Positions 1 through 64,000 of a DNA stretch of 64,000 nt are shown here, piece by piece. Source of the DNA: a virus. The DNA lies in the IMG/VR virus record IMGVR_UViG_3300006903_000012, one strand, 5' to 3'. Position numbers and translations under genes: made by a program. The notes beneath the pieces are model-generated. The model made no database searches. It had not been told where the DNA came from and saw nothing but the letters and a program-made list of their open reading frames with translations. Positions within the stretch are counted from its first letter, which is position 1; every line of letters starts with the position of its first letter.

Positions 1-196
1 CAGGCCTTGTAACTATTTTGTCCTTATTAGCTACTGACCAAATACAAAAGTTCAACCAAGACTCTCGATCAGGAGAGCCGTTATCAATATAAATCAATTC
101 CAAAACTTTATTTGGTGTTGTTTCTATAAGTGTATTTAGAAACTGCTCCGTGACTGACCACATGCCTTTTGCCACAACAATCACTGACCAAGTCAT
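1..196 (-). CDS. glycosyltransferase family 2, N-terminal fragment (gene runs off the left edge)
   Basis: ATG at 196..194. The reverse translation MTWSVIVVAKGMWSVTEQFLNTLIETTPNKVLELIYIDNGSPDRESW shows a GT2-type start and a DNGS.D motif. Absent from the ORF track because it is truncated. Confidence 0.5.
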   Translation of the reverse strand, partial: MTWSVIVVAKGMWSVTEQFLNTLIETTPNKVLELIYIDNGSPDRESWLNFCIWSVANKDKIVTRP

Positions 197-205
197 TTTT
201 TTCTC

Positions 206-535
206 TCACCTTATAACAGTAATATTCAGACGATTAGCTAATCTAACAAACAATAAAGAAACGGCCGCAACTGAAAAAATCGAAATAACAGAATCAAACA
301 CTATCGAAGCAGTTAAAGCCAAAGGCAAAGGAAATACAAGATGATAAATCAAAAGTAGAAAGGTCGAGACCCAATACGACATACATAAATCACAATTAAA
401 TGGTCTTCCGGCCAATTCAGGAAATGTATCTAACCACTTATTTTTAAATCTCTGCCAAAGCATTGGATGACTAGCATCATCTAAGAAGTAAACGATAAAT
501 CCAGCTGCTAAACCTATCCATAATAGTTTATCCAC
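206..535 (-). CDS. small integral membrane protein
   Basis: 109-aa ORF whose GTG start overlaps the stop of the upstream GT2 gene. Hydrophobic helices include WIGLAAGFIVYFL, VSTFLLLIYHLVFPLPLALTA and ISIFSVAAVSLLF. Confidence 0.5.
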   Translation of the reverse strand: MDKLLWIGLAAGFIVYFLDDASHPMLWQRFKNKWLDTFPELAGRPFNCDLCMSYWVSTFLLLIYHLVFPLPLALTASIVFDSVISIFSVAAVSLLFVRLANRLNITVIR

Positions 536-1949
536 GATTTATTTCTCCTGTATAAATCTGATTCACGTCTGGTGTCTGCCCAACTTCAAAGAACTTCTTT
601 AGATACCCATCCGCCACTACTGTTATTTGATCGGGTGTAAATTGCAACCAAATAATCCACTCAGGATGATTGATACCCATTCGATAATCATTCCGAACTG
701 CAAAAACTGTTTCAGAATGTTCTTCACGGAGTAATATCGAACCAGCATTTGATTTCTTATAATAACTTGGATGTTTTGCTTTGTCATCAATTACGGGTAC
801 ATCGCCCACCACTGGTTCCAATTTTACTTCGGGCTCACTAACGACCTGTTGAACAACGATCGGTCCCAATGGTTGCGTGTCGCCGCTATAAATCTTATCA
901 GCAAAAAATTCTGGCTCCACTAACTCAACATCATCCCACTTAAAGCCTAATTCGATTAACCATTTAGGATCACTCAACTTGATGTAGTGATTTTCACGAT
1001 ACGCATAGACTTGTGGATCAAAACCAATTTTCAGTAAACTAGCCGATAGATGCTTGTGATAATGAATAGGGTCCGACCAGTCTTGTGAATCGGTCCACTT
1101 TTTTGCATTAGCATATTTACCGACACCATGCTTCGCATCAATAAAAGTAATATTCGCTTGAACCTCGCGACTGTTGGCTTTTTGATCGCGCGGATGCCAC
1201 ACATGAAAACCAAAAATCGACTTGTAAAATAACCAGTCTGTGCCAGCCTCATCCGCTGTCAATCCAAGATCAGCATCTTCACCACCATGACCGACGATTC
1301 GCTCATCAAAACCACCCAGTTGCCAAAATAGATTTTTAGGATAAGAAATATTACCAGATAAGGCACCCAACCCCGAACCTTTACGAATGGCAGTTAGATC
1401 ATCTGTAAAATCAGCAGACCGAATATCTGGCCCAAAGGGACTATCGTTTGGAATACTTAACAACAATTGTCGAGACATAACTGTCTGCATTAGACTATCA
1501 AAACTCGGTGCCTTCCATAATAGTTCAGGCTCAAACCAATCAACTGGTGGCAACCAATGATACTGACCAACGATAATACAATCCGGTTGAGCTTCAGATG
1601 CCTTTGCATATGCCGCTAAAGCGTTTTCATTTAGAACAACGTCACTATCGACAAAAATGTAACGGTCACCGTTGGCATTGAAGGCGCCGATATTTCTAGC
1701 ACGTCCACCACGGAATCCTTTATTCGGACCTCCAGATAGATACCCTAACCAATTCCAAGCAGTAGATTTTCCTCCAGACATCCCATCAAAATTTAAATCA
1801 GCGACCCAATCCCCAGTTAAACCATCTGTTGAACCATCATCAACTACAATTACTTCAAAATCTGGTGGATTAATCTGCTGTGCTAATGATGCTAAACACA
1901 ACTTCAAATTTTCTAATCGATTATACACCGGGATAATAACTGACAGCAT
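528..1949 (-). CDS. glycosyltransferase family 2 with long C-terminal extension
   Basis: ATG preceded by AAGGAG. N-terminus is MLSVIIPVYNRLENL...EVIVVDDGSTDG, with a DxD-like FVDSDV, both typical of GT-A/GT2. Confidence 0.8.
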   Translation of the reverse strand: MLSVIIPVYNRLENLKLCLASLAQQINPPDFEVIVVDDGSTDGLTGDWVADLNFDGMSGGKSTAWNWLGYLSGGPNKGFRGGRARNIGAFNANGDRYIFVDSDVVLNENALAAYAKASEAQPDCIIVGQYHWLPPVDWFEPELLWKAPSFDSLMQTVMSRQLLLSIPNDSPFGPDIRSADFTDDLTAIRKGSGLGALSGNISYPKNLFWQLGGFDERIVGHGGEDADLGLTADEAGTDWLFYKSIFGFHVWHPRDQKANSREVQANITFIDAKHGVGKYANAKKWTDSQDWSDPIHYHKHLSASLLKIGFDPQVYAYRENHYIKLSDPKWLIELGFKWDDVELVEPEFFADKIYSGDTQPLGPIVVQQVVSEPEVKLEPVVGDVPVIDDKAKHPSYYKKSNAGSILLREEHSETVFAVRNDYRMGINHPEWIIWLQFTPDQITVVADGYLKKFFEVGQTPDVNQIYTGEINRG

Positions 1950-1972
1950 TTCCGCTTTCTCCTTATAACTAA

Positions 1973-2512
1973 TTATTTATTGCTAAATTGAGTTTTGAGA
2001 ACTTCTGCAATTACATCTGCCGCCGTCGCCTTCTGAAACTGCGGCGGAACCTTTTTCTTAGCTGGTACTTGCTGCTGTGTATCTTCAGGAGCTTGCTCTT
2101 TTTGCTGTGCAGGAACTGCTGATTGTTCTTTTGGAGCTGGTTTCTCGTTTGTTGGTGCTTCCTCAGGCGCTTGCTCTTCAGTTTCTTCAACTGGCTCTTC
2201 GTTTTGCAGCCCTTGGCGCGCTTGCATTGATGCCAATCCACCTTGACTAGAAACACTATTTGGATCATCAGTCGGTTCAGGCGCTTCTGCTTTAGCCGCA
2301 CCCGCTTTTGTATACTTCATCGGATTAGCCGTCGCACCCGGATCATCATAAGTACACTCAACCCCAAAACCACCATTCAACCCAGTCCAAAAAGGACAAG
2401 TCCAACAAACTTTTGAAACGTGAACACCATCGAAATTAACAACATCACCCTGATAATGGCAATAGACCTGCCCATTCGGGTCGGTTGCATTTACATGTAT
2501 AACGTCTTCCAT
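1973..2512 (-). CDS. hypothetical protein, Cys-rich N-terminus and Pro/Glu/Gln-rich tail
   Basis: 179-aa ORF with ATG start, tightly packed with its neighbours. The C-terminal half is low-complexity (EEPVEETEEQAPEEAPTNEKPAPKEQ). Confidence 0.6.
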   Translation of the reverse strand: MEDVIHVNATDPNGQVYCHYQGDVVNFDGVHVSKVCWTCPFWTGLNGGFGVECTYDDPGATANPMKYTKAGAAKAEAPEPTDDPNSVSSQGGLASMQARQGLQNEEPVEETEEQAPEEAPTNEKPAPKEQSAVPAQQKEQAPEDTQQQVPAKKKVPPQFQKATAADVIAEVLKTQFSNK

Positions 2513-2808
2513 TAATTATTTCCTTCGGGAGTTTCAAAAATAACACACACTGTGCCAGATGCACCTACTACATAAAGATCCGACGGATCATCCATCCACA
2601 ACGGCAAGTAGCTAGTTGTCGGAATCTCAGCACCAGATGAAGTTGTCACATTTTTATTACCCCCAACATAAATTCCAGCAGTACTGGCTTTCAATAAAAT
2701 TCTATTTGTTGGGCCGACATTACCATCGGCATCGATTGGTTGCGGTGTTGAACCAGCCGAAATTTGTGCTGTCTCAACTCCTGCGGCAGCTTGGTTAAAT
2801 CTTGCCAT
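2512..2808 (-). CDS. hypothetical protein
   Basis: 98-aa ORF with ATG start. Its stop overlaps the next start (ATGA-type coupling). Confidence 0.55.
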   Translation of the reverse strand: MARFNQAAAGVETAQISAGSTPQPIDADGNVGPTNRILLKASTAGIYVGGNKNVTTSSGAEIPTTSYLPLWMDDPSDLYVVGASGTVCVIFETPEGNN

Positions 2809-2811
2809 AAA

Positions 2812-3078
2812 TTATCCTGATTTCTTTACCGGTGAGCCAAATTGACCAGCCCACACGGGAACTATTTTACCCGACAAGATGTCTTCTTCTTTCGCAAATA
2901 ATGGAATCTCTACTTGGGTTCCGTTACAGCCACAACCCTGCTTAGTCATAATTTTCAACATCGCATCGACATCCCGTTCTTCAACTAAACACCACGGATT
3001 AAAATTATAAATTGTAAACGATGGTCCTTGTACCGATCGTTGCTGAACCGGAACAACTCCTAATTTGACCACACTCAA
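2812..3078 (-). CDS. hypothetical protein
   Basis: 88-aa ORF. The track start is TTG. A GTG at 3072 lies 6 nt after AGGAG and is the more likely start. Confidence 0.5.
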   Translation of the reverse strand: MSVVKLGVVPVQQRSVQGPSFTIYNFNPWCLVEERDVDAMLKIMTKQGCGCNGTQVEIPLFAKEEDILSGKIVPVWAGQFGSPVKKSG

Positions 3079-3081
3079 CTC

Positions 3082-3426
3082 CTACTCACCTAATTTCTCT
3101 TTTGTTTCTTCCACCAGTTCACGGACTGTCATCCAACGATTATTTCTGCCAGCAATTGCAAGTTCGATATTCTCAACACGACAAATTGCATCCATCAATA
3201 CCGGAGATATAGAATCAATTGGACCTGAAACAAAGGCTCCAGTACAAGTAATTTTTTTATCATGCAATCGCTTACAGATACAACTTGGACACAGTAATCC
3301 GCTATCATCACCATTTGTAGAAATTTGTTTCCAAGCCCAATATGGAATTATAAGATCAGGAAATCCATGTTCGGCTCCATATTGCCGATTACAATCTTCA
3401 CAACTCGCAGTTTTAATTTCGTCCAT
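3082..3426 (-). CDS. hypothetical Cys-rich (probable zinc-binding) protein
   Basis: 114-aa ORF with ATG start. Contains CEDC...CPSCIC...C motifs. Confidence 0.55.
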   Translation of the reverse strand: MDEIKTASCEDCNRQYGAEHGFPDLIIPYWAWKQISTNGDDSGLLCPSCICKRLHDKKITCTGAFVSGPIDSISPVLMDAICRVENIELAIAGRNNRWMTVRELVEETKEKLGE

Positions 3427-3642
3427 ATACTTTCTCCAGAAGTTTTGTCTTGGTGATTTTGGCTGGTTAAACGAACACCCATTCTCCTGAGGTCTACCAC
3501 ATCACGGGATATTTTATATCTAAAACTGGATGTATCCGATCACCATCCATCGGACATTTCTCAAAGTGAAAGGATAAAAGTCTTTGAGCGTCTTTTCGAC
3601 TTATTAGTCACATTTAGCAGAACAATAAGTAAAGATAGTTAA

Positions 3643-3909
3643 CTAGTTACCGCTACTAACTTCACCTGCTGGCTTTGGATACATATGATAATCCGCCACC
3701 GTCTTACCCTGTTCATTCATTACATACACATGCCCAGAATCAATGATTCTAAAATGGTGTTCTTTACCTTCATAGAAGAAATAATGAACAGCACCAGGCA
3801 TTTTACTATCACTAATTGAAACATTATCTGAAGCATAAGTCTCAACCAATGTCACATCAGGAATAACATATTCTGAATTATCGTGCCGAATAACTTTTAC
3901 TGAAAACAT
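3643..3909 (-). CDS. hypothetical protein
   Basis: 88-aa ORF with ATG preceded by AAAGGAG (plus strand ctcctttat at 3919-3927). It is the first RBS-preceded gene after the capsid locus. Confidence 0.6.
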   Translation of the reverse strand: MFSVKVIRHDNSEYVIPDVTLVETYASDNVSISDSKMPGAVHYFFYEGKEHHFRIIDSGHVYVMNEQGKTVADYHMYPKPAGEVSSGN

Positions 3910-4663
3910 ATTTTCTGCTCCTTTATCTGAATAAAAATATTTCTGTTAAATGCTTCTAATATCACCGGCGGTCCGCAATAGAAAGAAACCCCAATCTCGT
4001 AAGGTTAAGAAGAACTATCGCGTAGCCTTACCCTTCCAGTTTATTTTCGTAACCCATAGTTCCTAGCATCCTACCCGGATAGATCACAGTTACCTGTGCC
4101 CCTATCAATGGCAGTTATAGGATCGAGTTTTTCAACCAGAACAGATTGGCAGCTGACCAGACTGATCTAGCTCATGCTATTGGGTCCTGTCCATGAGCTA
4201 CGGCTGAATTGTTTATCTAAATACTATCTGGGTGTCTTACACCTTGCGGAATATTTATTCGGTATATTGTTCCCTCGATCTTAATCGAGTTTTGCTAGAG
4301 AACCATCGTCCCAGTTACATTCACAATGTTTATCGGCTCTCACCAGGAAGGCTTGTCTTATTGGCTTGCTGTCCAGATGCTTCTTGCATCGCCATCGCAG
4401 GCGACATCTGGGACTTGTCAATTCAAGTTCTGACTCTGGGCCGGCCATTATTCCGCTCACCTTGCTAGTCTGTCTTCGTTATTAATCTCGTTTCAAGATT
4501 TCATAACTTACTCGGTTGCGCGCCGAGACCAGACCGCAGATAGTAATGTTATTTAGTTGTTATTACTTAATTCCCAATTATCGAACATCCCGTTCCCAGG
4601 CGACCAGTGAAGCGGGAGGTATATGCGGCTTGCGCACACATATGCTTCACAACCAACGCAGTT
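3910..4663 (-). ncRNA. unresolved structured non-coding region, probably further group I intron material plus the last capsid exon(s)
   Basis: No ORF on the minus strand. Minus-strand RNA has an R-like CAGACUAGCA (plus 4466-4478) and a complementary S-like AUCAGUCUGG (plus 4155-4170). There is a long hairpin GUGAAGCAUAUGUG..GCAA..CGCAUAU..GCUUCAC (plus about 4600-4650). There is also a P1/P2-like block CCUAU..AUAGGGGCACAGGUAACUGUG (plus 4085-4125) resembling the 5' end of the intron at 10533-11021. Confidence 0.4.
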
Positions 4664-5795
4664 CATTTCTTGTTATCACAAAGGCTCTTTATCCTTTGTT
4701 TCTATATGTCACCATATAGTTCAGACTATATCTTCACCCAAAAACAAGGATGGCCCGCTCTCGTGGAAGAATTATTGTCCAAAATAAGGACTCACTTCTA
4801 GTCGTTACACCTTCAAGCAGTTTTCACTGCGAGCTTGGCTCGGTATTGCCTTATAAAGGTTTTCACCGACTTCACGGGCTTTATACGCGGCAGCTGCGAT
4901 GATCTTTTAAACCCTCTGTATCTCGGATCAAATTTTGCATGAATTTTTGAATGACAGCTCATGCAGACAGTAACAAGATTTTCTTTTGAATGATTATCTT
5001 TACCAAAATCAATATGATGAACCCTAAGAAGCTTCTTGGATGAACAAAGAACGCACTTATAACCATCTCGTTCTTTAATTCGTTTCTGAACCTTACCATT
5101 CCAACCAGGAGCATAGCCAACCAAAGAACCGTGCCCGTGTCGAAACCAGTGGTGTTTCTTTCCTCGATGAACATTCGGACTAGCTCGTAAAAGTTCCGAA
5201 TGTGCCTCCCTTTCTTTTGGATCATCAAACCTATTTGGTCTATACTTACAGACACACGACTTACAAAATTTAGCAGTTCTAGATTTTATCTGTTTTCCGC
5301 AATCTTTACAGAACCTTGGTTTTACAAGTTTCTTTTGCCTGCCAAATGATCTAGCATATTTAGCAAATTCAGAACCGTGAGGGAGTTGGTCTCCTGCTAA
5401 ATATTTTCTATAACAAGGCCGGCAATAACCAGTTTTTGATTTTCCGTAAGGCGGATTACTTTTATTCAGCTTAGTTTTACAAACCTTACACCTAGGACGA
5501 ATCTTTTCTTTACAGACAGGACAAAGATAAGCCCGTGGGTTTATCTTTCGATGCTTGCATCTAGGACATACTTTTTTGTAATTGTGCGCCATTCCGGCAT
5601 CCTTTGTTACTATCAAAACAGAGATAAAAACATCTACTGTATTATATCATATTCTACCGCGTAAACTTCAAAAGATATTGCCGTACACCCGGGCATCAAG
5701 TCCTTGAAACTGAGCGGGGTCTGTGTTGATTTGTAAACCAGCGGTTCACCGTTGTGGAACACACGCAACGGATAAACCGTCGAACTAAACGTCTT
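4664..5795 (-). mobile_element. composite group I intron region: decayed intron copy, HNH endonuclease ORF and an intact ribozyme core
   Basis: The intact core has R tagtcgttacac at 4799-4810 and S gttcagactatatc at 4719-4739. P4-P5-P4' (gcttggctcggtattgcc..ttcaccgacttcacgggc, 4832-4878) lies inside the 3' end of the HNH ORF. The 3' end is GAUAACAAGAAAUG at 4664. Upstream, 5598-5790 is homologous to the P2-P8 region of the sibling introns (gcggttcaccg at about 5740, and a 3'-end motif GAUAGUAACAAAGGAUG at 5598), but its P7 strands no longer pair. The 5' boundary is uncertain. Confidence 0.5.
4813..5592 (-). CDS. intron-encoded HNH homing endonuclease with multiple CxxC zinc knuckles
   Basis: ATG at 5592 after AAAGGA (the track start 5616 is TTG). 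The C-terminus LRVHHIDFGKDNHSKENLVTVCMSCHSKIH is an HNH motif. The stop codon abuts the R element. Confidence 0.75.
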   Translation of the reverse strand: MAHNYKKVCPRCKHRKINPRAYLCPVCKEKIRPRCKVCKTKLNKSNPPYGKSKTGYCRPCYRKYLAGDQLPHGSEFAKYARSFGRQKKLVKPRFCKDCGKQIKSRTAKFCKSCVCKYRPNRFDDPKEREAHSELLRASPNVHRGKKHHWFRHGHGSLVGYAPGWNGKVQKRIKERDGYKCVLCSSKKLLRVHHIDFGKDNHSKENLVTVCMSCHSKIHAKFDPRYRGFKRSSQLPRIKPVKSVKTFIRQYRAKLAVKTA

Positions 5796-5870
5796 ATCAC
5801 CCACCGCCGTCGCCGGGTACCGGAAGTCAGGCACCAGGATCAAGCGACCGATAGACGTGTCTATCGCATC
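5796..5870 (-). CDS. major capsid protein, exon 8 (3' boundary unresolved)
   Basis: A start-less in-frame segment DAIDTSIGRLILVPDFRYPATAVGD follows the 3' end of the intron at 5871. The track ORF 5634..5843 continues to a stop at 5634, but its last 45 or so codons are homologous to intron core sequence. Confidence 0.4.
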
Positions 5871-6287
5871 CTTTATTTGTTATCACTCAAAAAATAATGA
5901 GTGAGCGCAAGCATTTCTGTTGCACTCTGCAACTTATCATTTGTTGCAGAACAGACTATATCATATTCCGGAACAACCCGGAACTCGCCCTCTTAGTCGT
6001 TACACATTTAGGATAGTCGAGATTTATTTAGGACCGAACCACAAAATGGACAATAAGTTACTGGAACTCCATAGCAGAATTCTTTATCTGATAAAGTTAA
6101 GAACCAAACATCAGATAATTTTTCAATAGCCGCATCTGGAACCTTATCTTTACAAACATGTGTCTCAGTAATCTCATCTTCCCACATTCTCTAACTATCT
6201 CCTTTAGCTCGGTGTTATCATTTCAGACTTCCACCGAATTCGAGCGATTTGCACACAACCATTACTGATTGTGGGGCCTAAAAATTA
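5871..6287 (-). mobile_element. group I intron (type 1) in the capsid gene, with a small ORF in P6
   Basis: P1 is GGCU|U..AGGCC with a U.G pair. P2 is CACAAUCAGUAAUGGUUGUG. The P4/P5 block is ttccaccgaattcgagcg (6226-6246). R is tagtcgttacac (5994-6006) and S is cagactatatcatattcc (5952-5968). The 3' tail is GAUAACAAAUAAAG. Confidence 0.65.
6008..6187 (-). CDS. intron-encoded small protein (59 aa, CxxC pair), function unknown
   Basis: ATG at 6187 after AAGGAG. Sequence is MWEDEITETHVCKDKVPDAAIEKLSDVWFLTLSDKEFCYGVPVTYCPFCGSVLNKSRLS. It falls below the 60-aa cutoff of the track, and its stop overlaps the R element. Confidence 0.45.
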   Translation of the reverse strand: MWEDEITETHVCKDKVPDAAIEKLSDVWFLTLSDKEFCYGVPVTYCPFCGSVLNKSRLS

Positions 6288-6396
6288 AGCCAAAACAAAG
6301 CCGGGAACAATCTGCCCGTCTTTCTGTTGGATGATTTGCATGATGGGATGAGTTGAGCCGAGCTGAGTTGCGCCCAAACTTAAATATCCCTTCTTT
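6288..6396 (-). CDS. major capsid protein, exon 7
   Basis: Start-less segment (I)KKGYLSLGATQLGSTHPIMQIIQQKDGQIVPGFVLA bounded by two intron ends. It joins exon 6 in frame. Confidence 0.55.
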
Positions 6397-7447
6397 CAAT
6401 CGCTCTAGCATCACTGCTAGGATTAGACTATACCTTCATCCACAAACATTATGGATGTCTGCGTGTTGCAGGTATTTTATATTTGGCTTCGAATTTTTTA
6501 ATTTTTTCAATAAGTTTAGATTCATTTTTCAAATCATCTGTTCGAAGAATAAGAAGTTTGTATCCTCTAAGTCGATAATCCTTGTTTCTTTTCTTGTCAC
6601 GTTCAAAACTTTCTTCTCGACTATGCCAATAGTTACCATCATATTCAATAATCAGGTTATGCGTTCGGTGAACAAAATCAGGTACATGTCCCGCTACCCA
6701 GACCTTGCCCGAACCAACGAAACGATAATTGAATTTATGTTCTTTAAGGATACCTAACAACTTCTTTTCGTGTGAGTTCGCATGCCGTCGACTGCTACCC
6801 ACAATCTTCTTAGCAAACTCGATAATCTCCTCAGGCGATTTCCGAGACCAAGTTTTACTAAAACTGGCCGCTCGTTTTCTGGAAATGTCATCGTTACCCC
6901 AATTAGCTGCGTACATTTTTACCCAATTTTCAGGATCCGATAACCATTCAGTAGTTTGTATTGATTTTAGTTGACTGAAAGCTTCCAACTCACTAGGAGA
7001 TTTTGAATACCAAGATTTTAGAAAAGCTGCAACCCTTCTTTCTCTCACATCTGGATTATCATAGTTATTTTTCCTAAGTTTTTCTTGAAACTCAGGATCG
7101 GTATGATTTTCCGACATGATTTTGGATCGCAACTTCCTAAATTTTGGAGTTTGCTTAGATTCTCGCATCTTCTTTCTATAAACAGGGTCTTTAAACTTTT
7201 CTGACATTACCTTTCGCATTTTCTTCCGAAATGCTTCTTTCTCGGCTTCAGTCATTCGATCCCATTTAGACAGCTTTTCGCCATTCTTATTTTTCTTAGC
7301 CATAAAAATACCTGCCTCGGATTTCTCCTCAGTCGTTACGGGGCTAAATGTTTGATTACATCAGCTTCCCTCGGTGTTGTCTACTTGAGATTTCACCGAT
7401 ATAGCAGAATTTTACATACCCATTACTGGATAAGGCGACAAAAATTT
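6397..7447 (-). mobile_element. group I intron (type 2) in the capsid gene, carrying an endonuclease ORF in P8
   Basis: P1 is GCGAU|AAAUUUUUGUCGC and P2 is UAUCCAGUAAUGGGUA. The P4/P5 block is cttccctcggtgttg..ttcaccgatatagcag (7366-7410). R is cagtcgttacgggg (7330-7343) and S is agactataccttcatcc (6425-6441). A P9 hairpin CUAGCAGUGAUGCUAG is followed by ..UUG at 6397. Confidence 0.7.
6449..7303 (-). CDS. intron-encoded homing endonuclease, Vsr/PD-(D/E)XK-like (EDxHD-type) catalytic domain
   Basis: 284 aa. The N-terminus has basic repeats (K..DP.YRKKMRESK, HTDPEFQEKLRKN, NPDVRERR). The C-terminus YRFVGSGKVWVAGHVPDFVHRTHNLIIEYDGNYWHSREE..RDKKRNKDYRLRGYKLLILR fits the Vsr/DUF559-like pattern. 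Confidence 0.7.
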   Translation of the reverse strand: MAKKNKNGEKLSKWDRMTEAEKEAFRKKMRKVMSEKFKDPVYRKKMRESKQTPKFRKLRSKIMSENHTDPEFQEKLRKNNYDNPDVRERRVAAFLKSWYSKSPSELEAFSQLKSIQTTEWLSDPENWVKMYAANWGNDDISRKRAASFSKTWSRKSPEEIIEFAKKIVGSSRRHANSHEKKLLGILKEHKFNYRFVGSGKVWVAGHVPDFVHRTHNLIIEYDGNYWHSREESFERDKKRNKDYRLRGYKLLILRTDDLKNESKLIEKIKKFEAKYKIPATRRHP

Positions 7448-7693
7448 ATCGCTTCTAGCGCTTTCGGATGACCAAAGATGTGCGTTGGTTTCGCACACCC
7501 CGCCACCAAAAAGTTGTCGAACTCTTCAATGTCAAAGCTGCCAGTCGGATTTGCATTCACACGCGCGCCGTTAGCGGCCGTGACTTGGGTCGTAATACCA
7601 TCAAAGGCTTTCGAGTTAGTATTGCGATTACCCTTAACGATAGCCCTGTCCCAATATTGAAGCGTTAAAATTTCTTGCAGCTTGATCTCTTTT
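7448..7693 (-). CDS. major capsid protein, exon 6
   Basis: Start-less reverse translation (V)KEIKLQEILTLQYWDRAIVKGNRNTNSKAFDGITTQVTAANGARVNANPTGSFDIEEFDNFLVAGCAKPTHIFGHPKALEA. It resembles the G.G...l.Gl and ivmnP blocks of HK97-fold capsid proteins. Confidence 0.65.
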
Positions 7694-8023
7694 CATGGTT
7701 ATCCACTATTACTAGTGGCATGGACTATTCCTTCATCCGCGATTTGCGGAGCCTGCGTATTGCAAGTTACTTATTACTTGCCTCGCCTTTCGGCTCAGTC
7801 TCTACGGGGTCACGAAGACTTCCCTCGGAATTATCCATCTTATGATAATGGATTTTATCTTTCTCAATAGTAAGATAATCAAAAACAATCTCATTCTCAG
7901 AAAGATATTTTTCAATGTCTAAAAGTTGATTAGTTGTTAGCATAAGTTTGGACTTATCCGATATGAGCAGGTTATTATTGCAAGCAATTACTCGCTTGCC
8001 AGGCTATCATTGAGATTTCCTTA
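7694..8023 (-). mobile_element. group I intron (type 2) in the capsid gene, no intact endonuclease ORF
   Basis: P1 is GGGU|U..AGCCU and P2 is GCAAGCGAGUAAUUGCUUGC. R is cagtctctacgggg (7796-7809) and S is ggactattccttcatcc (7722-7738). P9 is CCACUAGUAAUAGUGG followed by ..AUG at 7694. A 150-nt insertion in P5 holds only a short ORF remnant starting at 7943. Confidence 0.65.
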
Positions 8024-8041
8024 ACCCCCATTACTTGAACG
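8024..8041 (-). CDS. major capsid protein, exon 5 (18-nt microexon)
   Basis: CGUUCAAGUAAUGGGGGU lies between the 3' end of one intron and the P1 of the next. It keeps the reading frame (..G-V-VQVMG-V-K..) and resembles the end of exon 4 (CAACUUGAUGGGGU). Confidence 0.45.
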
Positions 8042-8955
8042 CAAGTTCCCATCTATTACTAGATGGCTTAGACTATACCTTCAAAGGCCGCGTATTATCA
8101 AGACAAAATAAAAGTCTCGATCTCGGATTTCTCCTCAGTCGTTACGGGGTCAAACTTTTACAAGTCGACTTCCCTCGGTATTACCCTCGTCTTCAGCGGT
8201 CGGGTTTCACCGATATGAGCGGCGTGCCGGGCCATTTCTTATTTTCCGATAAAGGCCGGAAAGCTAATTTTCTGCTTCCTGCTTCCGATCAATTTCTGCA
8301 TCACTTTCTCATCGAAGCTTTTTATCTTATCAGCTACCTGCCCAATATTTTTTAACTCTTCAGCCCAAAGAATCAGAACCGAAAATCCTTGCTTTTTGAT
8401 ATACTCAATACGCTTCACATCATAGCACCGCATTTTTCCATCTTTCCTATGATGGGTATACCCAAAAACATCGATAACAGCTTTAGCGTCCACTCGACAA
8501 AAATCAGGGCAGAATCTGCCAATCATTAGTCGACCATTCCCAACATACTCATACGGCAGATCCATCAATTTTAGAATATCCCGCACTTGCTGTTCGGGTA
8601 ATGATAACGGACGATTCCACAACGAGCTAGAAAGTCTTTCAGCACCATAAGTCGGATCTGTCTTATACAAAATTCTAGACTTCTTCCTTGCCTTCTTGGC
8701 GGCCTTACTTCTAACATCAGTTGTTAAGTGAGCTAGCCCGGTTTTCTCAAAAAGACCCTGCTTCATTCTTATTGAGTGTTCCTTACCCTGTTTAGCTGTT
8801 TTCTTTTTTCCTTCGGGTGTAGCATGATACAACTTCTTTGACTTTGAAATCTTCTTTGCGACTGCTTCACGTTCCTTTGCTGAACGGTTCTTCCAAAGTC
8901 TTTTTGCAGCTATTGAACATTTAATGCCTTTACTGGTCTTTTGCATATAGAATTA
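8042..8955 (-). mobile_element. group I intron (type 2) in the capsid gene, endonuclease ORF in the P1 loop
   Basis: The 5' splice site is GGGGU|UAAUUC at 8956/8955. The ORF starts 11 nt into the intron. The IGS-like GGCCC follows the ORF stop. The P4/P5 block is cttccctcggtatta..ttcaccgatatgagcgg (8169-8222). R is at 8136-8149 and S at 8069-8086. P9 is CCAUCUAGUAAUAGAUGG. Confidence 0.65.
8239..8946 (-). CDS. intron-encoded homing endonuclease, Vsr/PD-(D/E)XK-like (EDxHD-type)
   Basis: 235 aa. The C-terminus LPYEYVGNGRLMIGRFCPDFCRVDAKAVIDVFGYTHHRKDG..KRIEYIKKQGFSVLILW is paralogous to ORFs 6449, 9290 and 21560. Confidence 0.7.
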   Translation of the reverse strand: MQKTSKGIKCSIAAKRLWKNRSAKEREAVAKKISKSKKLYHATPEGKKKTAKQGKEHSIRMKQGLFEKTGLAHLTTDVRSKAAKKARKKSRILYKTDPTYGAERLSSSLWNRPLSLPEQQVRDILKLMDLPYEYVGNGRLMIGRFCPDFCRVDAKAVIDVFGYTHHRKDGKMRCYDVKRIEYIKKQGFSVLILWAEELKNIGQVADKIKSFDEKVMQKLIGSRKQKISFPAFIGK

Positions 8956-9261
8956 ACCCCATCAAGTTGCGTACTGAGCTGCGAAATACCAAGCCCTTGA
9001 ATCCGGGCCACCGCAATCGAATGGCGGATTTCTTCGTTCGTCAAACTTTTCTTCCCGCCAATATACCGGCGGGTCTGACTCTTATTCGACCCATCGTGAG
9101 TATATTCCTCAGGACAAGAACCAGGGTCGAAGAAACCTTGATAAGTTGCGCCGTCACCACTGAAGTCTAGCGTAGTCATTTCACGCCAAAGATCAGCTTG
9201 GTAATCAGTCACAACTTCTGGAAGAACTCTCCAGTTCGTGATTTCTTCGCACAACGTTAAG
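8956..9261 (-). CDS. major capsid protein, exon 4
   Basis: Most of track ORF 8910..9254, whose TTG start is an artefact: (I)LTLCEEITNWRVLPEVVTDYQADLWREMTTLDFSGDGATYQGFFDPGSCPEEYTHDGSNKSQTRRYIGGKKSLTNEEIRHSIAVARIQGLGISQLSTQLDG. Confidence 0.6.
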
Positions 9262-10270
9262 CATCATTTTCAGTTACCTGAAAGATAGACTATACCTTCA
9301 TCCTCTTTCGAGGAGCTCTGCGTATTACCGTATTGGTTTCTTTTAGTCGTTCCGACTTTTGTATCCTCTTATCAAAAATCAATAATTTAACCGCTAAGGA
9401 TTCCAAATCTTGTAATTCATCTTCATCGATAACTAAAGTCTGATATCCTTGAGATTTTATGTACTCAGTTCTTTTCTCAACTCGATCTCTCAGCTTTTTG
9501 GTCTTCTGATATGCCTTATGCCGAAAGCCACCTAGCTCAATCAAGGCGCGATAATCGTCTCTCTTAAAATCAGGACAATACCGTCCAATCATCAGTTTAC
9601 CATTACCAACAAATTCATAAGGTAATCCCAGTAGCTGTAAAAACGATTCAAGTTGGATCTCAATTCTGGACATCGAGCGCTTATTTAGAATTTTAGAAAC
9701 AGTATCAGCATGAACATCGCAAGATTTGTAATGCTCGTTTATTGATTTCTTAAACTTCTTCCTTCGAACAAGTCCGCCAATTTTCCAAATTTTCTTCTGT
9801 ATCTCAGATAGATACTTCCGATGAGATGCTGTTCTGACAGTTTTTCGTAGCGCTGTAGTTCTTCGTTTTCGTATTTTGGGGTCTGTCCATTCCAATTTTC
9901 TCATCTCACTGCGTCGTTTCTGCTTATCTGGATCAGAGTAATAGATATCTTGTTGTCGCTTTGCTCTTTCTTTTATTTTGCTAGGAGTCAGAATCCGCTT
10001 CTGAGCGACACTCTTCGCTTTATTTACCCTCTTAAGTTCTGACTTAGATATCTTATACTTGTATGCTCGTACTGGCTTTCCTGTTCTTGGACTTGTTCTA
10101 ATTTTATTTTTCCGGCTCAAGGCCAATCCTCCTACTTTACAATACGGTCTCGCCTTTCGGCTCAGTCGTTACGGGGTCACGAAGACTTCCCTCGGTGTTG
10201 TCCCTGTGGGAGTTCACCGATATGAGCAGAGTTGTTTCATGTGTATTACTACACAAGGAGACCTTAGTTG
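9262..10270 (-). mobile_element. group I intron (type 2) in the capsid gene, endonuclease ORF in P8
   Basis: P1 is GAGAU|CAACUAAGGUCUC and P2 is UGUGUAGUAAUACACA. The P4/P5 block spans 10187-10230. R is cagtcgttacgggg (10163-10176) and S is agactataccttcatcc (9287-9303), which contains the ORF stop. P9 is UUUCAGGUAACUGAAA followed by AUGAUG at 9262. Confidence 0.7.
9290..10126 (-). CDS. intron-encoded homing endonuclease, Vsr/PD-(D/E)XK-like (EDxHD-type)
   Basis: 278 aa with a basic repeat-rich N-terminus. The C-terminus is LPYEFVGNGKLMIGRYCPDFKRDDYRALIELGGFRHKAYQ..KRTEYIKSQGYQTLVI. Confidence 0.7.
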   Translation of the reverse strand: MALSRKNKIRTSPRTGKPVRAYKYKISKSELKRVNKAKSVAQKRILTPSKIKERAKRQQDIYYSDPDKQKRRSEMRKLEWTDPKIRKRRTTALRKTVRTASHRKYLSEIQKKIWKIGGLVRRKKFKKSINEHYKSCDVHADTVSKILNKRSMSRIEIQLESFLQLLGLPYEFVGNGKLMIGRYCPDFKRDDYRALIELGGFRHKAYQKTKKLRDRVEKRTEYIKSQGYQTLVIDEDELQDLESLAVKLLIFDKRIQKSERLKETNTVIRRAPRKRMKV

Positions 10271-10283
10271 ATCTCAGTTGGAT
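10271..10283 (-). CDS. major capsid protein, exon 3 (13-nt microexon; alternative solution 10271..10293)
   Basis: AUCCAACUGAGAU lies between the 3' end of the intron above (..CCGAUUG) and the P1 of the intron below. Two splice-site pairings keep the frame: ..TAQ-Y-PTE-I-LTL.. or ..TAQYP-QPIDPTE-I-LTL.. Confidence 0.35.
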
Positions 10284-10491
10284 CAATCGGTTGCTTTGTT
10301 ATCTATATCTTCACATTCGATATAGGTCAGACTATCTCATCACCCACGTTTGTGGGGCTTCCCTCTTAGTCGTTACACATTGCCCGACTGCAGTTAGCAA
10401 TCTGCTTAGCTCGGTGTTGGCATCACAGCGTTCACCGAATTCGAGAAGTTTTATATCAGTTAATTACTTAACTGTACCCCCAACCGAGGGT
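10284..10491 (-). mobile_element. compact ORF-less group I intron (type 1) in the capsid gene
   Basis: About 200 nt. P1 is CCCAAU|..GUUGGG (alternatively ACCCU|..GGGGU). P2 is CAGUUAAGUAAUUAACUG. The P4/P5 block is gctcggtgttggcatcacagcgttcaccgaattcgag (10409-10445). R is tagtcgttacac (10367-10378), P8 is CCCACAAACGUGGG and S is gtcagactatctc (10326-10345). The 3' tail is GAUAACAAAG. Confidence 0.65.
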
Positions 10492-10532
10492 ATTGGGCCG
10501 TAAAATCGGTTGGCGTCACATACGGTTGTGGA
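10492..10532 (-). CDS. major capsid protein, exon 2 (41-46 nt)
   Basis: (L)PQPYVTPTDFTAQ(Y) begins right after the ..UAACAAAAUG 3' end of the upstream intron. The 3' boundary is 10492 or 10487, depending on which P1 is used. Confidence 0.4.
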
Positions 10533-11021
10533 CATTTTGTTACTTAGGAAGTGATTCTATAAATTCATCTATTGTTGCGAACTCTGTGTAGCGTCCATTG
10601 ATTATATCTTCGTCTACTTTGGCTTCTTTCTGTTGCCATTCCTTTGTCCAAAACCATTGCTGATCTAACAAAGAACTTGCTAACAACAGACTAGTCCAGA
10701 TACTGACAAGTCGTCCGTTTGATTTCCTCAAAGCTATATAATCAAACAAGAAGACCCTTGGAACCTGAAGCAATCGACCAAACCAAGAACGTCGCTTCAA
10801 TGGATAAACCATAACTTATCTCCTAAGGATCAATCATTTCTGTTGATCTCTTACACTTCTAATTTGTGCAAGTTCAGACTATCTCTTCGTCTTGAAAGAC
10901 GCTATCCGTATAGTCGTTACACATTTAGTTAATTGATTAACTTTTAGCTCGGGATTAGCGTCGCAGCCTTCCCCGAATTAGGATAGATCGCATAAATAAA
11001 TCTTATGCCCCTCACTATTGA
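10533..11021 (-). mobile_element. group I intron (type 1) in the capsid gene, with a 90-aa ORF near its 3' end
   Basis: P1 is CCU|UCA-AUAG-UGAGGG with a U.G pair at 11022. P2 is GCAUAAGAUUUAUUUAUGC. The P4/P5 block is agctcgggattagcgtcgcagccttccccgaatta (10944-10980). R is tagtcgttacac (10911-10922) and S is gttcagactatctc (10872-10885). The ORF runs 10812 -> 10540, and the 3' end is GUAACAAAAUG at 10533. Confidence 0.65.
10540..10812 (-). CDS. intron-encoded protein of unknown function (no nuclease motif seen)
   Basis: ATG preceded by AGGAGAUAAGUU. 90 aa, MVYPLKRRSWFGRLL...WTKEWQQKEAKVDEDIINGRYTEFATIDEFIESLPK. It lies between the S element and the predicted 3' splice site. Confidence 0.5.
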   Translation of the reverse strand: MVYPLKRRSWFGRLLQVPRVFLFDYIALRKSNGRLVSIWTSLLLASSLLDQQWFWTKEWQQKEAKVDEDIINGRYTEFATIDEFIESLPK

Positions 11022-11296
11022 AGGATCACCGGATCCGTCGCCTTTGTCACCAACCCGCCATCCAACCCTTTGGATTTCAAAATATGCTCTGTCATAGACT
11101 TCACGAGCAACGGATCAGCTTCGAAACCCTGGGCATTCAAATTCTTCAAAACTTGTTTCGTAATTTCGTCAGCGCCGTATGGATCATTCAGATTCACACC
11201 AGCGCTTTTTGCAAACAGACGAGCCGCATCATTGGCCGACATACCAGCCACCGGCAACACTTGCGGCACCGTCAACATATTATCAAAAGCATCCAT
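11022..11296 (-). CDS. major capsid protein, exon 1
   Basis: ATG at 11296, 20 nt after the scaffold gene stop. MDAFDNMLTVPQVLPVAGMS...GLVTKATDPVI. The track ORF stop at 11015 falls inside the P1 loop of the first intron. Confidence 0.6.
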
Positions 11297-11316
11297 GTTA
11301 CAAAAATTCCCTAAAC

Positions 11317-12888
11317 TTAATATCTGGGACCCGACACTGTCGATTGCGCTAATTCAGAAGCGCGAAATTTCTTGATCGGCACCTGATCGCCACTTAACGC
11401 TGGAAATGATAAATCACCAGCTTGTGGAGCTGATTGAGTCGGAGTATCTGGCCGAAGCATTCCCAACGACTTACGCTGGGGACCTTTTCGACTAGATACT
11501 GACTCAACTTCTTTTTCGGTCAAGGCTTTGATTAGCGTTTCTACTTTTGCTTCCAAACCAGCTGTCTGCGACTTGTATCGAGCTTCTACCTGCTCAACCG
11601 CATGTGTTACCGCGGCCTGCACCGTCGCAGTTAAATCTACCTGACTCGGTTCTGTCGTTTGGTTAATAAAATCAACTACTGCTGGCACGAACTCATTCAG
11701 AGACTTCTGCATAAGTTCGCGTTTTTCCAGCCGACTGTAATTACCACTATCTAATGTCTGCAAAAATGAGTCGGACCATTTTTGCAGAAATGCCTCAGCC
11801 GGAGATATGGTTGCGGACTTAACATCGGCATTTGCTTGCGTCCGAACCTTGACATCTGTATCGACTGGCGTTGTTGATTTCTTTTTTGCAGCCTTGACTG
11901 GAGTCGGTGGCTGCATCGCTTGCTTTTTCGCATCATCGGTCGGTTGTTTAGAAAACATTAGCCGACCTTCTTCTGCTTCATCTTCGGGTGTTTCAGCGGC
12001 GTCCACTTCCGGATCTTCCATTGCCTCTTCTTGCTGTTGGTCAATTTGCGGATGTTGATTGATCTGTTCTTCCGGAATAGGGGCTGGATTGCCACCTACT
12101 TTTTGCATCGGTTGGGGCGCTGGATTCATATCAGTTGCCGCTGCTTGACCTTCAGCGGTAATTCCACCGTCTGGAGTTGCAGCTAATGAATGAGCATAAT
12201 CCCGCACAGCACTAACCAAATTAGCAGCATGTGCCAAAAGTTCACCTTTATTTCCCATTCCCGGCGACGCTAGTGCTTTCTGCACTGATTCCAAGGCAAC
12301 TATCGCATCGGCCACTAATTCATCTTCAACATCTGATTTTCTATAAGAAACTTCAGGCGAGGCTTCAACTGACATATCATCCGAATTAGTTTCATCTTCA
12401 GACATCTCAACGTCTTCAGTCCCATCAACTTCAGAATGAGTATGTTGTTTCTTAGCCTTATGTTTCTCAACTTCATCATCTGGTGCTGACTCATGTCCTT
12501 CATCTACATCTTGCTCAGTTTCATCAGTCAACTCATCCGTCGGCTCGTCTTCAGCATCAATGACATCCGGATTCGGCTGCAATTCATCTAAATCTTCACC
12601 ACTATAGTTCTGAGTATCGGCCTGCATCTCTTCTGGCAACACACTCATTGTACCATTAGCTGTTGCTTTACCAACCATCTTGCCACATTCCGGACAATCA
12701 ACATCTTCACTGGAAAACGAAGTCTTGCAGTTCGGGCATTCTCGCATGTGCGACTTTATAACTAATTCTGTTTCCGTATTCGATTTTCCAACTCTCTTTG
12801 ATAAATCTTTCTGAACTAATTTCTGTGCCAGCACCGGATTATTCAAAACGGCCCTAGCGTCGTCTTGCTTTGTTTTAATTTGTCCCAT
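11317..12888 (-). CDS. scaffolding-like protein (very acidic, with a zinc ribbon)
   Basis: 523 aa, located between the protease and capsid genes. It has long D/E-rich tracts, a CPNCKTSF..CPECG ribbon and a coiled C-terminal part. Confidence 0.5.
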   Translation of the reverse strand: MGQIKTKQDDARAVLNNPVLAQKLVQKDLSKRVGKSNTETELVIKSHMRECPNCKTSFSSEDVDCPECGKMVGKATANGTMSVLPEEMQADTQNYSGEDLDELQPNPDVIDAEDEPTDELTDETEQDVDEGHESAPDDEVEKHKAKKQHTHSEVDGTEDVEMSEDETNSDDMSVEASPEVSYRKSDVEDELVADAIVALESVQKALASPGMGNKGELLAHAANLVSAVRDYAHSLAATPDGGITAEGQAAATDMNPAPQPMQKVGGNPAPIPEEQINQHPQIDQQQEEAMEDPEVDAAETPEDEAEEGRLMFSKQPTDDAKKQAMQPPTPVKAAKKKSTTPVDTDVKVRTQANADVKSATISPAEAFLQKWSDSFLQTLDSGNYSRLEKRELMQKSLNEFVPAVVDFINQTTEPSQVDLTATVQAAVTHAVEQVEARYKSQTAGLEAKVETLIKALTEKEVESVSSRKGPQRKSLGMLRPDTPTQSAPQAGDLSFPALSGDQVPIKKFRASELAQSTVSGPRY

Positions 12889-12895
12889 CTAACAC

Positions 12896-15800
12896 CTAAG
12901 AAACTGACACTAGTGTTTCGGCCACAACCGGCACTCTGGTAAACGCAAAATGTTCGATCCAGCCCCTCAGAAAATCACGCTGATTACTGGACTTCTTAAT
13001 TACACCATCTGAATCGGGATAAAATCCCATTGAAATTCTAATACAATCTTCATGCGGAATTTTATTTTGAATGTCTGATTTGACTTCTTGATACAACTGC
13101 CGACCTAATGCTGTCGGAAAAAAGATACCCCGTGCTTTTGGTTGCCGACCGTCTATCCAAATGTCAGTTGCGATCCCAGCGCTCAATCGTTCAGTTCCAC
13201 ATTTAGGACATAGATAATCAGTTAACGATTTGAACTCATAACCGCAGTCACAATCATAGAGAGAATAATGCGCGACACTGGCAAACGGCGGCGGAACTGT
13301 TTTTGATTTGAACCGTCGAATGGCTTCTTCATAAAATGCTTTAGTAACTTTATCGCCTTCAATATCTCTATCGAATTTGGTGGTAGTGGCTTCCCACTCC
13401 ATCATCCCATCATCTTTTATGCGAGCTTTTGTAATTCGCCACTCAGTTCGGAAAACATCAGAACTAAAAGAGATGGGAACTAAAGTTTGTGACTTTTTAA
13501 CTTGTGCGTCTGAAAAATCATCTAAGATTTTATCTGCCAGTTTAGAGTTAAGGGCATAATAATTTTTCAAATGTTTTTTAGCTTCCGAAATACTATCTTT
13601 ATCTGAGCTATCTCGAGATAGATGTGACCAAACATCACCAACAATTGCAGTCCCATAACGATCAACAAGTTTCGAAAGCATCTTATTAGAAGCTACATCT
13701 GAGTTATATCTACGTCTGGCATTATTATTTGTTGATCCTGAAAGAGTTGGCGCAACCTTTTGAAAAGCATTCTGATTTCCGGTGCCCTCTCCAACTCCAA
13801 TAACATGCTCACCAGGCAAAGAATTACTATGACCATGTGTACTTTGGTCATGCTTGCCTGGGAGATGTTTCTGTTCACCACCACTCTTCTCTTCTGCATC
13901 TGCTCGCCAAGCATCTAAACATTCATACTCTTTTGGATTCTTATTCGGTTGGAATCCATCTCGTGCCTTCTCAAACGCATCGGCCGCTTGTGAATATTTA
14001 CCAGCGTGATAAGCATTCCACCCTTGCGCAATCCATTTACCTGAATAGTATTTGTAATATTCTGACCAGATAGCTTTCAAGCAGCTTTGATCGGCCTTGG
14101 AAATAAGCGACTTACCTACCTTATCCAAAAGAACATCTTGATAATCGGCAATTTGTTCGCCCAAATTCTCAATGCCTTGCGACAACCTAGTTCTGGCTGT
14201 GGGATCTTTTGTTGAAGACAGATCTTCTTTTGCTCGAGCACGCTGTTGTTGAGCTAAATCGATTCTAGAATGTAACTCGGAAGTAGATAACTTGTTAAGT
14301 ATCTTTTGGTCTCGCTGTCTTTCATCGGCAGTACGGTTTGATAGAACTTTTCTTGTTGTCGGAACCTTCGCCCCGCCTCCTACCTTCTTCTTCGCCGCTG
14401 CAATGCTAGTATCATTATCTTTGGCATATTGTCGAGCCGCCGCATCGCGCAGTTGAGCAGATGTATGCGCAACTTTCCCACTGGCGCCTTTGATGCCAGC
14501 ATGACTCGACTGGTCGTGTTGTCCAGGGAGATGTTTTTCTTCCAATATATGTCGACTTGCCGCTAAATATGCTTTTAGCGACTTAAAATCTGAACCTTTG
14601 CCACGACCATAAATATCAAGTCCTTTTGAACTATGATGCTCCCACTTGCCAGAATCAGCAATATATATAGAATGTTCCAACTGATTACGTCCGTTACCCG
14701 TAGTGGACTCATATAGATCTACACCTCGTATAGGCAACGGATTATATTTAAATCCGTGTTCACTTAGCATCTTAGTAAATTCAGGTGACCGCGGAGTTCT
14801 GGTTCGACCATGACTGCTTTGGTCATGTTTACCCGGCAAATGCTTCTGCTTACTCTCATGTATCTCATTATACTTCTTGTGAACCTCAGGAATTTTATGA
14901 TCTTCTGAACCATCGTCTGCCAGTTGACCGATCTCCCGCAACTCATCTTGATAAAGAAATCGGTGGTAACCTTTTGGAAGTAGTGACTTTGTTTCTTCAT
15001 CAGTCTCGAATTCAATATCATCCAATGCAGAAGTAGCTAATTCGATTACATTCCGCCAAGCATCCCGTTCAGCTGACGTATAGTTATAAATCTTCCTAGG
15101 TTTATCAAGCTCTCTCGACAAGGCAGAAACCGCGGAATTAATGTCATGCTGTGTCTCTGGAGTAAGGTCTTCGATCTCACTGGACTGTCGTAACTGTCTC
15201 AACAAGTCTCGACCAGCACCTCGTCCGGCCCTGGTTCCCGGTCCGAACTTTTTCAGATCAGACAGATGTGACTGACCATAACCAGCATGACTTTGTTGGT
15301 CATGTTTACCCGGCAAGTGTTTCTCAACTGCCGCCACAAACAAACTCTTCTGTAACAAATAATTCTGTCGCGCTTTTTCGACTTCATTATGCGGTTGATA
15401 CTCATGCCCGCATTTTGAGCATTTATGAGTTCCGCGTCCAATATGTGGATCTTCAACTGTACTACCGCATTTAGGACAAGCGGCAGTTGGGAAATGTTTC
15501 TCAGTCATTGATTTCTTGTATTGCTGATTCGAGAAGATATTATCACTTATAAATCGATCCACTTGTAAATTAGCATCATCAAAATCACCACGATCATAAT
15601 CTACACTTTTCCAATCGAAATTATCTCTGTCTCCATTAGAAACAAAAAACTCTGCTAATACAGTTCTGCCAGAATCGGGCAAAGCCGGTATAGTATCAGC
15701 AACATAATTCAACTTAACATCATTTGACATCTGATTTATCCAAACATCAGCTGCTTGTTTTTTTGATTTCGCACGTCCACTGCGTACTAAGTCTGATGTT

Positions 15801-16216
15801 ATTTGTGACTCAAAACTTTTAACAAGTTCCTTTGCTGCACTTGTCACATCGGCATCAGATGCTTTATATGGATCAGGTCTCTTTTGTCTCATCTTCCCGG
15901 CATGTGTTCCTTGATCGTGCTTGCCGGGAAAGTGCTTTTCCGATAACGATTTCTGATTCTGCTTAGCAACAAATGCTAACAATTCATCAGGATCAATTTC
16001 TATTTCTCCGCCACCGAAATTATGTGCGCCAAGATGCGCTTCTGGAATCGATTTCTCGTGCTTGAAATACTCGACTTCAGCCAGACGCTTTGTGGCCCAG
16101 TCTTTACTAGGTCCGCAACCTAGATTTCTTTTTCCGTCTTCACTAACCACACACCACTGATTGCCTTTTTTCTTAATCCGCTTTTCAACCAACTCGCTGA
16201 TTACAAAGTCGGCCAT
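12896..16216 (-). CDS. large virion polyprotein with C-terminal HK97-type prohead protease domain
   Basis: 1106 aa with five copies of KH(L/F)PG(K/Q)HDQ..H(A)G. The C-terminal 200 or so aa (about 12896-13500) read FDRDIEGDKVTKAFYEEAI..ASVAHYS..RISMGFYP..HFAFTRVPVVAETLV, which resembles S78/U35 prohead proteases, with an inserted CDCG..CPKCG ribbon. Confidence 0.65.
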   Translation of the reverse strand: MADFVISELVEKRIKKKGNQWCVVSEDGKRNLGCGPSKDWATKRLAEVEYFKHEKSIPEAHLGAHNFGGGEIEIDPDELLAFVAKQNQKSLSEKHFPGKHDQGTHAGKMRQKRPDPYKASDADVTSAAKELVKSFESQITSDLVRSGRAKSKKQAADVWINQMSNDVKLNYVADTIPALPDSGRTVLAEFFVSNGDRDNFDWKSVDYDRGDFDDANLQVDRFISDNIFSNQQYKKSMTEKHFPTAACPKCGSTVEDPHIGRGTHKCSKCGHEYQPHNEVEKARQNYLLQKSLFVAAVEKHLPGKHDQQSHAGYGQSHLSDLKKFGPGTRAGRGAGRDLLRQLRQSSEIEDLTPETQHDINSAVSALSRELDKPRKIYNYTSAERDAWRNVIELATSALDDIEFETDEETKSLLPKGYHRFLYQDELREIGQLADDGSEDHKIPEVHKKYNEIHESKQKHLPGKHDQSSHGRTRTPRSPEFTKMLSEHGFKYNPLPIRGVDLYESTTGNGRNQLEHSIYIADSGKWEHHSSKGLDIYGRGKGSDFKSLKAYLAASRHILEEKHLPGQHDQSSHAGIKGASGKVAHTSAQLRDAAARQYAKDNDTSIAAAKKKVGGGAKVPTTRKVLSNRTADERQRDQKILNKLSTSELHSRIDLAQQQRARAKEDLSSTKDPTARTRLSQGIENLGEQIADYQDVLLDKVGKSLISKADQSCLKAIWSEYYKYYSGKWIAQGWNAYHAGKYSQAADAFEKARDGFQPNKNPKEYECLDAWRADAEEKSGGEQKHLPGKHDQSTHGHSNSLPGEHVIGVGEGTGNQNAFQKVAPTLSGSTNNNARRRYNSDVASNKMLSKLVDRYGTAIVGDVWSHLSRDSSDKDSISEAKKHLKNYYALNSKLADKILDDFSDAQVKKSQTLVPISFSSDVFRTEWRITKARIKDDGMMEWEATTTKFDRDIEGDKVTKAFYEEAIRRFKSKTVPPPFASVAHYSLYDCDCGYEFKSLTDYLCPKCGTERLSAGIATDIWIDGRQPKARGIFFPTALGRQLYQEVKSDIQNKIPHEDCIRISMGFYPDSDGVIKKSSNQRDFLRGWIEHFAFTRVPVVAETLVSVS

Positions 16217-19200
16217 GTTTTGTCATCCTCAATTCGTCCTAAAATTTCATAATGTTGCCGACCTACTGGCCGAGCTTGAATTTTTTGCAGCCAATTTTCT
16301 AAGGCTTGATTTGAATTGAACGCCATCACATCTGTTATTTTTGTAACCGGATCGCCAGCGTTATCAACTTCTTCTTTGACACGCACCGTTCGTCCGTCTA
16401 TTTGTAAATTCTTCAGTCGCTTTAATTTCTCAAAATTTCCACGATTGAAGAAATTCAAATCCGGCGGGCGTCCATCATCTGGATCATGTACACCAGAATA
16501 ACCAGTGCCAGTATAGAACGCTTTCTGCTCTAGCTCAGAATATTTAGAATCATATTCATCCATCCACATTCTCAAAGACAGATGATTAATACTATTAACA
16601 TGAACACTTTGATCTGGTAAATCTACATCATCAAAATAAAAATAACCTTTGCCTTTAACAAGTTCTGTTTTCGTCCTGCCCGTAACCTTCAGTGCTCGAT
16701 TAACTTGAGCAACTGTTTTAGGAGTTTTACTGAAATCCATTCCTGATTCTTTTTCCAAATTTCCTGCATGAGTCTTCTGATCGTGTTTGCCAGCTTGGTG
16801 TTTAACTAAAATCTCATACCCATCTTTTTGTAACTGTCGCGCCGCTTGTTTCAACTCACCTTCAACAATAAGACTCTTAACAACTATTGGCAACTCATCA
16901 TCGAAATCATATTTCCCATTATTACTCTTTACGACTGATCGAACTAATGCCGGCATCTCAGGTTTGTAATATTCAAACCCATAATGCAGCACCATGTCTA
17001 AAAAGTCTTCATAGTAACGCTTCAAGTTCTCGTCATTGACCGATTGTAGATCTTCTGTCTTAGCCCGGTCTTTGATAAACTGCTCAAATTCTTTTCGATA
17101 TTGTCCGGGGATTTTTTCAGCATAGCTATCAAATCCCAAAAGTGATTTTTCAGTCTTGGAATTACCAAAAAGATAAAACTCTTTTTCATTTCCCAGATAC
17201 AACCACACCCCAAACACATCCCATGTTACTGCTAATTCTTTCTCAGCCCCCATTGAAGTTAACTGGTTATCTGAAACTGTTACATGGGGTTTATATCCGC
17301 CCGCTTCCCACGTTCGATCTGGTGCCTGCCCATTCGACAACAAACCCGCCACCAAATCATCATGTAGATGTTTTAGGGCGGGTGTGATTTTGACTTCTGC
17401 CACAGACACTTCTTGCAGGGTTATTATAGTGCCGGTCAGGTTGAGTGTCAAGGATTTTTGATCGTATTCAGAACACACTTTTTCGATAGTTTTTCTTATC
17501 GCCAGTGAGTCAAAATACCGATCCATTTTTCCTAAGTAAACTAGTGTGATATGTGGCTCAGACTTTTTGAAATCTAACAGGTTAACTATCTCATTCGGGA
17601 CCGATAGAGCAATCATACAGGTATCATCATGCTCAGCTTTTTCTTCAACTATCTTCGACCCTTTGATTCCCTTAGCTCCAAAAATCTTGGCTCGGCCCGC
17701 TCGGATATCATCTATCGGCAAATCACCTACATCCACCAAAGCCGCTTCAACATACTCATCGGCATCGGTGCCCCATACAATTCCTGCATAAGCATAATTG
17801 CCGCCGAGCACATCTATCTCACTGTCACTAATTACCGGCACCAGACTATATTGTTGTAGATAATGCTGCGCATCGGCTACACTATCAAACCGAGACCGCT
17901 TACCAATTTGATCGGGCTGACCCCATGAATTCATGGGAAGAGATTTTTCTTTAATGGTTGTGCGATATGTTTTGTCGCCTTCTGGATCCTTCCAATCTGA
18001 AACAACCTTAACCTTTGTATTGCCTGGAACACCGAAATACTCAAGTCCACTCAAAGCTGATTTTAGATTCTGATAGGCCCGATCTTCATTATTTCCAGCT
18101 CCCATCTGACCAAAGGCTGAACCGATCCACGGATCACCTCCCTCGGTATCTACTAGAACAAGCCGAACTGCTCGATTAAATGCCGCCTGTGATAACTCGG
18201 CACTATATGCAAGCTCATGGTGACTTGTATCATTCTCAATCTGGCGACCCGCATACCACTTTCCATCTACTTTAATTAATAAAAGATTGAGATGTTTCTT
18301 AATTTCAGACTTTGTCGGGTGCCAGAACTTGTCTCGTTGATAGCTCCCGGGACCAAGCTCTGAGTAATATGACACACTGGGTTTACTAAATTTGTGCTCA
18401 ACCGCAGGTTTACCAATATCTTCTGGCACAGGAGTAGAAGAAAGAGCGCCGGCATGCTTTTTCTGATTATGCTTTCCCGGTTGGTGTTTCTCAACTGCTT
18501 TCTTATTTTCAGCAATAATTCGTTGCGTCTCTTGTTCCAGAATTTCTTTCAGCTTCGCATTCGACTCATCACCGTTCCAATAATGTCCGCCATCTTTCAA
18601 AAAGTCTTCGAATTCTTTTGGGTTCGACTGCAAGTTGCAATGGCAAGTCATGGGATGCGCCGGTGGATGTTGTGTTGTCTCACCGTCGAACACCGTTTCA
18701 TACTCAAAGTCTAAAGGCACAAATCCTTGCTCTTCATTTTGAGTACAAATATCACACACATCGTACCCACGCGTGATCCAACCTTTAGTCTTCAATCCCA
18801 CTGCTGTCATTTGATCTAGAGTCGCCCGAGAATCAGCCCAATTCAATTCCGTATTTACAATTGAACGAATGCGCGACTCACTTAACTTACCAGCATCTTT
18901 CTTAAATTTCAAACCAAAAAGATTCGCCTGGATATAATCGACAATTTCTTCGCTGCTCAAACCATTATCATAACCAGTCAAAATATTTTGCCGAAGGAAA
19001 TATTTTGTTCCACTATCGACATGCTGAACTAATGTGGCTGCTCGTGCATCTAACAGATCAATCACCGACGGATTAGTCAGAATGAACTGAAATTCTTTTG
19101 GTAACGTCAGTCGATCAGCCAAACCCGCTTCAAACATTTGCTGCTGAATATCTTGAACAGCCGTCAGAGAGCCTTCAGAATATGCTTGCCGCAAAATATC

Positions 19201-21270
19201 TAACAACTGATCTTGAATATCAGGCAGACAATACCAATCTTGCTCATTTAGAATATCGTCGAGTTTTTCAGATGCGGTAATTTCCGCTTTTTCTATTAAA
19301 TCAATTTTAGATTTTTCTTCATGGTTAATATTCCATTCCCAGATCTTTCCAGTTTTTGTTTCAGATATGATCTTACCCCCAAGAGCTTCGTTCATTGAAT
19401 TTGGCCGAATATTACCATGCTCAACATAAGCTCTAACAGAGTTAATACCCGACGATGCAAGTAACTTAAATATAGCATTTGCTGTTTCTTTTCCAAATCC
19501 AGAACCAGAACGTGACGAATCTATTCGATTGAAGTAGGCATAATCACGATCATTATTGGGTAACTCTACTGTTGCAGTTACTACTATATCATCTTTAGGA
19601 AGTGCATTTTCTAACCAATTTTCTTTTCTTAACCTATCGTTTATTTTAGCATCAAAGAAGAGCCTGTCGCCGGATTGAGTAACAGTTATGTCTAACCTAT
19701 CTGTGTGAATTTTACTGGGAATATTATCTTTTTTACCATACTCACCAGCATGTGATTCTTGATCGTGCTTGCCGGGGAGGTGTTTTTGTATTTCGTTATC
19801 TAACTCAACCAAACTTTTATACTCTTCAAGCGGCGCAACTAATTCTTCCAAATGCTCAATAGTTAACTGATTACCGACTTGCTTAAAAGACTCTTGCAGT
19901 AATTTGCTAAACTTCTTAACTGTCTCACTTGAGTTTCTTAATTGCTTGCCGTCCGCTAACAAATCTTCCGCCAGCGATTTAGCATATTGTTGCATCTCGC
20001 TGTAAGCACTGTCTATTTGATCGAGAGCTTCAGGTTTGTTAGCATCTTCTTGCAGGCCACCGATCGCTTCAGTATCTTGATCGATAGAATCCAGACTATC
20101 ACTAGGGAAACTATCCATACCTTCAAGCCCCGGAGCCGCTGGTAACCCGCTTGTTTTCACGTCAATAATTTTCCACGCCTCAGCTTGTTTCTGAGCATCA
20201 ATCGGTTTCAAGATCGGTTGATTACCAGTCAAAGTCATTAGCATCGTTGCACGTTTACCAGCCAGATCTGCTTGCACACTCGTCTCGCCGGTCATATCAA
20301 TTTTGAACTTGAACTTGAACCCAGATGCAGTCGACATCAGAATCTTTGTATTAATGAGATCCTCGACTAATTGAGCATAGAAACCAGTGCCCGCTCGCGA
20401 CGATACTTTTGAAGACGCTTCCACACCCGCCAATGTACGATCATGCTCAAAGATTCGCAAATCGCCAATTGACAATCCAAACGCAGCACACACCATTTCA
20501 GCAAAACGTTTGAAATTCTCAATCATATTCACATCAGCCGGCGAAAGAGTTAATGGAATAAATCTCGCCGGCTTTGTGTGATCGTACAACAGTGGCATTT
20601 TCATGGGATCAATGTCATTCCACATTTCGCGGAAACCTGTTGCCCATGCGATTGCTTCTGCTTCAGACATATCCATAACATCCAAAATCCCAGCCATCGG
20701 TGTGTTACCCAATTGCTTGAGATAATAAAGATAGATGCGCGAGAGAGCTTCAATCGATAAAAATGCACTTTCAACTGGCGCTTCTTGAAATACTTTGCGA
20801 GTCAAATCAGTTCGTGGTTGAGTAATCAAACGAATCACATCGCCACGACCAAAATAAACTCGATCTAATCCATTATAGGGATTGATCTGTACAAACGGAA
20901 TGTCGCGATCATAGGTGGGGTATAATGTTTCACCATCAATATGATAGAGACCACCAATGATTCCGTCCATTTCAGGATTCGCCACAACTTCAGCATTTCC
21001 CGCAATGGGGAGAATTAGAGCATCTTGCAGCATGCGCGACAACCATACGTCCCAACCATCACCATCATCTGCATCCGCCAGAACTTTCTCGAGATACATT
21101 TTCATCTCGCCTTGTTCTTCTGGCTTATCACTAACTATTTCCCATTCCAAAGATACAAGTTCGCGCAAGATATGCCGAATACAAAGCTTTGTAATCGGCT
21201 CCGTCGCAACTTGATACTTCCACTGAGCTACCGACAAGCGAGTTGGGTTAGCTAAATAAAGCGGTTGCAA
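16201..21270 (-). CDS. portal protein fused to GNAT-like, MuF/SPP1 gp7-like and 2H phosphoesterase-like domains (main exon)
   Basis: 1689 codons. The N-terminus has a portal-like LSVAQWKYQVATEPITKLCIRHILRELVSLEWEIV. A GNAT-like RSGSGFG..N..MNEALGG lies at about 19330-19700. A MuF-like NTELNW..CDIC..HPMTCHCNL lies at about 18630-19200. 2H motifs PHITLVY (17521-17553) and KPHVTVS (about 17270) are present. There are three His-rich motifs. The track start is TTG with no RBS, consistent with a 3' exon. Confidence 0.75.
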   Translation of the reverse strand: MQPLYLANPTRLSVAQWKYQVATEPITKLCIRHILRELVSLEWEIVSDKPEEQGEMKMYLEKVLADADDGDGWDVWLSRMLQDALILPIAGNAEVVANPEMDGIIGGLYHIDGETLYPTYDRDIPFVQINPYNGLDRVYFGRGDVIRLITQPRTDLTRKVFQEAPVESAFLSIEALSRIYLYYLKQLGNTPMAGILDVMDMSEAEAIAWATGFREMWNDIDPMKMPLLYDHTKPARFIPLTLSPADVNMIENFKRFAEMVCAAFGLSIGDLRIFEHDRTLAGVEASSKVSSRAGTGFYAQLVEDLINTKILMSTASGFKFKFKIDMTGETSVQADLAGKRATMLMTLTGNQPILKPIDAQKQAEAWKIIDVKTSGLPAAPGLEGMDSFPSDSLDSIDQDTEAIGGLQEDANKPEALDQIDSAYSEMQQYAKSLAEDLLADGKQLRNSSETVKKFSKLLQESFKQVGNQLTIEHLEELVAPLEEYKSLVELDNEIQKHLPGKHDQESHAGEYGKKDNIPSKIHTDRLDITVTQSGDRLFFDAKINDRLRKENWLENALPKDDIVVTATVELPNNDRDYAYFNRIDSSRSGSGFGKETANAIFKLLASSGINSVRAYVEHGNIRPNSMNEALGGKIISETKTGKIWEWNINHEEKSKIDLIEKAEITASEKLDDILNEQDWYCLPDIQDQLLDILRQAYSEGSLTAVQDIQQQMFEAGLADRLTLPKEFQFILTNPSVIDLLDARAATLVQHVDSGTKYFLRQNILTGYDNGLSSEEIVDYIQANLFGLKFKKDAGKLSESRIRSIVNTELNWADSRATLDQMTAVGLKTKGWITRGYDVCDICTQNEEQGFVPLDFEYETVFDGETTQHPPAHPMTCHCNLQSNPKEFEDFLKDGGHYWNGDESNAKLKEILEQETQRIIAENKKAVEKHQPGKHNQKKHAGALSSTPVPEDIGKPAVEHKFSKPSVSYYSELGPGSYQRDKFWHPTKSEIKKHLNLLLIKVDGKWYAGRQIENDTSHHELAYSAELSQAAFNRAVRLVLVDTEGGDPWIGSAFGQMGAGNNEDRAYQNLKSALSGLEYFGVPGNTKVKVVSDWKDPEGDKTYRTTIKEKSLPMNSWGQPDQIGKRSRFDSVADAQHYLQQYSLVPVISDSEIDVLGGNYAYAGIVWGTDADEYVEAALVDVGDLPIDDIRAGRAKIFGAKGIKGSKIVEEKAEHDDTCMIALSVPNEIVNLLDFKKSEPHITLVYLGKMDRYFDSLAIRKTIEKVCSEYDQKSLTLNLTGTIITLQEVSVAEVKITPALKHLHDDLVAGLLSNGQAPDRTWEAGGYKPHVTVSDNQLTSMGAEKELAVTWDVFGVWLYLGNEKEFYLFGNSKTEKSLLGFDSYAEKIPGQYRKEFEQFIKDRAKTEDLQSVNDENLKRYYEDFLDMVLHYGFEYYKPEMPALVRSVVKSNNGKYDFDDELPIVVKSLIVEGELKQAARQLQKDGYEILVKHQAGKHDQKTHAGNLEKESGMDFSKTPKTVAQVNRALKVTGRTKTELVKGKGYFYFDDVDLPDQSVHVNSINHLSLRMWMDEYDSKYSELEQKAFYTGTGYSGVHDPDDGRPPDLNFFNRGNFEKLKRLKNLQIDGRTVRVKEEVDNAGDPVTKITDVMAFNSNQALENWLQKIQARPVGRQHYEILGRIEDDKTWPTL

Positions 21271-21542
21271 TTTGTTACAAAGTCTTACAGACCTTTGAGT
21301 AAGTCATTTCTGCTCACTTCTTGCAATTCCTATTTCTTGCAAGTTCAGACTATATCATTATCTTTCTTCAAGATAGTTCCCACATAGTCGTTACACACTT
21401 CCGCAGATGCGGGTTGGCTCGGTATTTGGACTCTCACCATTCACCGAATTCGAGAACTGTTACAACATCCATTACTGGATGAAGCCGCCAAGTTGACGGG
21501 TTAAGTAGGGGGGCGGTTGCTGTATACTCGTCGGCGCAACCG
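21271..21542 (-). mobile_element. ORF-less group I intron (type 1) near the 5' end of the portal gene
   Basis: P1 is AAGU|CG..CGGCUU with a U.G pair. P2 is CAUCCAGUAAUGGAUG. The P4/P5 block is ggctcggtatttggactctcaccattcaccgaattcgag (21417-21455). R is tagtcgttacac (21385-21396) and S is gttcagactatatc (21343-21356). The 3' end is GUAACAAAUUG at 21271. Confidence 0.65.
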
Positions 21543-21563
21543 ACTTCTGTACAATAAGTTCAT
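21543..21563 (-). CDS. portal protein, proposed 21-nt exon 1 (MNLLYRS)
   Basis: The ATG at 21563 overlaps the TGA of the upstream endonuclease gene (AUGA). The exon ends at the U of the P1 U.G pair and joins in phase 0 to CAA CCG CUU (QPLYLANP..). This is an inference only. Confidence 0.35.
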
Positions 21564-22432
21564 CTGCCATCAATATTTCTCCTGAGAAATAATTTCTCAA
21601 CCCGAGCAACTTGCTCTTTTGTGTTCTTCAAAAGTTTTGTATCCCAAATCACAATAACCTTATACCCTGCATCTTTATATGCTTGAATTCTTTTCTTATC
21701 TCTTGGATTATCTTTCGCATGCCAGTAGACACCAAAAAGCTCAACAATTATTTTCTTATTGGTATTTACAAAATCTGGGTTAAACCTATTTACCCAAAAT
21801 GCACCGTTACCCACATATCTAAAACCAAATCGCTTTAGATATCTCATCAGAAGTTTTTCTGGTTTATTTGGACTTCTAGGTTCTAATCGTTTCTCAATAA
21901 CTGCATCTTTCTCACTATCTGACAAACCATCCCAATATTTTCTGAGTGATTTAGAAAGTTTATCTGACCTGAGTTGCTTAGCTTTCCTTGGTGTACGCAA
22001 CCAAGTTTCGGTAACAGATTGCGAAATCTTTTTAGCTATTTCTTGTTCTTCCTCGGCAGTTCGTCTTTTGTGTACTCGCTTAATCGCTTTCGACAAACTT
22101 TTACGAAATTCAGCATCACGCTCAGGAGTAAAGTTTCTTCTGGCTTCCGCTGATTTCCTACCAATTCGTTGTCTTTCTTCTATCGGTACCTTAGCATGTC
22201 TTTTCTTTTGAATCCTTGAAATTCGAGCACAAACTTCGGCAGAGTATTTATTGCCCTTGTTGGGCGATGGTCGACCCAAATTCTGGACAGACAGCAGAAA
22301 CTTAGTCTCATCACTCATCACTCGACCGTTGTGATGATTGATAAATCGTCTTCCAAAATTCGCTCGTTCACCACATCCACATAGACACAACGGTCCTTTT
22401 TTAGATTTAGACTTTTGTTTTCGGCCTGCCAT
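21560..22432 (-). CDS. homing endonuclease, Vsr/PD-(D/E)XK-like (EDxHD-type), apparently free-standing next to the portal intron
   Basis: 290 aa. The N-terminus has CLCGCG..HH and basic repeats. The C-terminus FRYVGNGAFWVNRFNPDFVNTNKKIIVELFGVYWHAKDNPRDKKRIQAYKDAGYKVIVIW is paralogous to the three capsid-intron ORFs. Confidence 0.7.
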   Translation of the reverse strand: MAGRKQKSKSKKGPLCLCGCGERANFGRRFINHHNGRVMSDETKFLLSVQNLGRPSPNKGNKYSAEVCARISRIQKKRHAKVPIEERQRIGRKSAEARRNFTPERDAEFRKSLSKAIKRVHKRRTAEEEQEIAKKISQSVTETWLRTPRKAKQLRSDKLSKSLRKYWDGLSDSEKDAVIEKRLEPRSPNKPEKLLMRYLKRFGFRYVGNGAFWVNRFNPDFVNTNKKIIVELFGVYWHAKDNPRDKKRIQAYKDAGYKVIVIWDTKLLKNTKEQVARVEKLFLRRNIDGR

Positions 22433-22461
22433 AATAGACTAATCTCTTTTCACCAATAAAT

Positions 22462-22914
22462 TTATACCGGCAGAATCGCCACAATTTTTACTCTAAATGT
22501 ATCTTCACTAATTGTCTGAGTCACGGTAAATCTAGTCCGTCGACTAGCACCCCGAAGTGTCAAGGTCGCTGAAGAAGCAAACATCGCAACCCCAGCCACA
22601 TCCCATCGCAATAAAAATTCATCATCAACCTGTGATCGGTGCACTAATTCTTTCGACCAATCTGTATAACTATATGTAATTTCTTCAGGTTCAGAGTCTT
22701 CGACAGAAACACTATGTGATCGAAATAATTTTGTAGTTGAATCGACTAACGCAGAATTTGCAGATCCAGATAAAGCTGCAAATAAGTTAGGATAATTCTT
22801 TCTAACCTGGGCCGCATGTTGACCTAAATCCATCAGCGCTTCATCATAAGCCACTTCACCCGAAAAGACTTTCTCTAAAGCTGCTAACACCGCATCTAAT
22901 TCTTTATTTGCCAT
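22462..22914 (-). CDS. hypothetical protein
   Basis: 150-aa ORF with ATG start, located between the zincin protein and the endonuclease gene. Confidence 0.5.
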   Translation of the reverse strand: MANKELDAVLAALEKVFSGEVAYDEALMDLGQHAAQVRKNYPNLFAALSGSANSALVDSTTKLFRSHSVSVEDSEPEEITYSYTDWSKELVHRSQVDDEFLLRWDVAGVAMFASSATLTLRGASRRTRFTVTQTISEDTFRVKIVAILPV

Positions 22915-22943
22915 ATAATATTTTCTCGATTCAATCTATCGTC

Positions 22944-23927
22944 TTATAAATTAGATTTCTCTTTAATAAAAAATGCCGATGCAGGAGGTGTCGGTTCGTC
23001 CGAATATCCTTCCCAATCATCGGGAGTTTTATCACTTAAAAAATTAGTTAGGAATTCTGCACGTTTTGGATATCGTTCAGAAAAATAATCAGGAAGAGTG
23101 TAAAACAATTCAACTGACGTTGCAAAATCTTCTGACAAATTAGTCTTACTTAGATGTGCAGAATGGATTTGTCTAGCGTTTTTCTTCTCACTATTGATTA
23201 CATTTTTCCAAAGCTTAGATCTGCTAAAACTTAAAGAACCCTTACTGGCACCCATTGCAGCGTCCAAATTATGTGCCAACTCGTGAATCGCTGACCGTTC
23301 ATCGGTATAATTCAAAACTGGTGGATGAGAGTCTTGTTCTTCAAGTGGACGACTCACTACGGAAAATGTCCCAGCAATTCCAGTAACAAACCCTTTCTTT
23401 CTAGAAAAAACTCTCTTCCTATATTTAGAAATTTCATTCTTTGCCCAAGACGGAAATCTTCCTAAAGCCTGCTCATAAACCGCTGCATCGTTCTCGTAAG
23501 TCGCAAAATTTCTAACCATCGAACCAGCATGCGTTTTCTGGTCATGCTGGCCGGGCAAATGCTTTCCAATACTTCCACTTGTCTCTTTCCGGCCCACTAA
23601 CATCTTCAATCGCCCCTTCGGCGTCAATAGCAACGTCCGAGTTGTACCACCTGCACTACCATTACTTGTTTCTAACTGCTCAACTAAACCTTGTCGCACT
23701 AATTCGTGAATCTCATTTTTGTGCTGCATCCAATAAACATCTGAAAGTGCGTGACCTTCAGTTTCTATTTTGTAGAGAATTTCAGATTCGAAATTAGATT
23801 GGCCGAGTTGAGATTCGTCGATATTAGACTTTTCAACAGATGCTCGTCTCTTCGGATCATGCAAAGAATGTATCTCAGTAACTAAATCAAGAACATAGTT
23901 CCCATCGCTATCAGTATAAATTTTCAT
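22944..23927 (-). CDS. virion-associated zincin-like metallopeptidase domain protein
   Basis: 327 aa. Contains the HExxH motif AIHELAHNLD (about 23268-23300) and one His-rich motif, KHLPGQHDQKTHAG (about 23545). Confidence 0.6.
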   Translation of the reverse strand: MKIYTDSDGNYVLDLVTEIHSLHDPKRRASVEKSNIDESQLGQSNFESEILYKIETEGHALSDVYWMQHKNEIHELVRQGLVEQLETSNGSAGGTTRTLLLTPKGRLKMLVGRKETSGSIGKHLPGQHDQKTHAGSMVRNFATYENDAAVYEQALGRFPSWAKNEISKYRKRVFSRKKGFVTGIAGTFSVVSRPLEEQDSHPPVLNYTDERSAIHELAHNLDAAMGASKGSLSFSRSKLWKNVINSEKKNARQIHSAHLSKTNLSEDFATSVELFYTLPDYFSERYPKRAEFLTNFLSDKTPDDWEGYSDEPTPPASAFFIKEKSNL

Positions 23928-26674
23928 TGATTAATAACCAAGTCAGCTACAAGTAACGGAGCCTTAAAACTATCTGTCCGAATAGTTGTACTTCTAACTT
24001 CTACTTTACCATTAATAATCGGTACAATCTCATGCTCATCATTGTATCCAAAATTATTAATTTTATAAGAATATAAAATAGATTCTCTAGGGACATTAAC
24101 TATAAACATTAACTTTCCTTCAGAAAAATCATGTGCTACCTCATAAGTATCTGACCAATGACCGACAGTATCTACATCAGCTAATTTTATACTTCCATTA
24201 GCAATTCTTGTAATTAATTCATCAGGAACATCTAAACCTCTATGAAGCACAACAGAGTTCTCTGGTAATGTCAGTTGTGCTGCAGCCCACATCATATCGA
24301 GACCTGGATCATTTTTTCCGGCTGTCCAAGATTTTACTCTAGATGCTAGCTCGTCGGCACTCCCCTTTTTACCATCATAAAATCTTTCTATACTGACAAA
24401 TGCAGATAGTACTGATCTATTATAGGGAGTGTTTAAAATACGATCTTTATCTGAAAAAGTAATTCCCAAATCCTCAAACCTTTTTCTGTCATCATATACA
24501 TAGTTACCCACTTTATATCCCTGCCCCACAGTATTTCTTACTGCTTTAACTCCGCCAGCCTTTTTCACAATACCAATCATTTTTCTGGCACGTTCCAACG
24601 ATTTGTTTTTAGCAATTCCACTTGGTCGCCCATGTGTTAACTGATTGTGTCTACCGGGTAAATGCTTCTTAATCTCTTCTCGCAACTTCTCTTTAGCAAG
24701 ATAATGCTTAACGACTTCATCAAGTCTAGAATCTTGCTCCAATATCTGATCTGTAGTAAAAGATTCTAACTTGCCATATCCATCATCTAATAATAGCTTT
24801 CCCTTATAACCAGCAGACTGTAAACTGGTAGCTAAACTTAAGACATCGCCTTTAGGCGGCAAATCAGATCGAATATCAAAAAGAGACATTCCGGGCTTAA
24901 ATTTCTCAGTTGAATAAATATAAATACCAGCAGATGATAATGCTATCCGCATGGCTATCATTCGACTACTGTCAGTCTGCCGCAACAAGTTTTTAGCCAG
25001 AACAATATGCTCAACTGAAGACCTGCCGGACGGAGCAAAGACCAACCGATCTTCAGTTGGCAAGTATAAACCGACGACACTGGACGAGTCGTCTTCTTCA
25101 GAATTCTCAACCTCTGACAGAACTTTATATGCCTTTGCTAATTCGTTTTTATTGGACGCTACAATATCATCCCCAGCATGAGATTGTTGATCGTGTAACC
25201 CTGCTAAATGTTTTATTTCCTGCACTTCACGGTACACTCGATCACCCGCATCAATTTGATTACGCAGTTTCGCAATTGTGAAAGCATCACGCGATTGGAG
25301 AGCCATCTTTAGTTTATCTTCCAATGAGCGTCGGCGAGATATCCAAGCCTTATGAGCACCAGAAGATGTGCCATATTTTTCAATTAGAGATTTTTCTCCA
25401 ATTGTCGTAGAATAATCGTCTTCTTCATTATTAATATCTTGAATATATACCTTCATTGATTTTGGTAAACCAAAATACTCAAGACCAGATAAAGCCGATT
25501 TTAAATTACGATACGCATCATCACTTCTAGTACTACCTAAATGATCTGAGAGCGAACTGACTACCAACTTTTCATCTGAACCTTTTACAAGCCTAAGACG
25601 AACAGATTTATCGAACTCATCAGAAGAGAGACCAATATCTGCAGCAAGATCGGCATGCATTGAAATTTTATTTTTAGTTCCTTGTATTGCTGGTTTTGCA
25701 TACCATTTCTTACCAACTTTCAGTAACAATAAGTTTGATCTCCAGAAACTATCATTTTGATAACTATCTTTCAACAAATTAGAGTAATAAATTGTCCCAT
25801 CTTTAGATTTATGTTTCTCAGCCAATGATGTAGCAATACTACTACCATCATTACCACCATGAGTTTTCTGATTATGTTTCCCCGGTTGATGCTTCTCAAA
25901 CACTATCGGATTCTCATTCTCATCAAATCCCAGCGCGATTCTAATTTGCTCAGCTAATTCGGCGGCAGCATCTTTCTTTTTCTTATCTTGGTCGGCACTG
26001 ATTATTTCGACAGGGCTAATAGGTTGGGGATATTCAGCAGCAAAATCGGGCAGATACTTGATACTCAATATCGCATCTTGTAATCTTTTGACTGCCAAAG
26101 ATTTGACCGTCGTCGTAACGACTCGGCCTGAATGCAAATCAATTTTAACAGGAGTCTCGGCAGGTATTCCAATTTGATAAAGTTTATCTAGCGCCCAATA
26201 AACTTTCTTAACTCTCGGCTCATCATCAGCTGGACCAACTATTCCTGTGCCTGAGCGATCTATAGTTATTTGACCTTTCTGATATCTAAACCGAATGCTT
26301 GTATCAAACAAATGCCTAATATCCGCATTAGCAGTTATATCAGCGTGAACAGCATCAGAATCCAGTGTTGCATAAACATTGCCGTTAGGAGTAACAATAG
26401 CTGTTACCTTTTCGTTGTCTATTTCATCATCTTGAAGATCTTTTGTAAAATCTGACCAATCATCTACTCGATAGATATTAAATCGTTTAGATCTACCATA
26501 TTTAGTTGCATCATAAATAAGTTCATTAGAACTCGAAATAATATCTTTGCTACTTCCACCCACTTCACCCTTACGACCACTATGTCCAAAGTTTCCAGAA
26601 CCGACGCCACCTTTAACAACAAGATGCCCAACATCTTGGATAATCATTTGTAATCTTTGTCTAGTGTCAAGCAT
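23924..26674 (-). CDS. polyvalent virion protein with C-terminal ADP-ribosyltransferase domain
   Basis: ATG at 26674 after AGGAG (the track start 26737 is an upstream alternative). The N-terminus has GGVGSGNFGHSGRKGEVGGS. There are three His-rich motifs. The C-terminal R-S-E triad is VVLHRG (about 24250), GHWSDT and NDEHEIVP (24020-24049). Confidence 0.65.
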   Translation of the reverse strand: MLDTRQRLQMIIQDVGHLVVKGGVGSGNFGHSGRKGEVGGSSKDIISSSNELIYDATKYGRSKRFNIYRVDDWSDFTKDLQDDEIDNEKVTAIVTPNGNVYATLDSDAVHADITANADIRHLFDTSIRFRYQKGQITIDRSGTGIVGPADDEPRVKKVYWALDKLYQIGIPAETPVKIDLHSGRVVTTTVKSLAVKRLQDAILSIKYLPDFAAEYPQPISPVEIISADQDKKKKDAAAELAEQIRIALGFDENENPIVFEKHQPGKHNQKTHGGNDGSSIATSLAEKHKSKDGTIYYSNLLKDSYQNDSFWRSNLLLLKVGKKWYAKPAIQGTKNKISMHADLAADIGLSSDEFDKSVRLRLVKGSDEKLVVSSLSDHLGSTRSDDAYRNLKSALSGLEYFGLPKSMKVYIQDINNEEDDYSTTIGEKSLIEKYGTSSGAHKAWISRRRSLEDKLKMALQSRDAFTIAKLRNQIDAGDRVYREVQEIKHLAGLHDQQSHAGDDIVASNKNELAKAYKVLSEVENSEEDDSSSVVGLYLPTEDRLVFAPSGRSSVEHIVLAKNLLRQTDSSRMIAMRIALSSAGIYIYSTEKFKPGMSLFDIRSDLPPKGDVLSLATSLQSAGYKGKLLLDDGYGKLESFTTDQILEQDSRLDEVVKHYLAKEKLREEIKKHLPGRHNQLTHGRPSGIAKNKSLERARKMIGIVKKAGGVKAVRNTVGQGYKVGNYVYDDRKRFEDLGITFSDKDRILNTPYNRSVLSAFVSIERFYDGKKGSADELASRVKSWTAGKNDPGLDMMWAAAQLTLPENSVVLHRGLDVPDELITRIANGSIKLADVDTVGHWSDTYEVAHDFSEGKLMFIVNVPRESILYSYKINNFGYNDEHEIVPIINGKVEVRSTTIRTDSFKAPLLVADLVINQ

Positions 26675-26684
26675 CTTGAAACTC

Positions 26685-26894
26685 CTAATCGTGCACTGCA
26701 CTTTCCAAAAGAATATCCGAACCGGACTCAGTAACATTAAGTGACGAAAAAGACTTGACCGGATTAGTTAACCCATTACCATCACCAATCCACACTACAA
26801 ATGGCTCGCCCGTTTCAGAATTAACTTCAGGCAGATCTTTTACTAACTCTTTCAGTCTTGCAACTGTTAATGGACTATCAAAATTTAAGATCAT
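26685..26894 (-). CDS. hypothetical protein
   Basis: 69-aa ORF with ATG start, coupled to its upstream neighbour. Confidence 0.45.
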   Translation of the reverse strand: MILNFDSPLTVARLKELVKDLPEVNSETGEPFVVWIGDGNGLTNPVKSFSSLNVTESGSDILLESAVHD

Positions 26895-27352
26895 TCTGTA
26901 TGTGCCCGCTTTCTAAAATAAAAGACTGTTCCAGTTGTAGTCTCTTCTTGTACCAACTCGCATTCATCCGGCTGCAAATCGGTTTTCTTCATAAATGCCG
27001 CTGCCATCATTTCAAGATGCGCATACTTTAAAAACATCAGACTATCCCAATGTTTTTGTAAGGGGCTGAGTCCCAAAGTTTGCCGATCAAGATTATCTAT
27101 AAGTCCTTCACCAACTTCATCTAGTACGCTTGGAAGATTATTTGACACAATATCAAATGGAATATCCAAAACTATTCTCTCAGGTATTTTAGCTGTTTGA
27201 ATTAGCTCCGAAAGATCACCAGCTTTACCCGGGTCGGCCTTCAAACCAAAATAACAATTTATTAGATCTTCATTAAGCTTAGTTGTTCGCTCAATAAGAT
27301 CATCTACAACTCTATTGGCTTCTAAACGAATATCATCATTTGATTTCGACAC
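26891..27352 (-). CDS. hypothetical protein
   Basis: 153-aa ORF with a 4-nt start/stop overlap with its neighbours. Confidence 0.5.
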   Translation of the reverse strand: MSKSNDDIRLEANRVVDDLIERTTKLNEDLINCYFGLKADPGKAGDLSELIQTAKIPERIVLDIPFDIVSNNLPSVLDEVGEGLIDNLDRQTLGLSPLQKHWDSLMFLKYAHLEMMAAAFMKKTDLQPDECELVQEETTTGTVFYFRKRAHTE

Positions 27353-27725
27353 TGTCTATCACTCCCAATAGCAAAAGAATATTACTAATGCTAGATCGAA
27401 GACGCGACGCTTGAGTCGCAAACGCTTGATATTCTAATTCCATTTGCTGATCCGAGACTTGCGGAACTTTCTCGGCCGCTACTTTCAAAATATAATTCAG
27501 CATCTTCAAAAGCATTACATCTTCACTGTTCGTTCGACCGTACAACAAATTGACTAATGTTTGTCGAATTCTAAAATCGAAATGTGGCGAAGCAAATGTT
27601 GCTACAAAAGTCTTCCAATTTTCTGTCTCAATTATATGCGATTGAAATGTAATTAAATCATCATTATTCCAACTAACAATAATATTTTCAGAGTCTTGAG
27701 CTTTAACGATTTGGAAGTCTTTCAT
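27336..27725 (-). CDS. hypothetical protein
   Basis: 129-aa ORF with ATG start. Confidence 0.5.
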   Translation of the reverse strand: MKDFQIVKAQDSENIIVSWNNDDLITFQSHIIETENWKTFVATFASPHFDFRIRQTLVNLLYGRTNSEDVMLLKMLNYILKVAAEKVPQVSDQQMELEYQAFATQASRLRSSISNILLLLGVIDSVEIK

Positions 27726-27976
27726 TCACTACCACCTTCTTGCTCAATAACTGCATCGGCATTCCCATAAGAATTAAACCATACTTCACGACTATCAGAA
27801 AGTTGTGATTGATACCAGCCGTTCCATCCGGGCCATCTAATTTTCTCATAATCTTTAATGATTGAAACCATAGTTTGCAACTGATAAGACTGTATCGTTT
27901 CCAACGGCGGATCAAGATCAATAATCTTCTCAACCAGATCTAAAACCATCCCATAATCAGCATCAGTTTTAATCAT
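27722..27976 (-). CDS. hypothetical protein
   Basis: 84-aa ORF with ATG start and a 4-nt overlap with the next gene. Confidence 0.45.
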   Translation of the reverse strand: MIKTDADYGMVLDLVEKIIDLDPPLETIQSYQLQTMVSIIKDYEKIRWPGWNGWYQSQLSDSREVWFNSYGNADAVIEQEGGSE

Positions 27977-27977
27977 A

Positions 27978-28280
27978 TTATTTATTGTCTTTCTTTTCTT
28001 CTTCTACTTGTGCAGCATACAGCGTCGGATTCCATTCATGATCGCTCATCTGGTGCATGAGCCGATCCTGGGCAGCCTCTGTTTCAACACGAGCAATAGC
28101 CAAGATCTCAGCACAGACAGCCACCATCAATTTACCATTCGGTGTGGACGGATCAAATGTTTTAGTTTCAGCACGAGTTTCGTAACCAAAAGATGGTGCG
28201 AGCCGTTCATAGGTTTCGTGAAAAAGAATAGCGAGTTTCAAAGCCGCATCATCTACCAACTCAGAGAATGGGTTAGTCAT
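27978..28280 (-). CDS. hypothetical protein
   Basis: The ATG at 28280 (MTNPFSELVDD..) removes the 85-nt overlap implied by the track start 28358. Confidence 0.45.
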   Translation of the reverse strand: MTNPFSELVDDAALKLAILFHETYERLAPSFGYETRAETKTFDPSTPNGKLMVAVCAEILAIARVETEAAQDRLMHQMSDHEWNPTLYAAQVEEEKKDNK

Positions 28281-28884
28281 AAGTGTTATCTTTCTTCTTA
28301 TTCGTCTCATCAAGTAATTCACTTGCGTCCGAAAGTTTTGCTTTAATAAAACTTTCATACCTAACTGCAGATTCTTTATCTAATCTAAGAAATTCTATAT
28401 CCTTCTCACTTAACCTTAATGGCTCAAAAACCGTTTTATCTTGACTCTTGTCTTCTTTAGCCCAATCCACACCAAAAACAAGTGGTGATGGATTACTCAA
28501 AGTTTTCTCGAAAGCAACTTTGCACATATCTTGAAAAGCAATGTCTAATACCTTTATACACTGAAACATCGTTTCTTCAAATGACCAATGCCCAGACAAA
28601 AATATTCTATAACAATTGCGAATAACTGAGTTACTCTGAGATAGAACTCTTAAATAAAGATGATACTGTTGATAATCTTTTCGAAGACCTTTGTAAAGAT
28701 TTGTCTTTTCGAACTCTCTTCGCTGACGATCTAAGGTTCTCCATTCTTTAATCAGTTCTGCGATTCGATTATCGTCCGGCACGTTATCGTAAAAGAACAA
28801 AACTTGTCTGATCTTATCAATCCTATGCTCAATGGCAGTTAACTGATAAGCAATATCTAAAGTAGTTACAGGTTCATTATTCAT
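28273..28884 (-). CDS. hypothetical protein
   Basis: 203-aa ORF with ATG start. Confidence 0.5.
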   Translation of the reverse strand: MNNEPVTTLDIAYQLTAIEHRIDKIRQVLFFYDNVPDDNRIAELIKEWRTLDRQRREFEKTNLYKGLRKDYQQYHLYLRVLSQSNSVIRNCYRIFLSGHWSFEETMFQCIKVLDIAFQDMCKVAFEKTLSNPSPLVFGVDWAKEDKSQDKTVFEPLRLSEKDIEFLRLDKESAVRYESFIKAKLSDASELLDETNKKKDNTYD

Positions 28885-28983
28885 TTCTTTTCCTCACAAA
28901 CCACTCAACCATCAAGTCACTTATATATCTGATTGCAGCAGATACGATTCCAGACAACGTCACGAATTGAATAGTAATCAGAT

Positions 28984-29220
28984 TTACTCGCCATATTTCT
29001 CAAATAAACATTGTCGAATATAAACTACAGCATCTAGTAGTTCTTGGTAAAGATCAATTAGCGGATCGCGACCGTTATTTGCGTAATGCTCAGTCCCATA
29101 CTTCTTTGCACCAAACTGCTTCCGCTTCGACATATCTTCTAAAACTAACGACCAAAGTTCAACTTTGTGCGCCTGTGATGGATCAACTGGATCTGGTTGT
29201 GGTAAAACAAATCTAGACAT
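28984..29220 (-). CDS. hypothetical protein, possibly a small MazG-like pyrophosphohydrolase
   Basis: 78 aa. KYGTEHYANNGRDPLIDLYQELLDAVVYIRQ resembles the helical core of small phage MazG-like proteins. The assignment is weak. Confidence 0.35.
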   Translation of the reverse strand: MSRFVLPQPDPVDPSQAHKVELWSLVLEDMSKRKQFGAKKYGTEHYANNGRDPLIDLYQELLDAVVYIRQCLFEKYGE

Positions 29221-29222
29221 GA

Positions 29223-29831
29223 TTATTTTCTTTCATTAGACTGACGCAATTTCTCAATTTCTTTTTCTAATTCAGAATTGCGACTAACCATCACCTTCAA
29301 TTGCTGATCGGTCTGCGCATTCTTCTCAGTTAATTGCTGAATCAATCGTTCATTCTGATCGTTCTTTATACTCAAATCTGCGATCACTAACGCGTTGCGG
29401 TGATTACCATCTTCACGTGCCACTTGTTCTTGTTGCAATTTGAGTTCTAGATTAGCGACTTTCTCTTCATACTCAGCTCGTAACCCTTCAATCTTCTTAC
29501 TGTGATCCATTTTGATTGAAGTTACGTCTTTAGCATGTTGGGAAATTAGCATATCCATTTGAGCCATGCAACCAATTGTTTGCTCGCGATATCGACTCAC
29601 TTCGATGCGAAGATTTGCTACTAACTCATTTGATGCCTCAACATTCTTATTCGCTGCGTCAACGTTCTTAGCAGCTGCAGTTAATTCAGCACTAACAGGA
29701 ATTTGATCGATTTGTTTCTGTAGTTTTCGGGCTCGTAAATAAGCTGCCCATAAACCAATAGTAACAGTTGCCAGTGTAATCACATCCCCTAAGCTAAAGC
29801 TAAGAGTCATCTCGTTCGCCTCCGCCACCAT
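29223..29831 (-). CDS. membrane-anchored coiled-coil protein
   Basis: 202 aa. An N-terminal hydrophobic helix (VITLATVTIGLWAAYL) is followed by heptad-rich sequence. Confidence 0.5.
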   Translation of the reverse strand: MVAEANEMTLSFSLGDVITLATVTIGLWAAYLRARKLQKQIDQIPVSAELTAAAKNVDAANKNVEASNELVANLRIEVSRYREQTIGCMAQMDMLISQHAKDVTSIKMDHSKKIEGLRAEYEEKVANLELKLQQEQVAREDGNHRNALVIADLSIKNDQNERLIQQLTEKNAQTDQQLKVMVSRNSELEKEIEKLRQSNERK

Positions 29832-30079
29832 AACTGAAACAGAATTGAGATGACTTCGATCACTAGAATAGAGACAATCGCTGACCTGACTAAATCCGTT
29901 CGATCAATTAGTGGTGGATTGAAGAGAAAGATCCACGTATATACAGCACATAAGAATAGACGCACGAGTGCCGATAAGACATCAAACAGATCACGCCCTA
30001 GATATTGGAACTTTAGAAACCACAACACGCAAGAAACTGCTGCTAAGACCATAGGAGTCCATGAAGGAATAACGCCCAT
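29807..30079 (-). CDS. small membrane protein
   Basis: 90 aa with three hydrophobic segments. Confidence 0.45.
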   Translation of the reverse strand: MGVIPSWTPMVLAAVSCVLWFLKFQYLGRDLFDVLSALVRLFLCAVYTWIFLFNPPLIDRTDLVRSAIVSILVIEVISILFQLWWRRRTR

Positions 30080-30080
30080 C

Positions 30081-30650
30081 TTAATCGGGCATCAATTCTG
30101 AAAGTGGATAAGTTTGAATCTTGCCATCACTCATCTGCACAAAAGCTAGCTCTTCATCACTTTGTAAAGTCGATTTAGCTACTATCGGATCAACATCACT
30201 AAGAAATACACATGACTTTTTCTCACCTGGAATTGAAACTTTATCGCCGCCCTTTAGTTTCTTCTTAGGAATAGTCGGCTCTTCCTCACCTGTCTCAGCT
30301 TTGGGATCCGTCAGCTCATCAATACCTTCGCGCATCTCAGTATCATTGACTTCAGAAGCATCAGTTTCTTTAAGTTCATCGTGCGAATGACCGGTCAATA
30401 GCTCATGCTTCTCTTGAATAGCTTTTTGAATAGCTTCAGCTGTCGCCACCATTGTCTTTTGATCCATTTGCACAACTTGTCGAGCCATTCCAGATGTCTG
30501 AGTTTGGTTCTGCTTATCATCAGGCAGTTGAGATGCTTTTTCAGCTAGCGTTCGCTTATCACTCTTCACTTCAGTCTTTTCAATGGGATCCTGAATCGTC
30601 ACCGTCCCCAACCCAGGCACAAAACTTGTTTTACTCATTACCGTCTCCAA
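30081..30650 (-). CDS. hypothetical acidic protein
   Basis: 189-aa ORF with ATG start. Confidence 0.5.
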   Translation of the reverse strand: METVMSKTSFVPGLGTVTIQDPIEKTEVKSDKRTLAEKASQLPDDKQNQTQTSGMARQVVQMDQKTMVATAEAIQKAIQEKHELLTGHSHDELKETDASEVNDTEMREGIDELTDPKAETGEEEPTIPKKKLKGGDKVSIPGEKKSCVFLSDVDPIVAKSTLQSDEELAFVQMSDGKIQTYPLSELMPD

Positions 30651-30921
30651 CTAAAATTTGTTCCTGCATTCCGCTCTGCAATTCAAATTTAGCTTTTTCT
30701 AAAGCATCAATTACAACCTGCACAGATTCTGGATTTGAAAATTCAAAACACACATTCGGCTCGATCTCATTCAAATCTTTACCGACTACACTCGAATCTT
30801 GCTCACCAACATCATGCGATTCCTTTACAATCTGAAAAGCTATTCCAGTTTTCTTACTCGAAGCACCAAACATTTTGTAGTTCATAACACCAATCTTACC
30901 ATTACCAAATTCTAGAATCAT
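30631..30921 (-). CDS. hypothetical protein
   Basis: 96 aa. ATG preceded by AAAAGGAG. Confidence 0.5.
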   Translation of the reverse strand: MILEFGNGKIGVMNYKMFGASSKKTGIAFQIVKESHDVGEQDSSVVGKDLNEIEPNVCFEFSNPESVQVVIDALEKAKFELQSGMQEQILVGDGNE

Positions 30922-31020
30922 TCTAAGTCTCCTTTTACCTGCTTACACGTACAGGTCGCCGCTTGCTCATTTGAAATAAAGGAGTTCCACCTCCGGCGAT
31001 GCGACTAGTTAGTAATTTAA

Positions 31021-31129
31021 ATATGCAGACAGGCCTTGAGTACCTGCTACGAACGCCAAGCGGCATCTGTTATTGCCGCAGTTAAATCCGCATTATCTGG
31101 GCTGCGTGTCCTTCCACGCCGCTGCATAT
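31021..31129 (-). ncRNA. candidate structured RNA in the 290-nt gap upstream of gene 30921
   Basis: An 8-bp closing helix AUAUGCAG/CUGCAUAU (31021-31028 with 31122-31129) encloses the hairpins GCGUG-GAAGGA-CACGC, GCGGCA-AUAACAGA-UGCCGC and CAGG-UACUCAAGG-CCUG. No ORF is present. Strand and function are unknown. Confidence 0.3.
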
Positions 31130-31210
31130 CTAATTAGATAATATTTACAATTTCCAGTAGACCAAAAATAATTACAACTCCAACAAGTGAAACAACTGCA
31201 TAAGTTATAA

Positions 31211-31402
31211 TCATTTCAAAGCATCCAACATTTTCTGCTGAATCTCTGATTTAGCTTGCTCAAGAGCTGCATCATATTCTTTATCTTGCGGAATAGTAAT
31301 GACTGAACTAACACCTTTGAGCATCGAGATAGCGTCATAAATTCTTTGTGTAGTTTCTGGATCGGCAATAGCCTCTTCAGATAAAGTTACAAGAATTTTC
31401 AT
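31211..31402 (-). CDS. hypothetical protein
   Basis: 63-aa ORF. Its ATG overlaps the TGA of the small ORF upstream. Confidence 0.45.
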   Translation of the reverse strand: MKILVTLSEEAIADPETTQRIYDAISMLKGVSSVITIPQDKEYDAALEQAKSEIQQKMLDALK

Positions 31403-31515
31403 CTATTCTTTCTCCGATGTCGTTCTTCATAAACTGCAACGCCAATAACAATTACACCAAATAGAATCACACCCAAGATACCAACAATCAAAGCAATTTG
31501 CACGATTTGTTCCAT
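31399..31515 (-). CDS. small single-pass membrane peptide (38 aa)
   Basis: MEQIVQIALIVGILGVILFGVIVIGVAVYEERHRRKNR. Below the track cutoff, with an ATGA overlap with the next gene. Confidence 0.4.
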   Translation of the reverse strand: MEQIVQIALIVGILGVILFGVIVIGVAVYEERHRRKNR

Positions 31516-31596
31516 AGCTATTCTTTCGAATCTTCTGATTTTCCAGAGTCAACTGCTGATTCTGTCTCTTGCACCTTTTGCAGCTCTTTAATGAGT

Positions 31597-31815
31597 TTAC
31601 TTATTTCCATATTTATATTTCTCAAGTCCTAAACGTTCTACAATATTATTTGCCCACTTTAATTGAGATGCAGTCGGCGGTGAATTATCCCAATGAATCA
31701 AATTATTAGCTAAAAGAATAAATGAAAAATCACTCATTTGTCCAGATTGGACTTTGTCTAATGCTGAGTCTAACATACTAATAATTTGACTATCACTGAA
31801 CTTTCTTTTAGACAC
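31597..31815 (-). CDS. hypothetical protein
   Basis: 72-aa ORF. Confidence 0.45.
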   Translation of the reverse strand: MSKRKFSDSQIISMLDSALDKVQSGQMSDFSFILLANNLIHWDNSPPTASQLKWANNIVERLGLEKYKYGNK

Positions 31816-31818
31816 TCC

Positions 31819-32118
31819 TCAAGAGCGAACACCTTCAATTGCCTTTTGAATCTCGCGGCTCATATCTGAGATACCCCAACCCGCAATATAGGCCATCGCC
31901 CATGACTCTGTACCAACTAAATTCTGAGCAACGAAAGGCATAATAAATAGATTGATAATGACAGACGCTACAGGACCGACAATATAATACCAATTCCAAG
32001 ACGGCACATAATTATGATCTCGCAATTGCTCAACCACTAATTGCAAATACGGCAGCAGCGTTCGACACACAATCCCCAGTGCGCAAAATACATAAACCCA
32101 CAGCAAAGTGTTACTCAT
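31819..32118 (-). CDS. membrane protein (holin-like size and topology)
   Basis: 99 aa with three hydrophobic helices. No sequence family recognised. Confidence 0.4.
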   Translation of the reverse strand: MSNTLLWVYVFCALGIVCRTLLPYLQLVVEQLRDHNYVPSWNWYYIVGPVASVIINLFIMPFVAQNLVGTESWAMAYIAGWGISDMSREIQKAIEGVRS

Positions 32119-32288
32119 TTCGTCTCCTTAGACTTTAGAATTTCGCGAATGTCAATCAATAAATATGCAATCTCAACTAATAACTTAATAGCATGCCAAT
32201 AAAAACCAGAGTAACTGCTACCGAGTACTACTGATTTGATCTCTTGAATATAACTGTCTCTGCTTCTAACTTCTGCTAGAGTAGACAT
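32115..32288 (-). CDS. hypothetical small protein (57 aa)
   Basis: ATG at 32288 after AAGGAG. MSTLAEVRSRDSYIQEIKSVV.., with an ATGA overlap with the next gene. Below the track cutoff. Confidence 0.45.
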   Translation of the reverse strand: MSTLAEVRSRDSYIQEIKSVVLGSSYSGFYWHAIKLLVEIAYLLIDIREILKSKETK

Positions 32289-32717
32289 TTATCTCCTTCT
32301 TTGCTTTTTAGTTGGTTGTTGATATAGTCGGACGCCTGTAATAACACATACACAACCAATAAACAACATGCCAAATGATTCCAAATATAAAATCGTCGGC
32401 ACATAAAATTGCATCGTATGAGCCATCCAATAATTTAGAATCAAAGTTAGCCCACAACCTAGAATTAAACTGCCACCAGTTGTTAACAACCAAGCCGCTT
32501 CACCTTTGGAGTGTACTGACAATCCTAAATAACCAAAGACACCGCAGACGAATACAAGTCCTAAGATAATTAGCATCCATGATTGAATATTAGGAACCGA
32601 TTTAGCAAATGCTGCTGATAGAATTAGATGATAATTTAGCAATCCCATCGCTGACCAAAATAAAACAACTTGAATGGCTGTTAATCCAGCACCAAAAATT
32701 AGTCTGATTAATTTCAC
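32289..32717 (-). CDS. polytopic membrane protein
   Basis: 142 aa with four or five hydrophobic helices and a basic C-terminal tail (TKKQRRR). Confidence 0.5.
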   Translation of the reverse strand: MKLIRLIFGAGLTAIQVVLFWSAMGLLNYHLILSAAFAKSVPNIQSWMLIILGLVFVCGVFGYLGLSVHSKGEAAWLLTTGGSLILGCGLTLILNYWMAHTMQFYVPTILYLESFGMLFIGCVCVITGVRLYQQPTKKQRRR

Positions 32718-32812
32718 TTCTTCTGCTCTCGTACCCCAACTAAAAAGTTATCTATGTTTAGATTTATGCTATCCCTATAGATTTATCTGATCTGACCAAT
32801 TAAGATAACCAG

Positions 32813-33229
32813 TTAACTATCAGTCTCCAATGTACAGTTTATTGAAAATCCACCATAACATCCATTGTGCTCATTATGGTTTGCCATTGTAAATTCGCCC
32901 TTGCTAGTTTTAATAACTAAAAATTGAACTTCATGCTCGCCATCTTCATCTTGTATATTAGGTGCATCTTTAACTTCTCCGTCCATCAATTCGGCACCAA
33001 CAAAATAACTTAACTCATCGTCCGTTCGCATGTAGCGATATTCACAGCAAGATTGTCCATCATCATAGATCTTAAGTCTAGTCCCATCAACGAACTTGAA
33101 ATGAAGAGCATCATCTTCTCCCAAAGAAAGCTCACTCAACACTTTCCCGATACAAGATTTAAAAACCTCGACACTTTCTGAATTATCAGAAAGACGATTC
33201 AAAATAACTCCTATTCCTAATGATGACAT
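32813..33229 (-). CDS. hypothetical protein
   Basis: 138-aa ORF with ATG start. Confidence 0.5.
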   Translation of the reverse strand: MSSLGIGVILNRLSDNSESVEVFKSCIGKVLSELSLGEDDALHFKFVDGTRLKIYDDGQSCCEYRYMRTDDELSYFVGAELMDGEVKDAPNIQDEDGEHEVQFLVIKTSKGEFTMANHNEHNGCYGGFSINCTLETDS

Positions 33230-33241
33230 TTTAGATTCTCC

Positions 33242-33979
33242 TTAGTTATATATTCTAATATCATCCTTTATTTTCTCTTCCATTCTGGCCCATTCAGCAA
33301 TAGCTTGTGATACTTGAGCCACAGCATAAACTGTCTCTTCGCGACTCACTTCAATTGGCGAGTCTCCAAAGACTTTCGTTAAATGAACAACCAAATACCA
33401 GTGATAACCGTCCCCATCCACATCATCTAGGACCTTTGAGAATTGAACAAAGAATCTCTCAAAAAGTTCTTTCGTTTGGAGCATTACGAATCGGGCCATA
33501 TTTTCGATTCGCTCATCATCACTATGCTCGAACCAGACACTCGGCCAACTACTACTGTGGTGACCGACACCAGAGCAAGATGCGATTGTCGCAAACCCAA
33601 CTGTATTCAACGCATCACACAAAGGAATAATCTCGGGATCTAACTTCTCAGAATAATCTGGATTATCTCGAACTTTGTAATAGCTTGTTAATGCCTTCAA
33701 GTTCTCTCCTTGTATATTCTTAGTATCACTTTCTTGCCATACTAACGCAGGTGGTATATTGTCTTCAATGCACTTTGCAATGGCCACTGAAAGTCCACGA
33801 ATAATTCCGATAGCATCTTGTTGATTCATCAACCAACCACGAGGTTCACCATTAGATTGAGTAATAATTAAATGAATACGATCACTTAGATCTTCATTCA
33901 CAATAGGATTGACATGATACAGAACTTCAATCGTAGCACCATTTCCCCATGTCTCAATATAGAGTTGCTTAAATTCCAT
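33242..33979 (-). CDS. hypothetical protein
   Basis: 245-aa ORF with ATG start. Confidence 0.5.
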   Translation of the reverse strand: MEFKQLYIETWGNGATIEVLYHVNPIVNEDLSDRIHLIITQSNGEPRGWLMNQQDAIGIIRGLSVAIAKCIEDNIPPALVWQESDTKNIQGENLKALTSYYKVRDNPDYSEKLDPEIIPLCDALNTVGFATIASCSGVGHHSSSWPSVWFEHSDDERIENMARFVMLQTKELFERFFVQFSKVLDDVDGDGYHWYLVVHLTKVFGDSPIEVSREETVYAVAQVSQAIAEWARMEEKIKDDIRIYN

Positions 33980-34400
33980 GTTTTCCTTAGTTAAATTCTC
34001 TCATCATATATTTTCAATGTCTCTTTCCCAGCCAATTCAACTACTCTTTGTTTCTCCTTTATCTATCAAAAGTTTTTCTATTTCTTATGGGAAAGTTGTA
34101 TCTAAAATTACATGCCCGTAGTCTTCATCTCGATATAGATAATGACCATCTGTAATATAGTCAGCGCCGTAAGACATTTTTAATGAATCTGCCTTTCTTA
34201 TCTCGGCGTCCTTTTGATCTAACTTGTCCGCCCAGAGACTGAAGATGTATACCTTGTTCTTGTAATCCTATATAAGAAAATACTTTTCGATTTTCTGCAT
34301 CGATTGAACATATCCAATCCTTACCTCATAGTTCGACACCTAAAGATTTAAATAAATGCGGATACTTTGTAGTCATTTTTCAATCCACAACACAATATTA

Positions 34401-34760
34401 TCATTTGTTAATCTTCGTCTGTCTAAGCTCTTCGAATATTTGTTCAGGTGTCATCTGTAATCCGCGCTGCACTTCTTTGTCGAAGCCAGCCATAATACTT
34501 GAAATATCATCTTCCGGTAACTGATCCTTGATACCACCTAATAATTGCTGAACCAAATCCCGTTGATGATGTAATTCCCACTGAGTCAGTGCCCAGACTT
34601 TTGGATCAGTGTCGAATCCCTTTAGCAGTAAAACTAGATCATGTTCCAAATGGCCTAGAAAGCCGACATTCTTATATTTTTGTTCAAGCCATGGTTCAAT
34701 AACTTTACAGCACCAACTGGCTATTCGTGCTTCATTGCTTTTCATTTTGAATTTTCTCAA
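34401..34760 (-). CDS. hypothetical protein
   Basis: 119-aa ORF. Confidence 0.45.
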   Translation of the reverse strand: MRKFKMKSNEARIASWCCKVIEPWLEQKYKNVGFLGHLEHDLVLLLKGFDTDPKVWALTQWELHHQRDLVQQLLGGIKDQLPEDDISSIMAGFDKEVQRGLQMTPEQIFEELRQTKINK

Positions 34761-35187
34761 TCACTCGCAACCCTCTCGAAACTTTAGGATCCCGAATTAG
34801 ATAACCATACTCGACTAATTTATTTAGATTGTAATTAACGACTGATGTTGATGAGATACCCGCCTTCTTTCCAATCTCACGGATGGTCGGCGGATACCCA
34901 ACTGCTTGAACTTGATCTGTAATGAAAGACAGAATAGTTTGCTGCCGCTGAGACAACTTAATATAAACTGGCAACTTATCTACAACTTCAAAGACTCTAA
35001 CTTGACATTGAAAGTATAATTTGCGGCCGCAGCGGCATGTAGTCGGATCATTTCTATCAGAATGTAAAACAAAAACCCAACCCATATACTCTTGGCCGCA
35101 AACGCACTTTGTAAGTGGCAATGAATCACCATCATTTAGATCACAACGAATAGATTTTGTTACATCTTTATCCACTATTACTTCCAT
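34732..35187 (-). CDS. DNA-binding protein with LexA-type winged-helix domain
   Basis: 151 aa. A Cys-rich N-terminal half is followed by LSQRQQTILSFITDQVQAVGYPPTIREIGKKAGISSTSVVNYNLNKLVEYGYLIRD, which matches the LexA N-terminal DNA-binding domain pattern. No peptidase S24 domain is present. Confidence 0.6.
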   Translation of the reverse strand: MEVIVDKDVTKSIRCDLNDGDSLPLTKCVCGQEYMGWVFVLHSDRNDPTTCRCGRKLYFQCQVRVFEVVDKLPVYIKLSQRQQTILSFITDQVQAVGYPPTIREIGKKAGISSTSVVNYNLNKLVEYGYLIRDPKVSRGLRVIEKIQNEKQ

Positions 35188-35381
35188 GGATTTGTCCTTT
35201 GAATAACTGCTACTCGGATTCCAAAAACATAGACAAATGTATAACCAATCGCATGACTTTCGATACCTAAAATAGGATTAGCTGACCTAACATTTATTGC
35301 TGCTAACGGCGTCAGAATAAATCTAAAGTCAATATGCGTCTTGAGCCAATTCGTAAGCATACTTTTACTCCTAGGACTCAT
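35178..35381 (-). CDS. hypothetical protein
   Basis: 67-aa ORF with ATG start. Confidence 0.4.
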   Translation of the reverse strand: MSPRSKSMLTNWLKTHIDFRFILTPLAAINVRSANPILGIESHAIGYTFVYVFGIRVAVIQRTNPWK

Positions 35382-35571
35382 CTATATTAGTTGGGCGATA
35401 TTCAATTTTAGGTCCCGGCGTATAATCCTCAACTTCTGCGCCACACCAAGGACATTTAGAATCATCCAGCCAATTTTCTGGACCCGACCAATCACATGAA
35501 CTACAGATTTTCAACTCATCTTTCACTTTGCTGCTCCTTGTTGAATAATCTTCCAACCACATCGAGTACAA
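35371..35571 (-). CDS. small zinc-ribbon protein
   Basis: CSSC..CPWC pairs. The track start is TTG, and an ATG at 35562 is an alternative. Confidence 0.4.
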   Translation of the reverse strand: MYSMWLEDYSTRSSKVKDELKICSSCDWSGPENWLDDSKCPWCGAEVEDYTPGPKIEYRPTNIDES

Positions 35572-35652
35572 ATTATTTTCAAGTTCGGATTAATTTTGAA
35601 GACATAAGCTAAAGATTCTGCTGACCAGTCCCACACAAAATAAAAGACTCGA

Positions 35653-36066
35653 TTACAGTCCGGACATTGACGGTACATACGGATTATACTTCTCTGAGTT
35701 TTTGAAAATATTTGAGATTACCAATTGATCTAATCCAGTTTCTTTACAAAGTTTATCCAGCATAAATTTCTCCGGATCAGTTGTCATTCTCAACTCATAT
35801 TCACAAATGAAAACTTTTCTAGCTGTTCTGTCTTTGAAGTAAAATGACCACTCATAAGTTCGGGATACATGATTATAAGAATTTATTACATAATCGTAAC
35901 TATTCAGTGTAGATTCAGGTTGATTTTCTGTAACTACTTTATTAGAACCTAGTTTATTTAGTGGTCCGCCACAGTAAATACACGGACCTACATACGCATA
36001 AGGTAGTCGCTGACCACAAAAACTACAAACCTCAAAATAAGTGTAATCATCCTTTAGTAAATACAT
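35653..36066 (-). CDS. hypothetical protein with N-terminal zinc ribbon
   Basis: 137 aa with CSFC..CIYC. Confidence 0.45.
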   Translation of the reverse strand: MYLLKDDYTYFEVCSFCGQRLPYAYVGPCIYCGGPLNKLGSNKVVTENQPESTLNSYDYVINSYNHVSRTYEWSFYFKDRTARKVFICEYELRMTTDPEKFMLDKLCKETGLDQLVISNIFKNSEKYNPYVPSMSGL

Positions 36067-36442
36067 ATCTCAATTGTTCTGATAGATATTTGCTCATCCA
36101 CTTTTCACCATTCTCCTGTTCTAACCATCGCACTTTTCTTTTATATCTTGTCGCATGCTCAATCTCACTTCTAGTACTCGAGCCAATATAACCGTCAACA
36201 TTTAGAACTAAAATTTCATCAGCCAATTCAATTTTCTTTTTGTGTAACTCATCTAATTTAGATTTAATACCATCGAGTTCAGACTCTGAAAGATGATTAA
36301 ATAATTCAACATCAGATTTTAGATCACAACCAATTGACAAAACTATTCTGCCCGCTAAAGTCTCATCAAAGTTTGCCTTGCGAAAGGCATCGAAAAATCT
36401 TGTCGATCCACAAAGACACACAATTATCGGTCTATCACTCAT
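36047..36442 (-). CDS. nucleoside 2-deoxyribosyltransferase-like / SLOG-fold protein
   Basis: ATG at 36442 after AGGAGGAGGG. IIVCLCGSTRF...ILVLNVDGYIGSSTRSEIEHA fits the Rossmann-like CGS.RF family seen in phages. Confidence 0.45.
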   Translation of the reverse strand: MSDRPIIVCLCGSTRFFDAFRKANFDETLAGRIVLSIGCDLKSDVELFNHLSESELDGIKSKLDELHKKKIELADEILVLNVDGYIGSSTRSEIEHATRYKRKVRWLEQENGEKWMSKYLSEQLRYVFTKG

Positions 36443-36741
36443 TCCGGCCACCCTCCTCCTGCATGTGTAATTTTTCTATCTGTCTTAATCTTTGTCCAAT
36501 ATCGAAGCCCGATCTGACCAATCTTACCAACCGGCCAGCAAATTAAAACAAGTCCAACAAATACGGGCCACATTGTACTAACAATCAGACTAAATAAACC
36601 TGATGAGATGATACTTATAAAATTAGATGAACCGAATTGTCGAGTAAACCAAACTGAAAAGAAAATAACTGAGACAATATAACCGCCTAGATAAAAGAAA
36701 CTCCAACTAATCATTTCTTCTCCTTCTTTATTCTCACACAC
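36439..36741 (-). CDS. membrane protein
   Basis: 100 aa with three hydrophobic helices. Confidence 0.45.
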   Translation of the reverse strand: MCENKEGEEMISWSFFYLGGYIVSVIFFSVWFTRQFGSSNFISIISSGLFSLIVSTMWPVFVGLVLICWPVGKIGQIGLRYWTKIKTDRKITHAGGGWPE

Positions 36742-37094
36742 TTAACTGGCACATTTTGCTTCTTAGCTCGTCGACACATATCTGCTGTTCCCTTCCCACC
36801 AGGAAACGCAATAACAAAATCTGGTTGGCCTTCATCTAACATTCGCTGATTACGAATTGCTCCGGCAGCTAATTTATATTTATTCCAATCGGCCGGATAC
36901 AGTTGTCGATCAATCCCCAATCTTTTAGCTTCTTGATCGTACAAAGTATCAGCCCCGCGAGCGGCCCCGTGAATGATTAATAAATTTGAATATCGTTTCT
37001 TCAGAACTAGCATTACTCGCCGAACTAATTTCGTATCATCAAAATCACGACCGCCACAACAAAGAACAATTACTTGTTTAGTCTGTTTTCCCAT
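36711..37094 (-). CDS. DUF2493-like SLOG-family protein
   Basis: VIVLCCGGRDFDD...IIHGAARGADTLYDQEAKRLGI..YPADWNKYKLAAGAIRNQRML..VIAFPGGKGT matches the GAARGAD..ADW..AG..RN signature. Confidence 0.6.
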   Translation of the reverse strand: MGKQTKQVIVLCCGGRDFDDTKLVRRVMLVLKKRYSNLLIIHGAARGADTLYDQEAKRLGIDRQLYPADWNKYKLAAGAIRNQRMLDEGQPDFVIAFPGGKGTADMCRRAKKQNVPVKCVRIKKEKK

Positions 37095-37099
37095 AAAGA

Positions 37100-37327
37100 C
37101 TACTTGCTGTTCTTTTTAATAAAAGTTTCTAGCTTCCTCTGCATTAACTTCGAACACTTAAGAAGTTTCTTAGCAATTCTCAAAAGCTCCTTCTTATCAT
37201 CACCGAAACCACCAAAACTTTTAATTCTGTCTTTTGGTGTACCTTTACCTAAAGCATCAGCTGGACTTTTTGGTCCGTAGGCAATCTCCCACAACTCTTC
37301 TCCTGGAGTCTGCTTTATTGTTGCCAT
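37100..37327 (-). CDS. hypothetical protein
   Basis: 75-aa ORF. Confidence 0.45.
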   Translation of the reverse strand: MATIKQTPGEELWEIAYGPKSPADALGKGTPKDRIKSFGGFGDDKKELLRIAKKLLKCSKLMQRKLETFIKKNSK

Positions 37328-37328
37328 T

Positions 37329-37529
37329 TTATTTAGTCTCCTTCATATAATTATTAGGGTCGATACGCCTTTCTATCTCGGACACCAAATCCAAGTATTG
37401 TTTTCTATAATACTGCGACATATTTAAAACTCCAAAAGATTCAACAATAATAAGTACAGTCAACATAAGAACTTTCCACATGCGAAATTGTAATTGAAAC
37501 TTAAAATCGAATCTTGGATCCCATAGCAT
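37329..37529 (-). CDS. small membrane protein
   Basis: 66 aa with one hydrophobic helix (VLMLTVLIIVESFGVL). Confidence 0.4.
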   Translation of the reverse strand: MLWDPRFDFKFQLQFRMWKVLMLTVLIIVESFGVLNMSQYYRKQYLDLVSEIERRIDPNNYMKETK

Positions 37530-37762
37530 TAAAATAACTCCAAATCTTCAGCCGAACGCTGACACATGGCTGCCACATCGACTAACTCTGCCAACAATTT
37601 CTTTAGATTCCGCTTCTTAGTTTTCTTCCACACTTCTAATTTAACTTCGTCTAGCTCTTCAAGAATATTTGCATAGGCATCATGTGGTGAACTAATTTGT
37701 CGGGCATGTTTCTTTCTGGCTGATTTCAGTTTCTTTGAAACGAGTTCTTGAAAATTAGACAT
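37529..37762 (-). CDS. hypothetical helical protein (possibly MazG-like)
   Basis: 77 aa. HDAYANILEELDEVKLEV..LLAELVDVAAM. The assignment is weak. Confidence 0.35.
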   Translation of the reverse strand: MSNFQELVSKKLKSARKKHARQISSPHDAYANILEELDEVKLEVWKKTKKRNLKKLLAELVDVAAMCQRSAEDLELF

Positions 37763-37906
37763 AGTTGATTCTCCTATTTTCTAATAAATAAAATCGAATC
37801 TCTTCTACTGATTAACAATTCCCGCGAGTTGTTTACACATTTCCCTTATGCCAAGATGTTGATATTCAGTTGTAGCAGTAGCCGTTAATGTTCGAAGAGA
37901 TTCGAA

Positions 37907-37980
37907 AGCACCAAGCGGGACTCGAACCCACAATCTACAAATTAGAAGTTTGTCGATCTATCCAGTTGATCTATTGGTGC
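37907..37980 (-). tRNA. tRNA-Arg (anticodon UCU)
   Basis: The reverse complement folds as a canonical cloverleaf. Acceptor is GCACCAA/UUGGUGC, D arm is GAUC-AACUGGAUA-GAUC, anticodon arm is ACAAA-CUUCUAA-UUUGU and T arm is GUGGG-UUCGAGU-CCCGC. Confidence 0.9.
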
Positions 37981-37986
37981 GACAAA

Positions 37987-38062
37987 TAGGCTCGGTGAGA
38001 TTCGAACTCACATGTAACCATTACCATTTCTGCACGTTATAAGCATGAGTGGATACGAGCCT
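37987..38062 (-). ncRNA. tRNA-like cloverleaf, non-canonical (pseudo-tRNA or intron-associated domain)
   Basis: It has a perfect 7-bp acceptor-like stem AGGCUCG/CGAGCCU and a canonical T arm GUGAG-UUCGAAU-CUCAC. It lacks a GG-containing D arm. The only anticodon-like hairpin is CAUG-CUUAUAA-CGUG (UAU), and it sits too close to the 5' end. Confidence 0.3.
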
Positions 38063-38071
38063 ATGACTAAT

Positions 38072-38296
38072 TTACGGATTCTTCACTTCACCACTAATAA
38101 ATTTCTTGTAAGTTTCACGGAAATGCTCAACTTGTCCTTTTAATGATGAGTTGTAAAACATTCCTGAACCATGCCAATAATGAGACACCCACCAATCGTT
38201 TTCTTTCTCAATAAATCCAATACAGACATTATCTACATAAACAAGATAGAAATCGTTCTTAATTTTACGCTTCCAAAGTCCTTTTCTGCGTTTCAT
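38072..38296 (-). CDS. hypothetical basic protein inside intron-like sequence
   Basis: ATG at 38296 after GGAG (MKRRKGLWKRKIKNDFYLVYVDNVCIGFIEKENDWWVSHYW..). It is flanked by an R-like GUGUAACUGGCA (38333-38345) and an S-like AAAUUAGUCAU (about 38060-38072). Confidence 0.45.
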   Translation of the reverse strand: MKRRKGLWKRKIKNDFYLVYVDNVCIGFIEKENDWWVSHYWHGSGMFYNSSLKGQVEHFRETYKKFISGEVKNP

Positions 38297-38308
38297 TTTT
38301 TTCTCCAA

Positions 38309-38526
38309 AACTTTACAATTAATTCTATTATGCCAGTTACACTGTCCGGCTCGGCTTCCCTTTTTACAGATCGTGAGGGTTGAACTCGCAAGTTAGTAAA
38401 CAAATCAAACTAACAAGGACACCAATTGACACTGTCTGATCTGCCCAATGACACGTATCTCAGCCTATCTCCTACAGTCGCAGAGTAGACAATTGATACT
38501 CTTCAAAGATGTGTCACTTGTTGACT
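38309..38526 (-). other. group-I-intron-like sequence in the tRNA island (integrity unknown)
   Basis: The plus strand ccagttacactgtccggctcggcttccc..gaactcgcaag (38333-38392) parallels the R/P4'/P4 order of the type 1 introns (tagtcgttacac..ggctcgg..gaattcgag). A P2-like hairpin UUAGU..ACUAA lies at about 38395-38415. Confidence 0.3.
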
Positions 38527-38533
38527 GGCTGAC

Positions 38534-38607
38534 AGGTCATAAACTGACTCGAACAGTTCTGCTCTCCGCATGAGGACGGCGCATTCTACCCGATATGCTA
38601 TCTACCT
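38534..38607 (-). tRNA. possible tRNA(CAU) or tRNA pseudogene
   Basis: It has a canonical D arm GCAU-AUCGGGUAGA-AUGC, T arm AACUG-UUCGAGU-CAGUU and anticodon loop CUCAUGC. The anticodon stem has two mismatches, and the acceptor pairs at only 4-5 of 7 positions. Confidence 0.3.
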
Positions 38608-38637
38608 GTGCCAATTTCTCAGCCGATGCTTTCTTAC

Positions 38638-38901
38638 TTAATTCTCAAACTTGAATGGCTCCCGATAATATCGCCATTCAATAAACCCTTCCGAACGGCA
38701 ATGAGCTGCAAAACTAGAAGAGTAGAGTTTCTGTTGAATCTCTACAAATGTCTCACCAGCCCACAAAACAATCGGTGCTGGTCTGTTTGGCCGATAACCT
38801 AGAATTTGATGCCTAGTTTTTGAACAAGGATAAACAGGCTTTTCAGACATTCGGGCACCAGGCCGATCACGTCCTTCAACAATAATATCTGTTGTCTTCA
38901 T
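38638..38901 (-). CDS. hypothetical protein
   Basis: ATG at 38901 (MKTTDIIVEGRDRPG..) after GGUGAU. The track start 38934 lies upstream. Confidence 0.45.
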   Translation of the reverse strand: MKTTDIIVEGRDRPGARMSEKPVYPCSKTRHQILGYRPNRPAPIVLWAGETFVEIQQKLYSSSFAAHCRSEGFIEWRYYREPFKFEN

Positions 38902-39022
38902 TCTAATCACCGACAACAATGACACTGACCACAATGGCTCGAATTCTTAATATGCAGTTGAGCTAACCAGCAGGGATTACACATCTTACTAAATAATAGT
39001 CTGAGATATTTCATTGTCTCTC

Positions 39023-40141
39023 CTAGAGTTGCCGCAAATATTTTTGACTAACCCACTCATTGCCGTCGGGACTGATACATGCCCAACCATTACAAGTACA
39101 AGTTACAAAAACTTTAGCACCTAAAACCAATTGCCGGACTTTTGGTGGCTCAACTTTACCTGACCAAGGATGTGCTCGAACATTTAGAATTCCTGCATTA
39201 GTAACTTGTGCGTTATAAAATAACGCCGGGGCAGGTGTTGGGGAAACAACTTGTAACTGTTTATCATACTCAATAATCAAATCCGTTAAACCTGTTCCTT
39301 CGACATTATGTTCAAACCATCCATTTCCAAAAGTGAAGATAGCCGCCCCTAACACATAAGAATCTTGCCGAAGTCCAGCATCATAATGCTTCAACATCTC
39401 ATCTAAATAACGTCTGGGATTACCACCAAATTGAGTGCGCCAGGGTCGACCGTTAACAATCGAATCTGCCCCACATTCAGTTACTGCAAATTTAAGTTCT
39501 TGCAGTCCAGCCGAAATACAATATTCTCGCGCCCAACGATATCTAAAAAATAACCACGAGTCCCATTTAGAAAAATCAAGATTACTGTACTCATGTAATC
39601 CTAAACAACCACCAGTAATTTTTGCTTCAAACAATGCTGGCCCAAATGCTCGCCAATATGCCAACCGATCTTCAGTCGGCAGATCAGGCGCTCCTGCTGA
39701 AAAATTACCGACAACTGATTTTCGATTATAAGTTGTCGAAAGAATCCTGATTCGCTCAGCTTCAAATCGAGCGTACCACCGCATCGCTTCTAAATTTTCA
39801 GGATGCGGTTCGTTGGGACCTTCCCATGCATCAATATCTGGATTATTTCGGACCTGATTAGCAAGATACCTATCAAAATAAATCCGAGCATATTCTATTG
39901 GATCTGTATTTCGATATAATGGATTTGGATCAAAGTCAGATTCAAACGCGCGGCCGATTCGAAATGGTCGCCTGGGCATAGAATCAAACTCTGAGGCTAA
40001 TTGAAAATCATCAAGAAACTTAACGATTGGTGAATTAGTAATAGTCACCAGTTTTTTAGCATCATTACTACTTCTAATCACATGCGCACATAATTTAGTC
40101 GTCAAATTCTGCTGCCTCCTCACACTCGGTACATACTTCAT
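39023..40141 (-). CDS. TIM-barrel glycoside hydrolase (GH5-like NEP / TECG residues) with C-terminal SH3b-like domain; candidate lysin or depolymerase
   Basis: 372 aa. WEGPNEPHPE and FAVTECGADS fit the clan GH-A acid/base and nucleophile glutamates. The tail ILNVRAHPWSGK..VFVTCTCNGWACISPDGNEWVSQKYL looks like an SH3b cell-wall-binding domain. Confidence 0.55.
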   Translation of the reverse strand: MKYVPSVRRQQNLTTKLCAHVIRSSNDAKKLVTITNSPIVKFLDDFQLASEFDSMPRRPFRIGRAFESDFDPNPLYRNTDPIEYARIYFDRYLANQVRNNPDIDAWEGPNEPHPENLEAMRWYARFEAERIRILSTTYNRKSVVGNFSAGAPDLPTEDRLAYWRAFGPALFEAKITGGCLGLHEYSNLDFSKWDSWLFFRYRWAREYCISAGLQELKFAVTECGADSIVNGRPWRTQFGGNPRRYLDEMLKHYDAGLRQDSYVLGAAIFTFGNGWFEHNVEGTGLTDLIIEYDKQLQVVSPTPAPALFYNAQVTNAGILNVRAHPWSGKVEPPKVRQLVLGAKVFVTCTCNGWACISPDGNEWVSQKYLRQL

Positions 40142-40339
40142 CTAAACTAACTATATGAATACAATAGCCATCGTCTTTAGCCACAACTCGTGGACGATCA
40201 GAATCGTCCAATATCCATTTCTTTTTAGTTGCTTGCTTCTTCTGTGACAATCCCAACTACTTCTCCTTCAGAAAGTATATAAGTCGTGCCATCGATAGCA
40301 ACTGAATCTGTTTCGTCTCCAAAAACTTCTTCACTTATC

Positions 40340-40753
40340 TCATCTGGACCTAGCATGTTTCTTTGGGCCTCTCGCAAAGTTTAGAATTTTTACTTTCCGA
40401 CCAAATTCTTTAGCATGTCCGCAAGTAATCAGTGCCATTGTCGACTCAGTGTCAATAATTGCAATACACAGATCACAATTTCTAGCCATAATCATATCTC
40501 GCATCGGTGGGGCCGCACCAGTTAACTTGTTAATTCCACAATAGGTCCCATAAGCCAATCGCCCATTGGCACCCCAGACTGTAATCTTTTCATACTCTCT
40601 CAGATTTGCATATCTAACAACCTCTTGCTCAATCCCGACTAAATCTCCACAAAGAATTTCGTGATTTCGCTTCAGGCACATCAAAACAATTTCACGAGTT
40701 TTCTTTATCATAGGTTCAGTCGGGCTTTCTGAACCGGTAATTAGAACTACCAT
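40340..40753 (-). CDS. SLOG/DprA-like Rossmann-fold protein
   Basis: 137 aa. VVLITGSESP..ILCGDLVGIEQEVVRYA..LCIAIID..TMALITCGHAKEFGRKVKIL resembles the DprA/Smf-YpsA type of nucleotide-binding fold. Confidence 0.4.
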   Translation of the reverse strand: MVVLITGSESPTEPMIKKTREIVLMCLKRNHEILCGDLVGIEQEVVRYANLREYEKITVWGANGRLAYGTYCGINKLTGAAPPMRDMIMARNCDLCIAIIDTESTMALITCGHAKEFGRKVKILNFARGPKKHARSR

Positions 40754-41202
40754 AGACGTCGAGACTTAGCTAAACCAAAATCTTCAGCCATTCCCGGTGG
40801 ACCATCAAACGTTATTTTCTCAGGTGGCACCATACGTTCAAGATGCCGAATATAATCAAGCATCTCACTAACACTCTTGAAATGAACATCAATGATTCTA
40901 ACTGTTCCACCATTACTTCGACCAAGTCGTGAAATAAAAATAATTTGTGTCTGAGCATGCCGATTTTCTAATGCATTAGAAAACGGTTGAGAGTCAATTC
41001 CCACCATCGATATTTGGTCGTTAAAGTCTTTACGAAGCTGAATTAAGTTCTGAGAAAGAATATGATGTTGTTTTTCAACATCCTGAATTTGATTATTTAA
41101 ACTACATAATTCAATATCTAATTTTAATAGCTTCAAAATAAATTGCCGAATATCAGACAGCAAGAAATTGATCCAAGTACGAAACCAGAATTTCATATGC
41201 AT
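40747..41202 (-). CDS. hypothetical protein
   Basis: 151-aa ORF with ATG start. Confidence 0.5.
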   Translation of the reverse strand: MHMKFWFRTWINFLLSDIRQFILKLLKLDIELCSLNNQIQDVEKQHHILSQNLIQLRKDFNDQISMVGIDSQPFSNALENRHAQTQIIFISRLGRSNGGTVRIIDVHFKSVSEMLDYIRHLERMVPPEKITFDGPPGMAEDFGLAKSRRLW

Positions 41203-41210
41203 CTCCTTCT

Positions 41211-41681
41211 CTAACTATTACCGCCAAAAGTCTCATAGAAGTCTGGAGCGATTTGCTTGACCTGCTCTAGATATGAGTCCCAAGTCTCAACTAATGGTTC
41301 GTCTTTGTCATAAGTACTTGGAATATTGGGATCAAATGATTTTCGCATTTGTTTACTGTAAAAGATAAGCCAACTCAAAGCTGACGATAAATTTCGTCCC
41401 ATTGATCTTGATTCCGCACACGGCAAAATCCATTTAACTTCATTAGGAGACATTCTCAACATTTCGATATCGCTCAATAATTTCCACGGTGTAGTTGAAT
41501 CATCATATTGAAGAATATGATACCATCGTTCGCAACCCTCGATATTCGAGCATGGAGCGATATTGGGTCCTTGTCCATATGGAATTCTAGAAATTTTTAT
41601 AAGTTCTTCAAGAGCCCGATCAAACGTTTCGTATTTCTCAGGTAAAGATTCTGCATGAAAATTATCTTCAATAATAAACAT
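41211..41681 (-). CDS. hypothetical protein
   Basis: 156-aa ORF with ATG start. Confidence 0.5.
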   Translation of the reverse strand: MFIIEDNFHAESLPEKYETFDRALEELIKISRIPYGQGPNIAPCSNIEGCERWYHILQYDDSTTPWKLLSDIEMLRMSPNEVKWILPCAESRSMGRNLSSALSWLIFYSKQMRKSFDPNIPSTYDKDEPLVETWDSYLEQVKQIAPDFYETFGGNS

Positions 41682-41704
41682 TCCAAAACTCCTTCTCTAG
41701 ACTT

Positions 41705-41911
41705 TCACAAATTTCCGAGTGGCCAACAAAACTCAACTCGCTTACAGTCATTTGGTTGACGTTCGTTCTCTCTAGGAGCATGCTTAATACAAAAATCCGC
41801 AGCTTGCATATTGTTGTCAATGTTATCAATAAGAACTCTACCAGTCATTCCGGAAACTGTTACCGTAGCTGGTTCTCCACACTCATCACACAATCTACTA
41901 AAAACATACAT
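41705..41911 (-). CDS. hypothetical small Cys-containing protein
   Basis: 68-aa ORF directly after the terminase gene. Confidence 0.45.
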   Translation of the reverse strand: MYVFSRLCDECGEPATVTVSGMTGRVLIDNIDNNMQAADFCIKHAPRENERQPNDCKRVEFCWPLGNL

Positions 41912-41913
41912 AT

Positions 41914-43476
41914 CTACACCCTCACAAATTTACGTGCAGCTCGTGGACGAATACTGGCTCCATAGCAAGACATTGAACTAGCTACTGCCAAGTCAATTTT
42001 AGCTTTTGTTTTTTCTTTATCTAATCGAAAGCCGCGTTCAGATTCTTCAGCCACTGCGTTCAAAACATGCGTTCGAAGTGCTGGACTTAAAATTCGATGC
42101 AACTTCTTCGTAACTATCCATTGATAAAGTGCATTATCCGATTCGATGCGTCCAGAGTTCTGTGGAAAATCCACAAAGAGTTTCTTAGAATTATGTGGAT
42201 CATATTTCTTCCGCAAGTTAGTCATAATGGTATGCAATTGATAATTATCATAATAGACTGCTTCGACTTTGAAAGTATCTAACAGCCAAATCAGTTTAGC
42301 ACCGAGAGTTTGCTCCAAATCAATTTCTTTGACATCTGACCCTTCGACAACTTGTGGCTTCCATTCCCAGGCCGCAATAATATCTGGTCCTTGTCGATCT
42401 AAATCCCAATGTGAGATAACTAATGCCGCACTGTCATTATGAACACCAGCATCAGCACCCACAAATAGAAAACGTAGATCACCTTCTTCATTGAGTGATT
42501 CGCATTCTTCTAAAACATCCCATTGAGCGGGTTCGATAAAGACTGATGTACTACTAACCCATTCGTTTTGATGAAGACGTTTATAAGCATTAGGTCGAAG
42601 ATCGGCACGCTGTTGAATATAATATTCCTCAGTCTGCCACGGCATCCGATGTTCATGGCTCCAATAGACTAACATCTTTGACTGTGGAACATAATAAACT
42701 GGTAAATCATCAAGTTCAGGAATTTTTTGACCAAGTAATTGATTTTCATTGCCGTCTTTAAAAACTTGACAGTATAGATTCCACAAAATATCTGATTCGT
42801 TCAAAAATCCGGCGTATGTCTCAACCCAACGAACCGAAAATCGCCGAGTCGGGACGGGGGTCATCTCCTCCCACAGTCTCTTTCTGCGCTCTGATGTGTA
42901 CGCCCACAACTCACTCCACAGTGTTAGTCCAGGATTTCCTCCGGCTTCGCCTTCATAAGCTGTACCGATAGCTTTGACCTTGGTACCTGTATGCTCATTT
43001 GACATTGATGGTTTCTGGTCGGGCACATTCCAACCCAATCGCTTGAGAGTCGGGACCATAGCCGCATAGATGCGGCCTTGCGCTTGTTCCTTGTCATTAG
43101 CAATTGAAATTATTTCATTGGGTGCTTCAACATAATTTCCCCAATAAGACCCAGCTAAACCAGCAGATGCTGTCTTACCACTTTTCTTCGGTTCAGACCA
43201 AAGAACTGTAGTAATTAATTTTGCCCAGATGCCTTTAAAAATATATCTAAAAATTCTTTGCTGATGGTCTTCTAGTCTAACAAGTTTTTCAGTTGTTGGG
43301 TCAATAAAATTACCGTGCGCCCAGTCAACTATATCTGGTGGCTCAACCCAAACAGATTCAACAATTGCATTCGATGCTGACTCAGGTGGATCCAATCGAT
43401 CCGCCAAATCTAAAATTAACTGAGTTGCGAACGGGGCCCCGTTCGCAACTTGTTTAGGTTTGCTTTTTCGGGGCAT
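41914..43476 (-). CDS. terL: terminase large subunit
   Basis: 520 aa. It has a Walker A-like SEPKKSGKTASAG, an ATPase N-terminal half and an acidic nuclease-type C-terminal half (LFVGADAGVHNDSAALVI). Position and size fit terminase large subunits. Confidence 0.8.
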   Translation of the reverse strand: MPRKSKPKQVANGAPFATQLILDLADRLDPPESASNAIVESVWVEPPDIVDWAHGNFIDPTTEKLVRLEDHQQRIFRYIFKGIWAKLITTVLWSEPKKSGKTASAGLAGSYWGNYVEAPNEIISIANDKEQAQGRIYAAMVPTLKRLGWNVPDQKPSMSNEHTGTKVKAIGTAYEGEAGGNPGLTLWSELWAYTSERRKRLWEEMTPVPTRRFSVRWVETYAGFLNESDILWNLYCQVFKDGNENQLLGQKIPELDDLPVYYVPQSKMLVYWSHEHRMPWQTEEYYIQQRADLRPNAYKRLHQNEWVSSTSVFIEPAQWDVLEECESLNEEGDLRFLFVGADAGVHNDSAALVISHWDLDRQGPDIIAAWEWKPQVVEGSDVKEIDLEQTLGAKLIWLLDTFKVEAVYYDNYQLHTIMTNLRKKYDPHNSKKLFVDFPQNSGRIESDNALYQWIVTKKLHRILSPALRTHVLNAVAEESERGFRLDKEKTKAKIDLAVASSMSCYGASIRPRAARKFVRV

Positions 43477-43509
43477 CGTCTACACTTAAATACCTTCTCA
43501 AAGAATTTT

Positions 43510-44124
43510 TTATTGACCATCACTAACAGTAGTTATATTTCCAGCTGGTAATCCAATCAACCCCGCGCCAATTACTTTCCGAAGATCAGCGCCAATGTCA
43601 CGGCGCACCAACGGGTCTGGTATTCGTTTCTGAATCACATCATAGATATAACCAATGATCTGCATTACTTGCTGAACATCAAGCATCGAACCCATCGCGA
43701 TTCGGCGTTCGGTCTCTTGTGCAACTAACTTACGATGCTGACCAATTAAGATTATTAGTTTTTTCATTTGAATTGGATCAAAGCTATCTTGCTCTTGTGC
43801 TTCTTCGCCAATTTCCCAGATTTGAGAATCAAGCAATGCAATCTTTTTAGTTAAGTTTAGAATTTCAGGATCAACAACGGCGGCTTCAAATCTAGCACGC
43901 AAGTTTTTCGGAAGTGGTGTGTACTTAGAATGCTCCCCGGTTGTTGGAGGACGACCAGCTTTTCCACCATGATACTTACACCTCCAACAACCGGGCCGAG
44001 TTTTTTCTTCTCGGTTAATACATTGCTCGCCAATGGCTTTGACAAACTGGCAACGATGTGTCTTATCATCCTTCATGTACTTAATAAGTTTTAAACCCGG
44101 TTTCAGTATGCCCTTTTTAGCCAT
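43510..44124 (-). CDS. terS: probable terminase small subunit
   Basis: 204 aa, immediately upstream of terL. The Cys-rich N-terminus with CKYHGGKAGRPPTTGEHSKY is a motif often seen in small terminases. Confidence 0.4.
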   Translation of the reverse strand: MAKKGILKPGLKLIKYMKDDKTHRCQFVKAIGEQCINREEKTRPGCWRCKYHGGKAGRPPTTGEHSKYTPLPKNLRARFEAAVVDPEILNLTKKIALLDSQIWEIGEEAQEQDSFDPIQMKKLIILIGQHRKLVAQETERRIAMGSMLDVQQVMQIIGYIYDVIQKRIPDPLVRRDIGADLRKVIGAGLIGLPAGNITTVSDGQ

Positions 44125-44142
44125 TTAGCGTTTCCTTAGAAA

Positions 44143-44682
44143 TTATTCAAGTTTCTTTTCAAGTTTAGCAATCTCAGTTACGGCCTTGGCACGTTTCTCT
44201 TCGGCTGTCAAAAGAGTTTCGTATTTCTCTTTAGCTTCCTTGAGCTTCTTCTCAAGATCCTGACGAACCAAATTCTTTGTATGCTCAGTCAGAACCTTAA
44301 GTTTTTCATCAATCCAAGCGGGAACATCAGTATCGAGTTCTTGCAACTCTTCTTTTAGATCACGCAAGAAAATCTTTACAGCCAGCGCATGTTCCAACCC
44401 ACATGCCTTAACATCGAGTTGTTTGATTTGTTCGATATTCATAATGACTTGCCCTCCTGTAGGCATTGAAGAAAATAATTGCTTATAAATTTTATCTTCG
44501 ACTTCTTTAACTAGCACATTTTCTAATTGTTTTCGTTTGTCAAAAATACTTTTGATGTATTCCTCACTGAACTCATCATGAACTATTGGTCTATATTCAT
44601 AACGAAGTTTGTTATCCCAACTCTCATACCTCCCATACCTATTATCCGAATTATACGAATATCTATTACTATCTTCACTCAT
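44143..44682 (-). CDS. hypothetical coiled-coil protein
   Basis: 179-aa ORF. Confidence 0.5.
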   Translation of the reverse strand: MSEDSNRYSYNSDNRYGRYESWDNKLRYEYRPIVHDEFSEEYIKSIFDKRKQLENVLVKEVEDKIYKQLFSSMPTGGQVIMNIEQIKQLDVKACGLEHALAVKIFLRDLKEELQELDTDVPAWIDEKLKVLTEHTKNLVRQDLEKKLKEAKEKYETLLTAEEKRAKAVTEIAKLEKKLE

Positions 44683-44917
44683 TCACACTTTCCTCCCAAT
44701 CTACTTCTTTATACACTCGTCTTTCGCCGCTCTTTGATGAAAACTTCTTCTCGACTAGCTTGTTTGCTTCGACTATAAACCGTTTCTTGTCTCGTTTGAA
44801 AACAATGCCTTGTGGGATATCCTTTCGTTTAGCTGCTGAGATTATTTGAGATTTAGTAAGTCTCGCACCTTCAATACCAAGTGATCTTGGATCATGTGTG
44901 CAGATATATTCTTCCAT
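44675..44917 (-). CDS. hypothetical protein
   Basis: 80-aa ORF, the first gene after a terminator-like hairpin. Confidence 0.45.
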   Translation of the reverse strand: MEEYICTHDPRSLGIEGARLTKSQIISAAKRKDIPQGIVFKRDKKRFIVEANKLVEKKFSSKSGERRVYKEVDWEESVNE

Positions 44918-44960
44918 AAATAAGTTAACCAGTTATCTTTCTTTCCAAAACATCAGGATG

Positions 44961-44993
44961 GAAAAAGACTTTGTCTCGAATTCCGGAGACAAA
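44961..44993 (-). terminator. rho-independent terminator candidate after the modification cluster
   Basis: The minus RNA forms UUUGUCUC-CGGAAUUC-GAGACAAA followed by GUCUUUUUCC. It lies 70 nt downstream of the aminotransferase stop. Confidence 0.5.
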
Positions 44994-45062
44994 ATCTGCA
45001 GCGATATTATAGGTGTGCTCCTTGTCAGTGTCAAGGATTTTGATGGCTTTCAAAATGTATTT

Positions 45063-46094
45063 TTATCCTAATAAATCAACCAACAAAACAGCCGTTTCCA
45101 TAAACTTTTCCAGGTCAGCATCGCTCCCAACAGTAATCCGTATCAGATCACTTAAAGGTAATCCGTGACTGCCCAATGTCCGAATTAGAATTCCTTTCGA
45201 TTCCAAAAACCTAGCGATGGAGAGCGCAGATCGGGGTTTGGTATCATACACCATAAAATTTCCAGCATGTGAAACGAATCTCAAGAAGGGCAGCTTTTCT
45301 TCAATCTGCGCTTCCCATTTGTCCCGCATCTCTAATGTTTCGGAAACAACAACTCTAGAGTGATTCTCCTTGACCGCTTCCTCAGCAAGCAATAGACTCG
45401 GCTCTGAAATCCCCCATGGCAGCCGGAGCTTCTTAAAGATTATAGCTAAAGCCGGATGGCTGATTGTGTAGCCCACACGAATACCCGGAAGCCCATAGGC
45501 TTTAGAAAAAGAATAAATGTAAACCAAGTTTGGATACTTCATCGGATCCAAAAGCGGCCCCGGATTATCTGAAAATTCATAGTAAGCCCGATCTACTGCT
45601 ATCACCCGATCACCATCTAAAAGTTTTTCCAGATCATAGGTATAAGGTAAGGGGTTATTAGGATCACAAAGAAATAACAGTTGATCACCAGCATAGATCT
45701 CATAGGGTAAATCAGATGATTGGTATTCATTTACGGTATAACCATTAAGATCCGCTCGCAGCTTATACATCGAAAACGTAGGAACTACCACGCCCACACT
45801 ATGATATTCTTGAACACAGATCGAGCGAATCAGGACATCTATACATTCGGTCGCGCCCACCATCGCTGTACACATCTCAGGAGCCGATGGGTAAAGTAAA
45901 GACTCCAGATGCTTTGGCGAGCGAGGGTACTCATTATAAGACTGATATAGAACGTCGGCCAGAGAATTATTTTCAACAAATGACTCATTCGCCATCAGAC
46001 GAAGTCCATCAACCTGCTGATGAGATGTATCATAGCTGGTACCTGACACTACCCACTCAGGTAACTCCGATATAATGTCATCAATTCCAGGCAT
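45063..46094 (-). CDS. class I/II PLP-dependent aminotransferase (HisC-like)
   Basis: 343 aa. YSFSKAYGLPGIRVGY contains the PLP-lysine motif SxSK..G..G.R.GY. Overall length fits histidinol-phosphate aminotransferase-like enzymes. Confidence 0.7.
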   Translation of the reverse strand: MPGIDDIISELPEWVVSGTSYDTSHQQVDGLRLMANESFVENNSLADVLYQSYNEYPRSPKHLESLLYPSAPEMCTAMVGATECIDVLIRSICVQEYHSVGVVVPTFSMYKLRADLNGYTVNEYQSSDLPYEIYAGDQLLFLCDPNNPLPYTYDLEKLLDGDRVIAVDRAYYEFSDNPGPLLDPMKYPNLVYIYSFSKAYGLPGIRVGYTISHPALAIIFKKLRLPWGISEPSLLLAEEAVKENHSRVVVSETLEMRDKWEAQIEEKLPFLRFVSHAGNFMVYDTKPRSALSIARFLESKGILIRTLGSHGLPLSDLIRITVGSDADLEKFMETAVLLVDLLG

Positions 46095-46758
46095 CGATGA
46101 TTACTCCTCGCTGAATTAGCTGTTGCTTCCATTCTTGCCGCTTAACACAATGAACACAATGTCCGCATGGTTTATCAGTCAAACTTTCATAGCAGTCATG
46201 CGCATTCCAAATTTCAGGATCCTCAACTAAGCTCCTAGAAAGAATATCGATTCTGTCCCATTCCCACTCCTGAAATGGCGCACTAAATGTAATATCCTCA
46301 CGGGTGGCTTCTTTAGCGGCCAGCATAAATCGTTCATAAAAAGATTCAGTTGCATCAGGAAAGGGGGCATCATCTGGTTCCTTGTGAAACCCGGTCATAA
46401 TCTTAGCGTATCCCAAAGCTAAACCAAAAACCACCGCATGACTCAGTAGAAGTAAATTTCTGGCTTCTAATCTGTTACCTTCTAGAAAAGGCTTCCAACT
46501 TTCACCACTCACTTGGTTTGGATAACTACCCTTTAAAATGGGACTTGTAAGTCGCTTAGATAAATCTGTAATTGGAACGGCATGAAAAGGAATATTATAC
46601 TTTTGGCAAAAATACTTGTTTGATTCGAACTCACCTACAGCTGCCTTCTGTCCATAATCAAACCAGATCACACCGTCTGGTTTCGGGCAGAGAACTAATA
46701 AAGAAATACTATCCATGCCACCGCCGCTCATCAATAAGCTTCTAGTATTCATAGGCAT
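46081..46758 (-). CDS. queC: QueC-family 7-cyano-7-deazaguanine synthase (PP-loop ATPase)
   Basis: Contains LLMSGGGMDSISLL (SGGxDS PP-loop), FDYGQK and a C-terminal CGHCVHCVKR zinc motif, as in QueC. Confidence 0.75.
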   Translation of the reverse strand: MPMNTRSLLMSGGGMDSISLLVLCPKPDGVIWFDYGQKAAVGEFESNKYFCQKYNIPFHAVPITDLSKRLTSPILKGSYPNQVSGESWKPFLEGNRLEARNLLLLSHAVVFGLALGYAKIMTGFHKEPDDAPFPDATESFYERFMLAAKEATREDITFSAPFQEWEWDRIDILSRSLVEDPEIWNAHDCYESLTDKPCGHCVHCVKRQEWKQQLIQRGVIIDAWN

Positions 46759-47032
46759 ACCTTTCCTTTAAAATCTTCAGTAACAAATCGTTGATTTGCT
46801 TCTTCTTGCTTCGATGATGAATATCAAAATGACAATCTCGACAAACACAGGCCATATATTTAGGATCAAAAATTTTTTCAGATCGGACGCGGCCACCACT
46901 CTTTTGTAAAATCTCATGCACCTCCGCACCTGCTGTTCCATGAATCAAGCAGCGTCCATGATCCCGATACCGGACCATTTTGATAATTGTCAGTTTCTCG
47001 GCTTTTGTCAGCTTCTTAACTCGTCTGTCCAT
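46742..47032 (-). CDS. small HNH-type nuclease
   Basis: 96 aa. CLIHG..AEVHEIL..ACVCRDCHFDIHH resembles the HNH beta-beta-alpha-metal finger. Confidence 0.5.
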   Translation of the reverse strand: MDRRVKKLTKAEKLTIIKMVRYRDHGRCLIHGTAGAEVHEILQKSGGRVRSEKIFDPKYMACVCRDCHFDIHHRSKKKQINDLLLKILKERYAYEY

Positions 47033-47639
47033 TTTGATAATAGGCTAAGAACTCTTTCCGAATATCTGAATGCTCAAGAAACAATCCGCTGAGCTTGGCA
47101 GTAACAACCTTACTGTGCCGCATCTTCACACCACGGCAGTTCATACATCCATGCTGACCGACAATAATTACTCCGGCACCGTTAGGCTTCAAATGTTCAT
47201 TAATTGCCTTTGAAATATCCACTGCTAACTGCTCTTGCAAAACTGGTCGTGCCGATAATAACTCAGCCAAACGCGGGATCTTTGATAGCCCAATCACATA
47301 ACCGTCCTTAGATGGGAGATAACCAATTACCATTTGGTAAGTGATAGGCAATAGGTGATGGGGACACAGGCTGGTCGTCTCAATATTCTTGAAGACAACC
47401 ATTTCATCGTAATCACTAGGGAACTTTTTCGACATTAGTTTCTTTATTTGCTTCTCAGTACCCCACATGCCCGAGCACATTTCTATAAGGGACTTAATGA
47501 CTCGCTCCGGTGTCTCTTCAAAGTTAGGATCAGCGTCAACTGTAATTCCCATATCCTGAAGAATTGTCTTCAGATGCAAAGCCATAGCTCCTTGAACTTG
47601 CTTGCTCGGTGGATTGTCAGGAATTGAATCTAATAACAT
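47016..47639 (-). CDS. folE: GTP cyclohydrolase I
   Basis: 207 aa. TSLCPHHLLP and GQHGCMNCRGV match the FolE zinc and catalytic motifs. Confidence 0.8.
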   Translation of the reverse strand: MLLDSIPDNPPSKQVQGAMALHLKTILQDMGITVDADPNFEETPERVIKSLIEMCSGMWGTEKQIKKLMSKKFPSDYDEMVVFKNIETTSLCPHHLLPITYQMVIGYLPSKDGYVIGLSKIPRLAELLSARPVLQEQLAVDISKAINEHLKPNGAGVIIVGQHGCMNCRGVKMRHSKVVTAKLSGLFLEHSDIRKEFLAYYQNGQTS

Positions 47640-48418
47640 CAGCCTAAACCTAACCTTTCTTTTTCCTTAAATAAGAGTTTATCAAGATGTACATTAGAAT
47701 GCTTTCTCAATAATTCAGGAGTAGTCAGAATCTCGAGGAGCAGTGCCATTGCATAAGAATCATATTTGTTATGATCCTTGCCTAGATCTGGCACACCGAA
47801 CTCAGATGTCAAACAATTCCTAACCTGTGTTTTGCTATCTAATCCATCTTTCTTTCTTGTTGATCCTGGACAGATACAAGACTTCCAAGTTGGAATCGGA
47901 ATAACAAGTGTTTGATTAAACTTTGTGTGGTTGTAAATAACATCAAGTACCGCTTGCTTGATTTCCGCCATAGTCTGAACTGCGGAACCATGAGATGCGT
48001 GAGAATAATCCTCGACACAGACAAATAATTGTTTACCAATAATATCTAACGGCAGCTCATCAATTATAAGCCGAAGATGAAGTAACAGGAAATTCAAGTT
48101 TACTGATAACCACTTAACTCGCTCGAATCTGGGTCTCCATCCTTTCTTGCTCTTATCTGGTTTTGATCCAAAGGAAAACCAAGAAACTTTTCGTTCACTG
48201 CCCTTCTTCGAGATTAGGCAGACCGTCAATGGGTTGATCCCCGGATCGATCCCGATGAACACTGTAGAGTTTTTGCCAACCAGGGCTTCGGTAACACATT
48301 TCTCGAAAGTCGCAGTAGTTACAGTGGTCCCCCTCAACCCGGATGAAGAGACCTGCGCGAATACTGTCCGAAACTTTTCGGATTTGATTGATTTGCGTTT
48401 TGATTTCTTGGCGGTCAT
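47639..48418 (-). CDS. RuvC-like Holliday junction resolvase (start uncertain)
   Basis: VFIGIDPGINPLTVCLI is the RuvC/RNase H-like first-strand motif, and later acidic residues are present (VCVEDYS). The track start overlaps the upstream gene by 224 nt, so an internal GTG/TTG start near 48250 is likely. Confidence 0.55.
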   Translation of the reverse strand: MTAKKSKRKSIKSEKFRTVFAQVSSSGLRGTTVTTATFEKCVTEALVGKNSTVFIGIDPGINPLTVCLISKKGSERKVSWFSFGSKPDKSKKGWRPRFERVKWLSVNLNFLLLHLRLIIDELPLDIIGKQLFVCVEDYSHASHGSAVQTMAEIKQAVLDVIYNHTKFNQTLVIPIPTWKSCICPGSTRKKDGLDSKTQVRNCLTSEFGVPDLGKDHNKYDSYAMALLLEILTTPELLRKHSNVHLDKLLFKEKERLGLG

Positions 48419-49100
48419 ATTTTCTTCCTAGAATCTGCACAGTCGGTTCTTTAGTTTTAGTCACCACTACATAAGCTGACAGATCAGCAGCGGTTTTCTT
48501 ACCAATTGATAAAATATCATAAATCTTCAACTGTAAGGCTTTGCTCGGAGTATCCTCAGCATATTTACCTGATGATGTTTTCAGATCAATTCGCAGCAGC
48601 CCACTAAACTGATCTACTTTCTCTCCGATCAGAATCGGTAGTTTCTTAACATCTAAAACCGCATCAATCCGACCCCGAAGTGTAACAAATCCTAAGTCAA
48701 CTTTTTCCTGAATCTCCACTAAACTTTTAGGGAAGTTTATTTTCGACTCAAAAGCCTTGACCAGATTTGCAGACATCTTGCCGCCTTTTTGATACAAAGA
48801 TAACCAGCTATCTCGCTTACCATATTCAATATTTTGGCTATCTTTATATGGTGTCCAAAATTTCTTGAAATTTGGAATAGCCCCAGTCTTCCACAAGTCT
48901 TCCGCAGAGCGATGGATGACCGTCCCAAAAATAAGCGCCGAAGATGTTTTCTTTCTACGAACACCATCAATATGTGATAACCGCCACTGTAACCCACAGG
49001 TCATCCAAGACTTCATTCCACTGGCGGAGATATGCTCTAACTTATAAGTTCCTTTATATTCTCTCTCACTCGGATTTGTCTTGAGTTGTGTCATCATCAC
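48195..49100 (-). CDS. PD-(D/E)XK exonuclease, Cas4/RecB-like
   Basis: 301 aa. A nuclease core (GRIDAVLD, RIDLKTS) and a C-terminal Cys cluster CNYCDFREMC match Cas4/AddB-type nucleases. Confidence 0.65.
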   Translation of the reverse strand: MMMTQLKTNPSEREYKGTYKLEHISASGMKSWMTCGLQWRLSHIDGVRRKKTSSALIFGTVIHRSAEDLWKTGAIPNFKKFWTPYKDSQNIEYGKRDSWLSLYQKGGKMSANLVKAFESKINFPKSLVEIQEKVDLGFVTLRGRIDAVLDVKKLPILIGEKVDQFSGLLRIDLKTSSGKYAEDTPSKALQLKIYDILSIGKKTAADLSAYVVVTKTKEPTVQILGRKYDRQEIKTQINQIRKVSDSIRAGLFIRVEGDHCNYCDFREMCYRSPGWQKLYSVHRDRSGDQPIDGLPNLEEGQ

Positions 49101-50130
49101 TTCCTAAGTCTGATTTTTTGTCTAACATCTCTTGAATTCTGCTCAAGACTAAATCATATACTTTTTTCTTTTTAGTAATAGTTTTATGCGCCTCGCGCCA
49201 GCCATTTCCCAGAGCTGAGTTCTTAATATAAAAAATTGAAGCTCGCTTCTTAATGATTTTTGCTTCAAGAGCTAGGTTGATCAGATCAAGCCGACTGTCT
49301 AAACCGAAACTATATAAGATGGGCACAAATACCTCTCTAAAGGGTGGCCCCACTTTGTTCTTGATTACTTTGATCTTTGATAAGAACCCAACTTGCTTTG
49401 AGCCACCTTTCAAAGTCTGCGCTCGTTTCAGTTCAATCCTGACTGACGCTGTATGCCGCAACATGCGGCCGCCCGGAGTACTGATCTGTGGACCCCAACC
49501 AAAACCACCAATTTTATCTCGAACTTGATTGATAACCAGAACAGCAGTCTTTGTACCTTTTAGATCGGTGTTCAACATTTTACAAAACTTTGTAACGATT
49601 CTGGCTTGCAGCCCAATCTGCATATCAGAAACATCAGCTTCCAACTCTGCCTTAGGAATTAGTGCTGCAATACTATCTAGAACAATCAAATCAACTTTCT
49701 CGCTCAGGATCAATTCTCGAACAATCTCTAATGCCTGCTCAGCCCAGTCAGGTTGTGCAAAAATAAAGCCGGGTTGCTTTTCGTCAATACCACACTGATG
49801 TAAATAATCAGTGTCGAATGAGTTCTCCACATCAACTAAAGCAACGGTTCCACCCGCTCGTTGAACCTCTCGAATAAAATCATAGCTTAGAGTTGTCTTA
49901 CCAGATGATTCAGGACCGAATACTTCTGTTAGACGTCCGCGAGGCAAGCCTCCACGACCCAACGCCCAATTAATAGAAACAGACGAAGATGGGATCACCT
50001 GAATCTCAGGATACGATGATTTATTATTCTCAAATGACCAAACCTGATCGCCAAACTTCTTAATAAGGTCGTTTAGTAAATTCTTGCCTTTAGGCTTCTT
50101 TTCTGCTTTGTTCTTTTTGGACTTCTTCAC
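49066..50130 (-). CDS. RecA-family recombinase
   Basis: 354 aa. Contains the Walker A FGPESSGKTT and Walker B LIVLDSIAAL, and is collinear with RecA. Confidence 0.8.
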   Translation of the reverse strand: MKKSKKNKAEKKPKGKNLLNDLIKKFGDQVWSFENNKSSYPEIQVIPSSSVSINWALGRGGLPRGRLTEVFGPESSGKTTLSYDFIREVQRAGGTVALVDVENSFDTDYLHQCGIDEKQPGFIFAQPDWAEQALEIVRELILSEKVDLIVLDSIAALIPKAELEADVSDMQIGLQARIVTKFCKMLNTDLKGTKTAVLVINQVRDKIGGFGWGPQISTPGGRMLRHTASVRIELKRAQTLKGGSKQVGFLSKIKVIKNKVGPPFREVFVPILYSFGLDSRLDLINLALEAKIIKKRASIFYIKNSALGNGWREAHKTITKKKKVYDLVLSRIQEMLDKKSDLGSDDDTTQDKSE

Positions 50131-50861
50131 TATTTAACCGTCCTTATCTTGGCGGCTGCCAAAATCTCACTGATAGATGCCAAAACTTCAGGATTGGCAG
50201 AATTGATATTCAAAAAGCCAACTTGCTCACGAGTACCATTTACAGTTTGAAATAGATCACCAGTCTCCTGCATAAAAAATACACCACTATTCTTCTGTGC
50301 CTTCGTTGGTGTCATTTTAGAACTTATCTTTTTATCCTTCAATCCTTGCCGTAGTTCAGCAGCAGATAAATTGGTATTGGCTAATATCTTCCACCGGTCT
50401 TTAGTCATCTCCCCTCGCCGGATGTAGCGAGCGGCGGTAGCTAACTTAGGAACTGATGTCTTAAAAATATCTACATCCTTAGGAATATCCTTGACATCTA
50501 GATACTTGCCCGACAAAAAGACTTCCCAATCTAACATATACATATCGGCCATCTGACTGCCCAGATTATAAATTTCTCGAGCATAATCGTAAAATCCAGC
50601 TGAATAGGCTTGAGTAAAAGACTTAGGCAATCCATCCCAGTTTTCTTTGAAATATAAAAGAATCTGACCTAAAGCAAATTTACTAATCTCTTTATTCTTT
50701 GCCCAAGTTGTTCCGATTTTCTGTAGATTCTGCAAACCAGCTAATGATGGTTTCGATCCTAGGTCTTTGATAAGGCTCTGCTGATCAGATGCTAACTTCT
50801 TTATTTCCTGAAGAAAATTCTGTGCAGACACTGGCTTAGTAACTACCTGTTTTGTTGACAT
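50130..50861 (-). CDS. hypothetical protein
   Basis: ATG at 50861 after AAAGGUG, giving 243 aa. Confidence 0.5.
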   Translation of the reverse strand: MSTKQVVTKPVSAQNFLQEIKKLASDQQSLIKDLGSKPSLAGLQNLQKIGTTWAKNKEISKFALGQILLYFKENWDGLPKSFTQAYSAGFYDYAREIYNLGSQMADMYMLDWEVFLSGKYLDVKDIPKDVDIFKTSVPKLATAARYIRRGEMTKDRWKILANTNLSAAELRQGLKDKKISSKMTPTKAQKNSGVFFMQETGDLFQTVNGTREQVGFLNINSANPEVLASISEILAAAKIRTVK

Positions 50862-50869
50862 GCGCACCT

Positions 50870-51493
50870 TTACTCAATAATTCTAGGACCGACAACCGCA
50901 TCCCTAAAATCTAAATCGATTGTCAGAAGATTTTTCAAGTCTTTCAGAATAATTGGCTTCCAATCCGGATTTCTAAATATAGCTGCCGGATGAATGATCG
51001 GATATATCTTCAAACCAAATCTACCCATAAGAACTTTTCCCCGAACGGCAGAAATCTTTTTCTCGGATGGACAAAAGTAAGCCAGTGAAGTGGCTCCGAC
51101 GACAACGACTATTTTGGGTCGTAATGTTTTTAACTGTAACTGTAGGTGGGCACTGCATTGTGCAACCTCACGACCAGTCGGTGGTCGGTTGGCCGGCGGG
51201 CGACACTTAACAATATTAGTAATATAAGTTATATCTTCTGGAAACTTAACCTTCTCTAACAACTCCTGTAGCACTTCACCAGCCCGACCAACAAAGGGTA
51301 GCCCTTGCTCATCTTCATTCTCTCCGGGTGCCTCGCCCACAAACATATAGGTAACATGCGATGTAACTCCCCGACCGACCACCACATTCTGTCGTGTTTT
51401 GTGTAAAGAACATTTCTCGCAAAGCTGCATATACTTAAATGATTTAGGAATAGTACCAATTATCACAATACCCTGGCTCCGTCCTTTGACCAA
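50870..51493 (-). CDS. uracil-DNA glycosylase family 4
   Basis: CEKCSLHK...GEAPGENEDEQGLPFVGRAG and HPAA are family 4 UDG motifs. The track start is TTG and overlaps polA. An ATG at 51430 is an alternative. Confidence 0.75.
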   Translation of the reverse strand: MVKGRSQGIVIIGTIPKSFKYMQLCEKCSLHKTRQNVVVGRGVTSHVTYMFVGEAPGENEDEQGLPFVGRAGEVLQELLEKVKFPEDITYITNIVKCRPPANRPPTGREVAQCSAHLQLQLKTLRPKIVVVVGATSLAYFCPSEKKISAVRGKVLMGRFGLKIYPIIHPAAIFRNPDWKPIILKDLKNLLTIDLDFRDAVVGPRIIE

Positions 51494-53238
51494 TATCTGG
51501 ATGTGTATCCATCAGTTGCAAATGGAACTTTCTTAACTAACATTTGCGCGCTATCCAGCATAGCTTTTTCTAACATAGCATTACAAGCATCCACTCTGTC
51601 TCTTGTCGTCTGCATAATAATCTCATCATGCACAATATTAACTATCTGCCCCAAGTCCGGATGTTTATTGATTCGAATCGTGGCAATTTTAGTCATTTCA
51701 GCCGCACTCCCTTGGATCGGAGTATTACCCGCTTGCCGACTAGATTCTTCTAGCTGCATATCTAAATAGCGGCGACGGCCGATAAGTGTTTCGACATAAC
51801 CATGTTGGGTTGCAAACTCAGCAATGTCATTCATATACTCAGTAACGCGCGGAAAGGTTCTAGCATGTTCAGTCGACAACTCTTTAGCTTCTCTCACTGA
51901 TATTTTCAAACTCTTAGCTAACTTTTTGACACCCATTCGGTAGATCAATCCGAAATTGATATTCTTGGCTGGTTTTCTTCGCGGATCGTCTTTATCAATT
52001 GTATCGTCTTTATATAACTTTCTGGCGACGTGGACATGAATATCTATACCTCTTTCAAAGGCTTCGATCATACCTGGATCACCACTTAATTCCGCTAAAA
52101 TCCGTAATTCTTGCTGCGAATAGTCACGGGCTAATAAAACCAAATCATCATCGGCGCCTGACCAGAAGCAGGCTCGATATTCCTGATACTCTTTAGACTT
52201 GTTTGGAATATTCATCAAGTTTGGTTTATCACCAGCAAAGCGACCCGTACGTGTTTCCACTTGTCGAATCCGCTGATGAACCCTACCTGTAATTGGATTC
52301 ACATGTTCCTTTAGAAAAGCGCGACCATAGGTAGTTGTTAATTTTTGCAGCACCTTATATCTAGCAAACCTTCTCAATAGTGGGTGATCATACTTTTCTA
52401 ATGAGTCGGCCACTGTTTCCTGCTTCAGATCAGGAAGGTCAATACCTAATTTATGCAGCCCATCCAAAATAATGGTTTGGCTGTTCGGATTCTCATCCGA
52501 CAGGCTATCACCGAAAATAGTAATTCTTTTAGTCGTCGTCGGCAGGTCTCGCAATATTTCTTTTCGGACCTGAGCTAATTCCTCTTCTTTTTTCTCAGCT
52601 AAGGCCAACCATCTCTCTGTGTTCAGACTAAATCCGAGAGATTCAATATTAGCTAAGGCCGGAACTAACCGGTGCTCCAAATCTAAAACTCGCGGGAAGT
52701 TTTGGTAACCATTATCTGGTAACTCCTGCATCTTTTGATAAATCTTAGGCAGCACCCAAGCATCCAATGCACCATAACGAACCATTTCATCCGTAACAGC
52801 ATCTCCATTGATAAATCTATCTCGTACATCTTTTTTTAGTTTCAGATTAAGATGCTTTTGTGTCAAACCATCTAATGATAAATCTGGCCGATGGCCACTG
52901 TCATAAACTCCCTCGAATAGAAGTGTGTCAAAAATATTCTTTATTCTAACATCAAATGAGACTAAAAAATGCTTATACTCAAATGATGAATTATGAATAA
53001 CTTTTATAACTCGATCATTTTCTAAAAGTTTGGCTAGCGACCGAAAGTTGTCACGAAGTACAAAAACATCATCATCCACACACACTTGAGCCAAAACTAC
53101 TCGATGAAGTCGGGGATCTGGTGGTACATTTTTGCGACCATCCTTTAGAAATCTCCTTTTGGGGCTAGTCTCAATGTCTAAACCGATCAAACCCGATTTT
53201 GGTATTTTGGCAGCATCATCTATTAAATGAATTTGCAT
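51463..53238 (-). CDS. polA: family A DNA polymerase with 3'-5' exonuclease domain
   Basis: 591 aa. Contains motif A DYSQQELRILA, motif B KNINFGLIYRMG and motif C VHDEII, plus an N-terminal exo motif (GLDIETS). Confidence 0.9.
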   Translation of the reverse strand: MQIHLIDDAAKIPKSGLIGLDIETSPKRRFLKDGRKNVPPDPRLHRVVLAQVCVDDDVFVLRDNFRSLAKLLENDRVIKVIHNSSFEYKHFLVSFDVRIKNIFDTLLFEGVYDSGHRPDLSLDGLTQKHLNLKLKKDVRDRFINGDAVTDEMVRYGALDAWVLPKIYQKMQELPDNGYQNFPRVLDLEHRLVPALANIESLGFSLNTERWLALAEKKEEELAQVRKEILRDLPTTTKRITIFGDSLSDENPNSQTIILDGLHKLGIDLPDLKQETVADSLEKYDHPLLRRFARYKVLQKLTTTYGRAFLKEHVNPITGRVHQRIRQVETRTGRFAGDKPNLMNIPNKSKEYQEYRACFWSGADDDLVLLARDYSQQELRILAELSGDPGMIEAFERGIDIHVHVARKLYKDDTIDKDDPRRKPAKNINFGLIYRMGVKKLAKSLKISVREAKELSTEHARTFPRVTEYMNDIAEFATQHGYVETLIGRRRYLDMQLEESSRQAGNTPIQGSAAEMTKIATIRINKHPDLGQIVNIVHDEIIMQTTRDRVDACNAMLEKAMLDSAQMLVKKVPFATDGYTSRYWSKDGARVL

Positions 53239-53241
53239 CTT

Positions 53242-54219
53242 TTATCCATCCAGAAATGAACGATGCCGAATAGCATTTGATTCTCTATCAACCGGCTCAT
53301 ATCCCATATTATGCAGGTAGCGAACCGACACTCTATTTCTAGCCTGCCAATCCTTTTTCAGGGTATCGGTATTCGGCAGTTTCTGTTCTTTTAGCCATTT
53401 CGCTAGGTTTTCTTGAATAGTTGGATTCTGCTTTTCCCAATGGTTGCCAGCCATACCCGTCCCAAAATCTATCTGCCCGAAAGGTGTATCACAATAACCG
53501 AAACGGCCACCCGAAACCCATGTAGTCGCATCTGCGGAATCGCAGTCAACATGTTTTAGAAACTCAGGACTGGTTGTTGCCAGAACGTGCACCTTGATAT
53601 TTCTTTGGTGGGCATAATCTATAAACCGCCGATAAAAACTAATGTTGTGCTTGTGGGACTTTGGATTCTCTAAGGCTAAATATTTATATAACCCAGAATC
53701 GCACCATTCCTTCCACTCATCAAAACTACGAGTCCAATGCCAAATCCGAATGATCTTCTTGGGCGATTTCAGATTCTCTAGCATATACTGACACAACTTA
53801 TCGGCTGCCTTCCGACTGGAAAAGATGTCAATGTCCATATCGAATGCCCAATCGACCCAATCATCATAGTAGTTCAAAAACTTTACATATTTTCTAGTGT
53901 ATTCCAGCATTTCCGGAAACCGCTTCAGAACAGAGATACGTGTCTGTTTCATTTCCGGACTGTTACTACTCAAGCCTTTGCCAGGAACTTTGAAGATTCG
54001 ATAAAAGGAAAAGACGCCGCTATCAATAAATAGCTGTTGGGTCGTTTTCTTTAAACTAGCAAACTGCAACTTCAATTTCTCTTTGGGGTTGTCTTTCAAA
54101 TACCAATAGCTGATCAGAATATTCTCGACTCGCTCAGGCAAAAGTATGTCATCTACAAATTTCTTTGTCAGCGATGTCGAAAACACCATTCGATTTTTAC
54201 GTCTCACCTTTTTCGGCAT
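53242..54219 (-). CDS. DpdA-like (TGT-fold) DNA 7-deazaguanine transglycosylase candidate
   Basis: 325 aa. LFIDSGVFSF resembles the catalytic DSG.F strand of the TGT/DpdA family. It lies in the same strand block as folE and queC. The assignment rests on motif and context only. Confidence 0.45.
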   Translation of the reverse strand: MPKKVRRKNRMVFSTSLTKKFVDDILLPERVENILISYWYLKDNPKEKLKLQFASLKKTTQQLFIDSGVFSFYRIFKVPGKGLSSNSPEMKQTRISVLKRFPEMLEYTRKYVKFLNYYDDWVDWAFDMDIDIFSSRKAADKLCQYMLENLKSPKKIIRIWHWTRSFDEWKEWCDSGLYKYLALENPKSHKHNISFYRRFIDYAHQRNIKVHVLATTSPEFLKHVDCDSADATTWVSGGRFGYCDTPFGQIDFGTGMAGNHWEKQNPTIQENLAKWLKEQKLPNTDTLKKDWQARNRVSVRYLHNMGYEPVDRESNAIRHRSFLDG

Positions 54220-55318
54220 CTTCCACTCCCGGACCGCTCACCAATGGAAAGGTCACATAAGTAATATCTTTTCTCTTATTGCTTTTAAGTACAGTAGGAC
54301 CCTGCGAGTCGGTAAAATGAATAAGCGGATTGTCATCTATCAGATTCACAAAATCTAGAATGTGATTGGCATCCAACATAATTGCTAATTCTTTTCCTTT
54401 ACCACTAGTCACTGAAATCTTTCCAGCATATTTGCCCCGATCATCACTTTCAGCCGTAACAGCAATACTCTTACTATCACAAACTAACGATGTCTTCCGA
54501 TACTTAACATCAGAAAAACCGACTGCTCTAGAAAAGACTGTTAGAAGTTTCTCTCGCTCAACTTCTAAAACCAAAGAAAACTTTTGGGGCACTTGTGATT
54601 CTAACGTCGGATAATTGCCAGAATTTAGATTGAAGTAAAAGGTTCCGGCATCGGATTTAATTCCAAACATTGAGTCCTTAATACCCAACTTTTTGATTCC
54701 GCTAATTCCTTCACATTTCGATGCGGCATTATATGGAATCAAGAAATTCAAATCCTGCTCGCTGTTCACCTTACCGATGTCTAACAAAATATAGCGATAA
54801 CCGTCGGCTGCCTTCACAACCAATCTGCCTTTTTTGGAACTAACTGACACATTATAAAGAACAGGAGAAACTAAAGCAGTTGATACAAATTTATTAGCTC
54901 GACTGATAGCAGCTATCAGCGCATCACCGTCACACTCAAACTCGCTCAATGAATCCCAGCGGGGCCAGTCCATAAAGTCTTGAGCTGAACGTAACTTCGG
55001 TGAGGCACTGTCTGTCTTTGATTTTATTCGAACATCTGACTTATTAAAATCAAGCGATAACCTGCCTTGACTTTCTTGAGCATAATGGAAGAGACTTTCA
55101 AAGACGATTAGATAGCTTCCATTATCTCCTTTATCGTTTTCTATCTCTAACTGCCGTTCCACAAAGACAGTAATATCGGTCCCCCGAAGCAGCATCCTAC
55201 CATCTTTCACCTTAATCAGAACGCATTTATAAATCGGAGAATTAGATGTAACAGTTACCACTTTATTCAAAGAGTAAAGCGCATCGGATAAACTGCCGGC
55301 ATCAACTCGAACAGTCAT
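54197..55318 (-). CDS. dnaN: DNA polymerase III beta sliding clamp-like protein
   Basis: 373 aa. The N-terminus LSDALYSLNKVVTVTSNSPIYKCVLIKVKDGRMLLRGTDITVFVE follows the DnaN domain I pattern, and the size fits three clamp domains. Confidence 0.7.
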   Translation of the reverse strand: MTVRVDAGSLSDALYSLNKVVTVTSNSPIYKCVLIKVKDGRMLLRGTDITVFVERQLEIENDKGDNGSYLIVFESLFHYAQESQGRLSLDFNKSDVRIKSKTDSASPKLRSAQDFMDWPRWDSLSEFECDGDALIAAISRANKFVSTALVSPVLYNVSVSSKKGRLVVKAADGYRYILLDIGKVNSEQDLNFLIPYNAASKCEGISGIKKLGIKDSMFGIKSDAGTFYFNLNSGNYPTLESQVPQKFSLVLEVEREKLLTVFSRAVGFSDVKYRKTSLVCDSKSIAVTAESDDRGKYAGKISVTSGKGKELAIMLDANHILDFVNLIDDNPLIHFTDSQGPTVLKSNKRKDITYVTFPLVSGPGVEDAEKGET

Positions 55319-56544
55319 ACGACCCCCGAAACAATTCTGAGTGTGACCGAGATTCCCAGATAATGTTTAATTATCTTTTGTAGCTTATCTTCGTCTATCT
55401 CAGTATTTTTTATTTTCTTCAAAACCACTGTATCACTTCCTTTCACTCTCACAAATCGTAAACTTTTGACCTGCAAAAGATATTTAGAATGATTAGTTCT
55501 AACAAAATAAAGAAAAGCATCCCAATCATTCAGCATGATAGCTGGCGGCGGAACTAAATTTAACCGATAAAAGCCATCGACTAAAGCCAACTCCAAACTT
55601 ATAGCAGGCTGATACATACCCCTGACTATTTCTTCTTTGGCCTTTTTAAAAACGTCTAACCATTGAAGATAGGTATTAACTGGAAGTTTGCTGTCAACAG
55701 CCGTAACAACTGATTTTGCTAATCCCGCTAAAATTGATTCGCAAACCATTCTTGGTTCATGATAAACACATAAGGACATTAGAGAATCTAATGATTCTTT
55801 GATCCTTCCCGAAAGAAAAAGCCGAACTAACTCATCGGTATCAACTCGATGTCCGACAACCGACTCAACCACAGCACTATTAATTTTCTCATAGGGAGCC
55901 ACCACTTCCAACAAGGAAAGAGCATCACGAGCACTTCCATTGGCATATTCAGATATTTTGAATAAGGCTTCGCGACTAATTTCTAATCCTTGTGACTGGG
56001 TCACTCGAAGAATGACCTTAGCTGTTTCCATCCGGGTCAAATTCTTCAACTGTAACCACATGCACCGCGATCGAAGCGCCCGATCTAACTTCTCAGGCTC
56101 GGTTGTTAAAAGCATAATAAGTGTATTTGGTGGTGGCTCTTCAATCACTTTCAAAAGAATTGCCATCCCTTTTTGGGTAATTGTGTGTGCCTCATCCAGA
56201 ATAAAGACTTTGTAATTATATTCGGGCAGCAGATACATTCGCTGCTGTAACTGTTGAATAGCCCCCGGATTACCATGAACTGTAGAATCAATTTCATAAA
56301 TGTCCGGATGATTATTCTGCCGACACGACTCACATTTATAGCAGGGTCGTTTCTTTTGTGATTTGCAATTTACAGCTCTAGCCAAAATTCTAGCCATTGA
56401 CGTTTTACCAACACCACGAGTTCCGGACATCAAAATACTTCTTGTAGTAATTTCGTCTTGCCACGATAAGTTTTCTAAAACCATAGCGGCAGGTTGACCG
56501 ATTACATCTGAAAAAGATTTAGGACGAAATTCGTTATATAGCAT
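55315..56544 (-). CDS. dnaX: clamp loader ATPase, DnaX (gamma/tau)-like
   Basis: Contains FSDVIGQ, GTRGVGKTS (Walker A), a zinc module CYKCESC, ILDEAH (Walker B) and a sensor SRC. Confidence 0.8.
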   Translation of the reverse strand: MLYNEFRPKSFSDVIGQPAAMVLENLSWQDEITTRSILMSGTRGVGKTSMARILARAVNCKSQKKRPCYKCESCRQNNHPDIYEIDSTVHGNPGAIQQLQQRMYLLPEYNYKVFILDEAHTITQKGMAILLKVIEEPPPNTLIMLLTTEPEKLDRALRSRCMWLQLKNLTRMETAKVILRVTQSQGLEISREALFKISEYANGSARDALSLLEVVAPYEKINSAVVESVVGHRVDTDELVRLFLSGRIKESLDSLMSLCVYHEPRMVCESILAGLAKSVVTAVDSKLPVNTYLQWLDVFKKAKEEIVRGMYQPAISLELALVDGFYRLNLVPPPAIMLNDWDAFLYFVRTNHSKYLLQVKSLRFVRVKGSDTVVLKKIKNTEIDEDKLQKIIKHYLGISVTLRIVSGVV

Positions 56545-56563
56545 AACATCCTTTCAAAAGAAC

Positions 56564-57412
56564 TTACCAGCCGACACAAGCTGGTCGCACACTTCGACAA
56601 TTCAGGTTTTGTTTGGCTGAGAAAACAACTGCATTCCAGCGTGAATTAACAGCCGTAAAAGCTGGTTGGCATTCCATCCATTCGGCACAACCTCCTTGAG
56701 AGATTAAAACACCCATAGCTGAGTCAGGAGTGTAATTACCAAACGTGACCGAATCAGCTACCACATGTACATAACCGTCTAAAGCCATCTGTGCTGCCGG
56801 ATGAGCAGACGACAAATCTTTTAGAGCGGCATTAATTAGAGTTTGGGAATCCATCTGCCGAAACGACTGCATATCAATTAGCAAGGTTATCTGATCTTTA
56901 ATTGTTTGACAGTTACCCTGGCAAGAACGAATATATCGATCACTGCGATACTCAAATGAAACAGCTTCTAATGCTTCTAGATAAAATAGATCATCTCGAT
57001 TAATAACTGTTCCAAATTCTCCTTGGACAATAAGAGCTAGCAAAAATAGATCAGAAATTTTTGAACCTTCTAGGTATAAATCGCCTTCTGGCATTCTAGA
57101 TAATTGACAGCGAATGTCTGAATATTTTTTGGCTGTATCTTGAACAAGAGTCGTATTAGAATAATCAGGTAAGTCAGATGATTGAAGAGAATAGCAAATA
57201 TCAACTGGCCTGACAACGGCTAACTCTGCTCTAACATCAGTACTCGGATTCTTCTCACTAACAGTATACTTTATCTTATTTAAATCTTTATTACGCCCAA
57301 CCACAATGGTGTTGGGAGTTTCTGAAGAAACTAAATTAGTCACAATTGGTATCGGTCTAAAACTTGTTGAAAAGATTGCTGATACCAAAAGAAAACTTTG
57401 CAAAAGTCTCAT
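56564..57412 (-). CDS. secreted hypothetical protein
   Basis: ATG at 57412 after AAGGAG. The signal-like N-terminus is MRLLQSFLLVSAIFSTSF. Several Cys residues are present. Confidence 0.5.
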   Translation of the reverse strand: MRLLQSFLLVSAIFSTSFRPIPIVTNLVSSETPNTIVVGRNKDLNKIKYTVSEKNPSTDVRAELAVVRPVDICYSLQSSDLPDYSNTTLVQDTAKKYSDIRCQLSRMPEGDLYLEGSKISDLFLLALIVQGEFGTVINRDDLFYLEALEAVSFEYRSDRYIRSCQGNCQTIKDQITLLIDMQSFRQMDSQTLINAALKDLSSAHPAAQMALDGYVHVVADSVTFGNYTPDSAMGVLISQGGCAEWMECQPAFTAVNSRWNAVVFSAKQNLNCRSVRPACVGW

Positions 57413-57476
57413 TAGCAACTCCTTAACGATGTTGGGCGTAACAACTCCGCCTCAACTAAAACTTTATTTGCCACCA

Positions 57477-57695
57477 TCAAGCGTCTAAATTAATTAATGC
57501 GCTTTTAGCCTCGTTTCGTAAATGTTTAGGAATTTGTTTTCTCCATTTTGACCACCATTGTCGCATCGATAGTTCATCAAGGTCATCTGATGCTTCTAAC
57601 CGCAATTTAGATCCTTCACCTAAATTACCCAACCCAATATATTGGATCCATTTATTTGTAAACATCTCTCTATCGTCTGAATCTAAATCAGTCAT
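57477..57695 (-). CDS. hypothetical protein
   Basis: 72-aa ORF. Confidence 0.45.
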   Translation of the reverse strand: MTDLDSDDREMFTNKWIQYIGLGNLGEGSKLRLEASDDLDELSMRQWWSKWRKQIPKHLRNEAKSALINLDA

Positions 57696-57704
57696 AGTTT
57701 CTCC

Positions 57705-59072
57705 TCATCCCCATTTGGCATAAGCTGATTGCCATGGTAACGCAAAAAAGCCAGTTGGTCCATTTCGATGCTTACCTAGAATGTGATACCCAATTCCTTC
57801 TTTGGGTGGCATGTTTGGATGTGGTGTGATCTTGATTCCATTATTCACATACTCCATCGGCAGATATAACAGGTCAATCAAATCCGCAATTTGCTCGGCC
57901 ATGCCAGAATACCTGATCTGCCGCACACTGGGCACTCGTGTGCCAGATAATTCAACCTGCCGACCGATATGTGCAATTCCAATTACAGCACAGCTCAATC
58001 GTTTTGATAACGCTTTATGAGTAATCATAGCTTTGGCTACCTGACGTTCGGGATTTTCATCATCACCCCCACCACTCGAAACTAGTTCAAGAAAGTCTGT
58101 CACCAACAGAACAACTGAACCATACTGAGCTTTGAGTCCTGAAGCACGACTGGAAATAGTACTCGCAACTAACAGATCTGAATCATCAATAAAAATCGGC
58201 AAATTCCGATGCTCTCGTAACGCCTTAACTACTCGCCTGATTGATGTCTTATCATTTTTATAACCACCGGTACGCAATAAGACCGAGTTTATTTCGGCCT
58301 CAGCCAAAATAGCTCGCGAGACTAAATCAACACCCAACATCTCACCACTATTGATAGCCACAACACCGGGCAAATGATTATCTCGCAATCGCATAGCAAC
58401 TCGAACAGCAACTTGTAGCGCGAATTGCGTTTTTCCAGCAGCGGGCGGGGCTGCTAAGATAGTAAATCCGGGGTATGGTAACCCACCGCCCGTTGCTCGA
58501 TCAAACTGATCGAAACCTGTCATCAACCGATCTTCAGGTGGACCACCTTTTAGAATTCGCTGTAATCGTTGAGTGTACTCATCTAAAAAAGTGTTGTAAT
58601 GCTTGAAGCCCCGACTCGATTTTCGATTGTACTGGTGGTCGACTACATCGCGGATAACACTTGCCATGAACTGTTCATCATTTAGTTTCAACAGTGCATT
58701 CTTAGCTTCTTTATCTTCTAGAGTCTGATACGCTGCCCTAAATAATGTTTTTAACTGATGCAGACGGCCCAACTTCTCCACGGCTTTAGCATACCGCAGA
58801 GTTTCTTTGAAAGAGAACTCTTTTGAAACACCATAACGGACATGGCAGTTCCGAATGTCACGCAATAATGCTAAGCCACCATAACCCTGCACTTTCTCGG
58901 CCAACTCCGGAACGGTAAACTGTTCGCCTAGTTCTAACATATTGGCATAGACAGCTTGCAGATCATTTTCGGTAATGACATCCTGATTTAGTTCCGGAGC
59001 CAATCGCACAAAGTTTTCACGATTCCTGATAAAGCCACACAACACCAGCATCTGAAAGTCTCTTGACTTCAT
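57705..59072 (-). CDS. dnaB: replicative DNA helicase, DnaB family
   Basis: 455 aa. GFDQFDRATGGGL..ILAAPPAAGKTQFALQ (Walker A), VLLVTDFLELV (Walker B) and a RecA-like C-terminal domain. Confidence 0.85.
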   Translation of the reverse strand: MKSRDFQMLVLCGFIRNRENFVRLAPELNQDVITENDLQAVYANMLELGEQFTVPELAEKVQGYGGLALLRDIRNCHVRYGVSKEFSFKETLRYAKAVEKLGRLHQLKTLFRAAYQTLEDKEAKNALLKLNDEQFMASVIRDVVDHQYNRKSSRGFKHYNTFLDEYTQRLQRILKGGPPEDRLMTGFDQFDRATGGGLPYPGFTILAAPPAAGKTQFALQVAVRVAMRLRDNHLPGVVAINSGEMLGVDLVSRAILAEAEINSVLLRTGGYKNDKTSIRRVVKALREHRNLPIFIDDSDLLVASTISSRASGLKAQYGSVVLLVTDFLELVSSGGGDDENPERQVAKAMITHKALSKRLSCAVIGIAHIGRQVELSGTRVPSVRQIRYSGMAEQIADLIDLLYLPMEYVNNGIKITPHPNMPPKEGIGYHILGKHRNGPTGFFALPWQSAYAKWG

Positions 59073-59082
59073 ATCTCACTTT

Positions 59083-59814
59083 CTAATGCGAACGAATAAA
59101 CTCTGATGGTGACAACCAGCCTTCAGTCACTGGTAAATCTTGATACTTATCTAATTGACACACCGGCCAATAACCGGGGCCAGGTGGGAAGTTTTTATGT
59201 CGGCGCCCACAAGCCGCTTGCTCACCATTGATATAATCCTTTAGATAAAAAGACCGGATCTCAAAATGCAAATGCGAATTATACATATCACCCGGCCACA
59301 TACAAACTTGACCCAATGGTTGTCCTAACTCAACTATCTGACCAGCTGCAACAACTAGTCGATCCAAATGACTATACACTGAAAAGACATTCTTGTGGCC
59401 GACAATAAGCACACCGCAGGGATAATTGACCATTTCAGCATACATCACTTGCCCATCAGCCACTGATAGAATTAACTGGTTAACTGTAACCAACCAATAA
59501 CCGAAATCCGCATCCCATGTGTTTGGCTTAATCATCCAATCTTCACCGGCATGAAACCCGCCATCCGATCGACTATAGATTTGAAAGTTTTGATATATAA
59601 ACCACTGCCCAGGATGCTTGAATGGATAAGAAAAATGTTCTTCTATTGGCGATAAGACAAACTCTTTAGGAGTCACAACAGTCGATATGATTTCTTCCGA
59701 TTTGCCAAATCCTAACCCTTTTTCACTGACACTGTTATCCATTGTATGATGAGTTACTGGTGAGCCAAAAAGAAGACCATAACAAAAGAGACAAAATAAA
59801 TGTCTGAGTTTCAT
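59083..59814 (-). CDS. M23 (LytM-type) metallopeptidase with signal peptide
   Basis: Contains GFHAGEDW (HxxxD) and SHLHFEIRS (HxH). The N-terminal hydrophobic leader is LFCLFCYGLLFG. Confidence 0.75.
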   Translation of the reverse strand: MKLRHLFCLFCYGLLFGSPVTHHTMDNSVSEKGLGFGKSEEIISTVVTPKEFVLSPIEEHFSYPFKHPGQWFIYQNFQIYSRSDGGFHAGEDWMIKPNTWDADFGYWLVTVNQLILSVADGQVMYAEMVNYPCGVLIVGHKNVFSVYSHLDRLVVAAGQIVELGQPLGQVCMWPGDMYNSHLHFEIRSFYLKDYINGEQAACGRRHKNFPPGPGYWPVCQLDKYQDLPVTEGWLSPSEFIRSH

Positions 59815-60077
59815 TTGAAACTAATCTCATCACTATAACCGCTGTCAAGAATGCTTGGAATTTGATTCAAGGGAATTTGATTTGTTTCGGCTAGATAATT
59901 GATTAACCGACTAAGTGCTCGTTCAACATTTAATTGTCGTTGCTGTAAATCTTCTATTTGTGTTCCTTCGTAATTATCGGCTAACGATGCAGCAATATAA
60001 TCATCTAAATCGACCAACTCATCAAGATTATTCCCAACTAGACTGTGCCAGCTACGCATTACTTGGATTTTTGTCAT
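59811..60077 (-). CDS. hypothetical protein
   Basis: 88-aa ORF with a 4-nt overlap with the next gene. Confidence 0.45.
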   Translation of the reverse strand: MTKIQVMRSWHSLVGNNLDELVDLDDYIAASLADNYEGTQIEDLQQRQLNVERALSRLINYLAETNQIPLNQIPSILDSGYSDEISFK

Positions 60078-60083
60078 GTTAGC

Positions 60084-60518
60084 TCACTTGGAATAATAAC
60101 CATATAACAAACCGATTGATTTTTTTGTCAGACGGTATTGCTTCTCACCGATTTCTTCCAAAAGATCATCAGCTACCATTGTTGAATGATTGTACTTCGA
60201 ATTATAAATCGCTGAAAGATCACCGGTCTCAATACAATTTTTTAGCATCAATGCTAATAGCTGCTCTTTCTGACTTAGATCGTATTGAATTCCTTCAAGC
60301 ATACCGAACGGATGAAAGTGTGGTATCAGAAAATCTGTCGCGCTCAGTCCTGAAGTCAAGGTTGTTTGAATCAGCAACCAAATAAGAAACCCGCCCAGAA
60401 TAGTTAACAGCAAGGAACTAGAAAAACTTAACCCACTGGCACCCATCGCAATCCCAATACCTAAAACTGAGCTAATAATCAGAGATGGCAATTTATTTTT
60501 CATTTTTATCCTTAGCAT
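60084..60518 (-). CDS. membrane protein
   Basis: 144 aa with two N-terminal hydrophobic helices. Confidence 0.45.
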   Translation of the reverse strand: MLRIKMKNKLPSLIISSVLGIGIAMGASGLSFSSSLLLTILGGFLIWLLIQTTLTSGLSATDFLIPHFHPFGMLEGIQYDLSQKEQLLALMLKNCIETGDLSAIYNSKYNHSTMVADDLLEEIGEKQYRLTKKSIGLLYGYYSK

Positions 60519-60702
60519 ATGAGATCCCGACTAGATACCCAAGGCCAGATAGAACAATGGAAGAAATCAATCTAGCGTAGGCATCCCAGTCTGTAAATGG
60601 TGTACAGTCGGGCAGTTGACCTTGCTTTCCTACAAGAATACCAAAGGGAACTAAGATCATAACCAAAAGAAGGCAGATACGAAGAACTGTTGTTTTTGAC
60701 AT
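60493..60702 (-). CDS. small membrane protein
   Basis: 69 aa with two hydrophobic helices. Confidence 0.45.
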   Translation of the reverse strand: MSKTTVLRICLLLVMILVPFGILVGKQGQLPDCTPFTDWDAYARLISSIVLSGLGYLVGISYAKDKNEK

Positions 60703-60980
60703 TTTTTTATTTTCCTACTTTTTGATTTGCGGCTCTTTGATATTCTGCATCCGAGACATAAGATAAATAAATCACTAAAGCCGCCAAGTGAATATCCAAT
60801 CAATTGTGCCAGCTGTACTCGATCAGCATTGGCGAATGGCAAAGTTGCAAGTTTATTTAAATCGATGCTGCCATTGTCTATAAGATATCTAATTATTTCA
60901 TTTTGCTTGAATCGAATTACACCGTGAGAGTCTCTAATAAGCGGCTGACATGGGTGCTCTTGTTTCTTCTGGTGGCCCAT
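60657..60980 (-). CDS. hypothetical protein
   Basis: ATG at 60980 (MGHQKKQEHPCQPLIRD..) after AAAGGA. The track start 61016 would sit inside the terminator hairpin. Confidence 0.45.
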   Translation of the reverse strand: MGHQKKQEHPCQPLIRDSHGVIRFKQNEIIRYLIDNGSIDLNKLATLPFANADRVQLAQLIGYSLGGFSDLFILCLGCRISKSRKSKSRKIKKCQKQQFFVSAFFWL

Positions 60981-61004
60981 AAAGTCTATCCTTTCTTCTA
61001 AACT

Positions 61005-61045
61005 AAGAGAAAACAAAAACAGTTATAAGATAAATATAACTGTTT
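61005..61045 (-). terminator. rho-independent terminator candidate downstream of the primase gene
   Basis: A perfect 11-bp inverted repeat aaacagttata/tataactgttt (61017-61027 with 61035-61045) is followed on the minus RNA by UUUUGUUUUCUC. Confidence 0.5.
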
Positions 61046-61145
61046 ATAAGAATATAATATTTAATTAATGTAATACATCTTCATCCTGCCGGCCTTCTGT
61101 GATTTTAATTAGTTTTTAGAATCTGACTAGGGCAGTTTGAAAATT

Positions 61146-62168
61146 TTAAGGTTGATACCGCTTTTTGATTTTCATTGAGTTTAGTGATAGTTTTCTTAAC
61201 CTTTTTGAACTAAGTGAGTTTATCAAATCCTCCGCTGTATGACCTAACTGGTTATATTCAGTAAAGTCTTTGAAGTTTCCCGGTGGCAAGTGTTCTACCC
61301 ACGCTCGGGGCCCAATCAACCCCGCATCGGATATCGCTGCCTTTTCTTCACCCTTATCTGGAATTAGAATGATTTCATTATTACATTTTGAGAACCAGGT
61401 CGGATCAACCGCTAAAGCTCCATTCGTGGGTGAGACTGAAAACAAACCATTTTGATCGGCCAGTTTAGCATCTAGCTCACCATAGAACATAAAGAGTACC
61501 GGTGAACCTAACGCACAAGCTGCAAACATCGATTCGCGGTTATACAACACCTTATGATTATAACCAGTGACACCACTGTATCGCCGCTTAGCCGACTTCG
61601 CTGCCGCCCGAAACCGTAGACACAGTAATTCGCTCTCTTGCGGTTTATTTTCCCAAACAGTAATTACATAATTCTGACCATCCCAACCCCATAGCTCTCG
61701 ATTAATTGTCTTATAGGTAAACCCGCGAGATAAGAAATAGGCAATCCGGTTCGGATAAGTCTTTAGAATCTTATGGTATGAGTTGGCTAATTGCAATAAG
61801 TCAACTGGCTCTGGTTCCGGCTCTGGTTTTCGTTCGACCGGCTTGGGTAATGGTGTTCCTAAAATGGTTTCGACCAACTGTAAAAATTGTCGACCTTTTG
61901 GGACGTCTTGTGCACCCAAAGTCTTATAGGCAAACCAGTTGAAGATATTGCCATGTGACTCACATACGGTTGCCAAGCAATAGTAATGATCGGCATAGAC
62001 CAAAAGCGACGGGGAATCATCTGCATGAATACCAAAAGGACACCGACCACTTTTATAGCTTCCATACGTCCGCTCCTCCTCCAGTTGGATGACTCCCCGT
62101 AGATCAATCGATTTTGCTTGCTCAATCATTCTAGAAACACTATCATTCCTCGTCTTCATCCTCATCAC
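61146..62168 (-). CDS. dnaG: DNA primase (DnaG-type zinc finger plus TOPRIM-like domain)
   Basis: 340 aa. CPFGIHADDSPSLLVYADHYYCLATVCESHGNIFNW fits the CHC2 zinc-finger pattern. The later IILIPDKGEE resembles the TOPRIM acidic motif. Confidence 0.65.
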   Translation of the reverse strand: MMRMKTRNDSVSRMIEQAKSIDLRGVIQLEEERTYGSYKSGRCPFGIHADDSPSLLVYADHYYCLATVCESHGNIFNWFAYKTLGAQDVPKGRQFLQLVETILGTPLPKPVERKPEPEPEPVDLLQLANSYHKILKTYPNRIAYFLSRGFTYKTINRELWGWDGQNYVITVWENKPQESELLCLRFRAAAKSAKRRYSGVTGYNHKVLYNRESMFAACALGSPVLFMFYGELDAKLADQNGLFSVSPTNGALAVDPTWFSKCNNEIILIPDKGEEKAAISDAGLIGPRAWVEHLPPGNFKDFTEYNQLGHTAEDLINSLSSKRLRKLSLNSMKIKKRYQP

Positions 62169-63222
62169 CGAGTTTCTTCAACAAAAAGGCCACTTGCTTG
62201 TCATTTAGTTGCTTGAAACTCTTAGGCATGTCTTTCTTCTTCATCAGTGGCAGCAAATTGTCTTTGGCCCACATCTTGCCATTTTCTGACAATTTGCCAG
62301 TGCTGTCCCAAGCTGATTTCTTGGTTGCATCTCGACACAGTTCATCAATTCGAGCAAAAAGTTTAGCAATGTTCTGTGCAGCATATTCTTCGCCTTCATC
62401 AACCTTGCCAGTCACCGGAACACCGGATGACTTTTCCAACTTCATAATGCGACCATCACTAACAGTAACCCGCATTACAATCAGACTCTTAGCATTCCGT
62501 TTTTGCAGCATCTGCTCAATTTCTGGCAATCCATTTTCTGGATCTTCAAAATCGGAATCTGGCTCCATCTTCTCGGTCGAGATTGAATGCAAATCAAGCA
62601 ATGTTTTGAAGCCGGCCCCTTGTCCAGCTCCATCAAACATCCACTCATCCTCCTCGTCTTTGACAATGCAGTAATGCTCGGTTCTAGTAAAGGTAGCATT
62701 TTCATTGTCGCCGCCAACTACACGATATTCGATTTTGAATTCATTCTTGTCGTACTCGTAATCCTTACCTTCGCGACCTTTTCGTGTCTCGTGCTTGTTT
62801 TCCCAAACGGGCTTGCCAGTATTCTTGTCTCGATTCACAAAACGAGAAAAGACAACATCAAATTCACCTTCCCATGGTCGCATGCCGGAACCGAAATCAT
62901 TGAACATATATACGGCTGTTTTGCATTGCTTGGCTTTAGCAATCTTTTCAAACTTTTCTAGAGCCACCTCGATTCCACTCTCATCATAGACACGCTTGAT
63001 CTTCTCAATCGGCACACCCAAAGCGCCACACACCGCCTTAAACTTTACATCTTTAAACTTCCAGACAACTGAATATGGAATCTCTTGCTCAACTCCTTCG
63101 CCAGTCATCCGAAACATCAAGCGGTCGCCGTCTTTGCCAATCAAGCCCAGCTTATTGCCCTTCCGAACCAGCTCCTTGAAAGTTGCTTCGATTGCCCCGA
63201 AATGTTTCTCTTTCGTTTTCAT
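62143..63222 (-). CDS. possible single-stranded DNA-binding protein (acidic C-terminal tail)
   Basis: 359 aa ending in LLKKLGDEDEDEE. Its position next to primase and helicase supports the call. No family motif was recognised, so this rests on context. Confidence 0.3.
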   Translation of the reverse strand: MKTKEKHFGAIEATFKELVRKGNKLGLIGKDGDRLMFRMTGEGVEQEIPYSVVWKFKDVKFKAVCGALGVPIEKIKRVYDESGIEVALEKFEKIAKAKQCKTAVYMFNDFGSGMRPWEGEFDVVFSRFVNRDKNTGKPVWENKHETRKGREGKDYEYDKNEFKIEYRVVGGDNENATFTRTEHYCIVKDEEDEWMFDGAGQGAGFKTLLDLHSISTEKMEPDSDFEDPENGLPEIEQMLQKRNAKSLIVMRVTVSDGRIMKLEKSSGVPVTGKVDEGEEYAAQNIAKLFARIDELCRDATKKSAWDSTGKLSENGKMWAKDNLLPLMKKKDMPKSFKQLNDKQVAFLLKKLGDEDEDEE

Positions 63223-63684
63223 TTATTTCCTTTCCTTAGACAAGTCTTTCAAATTTAGCGGACCTAGAAATCCGGTATAGACACGTTGTTCACCGGATTG
63301 CATTTCTTCCAATGCCTTTTCAATAATAGTTGACTTCAATGTACATGGAAACTGATAAAACTTACTACGCGGCGATGATACCCACGCAATGACTCGCATC
63401 ACGTCTAGAAACTCAAACTTGGCTAGAATCAAAGGTATCTGCTGTTTGACATACCAGCGAGTAAGTACTGGATGCTGTCGCCCAATCATTTCAACCCAAT
63501 AAGAAAAAACTGATTGCTCAGTCGGTTCTTTGAATCGGACGGGCGGTTGCCACTCACTGTCTAATATGTCAATTGCTTGTCCGGCCTGGTTTGGGGGCTG
63601 CCAATCTACTAATTCCTCGATATTTACAGGGGCGGGCTTGGATGTTAGATACATGAGTGTCTGAACCCCCAAAACTGGTTCCAA
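63223..63684 (-). CDS. hypothetical protein (start uncertain)
   Basis: 153-aa track ORF with a TTG start. The first ATG is at 63654. It is the first gene after a 300-nt non-coding stretch at the right end. Confidence 0.4.
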   Translation of the reverse strand: MEPVLGVQTLMYLTSKPAPVNIEELVDWQPPNQAGQAIDILDSEWQPPVRFKEPTEQSVFSYWVEMIGRQHPVLTRWYVKQQIPLILAKFEFLDVMRVIAWVSSPRSKFYQFPCTLKSTIIEKALEEMQSGEQRVYTGFLGPLNLKDLSKERK

Positions 63685-64000
63685 AACAGCTCATTTTCCA
63701 CCCCAAAATCGAGAAATTTGACACCTTTTACGGTGATCATACCGAAACTAAGGAATATGTACATAAGGGCACCAAAACTCTTCAAAATCGGTGATTTTAG
63801 GTTGTTTGATTATTAGGATTAGTCTAAGTCCTTTTTATACTGCTGGGAGCCTCTTTAGGTCTGCTCACACAAAACTTCACAGGCAGGGCGGCGCGCGATG
63901 TTGTGTGATTCGGGTCTTGTACCTAACCAGCAATATTTAACTAGATTTTTTCAATAACCGGATAACCTTTAGTATCAATTTTCAGACCTAAATCGCTAGA

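Follow-up and report, generated by a model that had tools for sequence, protein, structure and literature searches.

The window, the 64,000-nucleotide stretch of viral DNA that we analyzed (IMG/VR record IMGVR_UViG_3300006903_000012), contains a head-gene region in which ORFs A, B, C, F and G all lie on the minus strand. ORF A (11317-12888) is acidic and scaffold-like and lacks the motif that is the subject of this report. ORF B (12896-16216; 1,106 aa) has a small N-terminal domain followed by five modules, each headed by a copy of the motif (or tag); the final module holds a putative prohead protease domain (12899-13444; residues ~925-1106) with a window-specific Zn-ribbon insert. Zn-ribbon matches lie at residues 240-272 of ORF B. 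ORF C (16201-21270; 1,689 aa) comprises a portal domain (residues 30-335), a tag at residue 496, a module and a MuF domain (668-883), a tag at 928, a module and a 2H phosphoesterase (1234-1335), and a tag at 1490 followed by a phrog_9154 module (1519-1579). With a group I intron (21326-21505) upstream of it, the TTG start of ORF C probably does not mark the real beginning of the protein. This intron, the homing endonuclease ORF D (21560-22432) and ORF E (22462-22914) all lie between ORFs C and F; thus the four motif-bearing proteins, described as consecutive in the original prediction, are not strictly so. ORF F (22944-23927; 327 aa) consists of an N-terminal region, a tag at residue 122 and an M90-type zincin with an HELAH sequence, matched by Pfam Peptidase_M90 at residues 213-296 (23040-23291) with 29.9 bits against a cutoff of 26.2. 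ORF G (23924-26737; 937 aa, or 916 aa in the public gene call) begins with a short leader, a second type of tag (GNFGH-type) and a module, and continues with three modules headed by the HDQ-type motif at residues 282, 509 and 691, the last of them C-terminal. Polypeptides with two or more unrelated domains are thus present (portal, MuF and 2H phosphoesterase in ORF C), ORFs B and G each contain four to six motif-delimited modules, and the location is that of a head cluster, with the modules of ORF C fused to a portal and the tagged ORFs adjoining the scaffold-like ORF A.

The portal, MuF, 2H phosphoesterase and M90-type zincin labels given in the original prediction are supported by HMM matches, whereas its 'ART', 'GNAT' and 'protease' labels have no significant HMM match in the window. 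These last three modules matched nothing in Pfam, PHROG or the PDB, and ORF G, whose C-terminal module is the one labeled ART, was not matched by an ART profile derived with jackhmmer from related loci. We keep the protease label for the C-terminus of ORF B because one homologue, P0001, contains the same domain (41% identical) in fusion with an acidic scaffold, and the tail of that scaffold is similar to the C-terminal tail of ORF A. A relationship between the window protease and the XkdF cluster was not detectable by hhalign or HMM comparison, and an AF2 model of the motif and protease segment, built on a two-sequence alignment, was uninformative (mean pLDDT 38).

A six-frame regular-expression scan of the window for KH.[PA]G.H[DN]Q..H, paralleled by a degenerate DNA pattern, returned exactly 12 matches, all on the minus strand, compared to 0.00 matches in 100 dinucleotide-preserving shuffles. 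All twelve copies that had been predicted were found, each about 20 nt or less from its predicted place. The full peptide has the histidine-rich consensus [VIL]-x-K-H-L-[PA]-G-x-H-[DN]-Q-x-[ST]-H-[GA] and spans 14-17 residues. Numbered by ascending coordinate and placed by the K of the motif, the five copies in ORF B are copy 1, EQKHLPGKHDQSTHG (13835-13870, residue 783), copy 2, EEKHLPGQHDQSSHA (14501-14536, residue 561), copy 3, KQKHLPGKHDQSSHG (14810-14845, residue 458), copy 4, VEKHLPGKHDQQSHA (15287-15322, residue 299), and copy 5, SEKHFPGKHDQGTHA (15902-15937, residue 94). ORF C contains three: copy 6, LVKHQAGKHDQKTHA (16768-16803, residue 1490), copy 7, VEKHQPGKHNQKKHA (18454-18489, residue 928), and copy 8, IQKHLPGKHDQESHA (19750-19785, residue 496), which lies immediately past the portal domain. 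The single copy in ORF F is copy 9, IGKHLPGQHDQKTHA (23529-23564, residue 122), and the three in ORF G are copy 10, IKKHLPGRHNQLTHG (24632-24667, residue 691), copy 11, EIKHLAGLHDQQSHA (25178-25213, residue 509), and copy 12, FEKHQPGKHNQKTHG (25859-25894, residue 282). Every copy was recovered by both the regular expression and the DNA pattern. The residues K, H, G, H, Q and H do not vary among the 12 copies, the K is preceded by E or Q in eight of them (this had been predicted as the usual case), and the loose core H[DN]Q..H does not occur beyond these copies in any frame of the whole 64 kb. The Ni(II)-dependent hydrolysis motif (S/T)-x-H was considered and rejected, as S occupies position +3 in only three of the 12 window copies.

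The motif is conserved as a peptide rather than as a DNA word. Within the window its lysine is encoded by AAA and AAG seven and five times, two of its histidines by CAT and CAC seven and five and six and six times, and its glycines by all four codons; the same codon recurs among copies at a frequency of 0.46, against 0.50 expected, and at an overall frequency of 0.50, against 0.47 expected, in 15 other loci. The repeated plus-strand word pointed out earlier is real to the extent that the degenerate DNA pattern finds the 12 copies, but it is merely the shadow of the peptide, with synonymous positions randomized. At the variable amino acid positions the behavior is different: copies within one protein agree in the variant that they use, with z = 9-24 relative to shuffled labels, and in P0033 the variant FHLQGQHDQQ is found in 10 of 10 copies. 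These shared variants persist though synonymous sites are saturated. One common variant per protein implies a single co-evolving recognition partner, although part of the sharing could reflect old duplications of tag and module units.

A profile built from the 12 copies, the database search that had been proposed, reveals that the motif is widespread in protein clusters: 629 of 1.84 billion were matched at E ≤ 1e-3 and 153 still at the stricter E ≤ 1e-10, and a single protein can contain as many as 10 copies. In the uncultured phage studied here, as in hundreds of further phages, it precedes each effector-like module of the head-gene proteins. In IMG/VR, more than 118 stretches contain it. Bacterial genomes yielded 33 single hits, where by our own calculation about nine are expected by chance; nearly all of these are spurious, out-of-frame matches in GC-rich sequence, with just two (L132 and L149) that appear real. 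Among GenBank phages, tblastn with the motif peptides gave only spurious 27-bit matches and no cultured phage with the motif, ORFs B and C had no match by megablast or tblastn, and neither did a protein that combines a portal with the second tag. Close relatives were not found when IMG/VR was scanned with the window portal, a metagenome scan with ORF B returned only a 1.9-kb fragment, and a word-indexed protein search found no match to the motif alignment, one homologue of the protease segment and, for ORF F, only ORF F itself. By these sequence comparisons the lineage of the window is isolated. Another possibility raised with the original prediction was that the motif is part of a known folded domain; no family in Pfam, NCBIfam or PHROG covers it, a profile search against PDB sequences returned nothing, and thus no curated family or solved structure accounts for it. 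The motif strings were likewise not found in the searchable literature.

To describe the position of the motif within proteins, we used 139 complete, non-redundant ORFs. A domain-sized module follows every motif, and the motif is never C-terminal: the stretch past the last motif is never shorter than 68 aa (5th percentile, 173 aa), and successive motifs are 133-543 aa apart. In 68 of the 139, no more than 60 aa separate the first motif from the N-terminus, placed as far upstream as the ORF allows, and among complete proteins with a single motif it lies within 60 aa of the N-terminus in 55 of 113 and within 30 aa in 34 of 113. Leaders before the tag on single-module proteins can be just 5-30 aa, and some carrier proteins begin MLIIKHLPG. 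Such N-terminal tags have nothing to separate, yet they are fully conserved, and a function other than domain separation is therefore needed. The prediction that the motif falls between domains holds well: it never lies inside an HMM-defined domain, and across 396 carrier proteins homology blocks end at it, with only 10.7% of blocks of at least 100 aa reaching 40 aa or more to both sides of a motif, compared to 47.8% for random placement. Its surroundings form a stretch of ~25 residues that is poor in hydrophobic residues and rich in Gly. In the window, residues 928-1111 of ORF C and 282-451 of ORF G are paralogous (44% identical) and their similarity starts exactly at KHQPGKHNQK; the motif thus travels with its downstream module.

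The same position can be occupied by a different peptide. The Gly/His motif GGVGSGNFGHSGRKGEVGGS that had been predicted in one protein is present at 26552-26614 (minus strand), where, as KGGVGSGNFGHSGRKGEVGGS, it covers residues 42-62 of ORF G and heads the first module of that protein. Its general form, GGPGSGNFGHxGRPGxVGGS, is an analogous tag that is as widespread as the HDQ tag and contains one His only.

In related loci the genes follow a stereotyped order: portal, MuF, three to eight tagged genes, XkdF-type protease, scaffold, a small protein and the major capsid protein (MCP). All 22 loci that extend to the scaffold or MCP encode the XkdF-type protease (Peptidase_S78_2), and an HK97-type capsid gene, Phage_cap_E, adjoins the tagged genes. 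The motif itself was found in 0 of 16 MCPs, 1 of 22 scaffolds and 0 of 38 stand-alone portals; its lack in MCP and scaffold means that it is not the general cleavage specificity of the protease. Pfam families among the carrier ORFs include ADPrib_exo_Tox, Phage_Mu_F, ddrB-ParB, Zeta_toxin, SprT, portal and prohead protease. ART modules occur in 77 of the 396 carrier proteins (about 20%), and other carrier modules are MuF, ddrB-ParB, Zeta toxin (Zeta-kinase), zincin, NUDIX and portal. Judged from these families, the carrier modules are a repertoire of virion-delivered effectors. The set also agrees with the link to MuF and polyvalent proteins drawn in the original prediction. Polyvalent phage proteins, for which proteolytic processing was predicted by Iyer, Burroughs, Anand, de Souza and Aravind in 2017 (PMC5512222, a paper that also mentions the packaging of Alt), likewise combine portal, MuF, ART, 2H, ddrB-ParB, Zeta and zincin MPTase modules in one polypeptide and are encoded among the head genes. 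No delimiter motif is described in that account, however; in the loci studied here such modules can also be encoded by arrays of separate, individually tagged genes, and a zincin is not always present.

The motif is most likely an undescribed signal through which the machinery of head assembly recognizes, loads and probably separates by cutting the proteins packed into the capsid. In the specific form that we favor, with a confidence just short of even and by analogy to the capsid-targeting sequence (CTS) of phage T4, it would be a cargo-module tag, recognized in trans, that combines docking with probable cleavage. We infer that each capsid-packed, and probably host-ejected, module has one tag at its N-terminal boundary, and that the same rule would apply to separate gene products (leader, tag, module) and to polyproteins, in which the fusion partners of tagged modules are portal, MuF, prohead protease or other modules. 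One head-assembly component encoded by the genome, of which the prohead protease/scaffold core is the likeliest candidate, would recognize the tag in trans and bring the module into the procapsid. Recognition would probably be coupled to cleavage at or beside the tag, as with the T4 CTS, and this would free portal, MuF, protease and the individual effectors from each other. As the window protease has no detectable relationship to the XkdF type of most other carriers, one tag would have to serve several protease families, or else the partner is something else.

The T4 CTS is found on the internal proteins IPI-III and on Alt and is removed by the gp21 prohead protease; it is ~10 aa long, is strictly N-terminal and ends in a three-residue L/I-x-E site, which is present in MCP and scaffold as well. 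Like the CTS, the motif is a short peptide common to unrelated downstream families, ADP-ribosyltransferases among them, and lies N-terminal to the functional part. CTS-bearing proteins are packed in the head and injected, and their targeting is coupled to maturation cleavage, as we propose for the motif. In contrast to the CTS, the motif is 14-17 aa long and His-rich, can recur inside a protein, with as many as 10 copies, is missing from both MCP and scaffold, and accompanies S78/XkdF-type rather than gp21-type proteases. In the giant phages phiKZ and SPN3US, a degenerate three-residue prohead-protease motif, S/A/G-x-E, occurs in all known substrates. There, too, a recurrent motif is processed in many head and ejection proteins during maturation, but the motif described here is long, highly specific and confined to cargo modules. 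A broader possibility, which we consider plausible without thinking it probable, is that tailed phages have cargo-loading peptides, the HDQ tag and at least one alternative (the GNFGH-type tag), each being recognized by a co-evolving head component. Either alone would then suffice to bring any module into the capsid for delivery to the host, and on this reading sequence by itself would define the complete injected-effector set of a large uncultured phage group.

A simpler idea, which we consider unlikely but the strongest of the alternatives, is that the motif serves for docking or loading only. It would then bind the inner capsid surface, the scaffold or the portal while the polyproteins stay uncut, so that multiple tags provide multivalent anchoring, and internal copies would be left over from the fusion of genes that each had a tag beforehand. 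Encapsulin cargo-loading peptides offer the precedent: these are usually C-terminal and not repeated, and their binding to the shell is proven. Like them, the motif is a short conserved peptide on diverse cargo, near the gene for an HK97-fold shell, that defines a cargo set; unlike them, it has a different sequence, is repeated, lies N-terminal to its module and has only a putative shell interaction. The conservation of the motif behind 5-30 aa leaders on single-module proteins, its high information content, the variants common to the copies of a genome, the motif-free MCP and scaffold and the adjoining Phage_cap_E gene are all as expected from docking alone. However, without cutting, each of the 12 portal subunits would carry ~1,200 additional residues from ORF C, and the protease of ORF B would stay attached to five modules. 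A protease is also present in every complete array.

It is improbable that the motif is the site at which cargo zincins divide the polyproteins, either within the capsid or once these have been ejected into the host, even though such processing was predicted for polyvalent proteins by Iyer et al. 2017 (PMC5512222) and the window encodes one zincin, ORF F. HExxH modules are enriched seven-fold in carrier ORFs (51 of 246, 21%) relative to neighboring ORFs (22 of 743, 3%), but they occur in only 6 of 14 complete MuF-to-protease arrays and in none of the arrays with four to six tags. In addition, the zincins are themselves tagged cargo, and cleavage alone leaves the N-terminal tags of single modules unexplained. 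Together, the N-terminal tags, the motif-free MCP and scaffold and the non-universal zincins argue against a bare cleavage site. With 14-17 positions, the motif is also far richer in information than known prohead-protease sites.

The histidines raise the question of metal. A hinge that binds Zn, Ni or Cu is quite improbable. In this model no protein partner is involved, and three His, the Asp and the Gln would chelate the ion so that linkers become stiffer or cross-linked, or so that DNA is bound. The H-x4-H-x4-H spacing is invariant and D/N and Q are conserved, as such a hinge would require; however, 17% of copies (88 of 516) have N instead of the acidic residue, conservation of the neighboring residues (K, L, P/A, G) is as strong as that of the supposed ligands, and the GNFGH-type tag takes the same position with its single His. 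Variants shared within a genome and a strict prefix position are unexpected of a generic chelating linker. The D/N interchange and the genome-specific variants thus fit a docking or processing tag recognized in trans better than a metal-binding linker.

Very unlikely, and drawn purely by analogy, is a self-acting separator, in which either the backbone is cleaved autocatalytically, for example by Asn/Asp cyclization with help from the preceding His, as at the C-terminus of an intein, or a 2A-like 'stop-go' event occurs at the P-G during translation. The motif does sit at polyprotein junctions, tolerates only D or N after the central His and has P/A-G within its core, but an unfolded 14-residue peptide is an unlikely catalyst, Ala or Gln takes the place of the Pro in roughly half of them, judged over all copies, and dedicated proteases are always present. 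Least credible is a DNA-level recombination junction for shuffling the modules that the motif bounds, as proposed for the VENN and DPxGL of polymorphic toxins, an idea largely refuted because synonymous sites at random expectation in 16 genomes leave no conserved DNA word to recombine on. Those pre-toxin motifs, VENN in CdiA and DPxGL in Rhs, occur once per protein, before the C-terminal toxin. They and the MuF polymorphic toxins (PMC5576092) resemble the present system in having a short motif before shuffled effector modules and MuF as a carrier; the system described here differs in its many copies per protein and in its lack of DNA-level conservation, and the MuF toxin paper does not mention such a motif.

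A cargo-module tag would bear on several problems in phage biology. Proteins that travel in the head and enter the host with the injected DNA, such as anti-defense enzymes, ARTs, nucleases and kinases, are hard to spot from sequence, and to our knowledge how they are selected for packaging is mostly unexplained outside of T4 and the giant phages. For polyvalent proteins, whose processing was predicted in 2017 and is not known to have been mapped, the tag would supply the delimiter that has been missing, along with a candidate signal for processing or targeting; even as no more than a cleavage site, it would exceed all known phage maturation sites in specificity by a wide margin. The genome-specific variants open the search for the partner to co-variation or complex prediction, and the tag would offer a means of packaging foreign proteins in phage heads. 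If the proposed function is correct, the tag would provide a sequence rule that lists the injected effectors of many uncultured phages, including many modules without a known family.

Large minus-strand ORFs form a block at 11.3–26.7 kb of the window: A (11317–12888), B (12896–16216; 1106 aa), C (16201–21270; 1689 aa), D (21560–22432; a homing endonuclease), E (22462–22914), F (22944–23927; 327 aa) and G (23924–26737; 937 aa). In a six-frame scan of the 64 kb, the His-rich pattern H.[PA]G.H[DN]Q..H (the HDQ tag) gave 12 matches, all in B, C, F and G (5, 3, 1 and 3 copies, respectively), and the loose core H[DN]Q..H returned the same 12 sites and no others; an equivalent degenerate DNA pattern matched 12 times versus 0.00 in 100 shuffles. 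The original prediction of 12 copies in four proteins is thus borne out, with each position correct to ~20 nt, but the four proteins are not strictly consecutive, as the homing endonuclease D and an intron intervene. The residues K, H, G, H, Q and H are the same in every copy. The repeated DNA word that had been proposed is no independent feature: codons for conserved residues are mixed across copies (AAA/AAG 7/5; CAT/CAC 7/5 and 6/6; all four Gly codons), and 0.46 of copy pairs share a codon versus 0.50 expected from codon usage. The window is part of a 111.5-kb metagenomic contig; no close relatives of it were found in GenBank phages, IMG/VR or JGI metagenomes.

To map the distribution of the motif, as had been suggested, we built a profile from the 12 copies in the window and used it in an exhaustive search of 1.84 billion representative metagenome proteins, which recovered 629 proteins at E≤1e-3, 153 of them at E≤1e-10. 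All 10 of the 10 matching proteins that were checked derive from metagenome assemblies, and some matching proteins, of 2,700–3,000 aa, contain up to 10 copies. The back-translated pattern occurs in more than 118 IMG/VR stretches and, among the matches listed, many have 3–10 copies in adjacent same-strand ORFs. The 516 instances give the consensus [VIL]-x-K-H-L-[PA]-G-[QKR]-H-[DN]-Q-x-[TS]-H-[GA]-[GR], after which the sequence is rich in G, R and S; one sub-family extends as ...HG[SN]WAG. Bacteria and archaea (185,579 species, each represented by one genome) yielded only 33 single matches (~9 expected by chance, by our own calculation), nearly all out of frame, with two MAG contigs that look real. 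The motif was not found in GenBank phages by tblastn, nor was a cultured phage with it found. It does not belong to a known folded domain, which would have weakened the original prediction: no family in Pfam, NCBIfam or PHROG spans it, and it is absent from PDB sequences. Its strings were not found in the literature searched, and neither the polyvalent-protein paper (PMC5512222) nor the MuF-toxin paper mentions it.

We examined motif placement in 139 complete, non-redundant ORFs from IMG/VR that carry the tag. The last motif is followed by a minimum of 68 aa (5th percentile, 173), motifs are spaced 133–543 aa apart, and in 68/139 ORFs no more than 60 aa separate the first motif from the longest possible N-terminus. 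Some carriers start with MLIIKHLPG..., and in single-motif ORFs the motif is within 60 aa of the N-terminus in 55/113 and within 30 aa in 34/113. Because at least 68 aa always follow the last motif and N-terminal positions are frequent, the motif is a prefix of a domain-sized module, and neither a symmetric linker nor a C-terminal tag. The predicted inter-domain placement holds and can be quantified: among 396 carriers, homology blocks of ≥100 aa reach ≥40 aa past the motif in both directions in 10.7% of cases versus 47.8% for random placement (4% versus 41% with motifs masked). C aa 928–1111 (17791–18489) and G aa 282–451 (25208–25894) are paralogous modules, both headed by the rare variant KHQPGKHNQK and 44% identical from its first residue onward; the motif also travels with its downstream module. 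The motif and the next ~15 residues are Gly-rich and poor in hydrophobic residues (0.05–0.22 versus 0.29 overall), and the 10 residues upstream are slightly more hydrophobic. As the downstream modules represent many unrelated families, the motif cannot belong to any single fold; an AF2 model (mean pLDDT 38) gave no usable structure.

Related loci are arranged as portal, MuF, 3–8 motif-bearing genes, an XkdF-type serine protease (Peptidase_S78_2), an acidic scaffold, a small protein and the MCP (Phage_cap_E), and the protease is present in 22/22 loci extending to the scaffold or MCP. Domains in carrier ORFs include ADPrib_exo_Tox, Phage_Mu_F, DUF3626, ddrB-ParB, Zeta_toxin, DRAT, SprT-like, NUDIX, GNAT, portal and prohead protease; an ART profile matches 77/396 carriers, and the frequency of HExxH is 21% in carriers versus 3% in neighbouring ORFs. 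Phage-type polyvalent proteins (PMC5512222) have the same repertoire, but unlike in those proteins the carrier modules often occupy separate genes with one tag each. Scaffold proteins of related loci (e.g. L026 2367–3182, L046 5389–6171) share a conserved N-terminal start rich in His, EETSGVD[HY]PAHLH[ED]GWLVMK, which bears a faint likeness both to the tag (in its His residues and GW) and to the E-V-S-L-V-x-x-P-A motif at the C-terminus of S78 proteases.

Within the window, HMM searches placed portal (aa 30–335), MuF/head morphogenesis (668–883), 2H phosphoesterase (1234–1335) and phrog_9154 (1519–1579) domains in C, an M90-type zincin in F (213–296), and Zn ribbons in A and in B (aa 240–272). 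The portal, MuF, 2H and zincin labels of the original prediction are supported by these matches, but 'protease', 'GNAT' and 'ART' gave no significant HMM match in the window proteins. A protease assignment for the B C-terminus is reasonable by sequence comparison. The sole homologue found for this region, protein P0001, has the same domain (41% identity) and, after it, an acidic stretch like a scaffold. The tail of that stretch, ..RKAFSARELAWASTQERY, is similar to the terminal part of A, ..IKKFRASELAQSTVSGPRY, so B and A together look like a protease–scaffold unit that has been split. The putative prohead protease has a CxC...CxxC zinc-ribbon insert at 13100–13250 (B aa ~990–1015) that P0001 lacks. 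The N-terminal leader of B (first 93 aa; phrog_3684 match at aa 9–56) resembles a small KKGxxWCVVS..G..LGC domain from the N-termini of other phage proteins, and P0001 has a ChaB domain (PF06150) at the equivalent place.

Four group I introns on the minus strand exceed the Rfam gathering threshold (scores of 52–59 bits), at 4702–4940, 10305–10496, 10850–11031 and 21326–21505. The last separates D from the TTG 'start' of C, so the portal gene is probably intron-split, with its true N-terminus upstream and spliced on. Downstream of the scaffold-like ORF A (~4700–11300, minus strand) no long capsid ORF was found; short exon-like ORFs (11015–11296, 10540–10812) are interleaved there with three of the introns and with homing-endonuclease-like ORFs of HNH (4813–5616) and DUF559/Vsr-like type (6449–7303, 8239–8946, 9290–10126), all on the minus strand. 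The gene for the major capsid protein is apparently split among several exons.

The Gly/His motif noted originally as related, GGVGSGNFGHSGRKGEVGGS at the G N-terminus (26552–26614), is a separate tag, as widespread as the HDQ type. Its consensus, [KD]-G-G-P-G-S-G-N-[FW]-G-H-x-G-R-P-G-x-[VRI]-G-G-S, occurs in more than 119 IMG/VR stretches (loci L161–L279, e.g. L209, and L069), up to 9 times in one locus, with the same prefix grammar; in loci L165 and L196 it directly follows the portal domain. In 116 second-tag IMG/VR loci neither the HDQ motif (0/116) nor XkdF-type head genes were found, indicating that the two tags belong to different phage lineages; among the matches listed, only this window and L069 have both. 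The second tag is also present in UViGs with isolate-genome-like numeric ids, which suggests prophages.

At variable motif positions, agreement within proteins is far above that between proteins (z = 9–24 versus label shuffles); the metagenomic carrier P0033 has FHLQGQHDQQ in 10/10 copies and another, P0007, has RHNQQHHAG[DE] in 6/7. In 16 genomes, synonymous sites match between a genome's own copies no more often than expected at random, so the shared variant is held by selection and not by gene conversion, as a single co-evolving recognition partner would predict. We tentatively favour, by analogy, a signal like the T4 CTS: a docking tag that the head-assembly apparatus, probably its protease/scaffold core, would recognise, with docking probably coupled to a cut in the tag or next to it. 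Synteny and grammar point to encapsidation and cleavage of the tagged modules, and cleavage is plausible because cargo is fused to the portal (C) and protease (B) and polyproteins have up to 10 tags. Docking without cleavage, which we consider unlikely, would leave ~1,200 extra residues on each of 12 portal subunits. Cleavage by the zincin is improbable, as only 6/14 complete arrays contain one. The motif is absent from the MCP (0/16) and stand-alone portals (0/38) and present in 1/22 scaffolds, and thus is not the general specificity of the protease; the tag is also conserved on single-module proteins behind 5–30-aa leaders, which domain separation cannot explain. The 'processing site' interpretation is plausible but incomplete, a metal-binding hinge is improbable, and a self-acting separator is very improbable. 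The motif is almost certainly not a junction for DNA recombination.

P0007 (2724 aa), P0011 (2237 aa) and P0014 (1799 aa) are giant metagenomic polyproteins that together hold ~20 tags (7+8+5, from core regex and hmmsearch stretch counts). Each is recorded on a 70,217-bp contig, so they probably share one metagenomic contig; if they do, tagged cargo would take up a very large part of a single phage genome. The HDQ motif is best described as a tag of cargo modules, widespread in uncultured tailed phages and not described before, that belongs with the known signals for capsid targeting and maturation.

Follow-up and report, generated by a model that had tools for sequence, protein, structure and literature searches.

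The 64,000-nt stretch of viral DNA analyzed here (the window; IMG/VR record IMGVR_UViG_3300006903_000012) contains a gene in which a phage portal is followed by a long series of further modules, two of them predicted enzymes, and this raises the question of whether such a protein is real and what a portal would do with them. The reading that we favor, with a probability of roughly 0.6, is that the gene is built as a "polyvalent" virion protein, which would be packaged, processed and used to deliver enzymes into the host. All features given below lie on the minus strand; residue numbers refer to the ORF as listed, and 24 must be added for the spliced protein.

The ORF at 16201-21270 is a frame of 1,689 codons with no internal stop, and a second contig, of 111,727 bp, encodes the same portal-fusion protein. 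In six relatives of 1,092 to 1,678 aa the portal continues into a long extension, which joins it to MuF and further modules, and the backbone order was identical in five of the six. That the long ORF arose as an artefact, through chimeric assembly or a sequencing frameshift joining separate genes, is thus exceedingly improbable, as nothing was found in its support and the only irregularity, a truncated N terminus, is explained by an intron. These results indicated a single gene and agreed with the original prediction of one fused protein of about 190 kDa, the spliced product having 1,713 aa and a mass of 192.9 kDa.

The intron (21268..21495) is a 228-nt, ORF-less group I element that matched Rfam RF00028 at 54.7 bits (gathering score, 50; E = 1e-12) over 21326-21505, and its catalytic core blocks are common to the capsid-gene introns of the same phage. 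With the 5' splice site after U21496 and the terminal G at 21268, the splice rule U/...G/ (slashes mark the cuts) restores YLTR/QPLY, as in the relatives. Exon 1 (21496..21570) comprises an ATG and 24 codons (MADELIVQKSVAPTSIQQPPPYLTR) with AGGAG upstream, and its translation aligned with the N termini of relatives P0004 to P0008 across the splice junction; exon 2 (16201..21267) holds 1,688 codons and the stop. The TTG at 21270, where the gene had originally been taken to start, was rejected as being just the first start-like codon past a stop, within the last three bases of the intron. By sequence, the portal gene is interrupted by a self-splicing group I intron and begins at ATG 21570, and the earlier gene model had missed both the intron and a first exon of 25 codons.

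A free-standing homing-endonuclease-like gene (21560..22432) of the NUMOD3 plus Vsr/DUF559 type (Pfam DUF559, E = 4e-8; Vsr, 3e-5; NUMOD3, 1e-3; homing endonuclease in PHROG) overlaps the portal ATG by 11 nt at its end and lies 75 nt upstream of the intron. An ORF-less intron this close to a free-standing endonuclease-like gene resembles collaborative homing, exemplified by F-CphI and the psbA intron of cyanophage S-PM2 (PMC6083498, PMC3984707); in contrast to that case, the nuclease here combines NUMOD3 with Vsr/DUF559, and its cutting of intron-less portal alleles would be conjectural.

Next to the splice junction, the portal domain (aa 2-400; 20071..21267) matched phrog_2662 (E = 4e-23) and Pfam PF04860 (Phage_portal; E = 3e-7, under the gathering score) over aa 15-335, in line with the portal-like first 400 or so residues that had been proposed. 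No other gene of the 111,877-bp record, which is rated 100% complete, matched PF04860, and the phage, which is uncultured and has 112 kb of DNA, has no second recognizable portal gene. A conserved PGLEG turn, an acidic low-complexity linker and a helical connector (19786..20070), delineated by alignment with the relatives, lead from the portal to a 14-residue motif, KHxPGxH(D/N)QxxH(A/G), hereafter the label. The motif scan located three labels in the fusion, at 19744..19785 (KHLPGKHDQESHAG), 18448..18489 (KHQPGKHNQKKHAG) and 16762..16803 (KHQAGKHDQKTHAG), and each precedes a variable module.

The remaining backbone runs between and beyond these insertions. The MuF or SPP1 gp7-type head-morphogenesis domain (18556..19290; aa about 660-905) contains CxxC ... 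HPPAHPMTCHC and, as had been noticed at the outset, ends in HPMTCHCNL (18631-18657); it was supported by phrog_2468 (E = 1.8e-12) and by hhalign against Pfam-verified MuF proteins (98.3% probability, E = 2.3e-14), and the Pfam search gave no PF04233 match to this region. Backbone module X1 (17626..17943; W-G-x-P...SRF...DAQ...ISDS-ID) was found in all five aligned relatives and gave no lead in Pfam, PDB or Atlas. Module X2 (16804..17145; YAxKIPGxYRKEF...GGFDYW...LVRSVVKS) is likewise kept in the relatives, and the C-terminal module (16204..16524; KAFYTGTGYSGVHDPD...) is kept in P0003, P0004 and P0006. The conserved backbone therefore comprises portal, linker, MuF, X1, X2 and the C-terminal module, of which the last three are specific to this small clade.

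The accessory modules, which the alignment showed to be exchanged rapidly among relatives, comprise a GNAT module, a paralogous module and a phrog_9154 module, each directly after a label, and a 2H domain between X1 and X2 that has no label of its own. The paralogous module (17944..18447) contains NLKSALSGLEYFGVP at 18025-18069 and is a paralogue of aa 289-451 of a neighboring 937-aa ORF (BLASTP, 43% identity, E = 1e-35), bearing out the predicted kinship with part of that neighbor; the unit duplicated between the two genes begins exactly at the label. Where the small phrog_9154 module (16525..16761; E = 3.6e-12) sits here, relative P0003 has a label and an HEFGH zincin module.

The GNAT acetyltransferase module (aa 511-660; 19291..19740) has 68 relatives at E ≤ 1e-3, among them P0010, a standalone label-plus-GNAT protein, and 29 of its 43 aligned members matched Pfam Acetyltransf_1. 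Its AF2 model (pLDDT 89.7) gave GNATs as all top matches in Foldseek and VIA-align (Z, 12 to 14), and the glycine-rich CoA loop is intact. Transitive homology and fold thus upheld the proposed GNAT signature, which with the 2H domain was one of the two assignments set as decisive; the module is missing from its site in all five aligned relatives.

The 2H phosphoesterase domain (17146..17625), present in three of the five aligned relatives and absent from P0004 and P0005, matched Pfam 2_5_RNA_ligase2 (PF13563; E = 4e-10, over the gathering score) and has both H-x-T motifs, PHITLVY (17536-17556) and PHVTVS (17272-17289), which are retained in all four members that carry the domain. An AF2 model built on four sequences (pLDDT 73.5) gave CPDase, LigT, AKAP18, MHV ns2 and Usb1 as top Foldseek matches, with E values of 5e-6 to 1e-4 and TM scores of about 0.6 for LigT, CPDase and AKAP18, and a weak match to phage Acb1 (TM, 0.37 to 0.44). 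The fold and two H-x-T/S motifs are common to Escherichia coli LigT (5ldm), Deinococcus CPDase (5h7e), the AKAP18 central domain, the coronavirus ns2 and rotavirus VP3 2',5'-phosphodiesterases and phage Acb1 (7t26); sequence identity, however, is only 12 to 17%. The nearest viral 2H folds are embedded in large actinophage head proteins of 880 to 1,100 aa. Profile and fold thus backed the 2H domain foreseen from its two motifs, and the anti-CBASS role suggested for it is one option among several.

The label itself is not confined to the fusion, as 12 copies are distributed over four neighboring head-module ORFs. The other carriers are a 937-aa polyvalent partner (23924..26737) that carries the paralogous module twice and has three labels, a 1,106-aa partner (12896..16216) with five labels, whose ATG overlaps the portal gene end by 16 nt, and a 327-aa protein (22944..23927), two genes upstream of the portal fusion, in which a label at aa 122-135 is followed by a zincin metallopeptidase domain (IHELAHNLD; Pfam Peptidase_M90, E = 5e-7, over the gathering score). 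Synonymous codons vary among the 12 copies, the label occurs in >118 IMG/VR stretches versus about 1 to 2 expected by chance (our own estimate), and all 141 occurrences are in frame within long ORFs; these data indicated that the label is under selection as a peptide. In viral contigs, where it is widespread, the label stands mostly behind MuF domains (in 27 of 33 cases) or close to the N termini of cargo proteins, and zincin-type HExxH motifs are about fivefold enriched in label-bearing ORFs. The zincin ORF is therefore a candidate processing protease, tied to the label only by association.

Relatives P0004 and P0007 have portal, MuF, X1 and X2 in one chain and no label, so a separation of backbone and portal cannot depend on the label, and the backbone may stay attached to the portal. 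This bears on a reading without any processing, in which twelve subunits would keep the 1,289-aa extension for good, as a core inside the head at the portal vertex, an inner body that organizes DNA or plugs the channel, with the enzyme domains working inside the head or during assembly, or persisting as relics, rather than being injected. The label-free backbone of these two relatives, with its C-terminal module contiguous with the portal, is consistent with such a core, as is the finding that no canonical prohead protease (S78, S77 or ClpP type) was detected. We nevertheless consider it unlikely, because the conserved 2H motifs and the intact CoA loop point to catalytic sites under selection without an obvious substrate inside the head, rapid module swapping is the pattern of conflict effectors and not of scaffolds, and a zincin protease with the same label is encoded next door.

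A better-supported, still tentative alternative is that the label serves docking or capsid targeting rather than cleavage: it would bind the inside of the shell, MuF or the portal and bring any carrier into the procapsid, in which case the labels of the portal fusion would merely travel with shuffled cassettes. Of 103 complete label-bearing ORFs, 40 have the label no more than 50 aa from the start, and a position in the final fifth of an ORF is very rare; the label is carried by three neighbors that have no portal or MuF domain; and label-plus-domain units also occur as standalone small proteins (L019, P0010). Its N-terminal placement in many standalone proteins would be explained by docking or targeting no less well than by cleavage. 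On the other hand, a portal-tethered module needs no targeting, yet the three labels of the fusion are conserved like those of free proteins, and the zincin enrichment fits processing. Docking and cleavage are, moreover, compatible roles. The internal proteins of phage T4 have at their N terminus a short capsid-targeting sequence, which is removed by cleavage once they have been packaged. A precedent for a head-packaged, injected enzyme is T4 Alt (PMC5512222).

Phage polyvalent proteins were described by Iyer, Burroughs, Anand, de Souza and Aravind (2017, J Bacteriol; PMC5512222), who reported 2H domains fused to MuF or portal, as well as GNATs, ARTs and zincin metallopeptidases in such proteins, and proposed proteolytic (autoproteolytic) release and injection. 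The protein studied here is similar in having many effector-type domains in one chain beside a portal-terminase head module and differs in that none of their Pfam "large polyvalent protein-associated" domains matched; the label string was not found in the passages of that paper on linkers and cleavage, nor by string searches of a library of papers. Portal and MuF also share one gene in cultured Microbacterium phages of clusters EA3/EA5/EA8 and EB (PMC7302621) and in phrog_2662, a profile of 717 positions whose first part is portal and whose last third matches MuF-bearing proteins. Covalent linkage to the portal, originally regarded as unusual, is indeed uncommon, but it has already been published (PMC5512222, sections 19-20; PMC7302621), and portal-MuF fusions of 738 aa exist in distant 60-kb phages (viral contigs). 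Whereas those fusions contain little beyond portal and MuF, the present protein adds about 800 residues, with two enzymes and four further modules. As in Bacillus phage SPP1, where gp7 (MuF) binds portal gp6 (PMC5576092), and in the MuF polymorphic toxins reported mainly from temperate phages (Jamet et al. 2017; PMC5576092), a MuF domain with a Cys-rich C-terminal motif lies by the portal, with variable C-terminal effectors after it; unlike SPP1 gp7, it is covalently joined to the portal, which implies up to twelve copies. Since 2H-MuF/portal fusions, polyvalent GNATs and portal-MuF fusions are all published, this protein is a further example.

For the polyvalent reading, the following course can be proposed. 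Because the portal C terminus would face the head interior, the 1,289-aa extension would become part of the procapsid at its portal vertex, in at most 12 copies (about 1.75 MDa), replacing the noncovalent portal-MuF contact of SPP1 gp6/gp7. It would then be cut by the neighboring label-bearing zincin metallopeptidase, with the labels or their immediate surroundings as the most plausible sites, giving pieces of about 58, 49, 63 and 23 kDa; the 2H domain, with no label directly before it, would be freed only within the 63-kDa piece. The predicted folds of the 2H and GNAT modules do not reveal their substrates. Modules would be cut off and injected: the freed pieces would exit with the DNA and act in the earliest moments of infection, the 2H enzyme hydrolyzing 2',3'-cyclic-phosphate RNA ends, 2'-5'-linked nucleotides or cyclic nucleotide signals and the GNAT acetylating a host protein.

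The frame at positions 16201-21270 (minus strand) is uninterrupted over 1,689 codons, and the original prediction of a single long ORF was correct in this respect; its start at 21270 was not, since a group I intron precedes the frame. The IMG/VR record from which the window derives spans 111,877 bp, ends in direct terminal repeats, and has a completeness rating of 100%, and an identical portal fusion protein is encoded on another contig (111,727 bp); an assembly artefact was rejected as the source of the long ORF. We compared the protein with relatives drawn from a large protein collection. Five of them (P0004-P0008; 54-60% identity within the quarter of the query that aligned) share the N-terminus MA..IVEK.A.P.SIQ..P.Y(I/L)TRQPLY, whereas the ORF opens abruptly at (L)QPLY. 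The 25 missing residues (MADELIVQKSVAPTSIQQPPPYLTR) were found to be encoded at 21570-21496 on the same strand, with AGGAG upstream, and the 228 nt separating position 21496 from the ORF contain stops. This segment matched the group I intron model RF00028 with 54.7 bits (gathering threshold, 50; E = 1e-12), with local and whole-window scans in agreement. At the junctions (...ACCCGU|CAAC ... AAAUUG|CAACCG), a U precedes the 5′ splice site and a G closes the intron, and predicted splicing after U21496 and G21268 fits the group I rule, yielding ...YLTR|QPLY..., identical to the relatives. Thus, the TTG at 21270 represents the end of the intron rather than a start codon. The spliced product was computed to be 1,713 aa and 192.9 kDa; residue numbers below are those of the ORF and rise by 24 in the spliced protein.

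The portal-gene intron shares its core blocks with introns in the capsid gene of the same phage, which holds several Rfam-scored group I introns. A free-standing gene for a 290-aa NUMOD3 plus Vsr/DUF559 nuclease (21560-22432, minus strand) shares its last 11 nt with the start of the portal gene, and this nuclease gene sits 75 nt upstream of the ORF-less intron (21268-21495, minus strand). By analogy, this layout resembles the published "collaborative homing" pairs of a free-standing endonuclease and an ORF-less intron (PMC6083498, PMC3984707). Two more DUF559-type nuclease ORFs of the same family (8239-8946 and 9290-10126, both on the minus strand) lie within the intron-rich capsid-gene region.

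The portal domain (aa 15-335) was borne out by a match to phrog_2662, annotated "portal protein" (E = 4.3e-23 over aa 15-325). The Pfam model PF04860 was matched over 6-300 of its 321 positions with an E value of 3e-7 and 30.3 bits, below the 39.1-bit cut-off, and the assignment therefore rests on PHROGs rather than on Pfam's threshold; this single PF04860 match across the whole record is the sole portal match in the genome. TerL maps upstream of the portal gene (41914-43476); on its downstream side are the capsid gene and a scaffold-like acidic ORF. In the interval separating the terminase from the head module, a tRNA gene (37907-37980, minus strand; Rfam, 65.2 bits) sits among small ORFs. 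The predicted MuF domain with its HPMTCHC ending (aa ~660-905) was likewise confirmed, by phrog_2468 (E = 1.8e-12) and by an hhalign comparison with three proteins passing PF04233 (probability 98.3%, E = 2.3e-14, 290 columns), and the HPPAHPMTCHC of this segment is the C-terminal PPxHPxCxC motif of MuF. PF04233 itself, Pfam's own MuF model, did not match the fusion protein. The phrog_2662 profile (717 positions) matches this portal with its first part and MuF-bearing proteins with its last third, which is what a family of portal-MuF fusions would show. Production of a shorter portal by -1 frameshifting found no support: 10 in-frame X-XXY-YYZ heptamers occur versus ~6.6 expected, none of them tellingly placed.

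The 2H phosphoesterase domain (aa 1216-1375) matched PF13563 with 40.4 bits (cut-off, 27), and both histidines of its two H-x-T motifs (PHITLVY and PHVTVS) are invariant in all four members carrying the domain. An AlphaFold model built from these four sequences (pLDDT, 73.5) was searched against the PDB with Foldseek, and the top 40 or more matches were exclusively 2H enzymes, with CPDase, LigT, AKAP18, and coronavirus ns2 as the best folds (TM ~0.6). Profile, fold, and motifs thus uphold the 2H domain that had been predicted. The anti-CBASS Acb1 structures 7t26 and 7t27 matched weakly, at ranks 42-48 with TM values of 0.37-0.45. Against predicted viral structures, the best matches include many 2H domains embedded in head proteins of 880-1,100 aa from Gordonia and Microbacterium phages. 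Searches with the 2H segment yielded no significant match among PDB chain sequences and, in a word-index search, no standalone relatives. Judging from the model, the domain could trim RNA ends bearing 2′,3′-cyclic phosphates, work as an RNase, or degrade 2′-5′-linked or cyclic nucleotide signals; the modeled fold does not discriminate among these roles, and Acb1 does not appear to be its nearest relative.

An exhaustive search with the GNAT module (aa 511-660) retrieved 68 relatives with E values down to 7e-15, and 29 of 43 aligned relatives matched PF00583, while the module itself matched no Pfam family at E ≤ 1. Its AF2 model (pLDDT, 89.7) gave 223 Foldseek matches in the PDB at E ≤ 1e-3, those listed being acetyltransferases or unannotated structural-genomics domains, and VIA-align returned Z values of 12-14 to the protein acetyltransferases NAT9, RimI, RimL, and GCN5. 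The segment found nothing significant in a PDB sequence search and weak GNAT leads (score, 0.79) in a protein-atlas search. The module has the glycine-rich acetyl-CoA loop (Q/R-x-x-G-x-G/A): its S-G-S-G-F-G aligns with the family's G-K-G-Y-G, and the first loop position is a Ser rather than an Arg or Gln; therefore, the literal R..G.G is out of register. The GNAT fold of the original prediction is thus supported by model, Foldseek, and VIA-align. Profile searches, which had been proposed as the check, sustain 2H directly through PF13563; for GNAT, without a direct Pfam match, the support comes through homologues and fold.

In an alignment of the relatives, the portal, acidic linker, MuF, X1, X2, and C-terminal module form a conserved backbone, which variable modules enter at fixed seams. 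P0003, P0006, and P0007 possess the 2H domain; P0004 and P0005 lack it. Three inserts of the portal protein, namely GNAT, a paralogous module, and a phrog_9154 module, each open with KH(L/Q)(P/A)GKH(D/N)QxxHAG, a copy of a 14-residue peptide that we call the label. At the third seam in P0003, a label plus an HEFGH zincin module replaces the phrog_9154 module. P0003 (1588 aa) begins at the equivalent of residue 88, and its gene may be cut by the contig end or by another intron; beyond its 2H domain it carries a label and a module beginning HVIYHGTAADN, and later the label with the HEFGH zincin module. A 163-aa protein from a representative search (P0010) stands alone, starting with MTYANVIKHLPGKHDQHSHG followed by the same GNAT family; on its sequence, it is a label-plus-GNAT cassette as a free gene. 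A protein-atlas search with X1 retrieved nothing, and a whole-family profile retrieved nothing significant among PDB sequences.

The paralogous cassette (aa 921-1112) shares 43% identity (E = 1e-35) with aa 275-451 of a 937-aa ORF (23924-26737, minus strand). That ORF contains two copies of the module, this close one and a diverged one at aa 114-212 (22%, E = 0.002), the weakest of the three. The paralogy to this supposed ADP-ribosyltransferase protein had been foreseen, and it held; Pfam, PHROGs, and NCBIfam detected no ADP-ribosyltransferase domain in the ORF at the thresholds used.

The genome contains 12 label copies, all on the minus strand and confined to four head-module ORFs spanning 12896-26737: three in the 937-aa ORF, one in a 327-aa ORF, three in the portal gene, and five in a 1,106-aa ORF (12896-16216, minus strand). 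Codons for the conserved residues vary freely among the copies, and selection therefore operates at the peptide level. A degenerate DNA pattern for the label (KHxPGxH(D/N)QxxH(A/G)) was found in at least 118 IMG/VR stretches versus ~1-2 expected by chance by our own calculation, and among the matches listed all 141 label occurrences are in frame in long ORFs. Sampled label-bearing ORFs carried MuF, HNH, label, and ADP-ribosyltransferase; MuF, label, and DUF3626; or label and ADP-ribosyltransferase. Also among the matches listed, an iterated MuF profile found a MuF gene in 56 of 118 label loci, and the label followed the MuF domain 27 times and preceded it 6 times; in 40 of the 103 complete ORFs, no more than 50 residues separate the first label from the earliest start, and the label is almost never located near the C-terminus. 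HExxH zincin-type motifs are ~5-fold enriched in the label-bearing ORFs of this set, typically 90-300 residues past the label. This count is a cruder measure than phmmer, with which the two zincin modules gave no hits against the label-bearing loci, and it is the sole informative zincin test on these loci. With a 35-aa label segment, tblastn returned chance-level hits only; with a label-bearing phrog_2859 protein, it matched MuF-type head proteins, with no well-studied phage among the matches to inform on the label's role. We found no description of the label in the searchable literature, including string searches and work on MuF and polymorphic toxins.

SPP1 gp7 (MuF), a minor head protein, binds the portal (PMC5576092), and for polyvalent proteins that contain 2H, GNAT, and zincin domains, packaging, processing, and injection have been proposed (PMC5512222). 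The analysis shows how the gene is built, which domains it encodes, that the fusion is conserved, and that its modules follow a cassette pattern; beyond this, the precedents lead us to read the portal as a covalent carrier of MuF and cargo. At up to twelve copies, the attached MuF and cargo string would amount to a 1.75-MDa extension, which could plausibly be processed at or near the labels into pieces of ~58, 49, 63, and 23 kDa. The 327-aa ORF (22944-23927, minus strand), two genes upstream of the portal gene, carries a label at aa 122-135 and then the zincin site IHELAHNLD, and it is a candidate processing protease; its Asp three residues past HExxH agrees with the phage-type variant of polyvalent metallopeptidases (PMC5512222). 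S78, S77, and ClpP prohead proteases had no match anywhere in the genome. Directly upstream of the capsid gene, a very acidic, low-complexity 523-aa protein with an N-terminal zinc ribbon (11317-12888, minus strand) is a likely scaffolding protein.

P0004 and P0007 lack the label, yet their whole backbone stays on the portal, and the backbone may therefore never be released. Moreover, the N-terminal position of the label in free proteins fits a docking signal just as well as cleavage. We tentatively suggest, with a probability of about 0.3, that this peptide serves MuF-type phage heads as a general cargo label, one not described before: every cassette bearing it, free or strung on a portal, would be recognized through it for procapsid loading, for excision by a label-specific zincin, or for both. 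Phages could then exchange injected anti-host enzymes as plug-in modules, with the portal fusion acting as a twelve-fold loading rack.

Polyvalent proteins (Iyer et al. 2017) combine at least two effector-type domains in a single chain encoded alongside phage packaging genes, and this protein, with GNAT, 2H, MuF, and portal joined within the head module, qualifies as one by its architecture. Fusions of 2H to MuF or portal and GNATs in polyvalent proteins have been published (PMC5512222), as have portal-MuF fusions in cultured Microbacterium phages (PMC7302621), and the protein is thus an unusually long member of a described class. The whole fusion gene had no match by tblastn and blastn in 50,697 cultured-phage records. 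Among viral contigs, a single-protein locus search found nothing, and an alignment-based search found four distant portal-MuF loci; distant portal-MuF fusions of 738 aa occur in 60-kb contigs.

Since the class is already described, the value of this case lies in the gene model, in a test case for cargo cleavage, and in the label. The gene model is corrected by an intron within a portal gene, in a phage whose capsid gene has introns as well, and the label is the part that could prove new. Head-borne enzymes enter the cell ahead of all phage gene expression and are therefore well placed to disarm host defences, and two candidates tethered to the portal are at hand, a 2H phosphoesterase resembling LigT and a GNAT resembling protein acetyltransferases. 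The fusion is a clear case for asking whether portal-fused cargo is cut off, and its relatives provide a clean natural series with the same backbone and different cassettes. If the label is functional, virion cargo would become predictable from sequence.

Follow-up and report, generated by a model that had tools for sequence, protein, structure and literature searches.

[quoted passage not shown]

The portal gene in the DNA of the uncultivated phage analysed here (IMG/VR record IMGVR_UViG_3300006903_000012, a stretch of 64,000 nt called the window below) is predicted to begin with an exon of 25 codons followed by a 228-nt group I intron that has no ORF of its own, and its start overlaps a free-standing gene for a putative homing endonuclease of the EDxHD family. 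Judging from sequence comparisons, we regard the intron, its boundaries, and the class and free-standing position of the endonuclease as very probably correct. The complete explanation that we prefer, in which the portal intron is spliced and the linked endonuclease moves with it by collaborative homing, is put forward as probable rather than secure.

The start of the portal gene

How does a portal gene begin when its long ORF starts at a TTG and offers no ATG itself? This ORF (21270..16201) carries the Phage_portal domain (Pfam), which bears out the portal identity given to it by the initial annotation. The same annotation had described the gene as lacking both an ATG and a ribosome-binding site; this is right for the long ORF but not for the gene, as a separate first exon supplies ATG 21570 and an AGGAG. 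The predicted parts are:

21579..21583, minus strand: Shine-Dalgarno AGGAG, 8 nt 5' of the portal ATG, within the 3' end of the endonuclease ORF
21496..21570, minus strand: portal exon 1, 25 codons, MADELIVQKSVAPTSIQQPPPYLTR, from ATG 21570 to U21496
21268..21495, minus strand: group I intron, ORF-less, 228 nt, last base omega-G 21268
16201..21267, minus strand: portal exon 2, 1688 codons plus stop, starting CAA CCG CTT (QPL; QPLYLANPT)

Exon 1 gives a gap-free alignment with the N-termini of 10 intron-less portal homologues, which open M..VEKSAxPxSIQQxPPYITR^QPLY (a caret marks the splice junction here and below). When these N-termini were searched against the window by tblastn, they matched 21570-21493 (E 3e-8) and continued in exon 2 from 21267. 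A blind enumeration of junctions found 21496/21268 to be the only U..G register restoring the conserved protein, and joining 21496 to 21267 restores PPYLTR-QPLYLANPT, as in the 10 homologues. Thus homologues, tblastn and enumeration all agree with the exon 2 start proposed at the outset (CAA 21267, QPLYLANPT). A GGGAG stands at the equivalent Shine-Dalgarno position in a second metagenomic contig, L135. The predicted junction of the spliced RNA is ..TTAACCCGT^CAACCGCTT.. (in short, ..ACCCGU^CAACCG..), the joined exons, equivalent to an intron-less allele, would read ..CCCTACTTAACCCGTCAACCGCTTTATTTAGC.., and the portal protein would have the N-terminus MADELIV.. and the junction-spanning peptide YLTRQPLYLANPTR. 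The predicted spliced product of 1713 aa combines the portal domain with regions that form separate downstream genes in relatives and with a 2H-phosphoesterase domain. Searched at the DNA level with 20500-23000, the INPHARED phage collection gave no match, so there is no annotated relative in it, and a scan of 21000-23200 for sigma-70 promoters and terminators returned nothing beyond shuffled expectation.

A different first exon had been proposed at the outset: seven codons, MNLLYRS, from ATG 21563, with the 5' splice site at 21543, a P1 helix AAGU^CG / CGGCUU and an intron at 21542..21271. The six-base complementarity exists, the ATGA overlap with the endonuclease gene is present at 21563-21560, and the exons would join in phase. 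However, this model loses the 47 nt of 21542-21496, which are coding and encode the family-conserved SIQQPPPYLTR (..VAPTSIQQPPPYLTR), and it yields an N-terminus unlike any homologue; the homologues indicate 25 codons in another frame, from ATG 21570. The Rfam alignment places P1 elsewhere, with a U·G wobble at 21496, and the CGGCUU of the proposed helix is part of the guide stretch 21482..21489. L135 does not have AAGUCG, yet it keeps ACCCGU/GCGGCU. Finally, the intron would end at 21271 on an A and not on a G, in place of 21495..21268 with its last base G21268. The comparative data refute this splicing model, and we give it practically no credence.

Identity and fold of the intron

The initial annotation had placed a group I core just 5' of the long portal ORF and named cmsearch with RF00028 as a check. 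An Rfam covariance scan of the 64 kb does find RF00028 there (21505..21326, minus strand; 54.7 bits against a gathering cut-off of 50; E 3.9e-11; full model, 1-253), identifying the 228-nt element, at the level of sequence, as a group I intron. The homologous introns of L135 (51.9 bits) and of a further relative, L005 (62.2 bits), also score above the cut-off. The predicted elements are:

21495..21502, minus strand: P1 5' strand AACCCGU^C, 5' splice site between U21496 and C21495
21482..21489, minus strand: internal guide sequence GGCGGCUU, the P1 3' strand (sequence and Rfam alignment)
21348..21481, minus strand: ribozyme helices overall (Rfam alignment and RNAalifold covariation consensus, as for P2 to P6 and P8)
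21481-21466, minus strand: P2
21472..21474, minus strand: UAA in frame with exon 1, in the P2 loop, 7 codons past the 5' splice site
21457-21451 / 21382-21376, minus strand: P3
21448-21442 / 21424-21418, minus strand: P4
between P4 and P6 in the list, without separate coordinates, minus strand: P5
21412-21409 / 21404-21401, minus strand: P6
21389-21385 / 21352-21348, minus strand: P7, by inspection against the Rfam structure line
21375-21370 / 21364-21359, minus strand: P8
21278..21343, minus strand: three 3' hairpins (sequence and RNAalifold)
21343-21320, minus strand: P9, the first of these
21318-21298, minus strand: P9.1, with loop CAGAAAUGA
21297-21278, minus strand: P9.2, followed by the tail UAACAAAUUG

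In the Rfam alignment, AACCCGU^C pairs with GGCGGCUU and the wobble U21496·G21488 falls at the 5' splice site. The P1 helix is identical in L135, and the equivalent helix of L005 shows a compensatory change from G-C to A-U. RNAalifold on the three portal introns (window, L135 and L005, a small sample) predicts 56 pairs, 24 of them with both sides changed. P7.1/P7.2 helices are not evident in the intron. A point against the preferred explanation is the weak P10, which has 3 bp in the window and, in L135, about 1 bp. There is no sense-strand ORF of at least 40 aa inside the intron; the single ORF touching it, 21609..21472, is the exon 1 frame running 24 nt into it, where it reads QLGGFIQ and then stops. 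In L135 and L005, too, the exon 1 frame meets a stop within the intron, 1-8 codons in.

Could this be a relic that no longer splices, so that translation of the portal begins internally, at TTG 21270 or further on, and its first 25 residues are missing? TTG 21270 is in frame. Yet it has no Shine-Dalgarno sequence before it, whereas the exon 1 ORF, its Shine-Dalgarno sequence and its conserved residues are kept in two diverged genomes; none of the core helices is disrupted, compensatory changes are present, and all three introns exceed the Rfam cut-off. A dead intron is very improbable on these grounds, and splicing is what we infer.

The intron seems to belong to a widespread subfamily, because a P9.1 15-mer, GCAGAAATGACTTAC, recurs across many related viral introns in other genes of IMG/VR; none of the matches in that scan could be assigned to a portal gene. 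The pattern ACCCGTC-N3-6-GGCGGCTT gave more than 120 matches in IMG/VR, all due to chance and free of intron similarity, and the core pattern TGTAACAGYTCTYGAATTCGGTGAA gave 0 matches in metagenome_contigs and viral_contigs, collections that do not contain the window or L135.

The endonuclease gene and its surroundings

Two genes lie upstream of the portal exon:

21560..22432, minus strand: free-standing homing-endonuclease gene, 290 aa, TGA stop at 21562-21560
22462..22914, minus strand: orf150, a conserved gene with tblastn homologues beside the portal in relatives

The first had been read as an endonuclease gene, and several lines of evidence agree. Pfam returns DUF559 (33.5 bits, cut-off 20.6) and Vsr (24.2, below its cut-off of 27), with a weak NUMOD3 match in the N-terminal region (19.5 bits, just under the cut-off of 20.4; E 9.6e-4). 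The top PDB match by sequence is 3R3P, the structure of I-Bth0305I (phmmer, E 3e-4). 3R3P is also the top Foldseek match of an AF2 model (E 1.8e-5, TM 0.73), followed by 1VSR; the pLDDT of the model is 77-95 in the C-terminal domain, and the N-terminal 60 residues are of low confidence. Residues E192, D220, H238 and D245 align with E170, D196, H213 and D222 of I-Bth0305I, whose catalytic roles were described in PMC3239194. The product is hence predicted to be an EDxHD/Vsr-like homing endonuclease. Its gene had been placed outside the intron but abutting it: outside it is, but 64 nt separate its end from the intron. It shares 11 nt with exon 1, and apart from this overlap at the portal start it lies outside the portal coding sequence.

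The upstream neighbour orf150, which has no Pfam match, is 28-31% identical (tblastn) to the gene just 5' of the portal in L003, L256, L001 and L342. In intron-less relatives it stands directly 5' of the portal or one ORF of ~195 aa away; in L003 and L256 its homologues lie directly beside intron-less portal genes. This bears on whether the endonuclease might be intron-encoded, with a 5' exon further upstream than 22432 (the end of orf150, for instance) and the ORF in a 5' loop of a ~1.2-kb intron. Such architectures occur in the window, since in the capsid-like gene an HNH ORF (5616..4813) sits between an exon end and a ribozyme core. At the portal, however, the homologues start with a Met that aligns exactly with ATG 21570, so that an upstream exon is not needed; this ATG is preceded by a Shine-Dalgarno sequence, and beside intron-less portals each orf150 homologue forms a gene by itself, closed by a stop of its own. 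An upstream exon is therefore scarcely credible, and the free-standing reading is kept. The capsid-like gene itself is split by at least six intervening sequences, inside which the same genome carries three paralogous EDxHD endonucleases.

Are the intron and the endonuclease linked?

Endonuclease, 25-codon exon and intron are arranged in L135 as they are in the window, with the intron at the identical site and an endonuclease 51% identical to that of the window. The two elements occur together in these two genomes, possibly through one shared ancestral event, and neither occurs in 8 distinct intron-less loci (endonuclease beside the portal in 0/8). Portal-based locus scans gave intron-less or distant relatives only. 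L005 has a related intron 7 nt downstream of the window site and no endonuclease gene upstream, and the intron can thus apparently exist without an endonuclease of the window type. The 80 nearest endonuclease relatives in IMG/VR are all free-standing, with no intron within 2.5 kb and no portal nearby, which suggests that the family commonly homes without introns.

These last two observations favour a rival account, in which the two elements are independent neighbours: an ordinary free-standing endonuclease would have spread by intronless homing into the spacer between orf150 and the portal. It also fits that the cleavage site of a free-standing phage endonuclease typically lies in a neighbouring gene (PMC2988022, PMC3984707). 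Against it, both known close copies are paired with an intron at the same site despite 49% protein divergence, none of the eight intron-less alleles has the endonuclease, and a characterised member of the family, I-Bth0305I, cuts right at its own intron insertion site (PMC3239194). We consider independent neighbours unlikely, while giving them real weight. An active endonuclease with its target at the insertion site of the intron is itself a close call, slightly less likely than not. At the junction there is no recognisable target motif and, by eye, no convincing TTxG pseudopalindrome like that of I-Bth0305I.

The portal introns are 69-74% identical to each other and up to 75% identical to other introns of the same genome; as they are no closer to each other than to these, common descent at the locus is not supported. 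AACCGC, at +2..+7 of exon 2, is a second possible partner for the guide sequence of the window, in a helix predicted by RNAalifold. A 'sliding' of the intron between site 0 and +7 was considered and set aside as speculation, since the intron identities lend it no support. In the 'pre-fusion' reading given further below, the L005 intron at +7 could be an independent immunising insertion, or a relocation by reverse splicing, at the same endonuclease target.

A model for expression and mobility

In the preferred reading, the portal gene would start at ATG 21570 and be interrupted after codon 25 by the intron (21495..21268). The six bases that close exon 1 (ACCCGU) would pair, in the pre-mRNA, with the guide GCGGCU, leaving the wobble U21496·G21488; guanosine would attack after U21496 and the exons would be ligated after omega-G 21268, giving ..PPYLTR^QPLYLANPT.. 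and the 1713-aa portal fusion protein. On unspliced RNA, the UAA seven codons into the intron would halt ribosomes. The EDxHD gene would have inserted between orf150 and the portal start, its 3' end now carrying the portal ribosome-binding site, and endonuclease, 75-nt exon and intron would form one linked selfish cassette of ~1.2 kb. In a mixed infection, the endonuclease would cut portal alleles that have neither element, at or near the sequence coding for PPYITR/QPLY, and repair of the break on the donor template would copy endonuclease gene and intron together. The donor allele would be protected by the intron or by flanking changes. This would be collaborative (trans) homing as defined in PMC3984707, a comparison aptly drawn by the initial annotation, and we find it plausible for this pair.

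Comparison with known systems

Endonucleases next to ORF-less introns are already known from other phages. F-CphI and the ORF-less psbA intron of cyanophage S-PM2 (Zeng, Bonocora & Shub 2009, as presented in PMC3984707 and PMC6083498) resemble the arrangement in the window in being a proposed linked mobile unit whose intron splits the target of the endonuclease. F-CphI has an Endo VII-type catalytic motif (PMC6083498) and its cleavage at the insertion site is reported as demonstrated, whereas the window enzyme is EDxHD/Vsr-like and predicted from sequence. The host gene is psbA in the one and the portal in the other and, unlike in the F-CphI system, the endonuclease gene of the window precedes the target gene and runs into its beginning.

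I-Bth0305I, the EDxHD prototype from the recA intron of Bacillus phage 0305phi8-36 (PMC3239194; PDB 3R3P), cuts immediately beside its own intron insertion site and spares the intron-plus allele. The window enzyme would share its catalytic fold and its E/D/H/D residues, with only about 25% identity over roughly 100 residues. I-Bth0305I has N-terminal DNA-binding motifs of the NUMOD type (NUMOD2), where the window enzyme gives a weak NUMOD3 match. I-Bth0305I is encoded within the intron, in the P5 loop, whereas the gene in the window is free-standing. Phage T3 gene 5.3 and PhiI I-TslI (Bonocora & Shub 2009) and the trans homing of T4 mobE / I-TevIII (PMC2790892) also involve a free-standing endonuclease with a site at or near a group I intron insertion, as proposed here, and there the neighbouring DNA is mobilised, including an intron unable to move alone. 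Those cases concern HNH endonucleases and DNA polymerase or nrd host genes, with genetic and biochemical proof; the window offers an EDxHD enzyme and a portal gene, read from sequence.

Many ORF-less group I introns of ~200 nt, together with stand-alone homing endonucleases, split essential and late genes in Jug phages (PMC12880540) and in Staphylococcus phage Twort, as in the window; Twort is cited in PMC6669764 for three introns in one gene. The window phage comes from another lineage, one with metagenomic relatives only, and its intervening sequences, at least seven in about 18 kb, cluster in the portal and capsid-like late genes.

Significance

If the predicted boundaries hold, the portal annotation (TTG start, 1689 aa) is wrong, and the correct gene model opens with an exon of 25 codons and encodes 1713 aa. 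Micro-exons of this kind escape gene callers, and the same problem is met in the closest relatives, L005 and L135. The portal intron/endonuclease pair opens no new category; it would add a portal-gene and EDxHD-family example to the few candidate linkages of a free-standing endonuclease with an ORF-less intron, a model thought to explain the origin of mobile introns. Does the locus represent a natural 'pre-fusion' stage in the formation of a mobile intron, in which the endonuclease targets the insertion site and the ORF-less intron serves as an immunity element? We hold this as a tentative reading, one we would rather doubt than assert; if true, a single genome would display both ends of the Bonocora-Shub pathway. 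With the pair kept in two diverged phages and the embedded paralogues, this may be a compact natural system in which to ask whether target-site convergence comes before fusion.

A group I intron in the portal gene

Every gene in the portal region of the window is encoded on the minus strand:

22914..22462, minus: orf150, a conserved gene upstream of ORF 22432..21560
22432..21560, minus: free-standing endonuclease gene, 290 aa, TGA at 21562-21560
21570..21496, minus: portal exon 1, 25 codons, ATG 21570 opening MADELIVQKSVAPTSIQQPPPYLTR, last base U21496
21495..21268, minus: ORF-less group I intron, 228 nt
21270..16201, minus: long portal ORF, 1689 codons, first in-frame start TTG

Scanned with Rfam, the whole window shows a group I intron at 21505..21326 (minus strand; full-length match, 54.7 bits, E 3.9e-11, gathering cut-off 50 bits), far above chance. 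This confirms the core observation of the initial annotation, that a group I ribozyme directly precedes the portal ORF. Where are its splice sites? A protein database search with the spliced N-terminus first proposed returned 12 portal homologues (44-68% identity), ten of them full-length and uninterrupted. All ten start M..(L/I)VEKSAxP(R)SIQQxPPYI(T/S)R, followed by (Q/A)P(L/Y)Y..NPT. An N-terminus of this type is encoded in the window, in a frame other than that of the exon first proposed. Searching the whole window with the intron-less N-termini (tblastn) recovered two pieces, 21570-21493 (E 3e-8) and from 21267; exon 2 runs from CAA 21267 onward (QPLYLANPT..), and the predicted join at QPLY is borne out by both homologue alignment and tblastn. 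When all donor/acceptor combinations were enumerated and each product scored against intron-less proteins, six splice registers proved indistinguishable in their protein products, since both boundaries contain short sequence repeats. Of the six, a single register places a U just before the 5' splice site and also closes the intron with a G; in it exon 1 ends at 21496 and the intron at 21268. Independently of this enumeration, the Rfam alignment pairs U21496 with G21488 in P1, a helix of AACCCGU↓C (arrow, splice site) with GGCGGCUU that has seven pairs and one C·C mismatch. Homologues, tblastn, junction enumeration and the Rfam P1 therefore place the intron at 21495..21268 and, as predicted, it holds no ORF.

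The initial annotation had opened the gene with a 7-codon exon, MNLLYRS (ATG 21563), spliced at 21543. The resulting N-terminus matches none of the homologues, this splice site would discard 47 nt coding for the most conserved N-terminal part, and the accompanying P1 (AAGU↓CG/CGGCUU) is missing from the second example of the locus, on metagenomic contig L135. On these comparisons the splicing model is refuted. Nor does the portal gene lack an ATG and a ribosome-binding site: the first in-frame start of the long ORF is indeed TTG, but exon 1 supplies ATG 21570, with a Shine-Dalgarno AGGAG 8 nt ahead of it.

The spliced product has 25 + 1688 = 1713 residues. Exon 2 (16201-21267, minus) is a 1688-codon fusion, the portal of relatives being ~490 aa. 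Pfam places the Phage_portal domain at residues 30-335 of ORF 21270..16201 and, around residue 1300, a 2H-phosphoesterase domain; separate downstream genes of the relatives, including the 2H phosphoesterase, match window portal residues ~650-900, ~1120-1200 and ~1210-1500. The motif H(L/Q)(P/A)GKH(D/N)Q(E/K)xHAG occurs three times in the fusion (near aa 505, 975 and 1490) and again after the portal domain in the related proteins P0001 and P0009; its copies may serve as processing sites or as linkers between domains. P0009 is truncated because a frameshift near residue 92 splits its gene, at the related locus L004 (389-2328; no intron, assembly coverage 2).

Ribozyme structure and related introns

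For the three homologous portal introns, RNAalifold predicts P2, P3, P4, P5, P6, P8, P9 and P9.1, with 24 of the 56 predicted pairs preserved by changes on both sides; inspection of the sequence adds P7 (GACUA/UAGUC) and a third hairpin on the 3' side. The P2 loop contains an in-frame UAA seven codons beyond the 5' splice site, and early in-frame stops also occur in both related introns (L135 and the relative L005). The P9.1 15-mer GCAGAAATGACTTAC is common to many viral contigs (L015-L133, IMG/VR), where its flanks align with the intron's 3' half at 70-87% identity; the portal intron is therefore a member of a widespread viral subfamily.

In L005 (2013-2420) the portal gene carries a related group I intron (2116..2350, 235 nt, 62.2 bits); the gene caller had shortened the protein, P0010, at its N-terminus to a start at residue ~105. 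Junction enumeration places this intron uniquely, at ..CAACCAU↓..AUAUG↓UAUACC.., a phase 1 position 7 nt further downstream than the window's; splicing restores YITRQPLYLQNPT. Its P1, AACCAU/GUGGCU against ACCCGU/GCGGCU in the window, shows a compensatory G-C to A-U change. The window guide GCGGCU (21482-21489) has a second complement, AACCGC, at +2..+7 of exon 2 (21266-21261), which corresponds to the point of insertion in L005, and this alternative helix is what RNAalifold predicted. Could the intron have moved by reverse splicing between the two sites? At 69-74% identity, the three portal introns are no closer to each other than to other introns of the same genome, and relocation is therefore speculation.

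The endonuclease and its insertion

The endonuclease matches Pfam DUF559 (33.5 bits, above cut-off), Vsr (24.2 bits, below the cut-off of 27) and, weakly, NUMOD3. Among solved structures its best match by sequence is 3R3P, the catalytic domain of I-Bth0305I, a homing endonuclease (E 3e-4). This is also the top Foldseek match of its AlphaFold model (mean pLDDT 70.5, C-terminal domain mostly 77-95), with E 1.8e-5 and a target-normalised TM of 0.73, followed by E. coli Vsr. E192, D220, H238 and D245 are the counterparts of E170, D196, H213 and D222 of I-Bth0305I, the residues that define the EDxHD family (PMC3239194). The gene lies outside the intron, as had been claimed, but does not abut it: its TGA falls 11 nt inside exon 1, 64 nt upstream of the intron.

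In L003 and L256 a homologue of orf150 directly precedes an intron-less portal gene; in L001 and L342 one ~195-aa ORF separates the two. Relatives of the endonuclease are absent from all eight distinct intron-less loci examined (L001/L002, L003, L004, L256, L257, L342, L343, L344). By gene-order comparison, the endonuclease gene is an insertion upstream of the portal. The ~195-aa ORFs (L001 9421-10023, L342 1921-2499), which have no Pfam match, occupy the endonuclease's slot between orf150 and portal in these two relatives, so that the slot may be an insertion hot spot.

A search of 5.8 billion proteins found, besides the identical source-genome sequence, a single close relative of the endonuclease: P0014, encoded on L135, a 1128-bp JGI contig. 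There the endonuclease ORF (51% identity) and its stop are followed by ATG 818 and the 25-codon exon MAEEIIIEKAAHPVSIQRAPPYITR, a 5' splice region ACCCGU↓C-GAUA-GGCGGCUU, a 216-nt intron (Rfam 51.9 bits, 3' end ..UUUG) and an exon 2 starting CAACCGCTTTAT (QPLY). Two phages with endonucleases diverged by half thus keep one and the same three-part cassette, with its splice site and P1 unchanged.

Introns in the capsid-like gene

A capsid-like structural gene, uninterrupted in L001 (20170..21473), lies in seven separate tblastn pieces in the window (11287-4588, minus), and therefore holds at least six intervening sequences.

Features of the capsid-like gene region (all minus strand)
11287-11021, 10531-10484, 9260-8913, 7692-7447, 6395-6288, 5876-5631, 4662-4588: gene pieces (tblastn)
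11031-10850, 10496-10305, 4940-4702: group I cores above the Rfam cut-off
8294-8049, 8045-7702, 7458-7213, 6540-6404, 6297-5927, 9386-9267: weaker Rfam group I matches
9290-10126, 8239-8946, 6449-7303: three EDxHD-type (DUF559/Vsr-like) endonuclease ORFs in intervening sequences
4813-5616: HNH endonuclease ORF, 267 aa, zinc-ribbon N-terminus
10540-10812: 90-aa ATG ORF between the first ribozyme core and the next exon piece

The three EDxHD ORFs are paralogues of the portal-side endonuclease (nuclease-domain identity 22-43%); the same family is therefore intron-embedded here and free-standing at the portal. The HNH ORF lies between the end of the sixth piece (about 5631) and core 4940-4702, which it overlaps by about 127 nt, and may sit in a 5' loop of the intron. 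Altogether, about 18 kb of late genes hold at least seven intervening sequences and five endonuclease genes. The 90-aa ORF matches neither Pfam nor PHROG. Direct repeats of 38-55 nt (81-91% identity) occur in different intervening sequences (7782-7836 / 10149-10203; 7302-7353 / 8108-8159; 7365-7402 / 10186-10223); they translate as a pseudo-peptide, EGSLRDPVxTEPKGE, and probably represent a common module of the introns or of the endonuclease flanks. Elsewhere, the window's only tRNA is a tRNA-Arg (anticodon TCT; 37907-37980, minus).

Collaborative homing or independent neighbours?

The intron with its ends, the repaired reading frame, the family of the endonuclease and its place outside the intron are established; we infer that the portal intron splices in vivo and that the locus homes. 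How would an endonuclease outside the intron mobilise it? The most economical reading is collaborative or trans homing, although in its strict form we hold it to be slightly short of an even call. Empty portal alleles would be the enzyme's substrate, with cleavage near the conserved PPYITR/QPLY sequence; copying during repair would carry over endonuclease gene, exon and intron as one ~1.2-kb tract, and in the donor allele the target would be interrupted by the intron. This is supported by the behaviour of I-Bth0305I, which cuts right beside its own insertion site and leaves intron-plus DNA uncut (PMC3239194), and by the co-occurrence of endonuclease and intron in both known cases, the pair being missing from all eight intron-less loci. 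Against it, none of 80 IMG/VR relatives of the endonuclease has an intron or portal gene nearby (introns sought with Rfam around the 20 closest and around all 80 with an nhmmer intron profile, which picked up five untrained weak introns in the window); the L005 intron exists with no endonuclease gene upstream of its portal gene; and the two genomes with the pair may be non-independent cases. That endonuclease and intron are instead independent neighbours is the somewhat less likely alternative.

Collaborative homing has precedents: PMC3984707 describes such a scheme for F-CphI/psbA and for T3 gene 5.3/I-TslI, and we liken the portal locus to both, inferring homing here. Group I introns are known in phage late genes for terminase, capsid and tail proteins (PMC8541194, PMC3706429), with further late-gene cases in JCL1032 and Twort cited in PMC6669764. 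The paper that defined the EDxHD family already noted free-standing members (PMC3239194), and phages with many ~200-nt ORF-less introns and stand-alone endonucleases were recently described (PMC12880540). The portal intron and its endonuclease are a further example of a kind already known, and the practical consequence is a corrected model of the portal gene.
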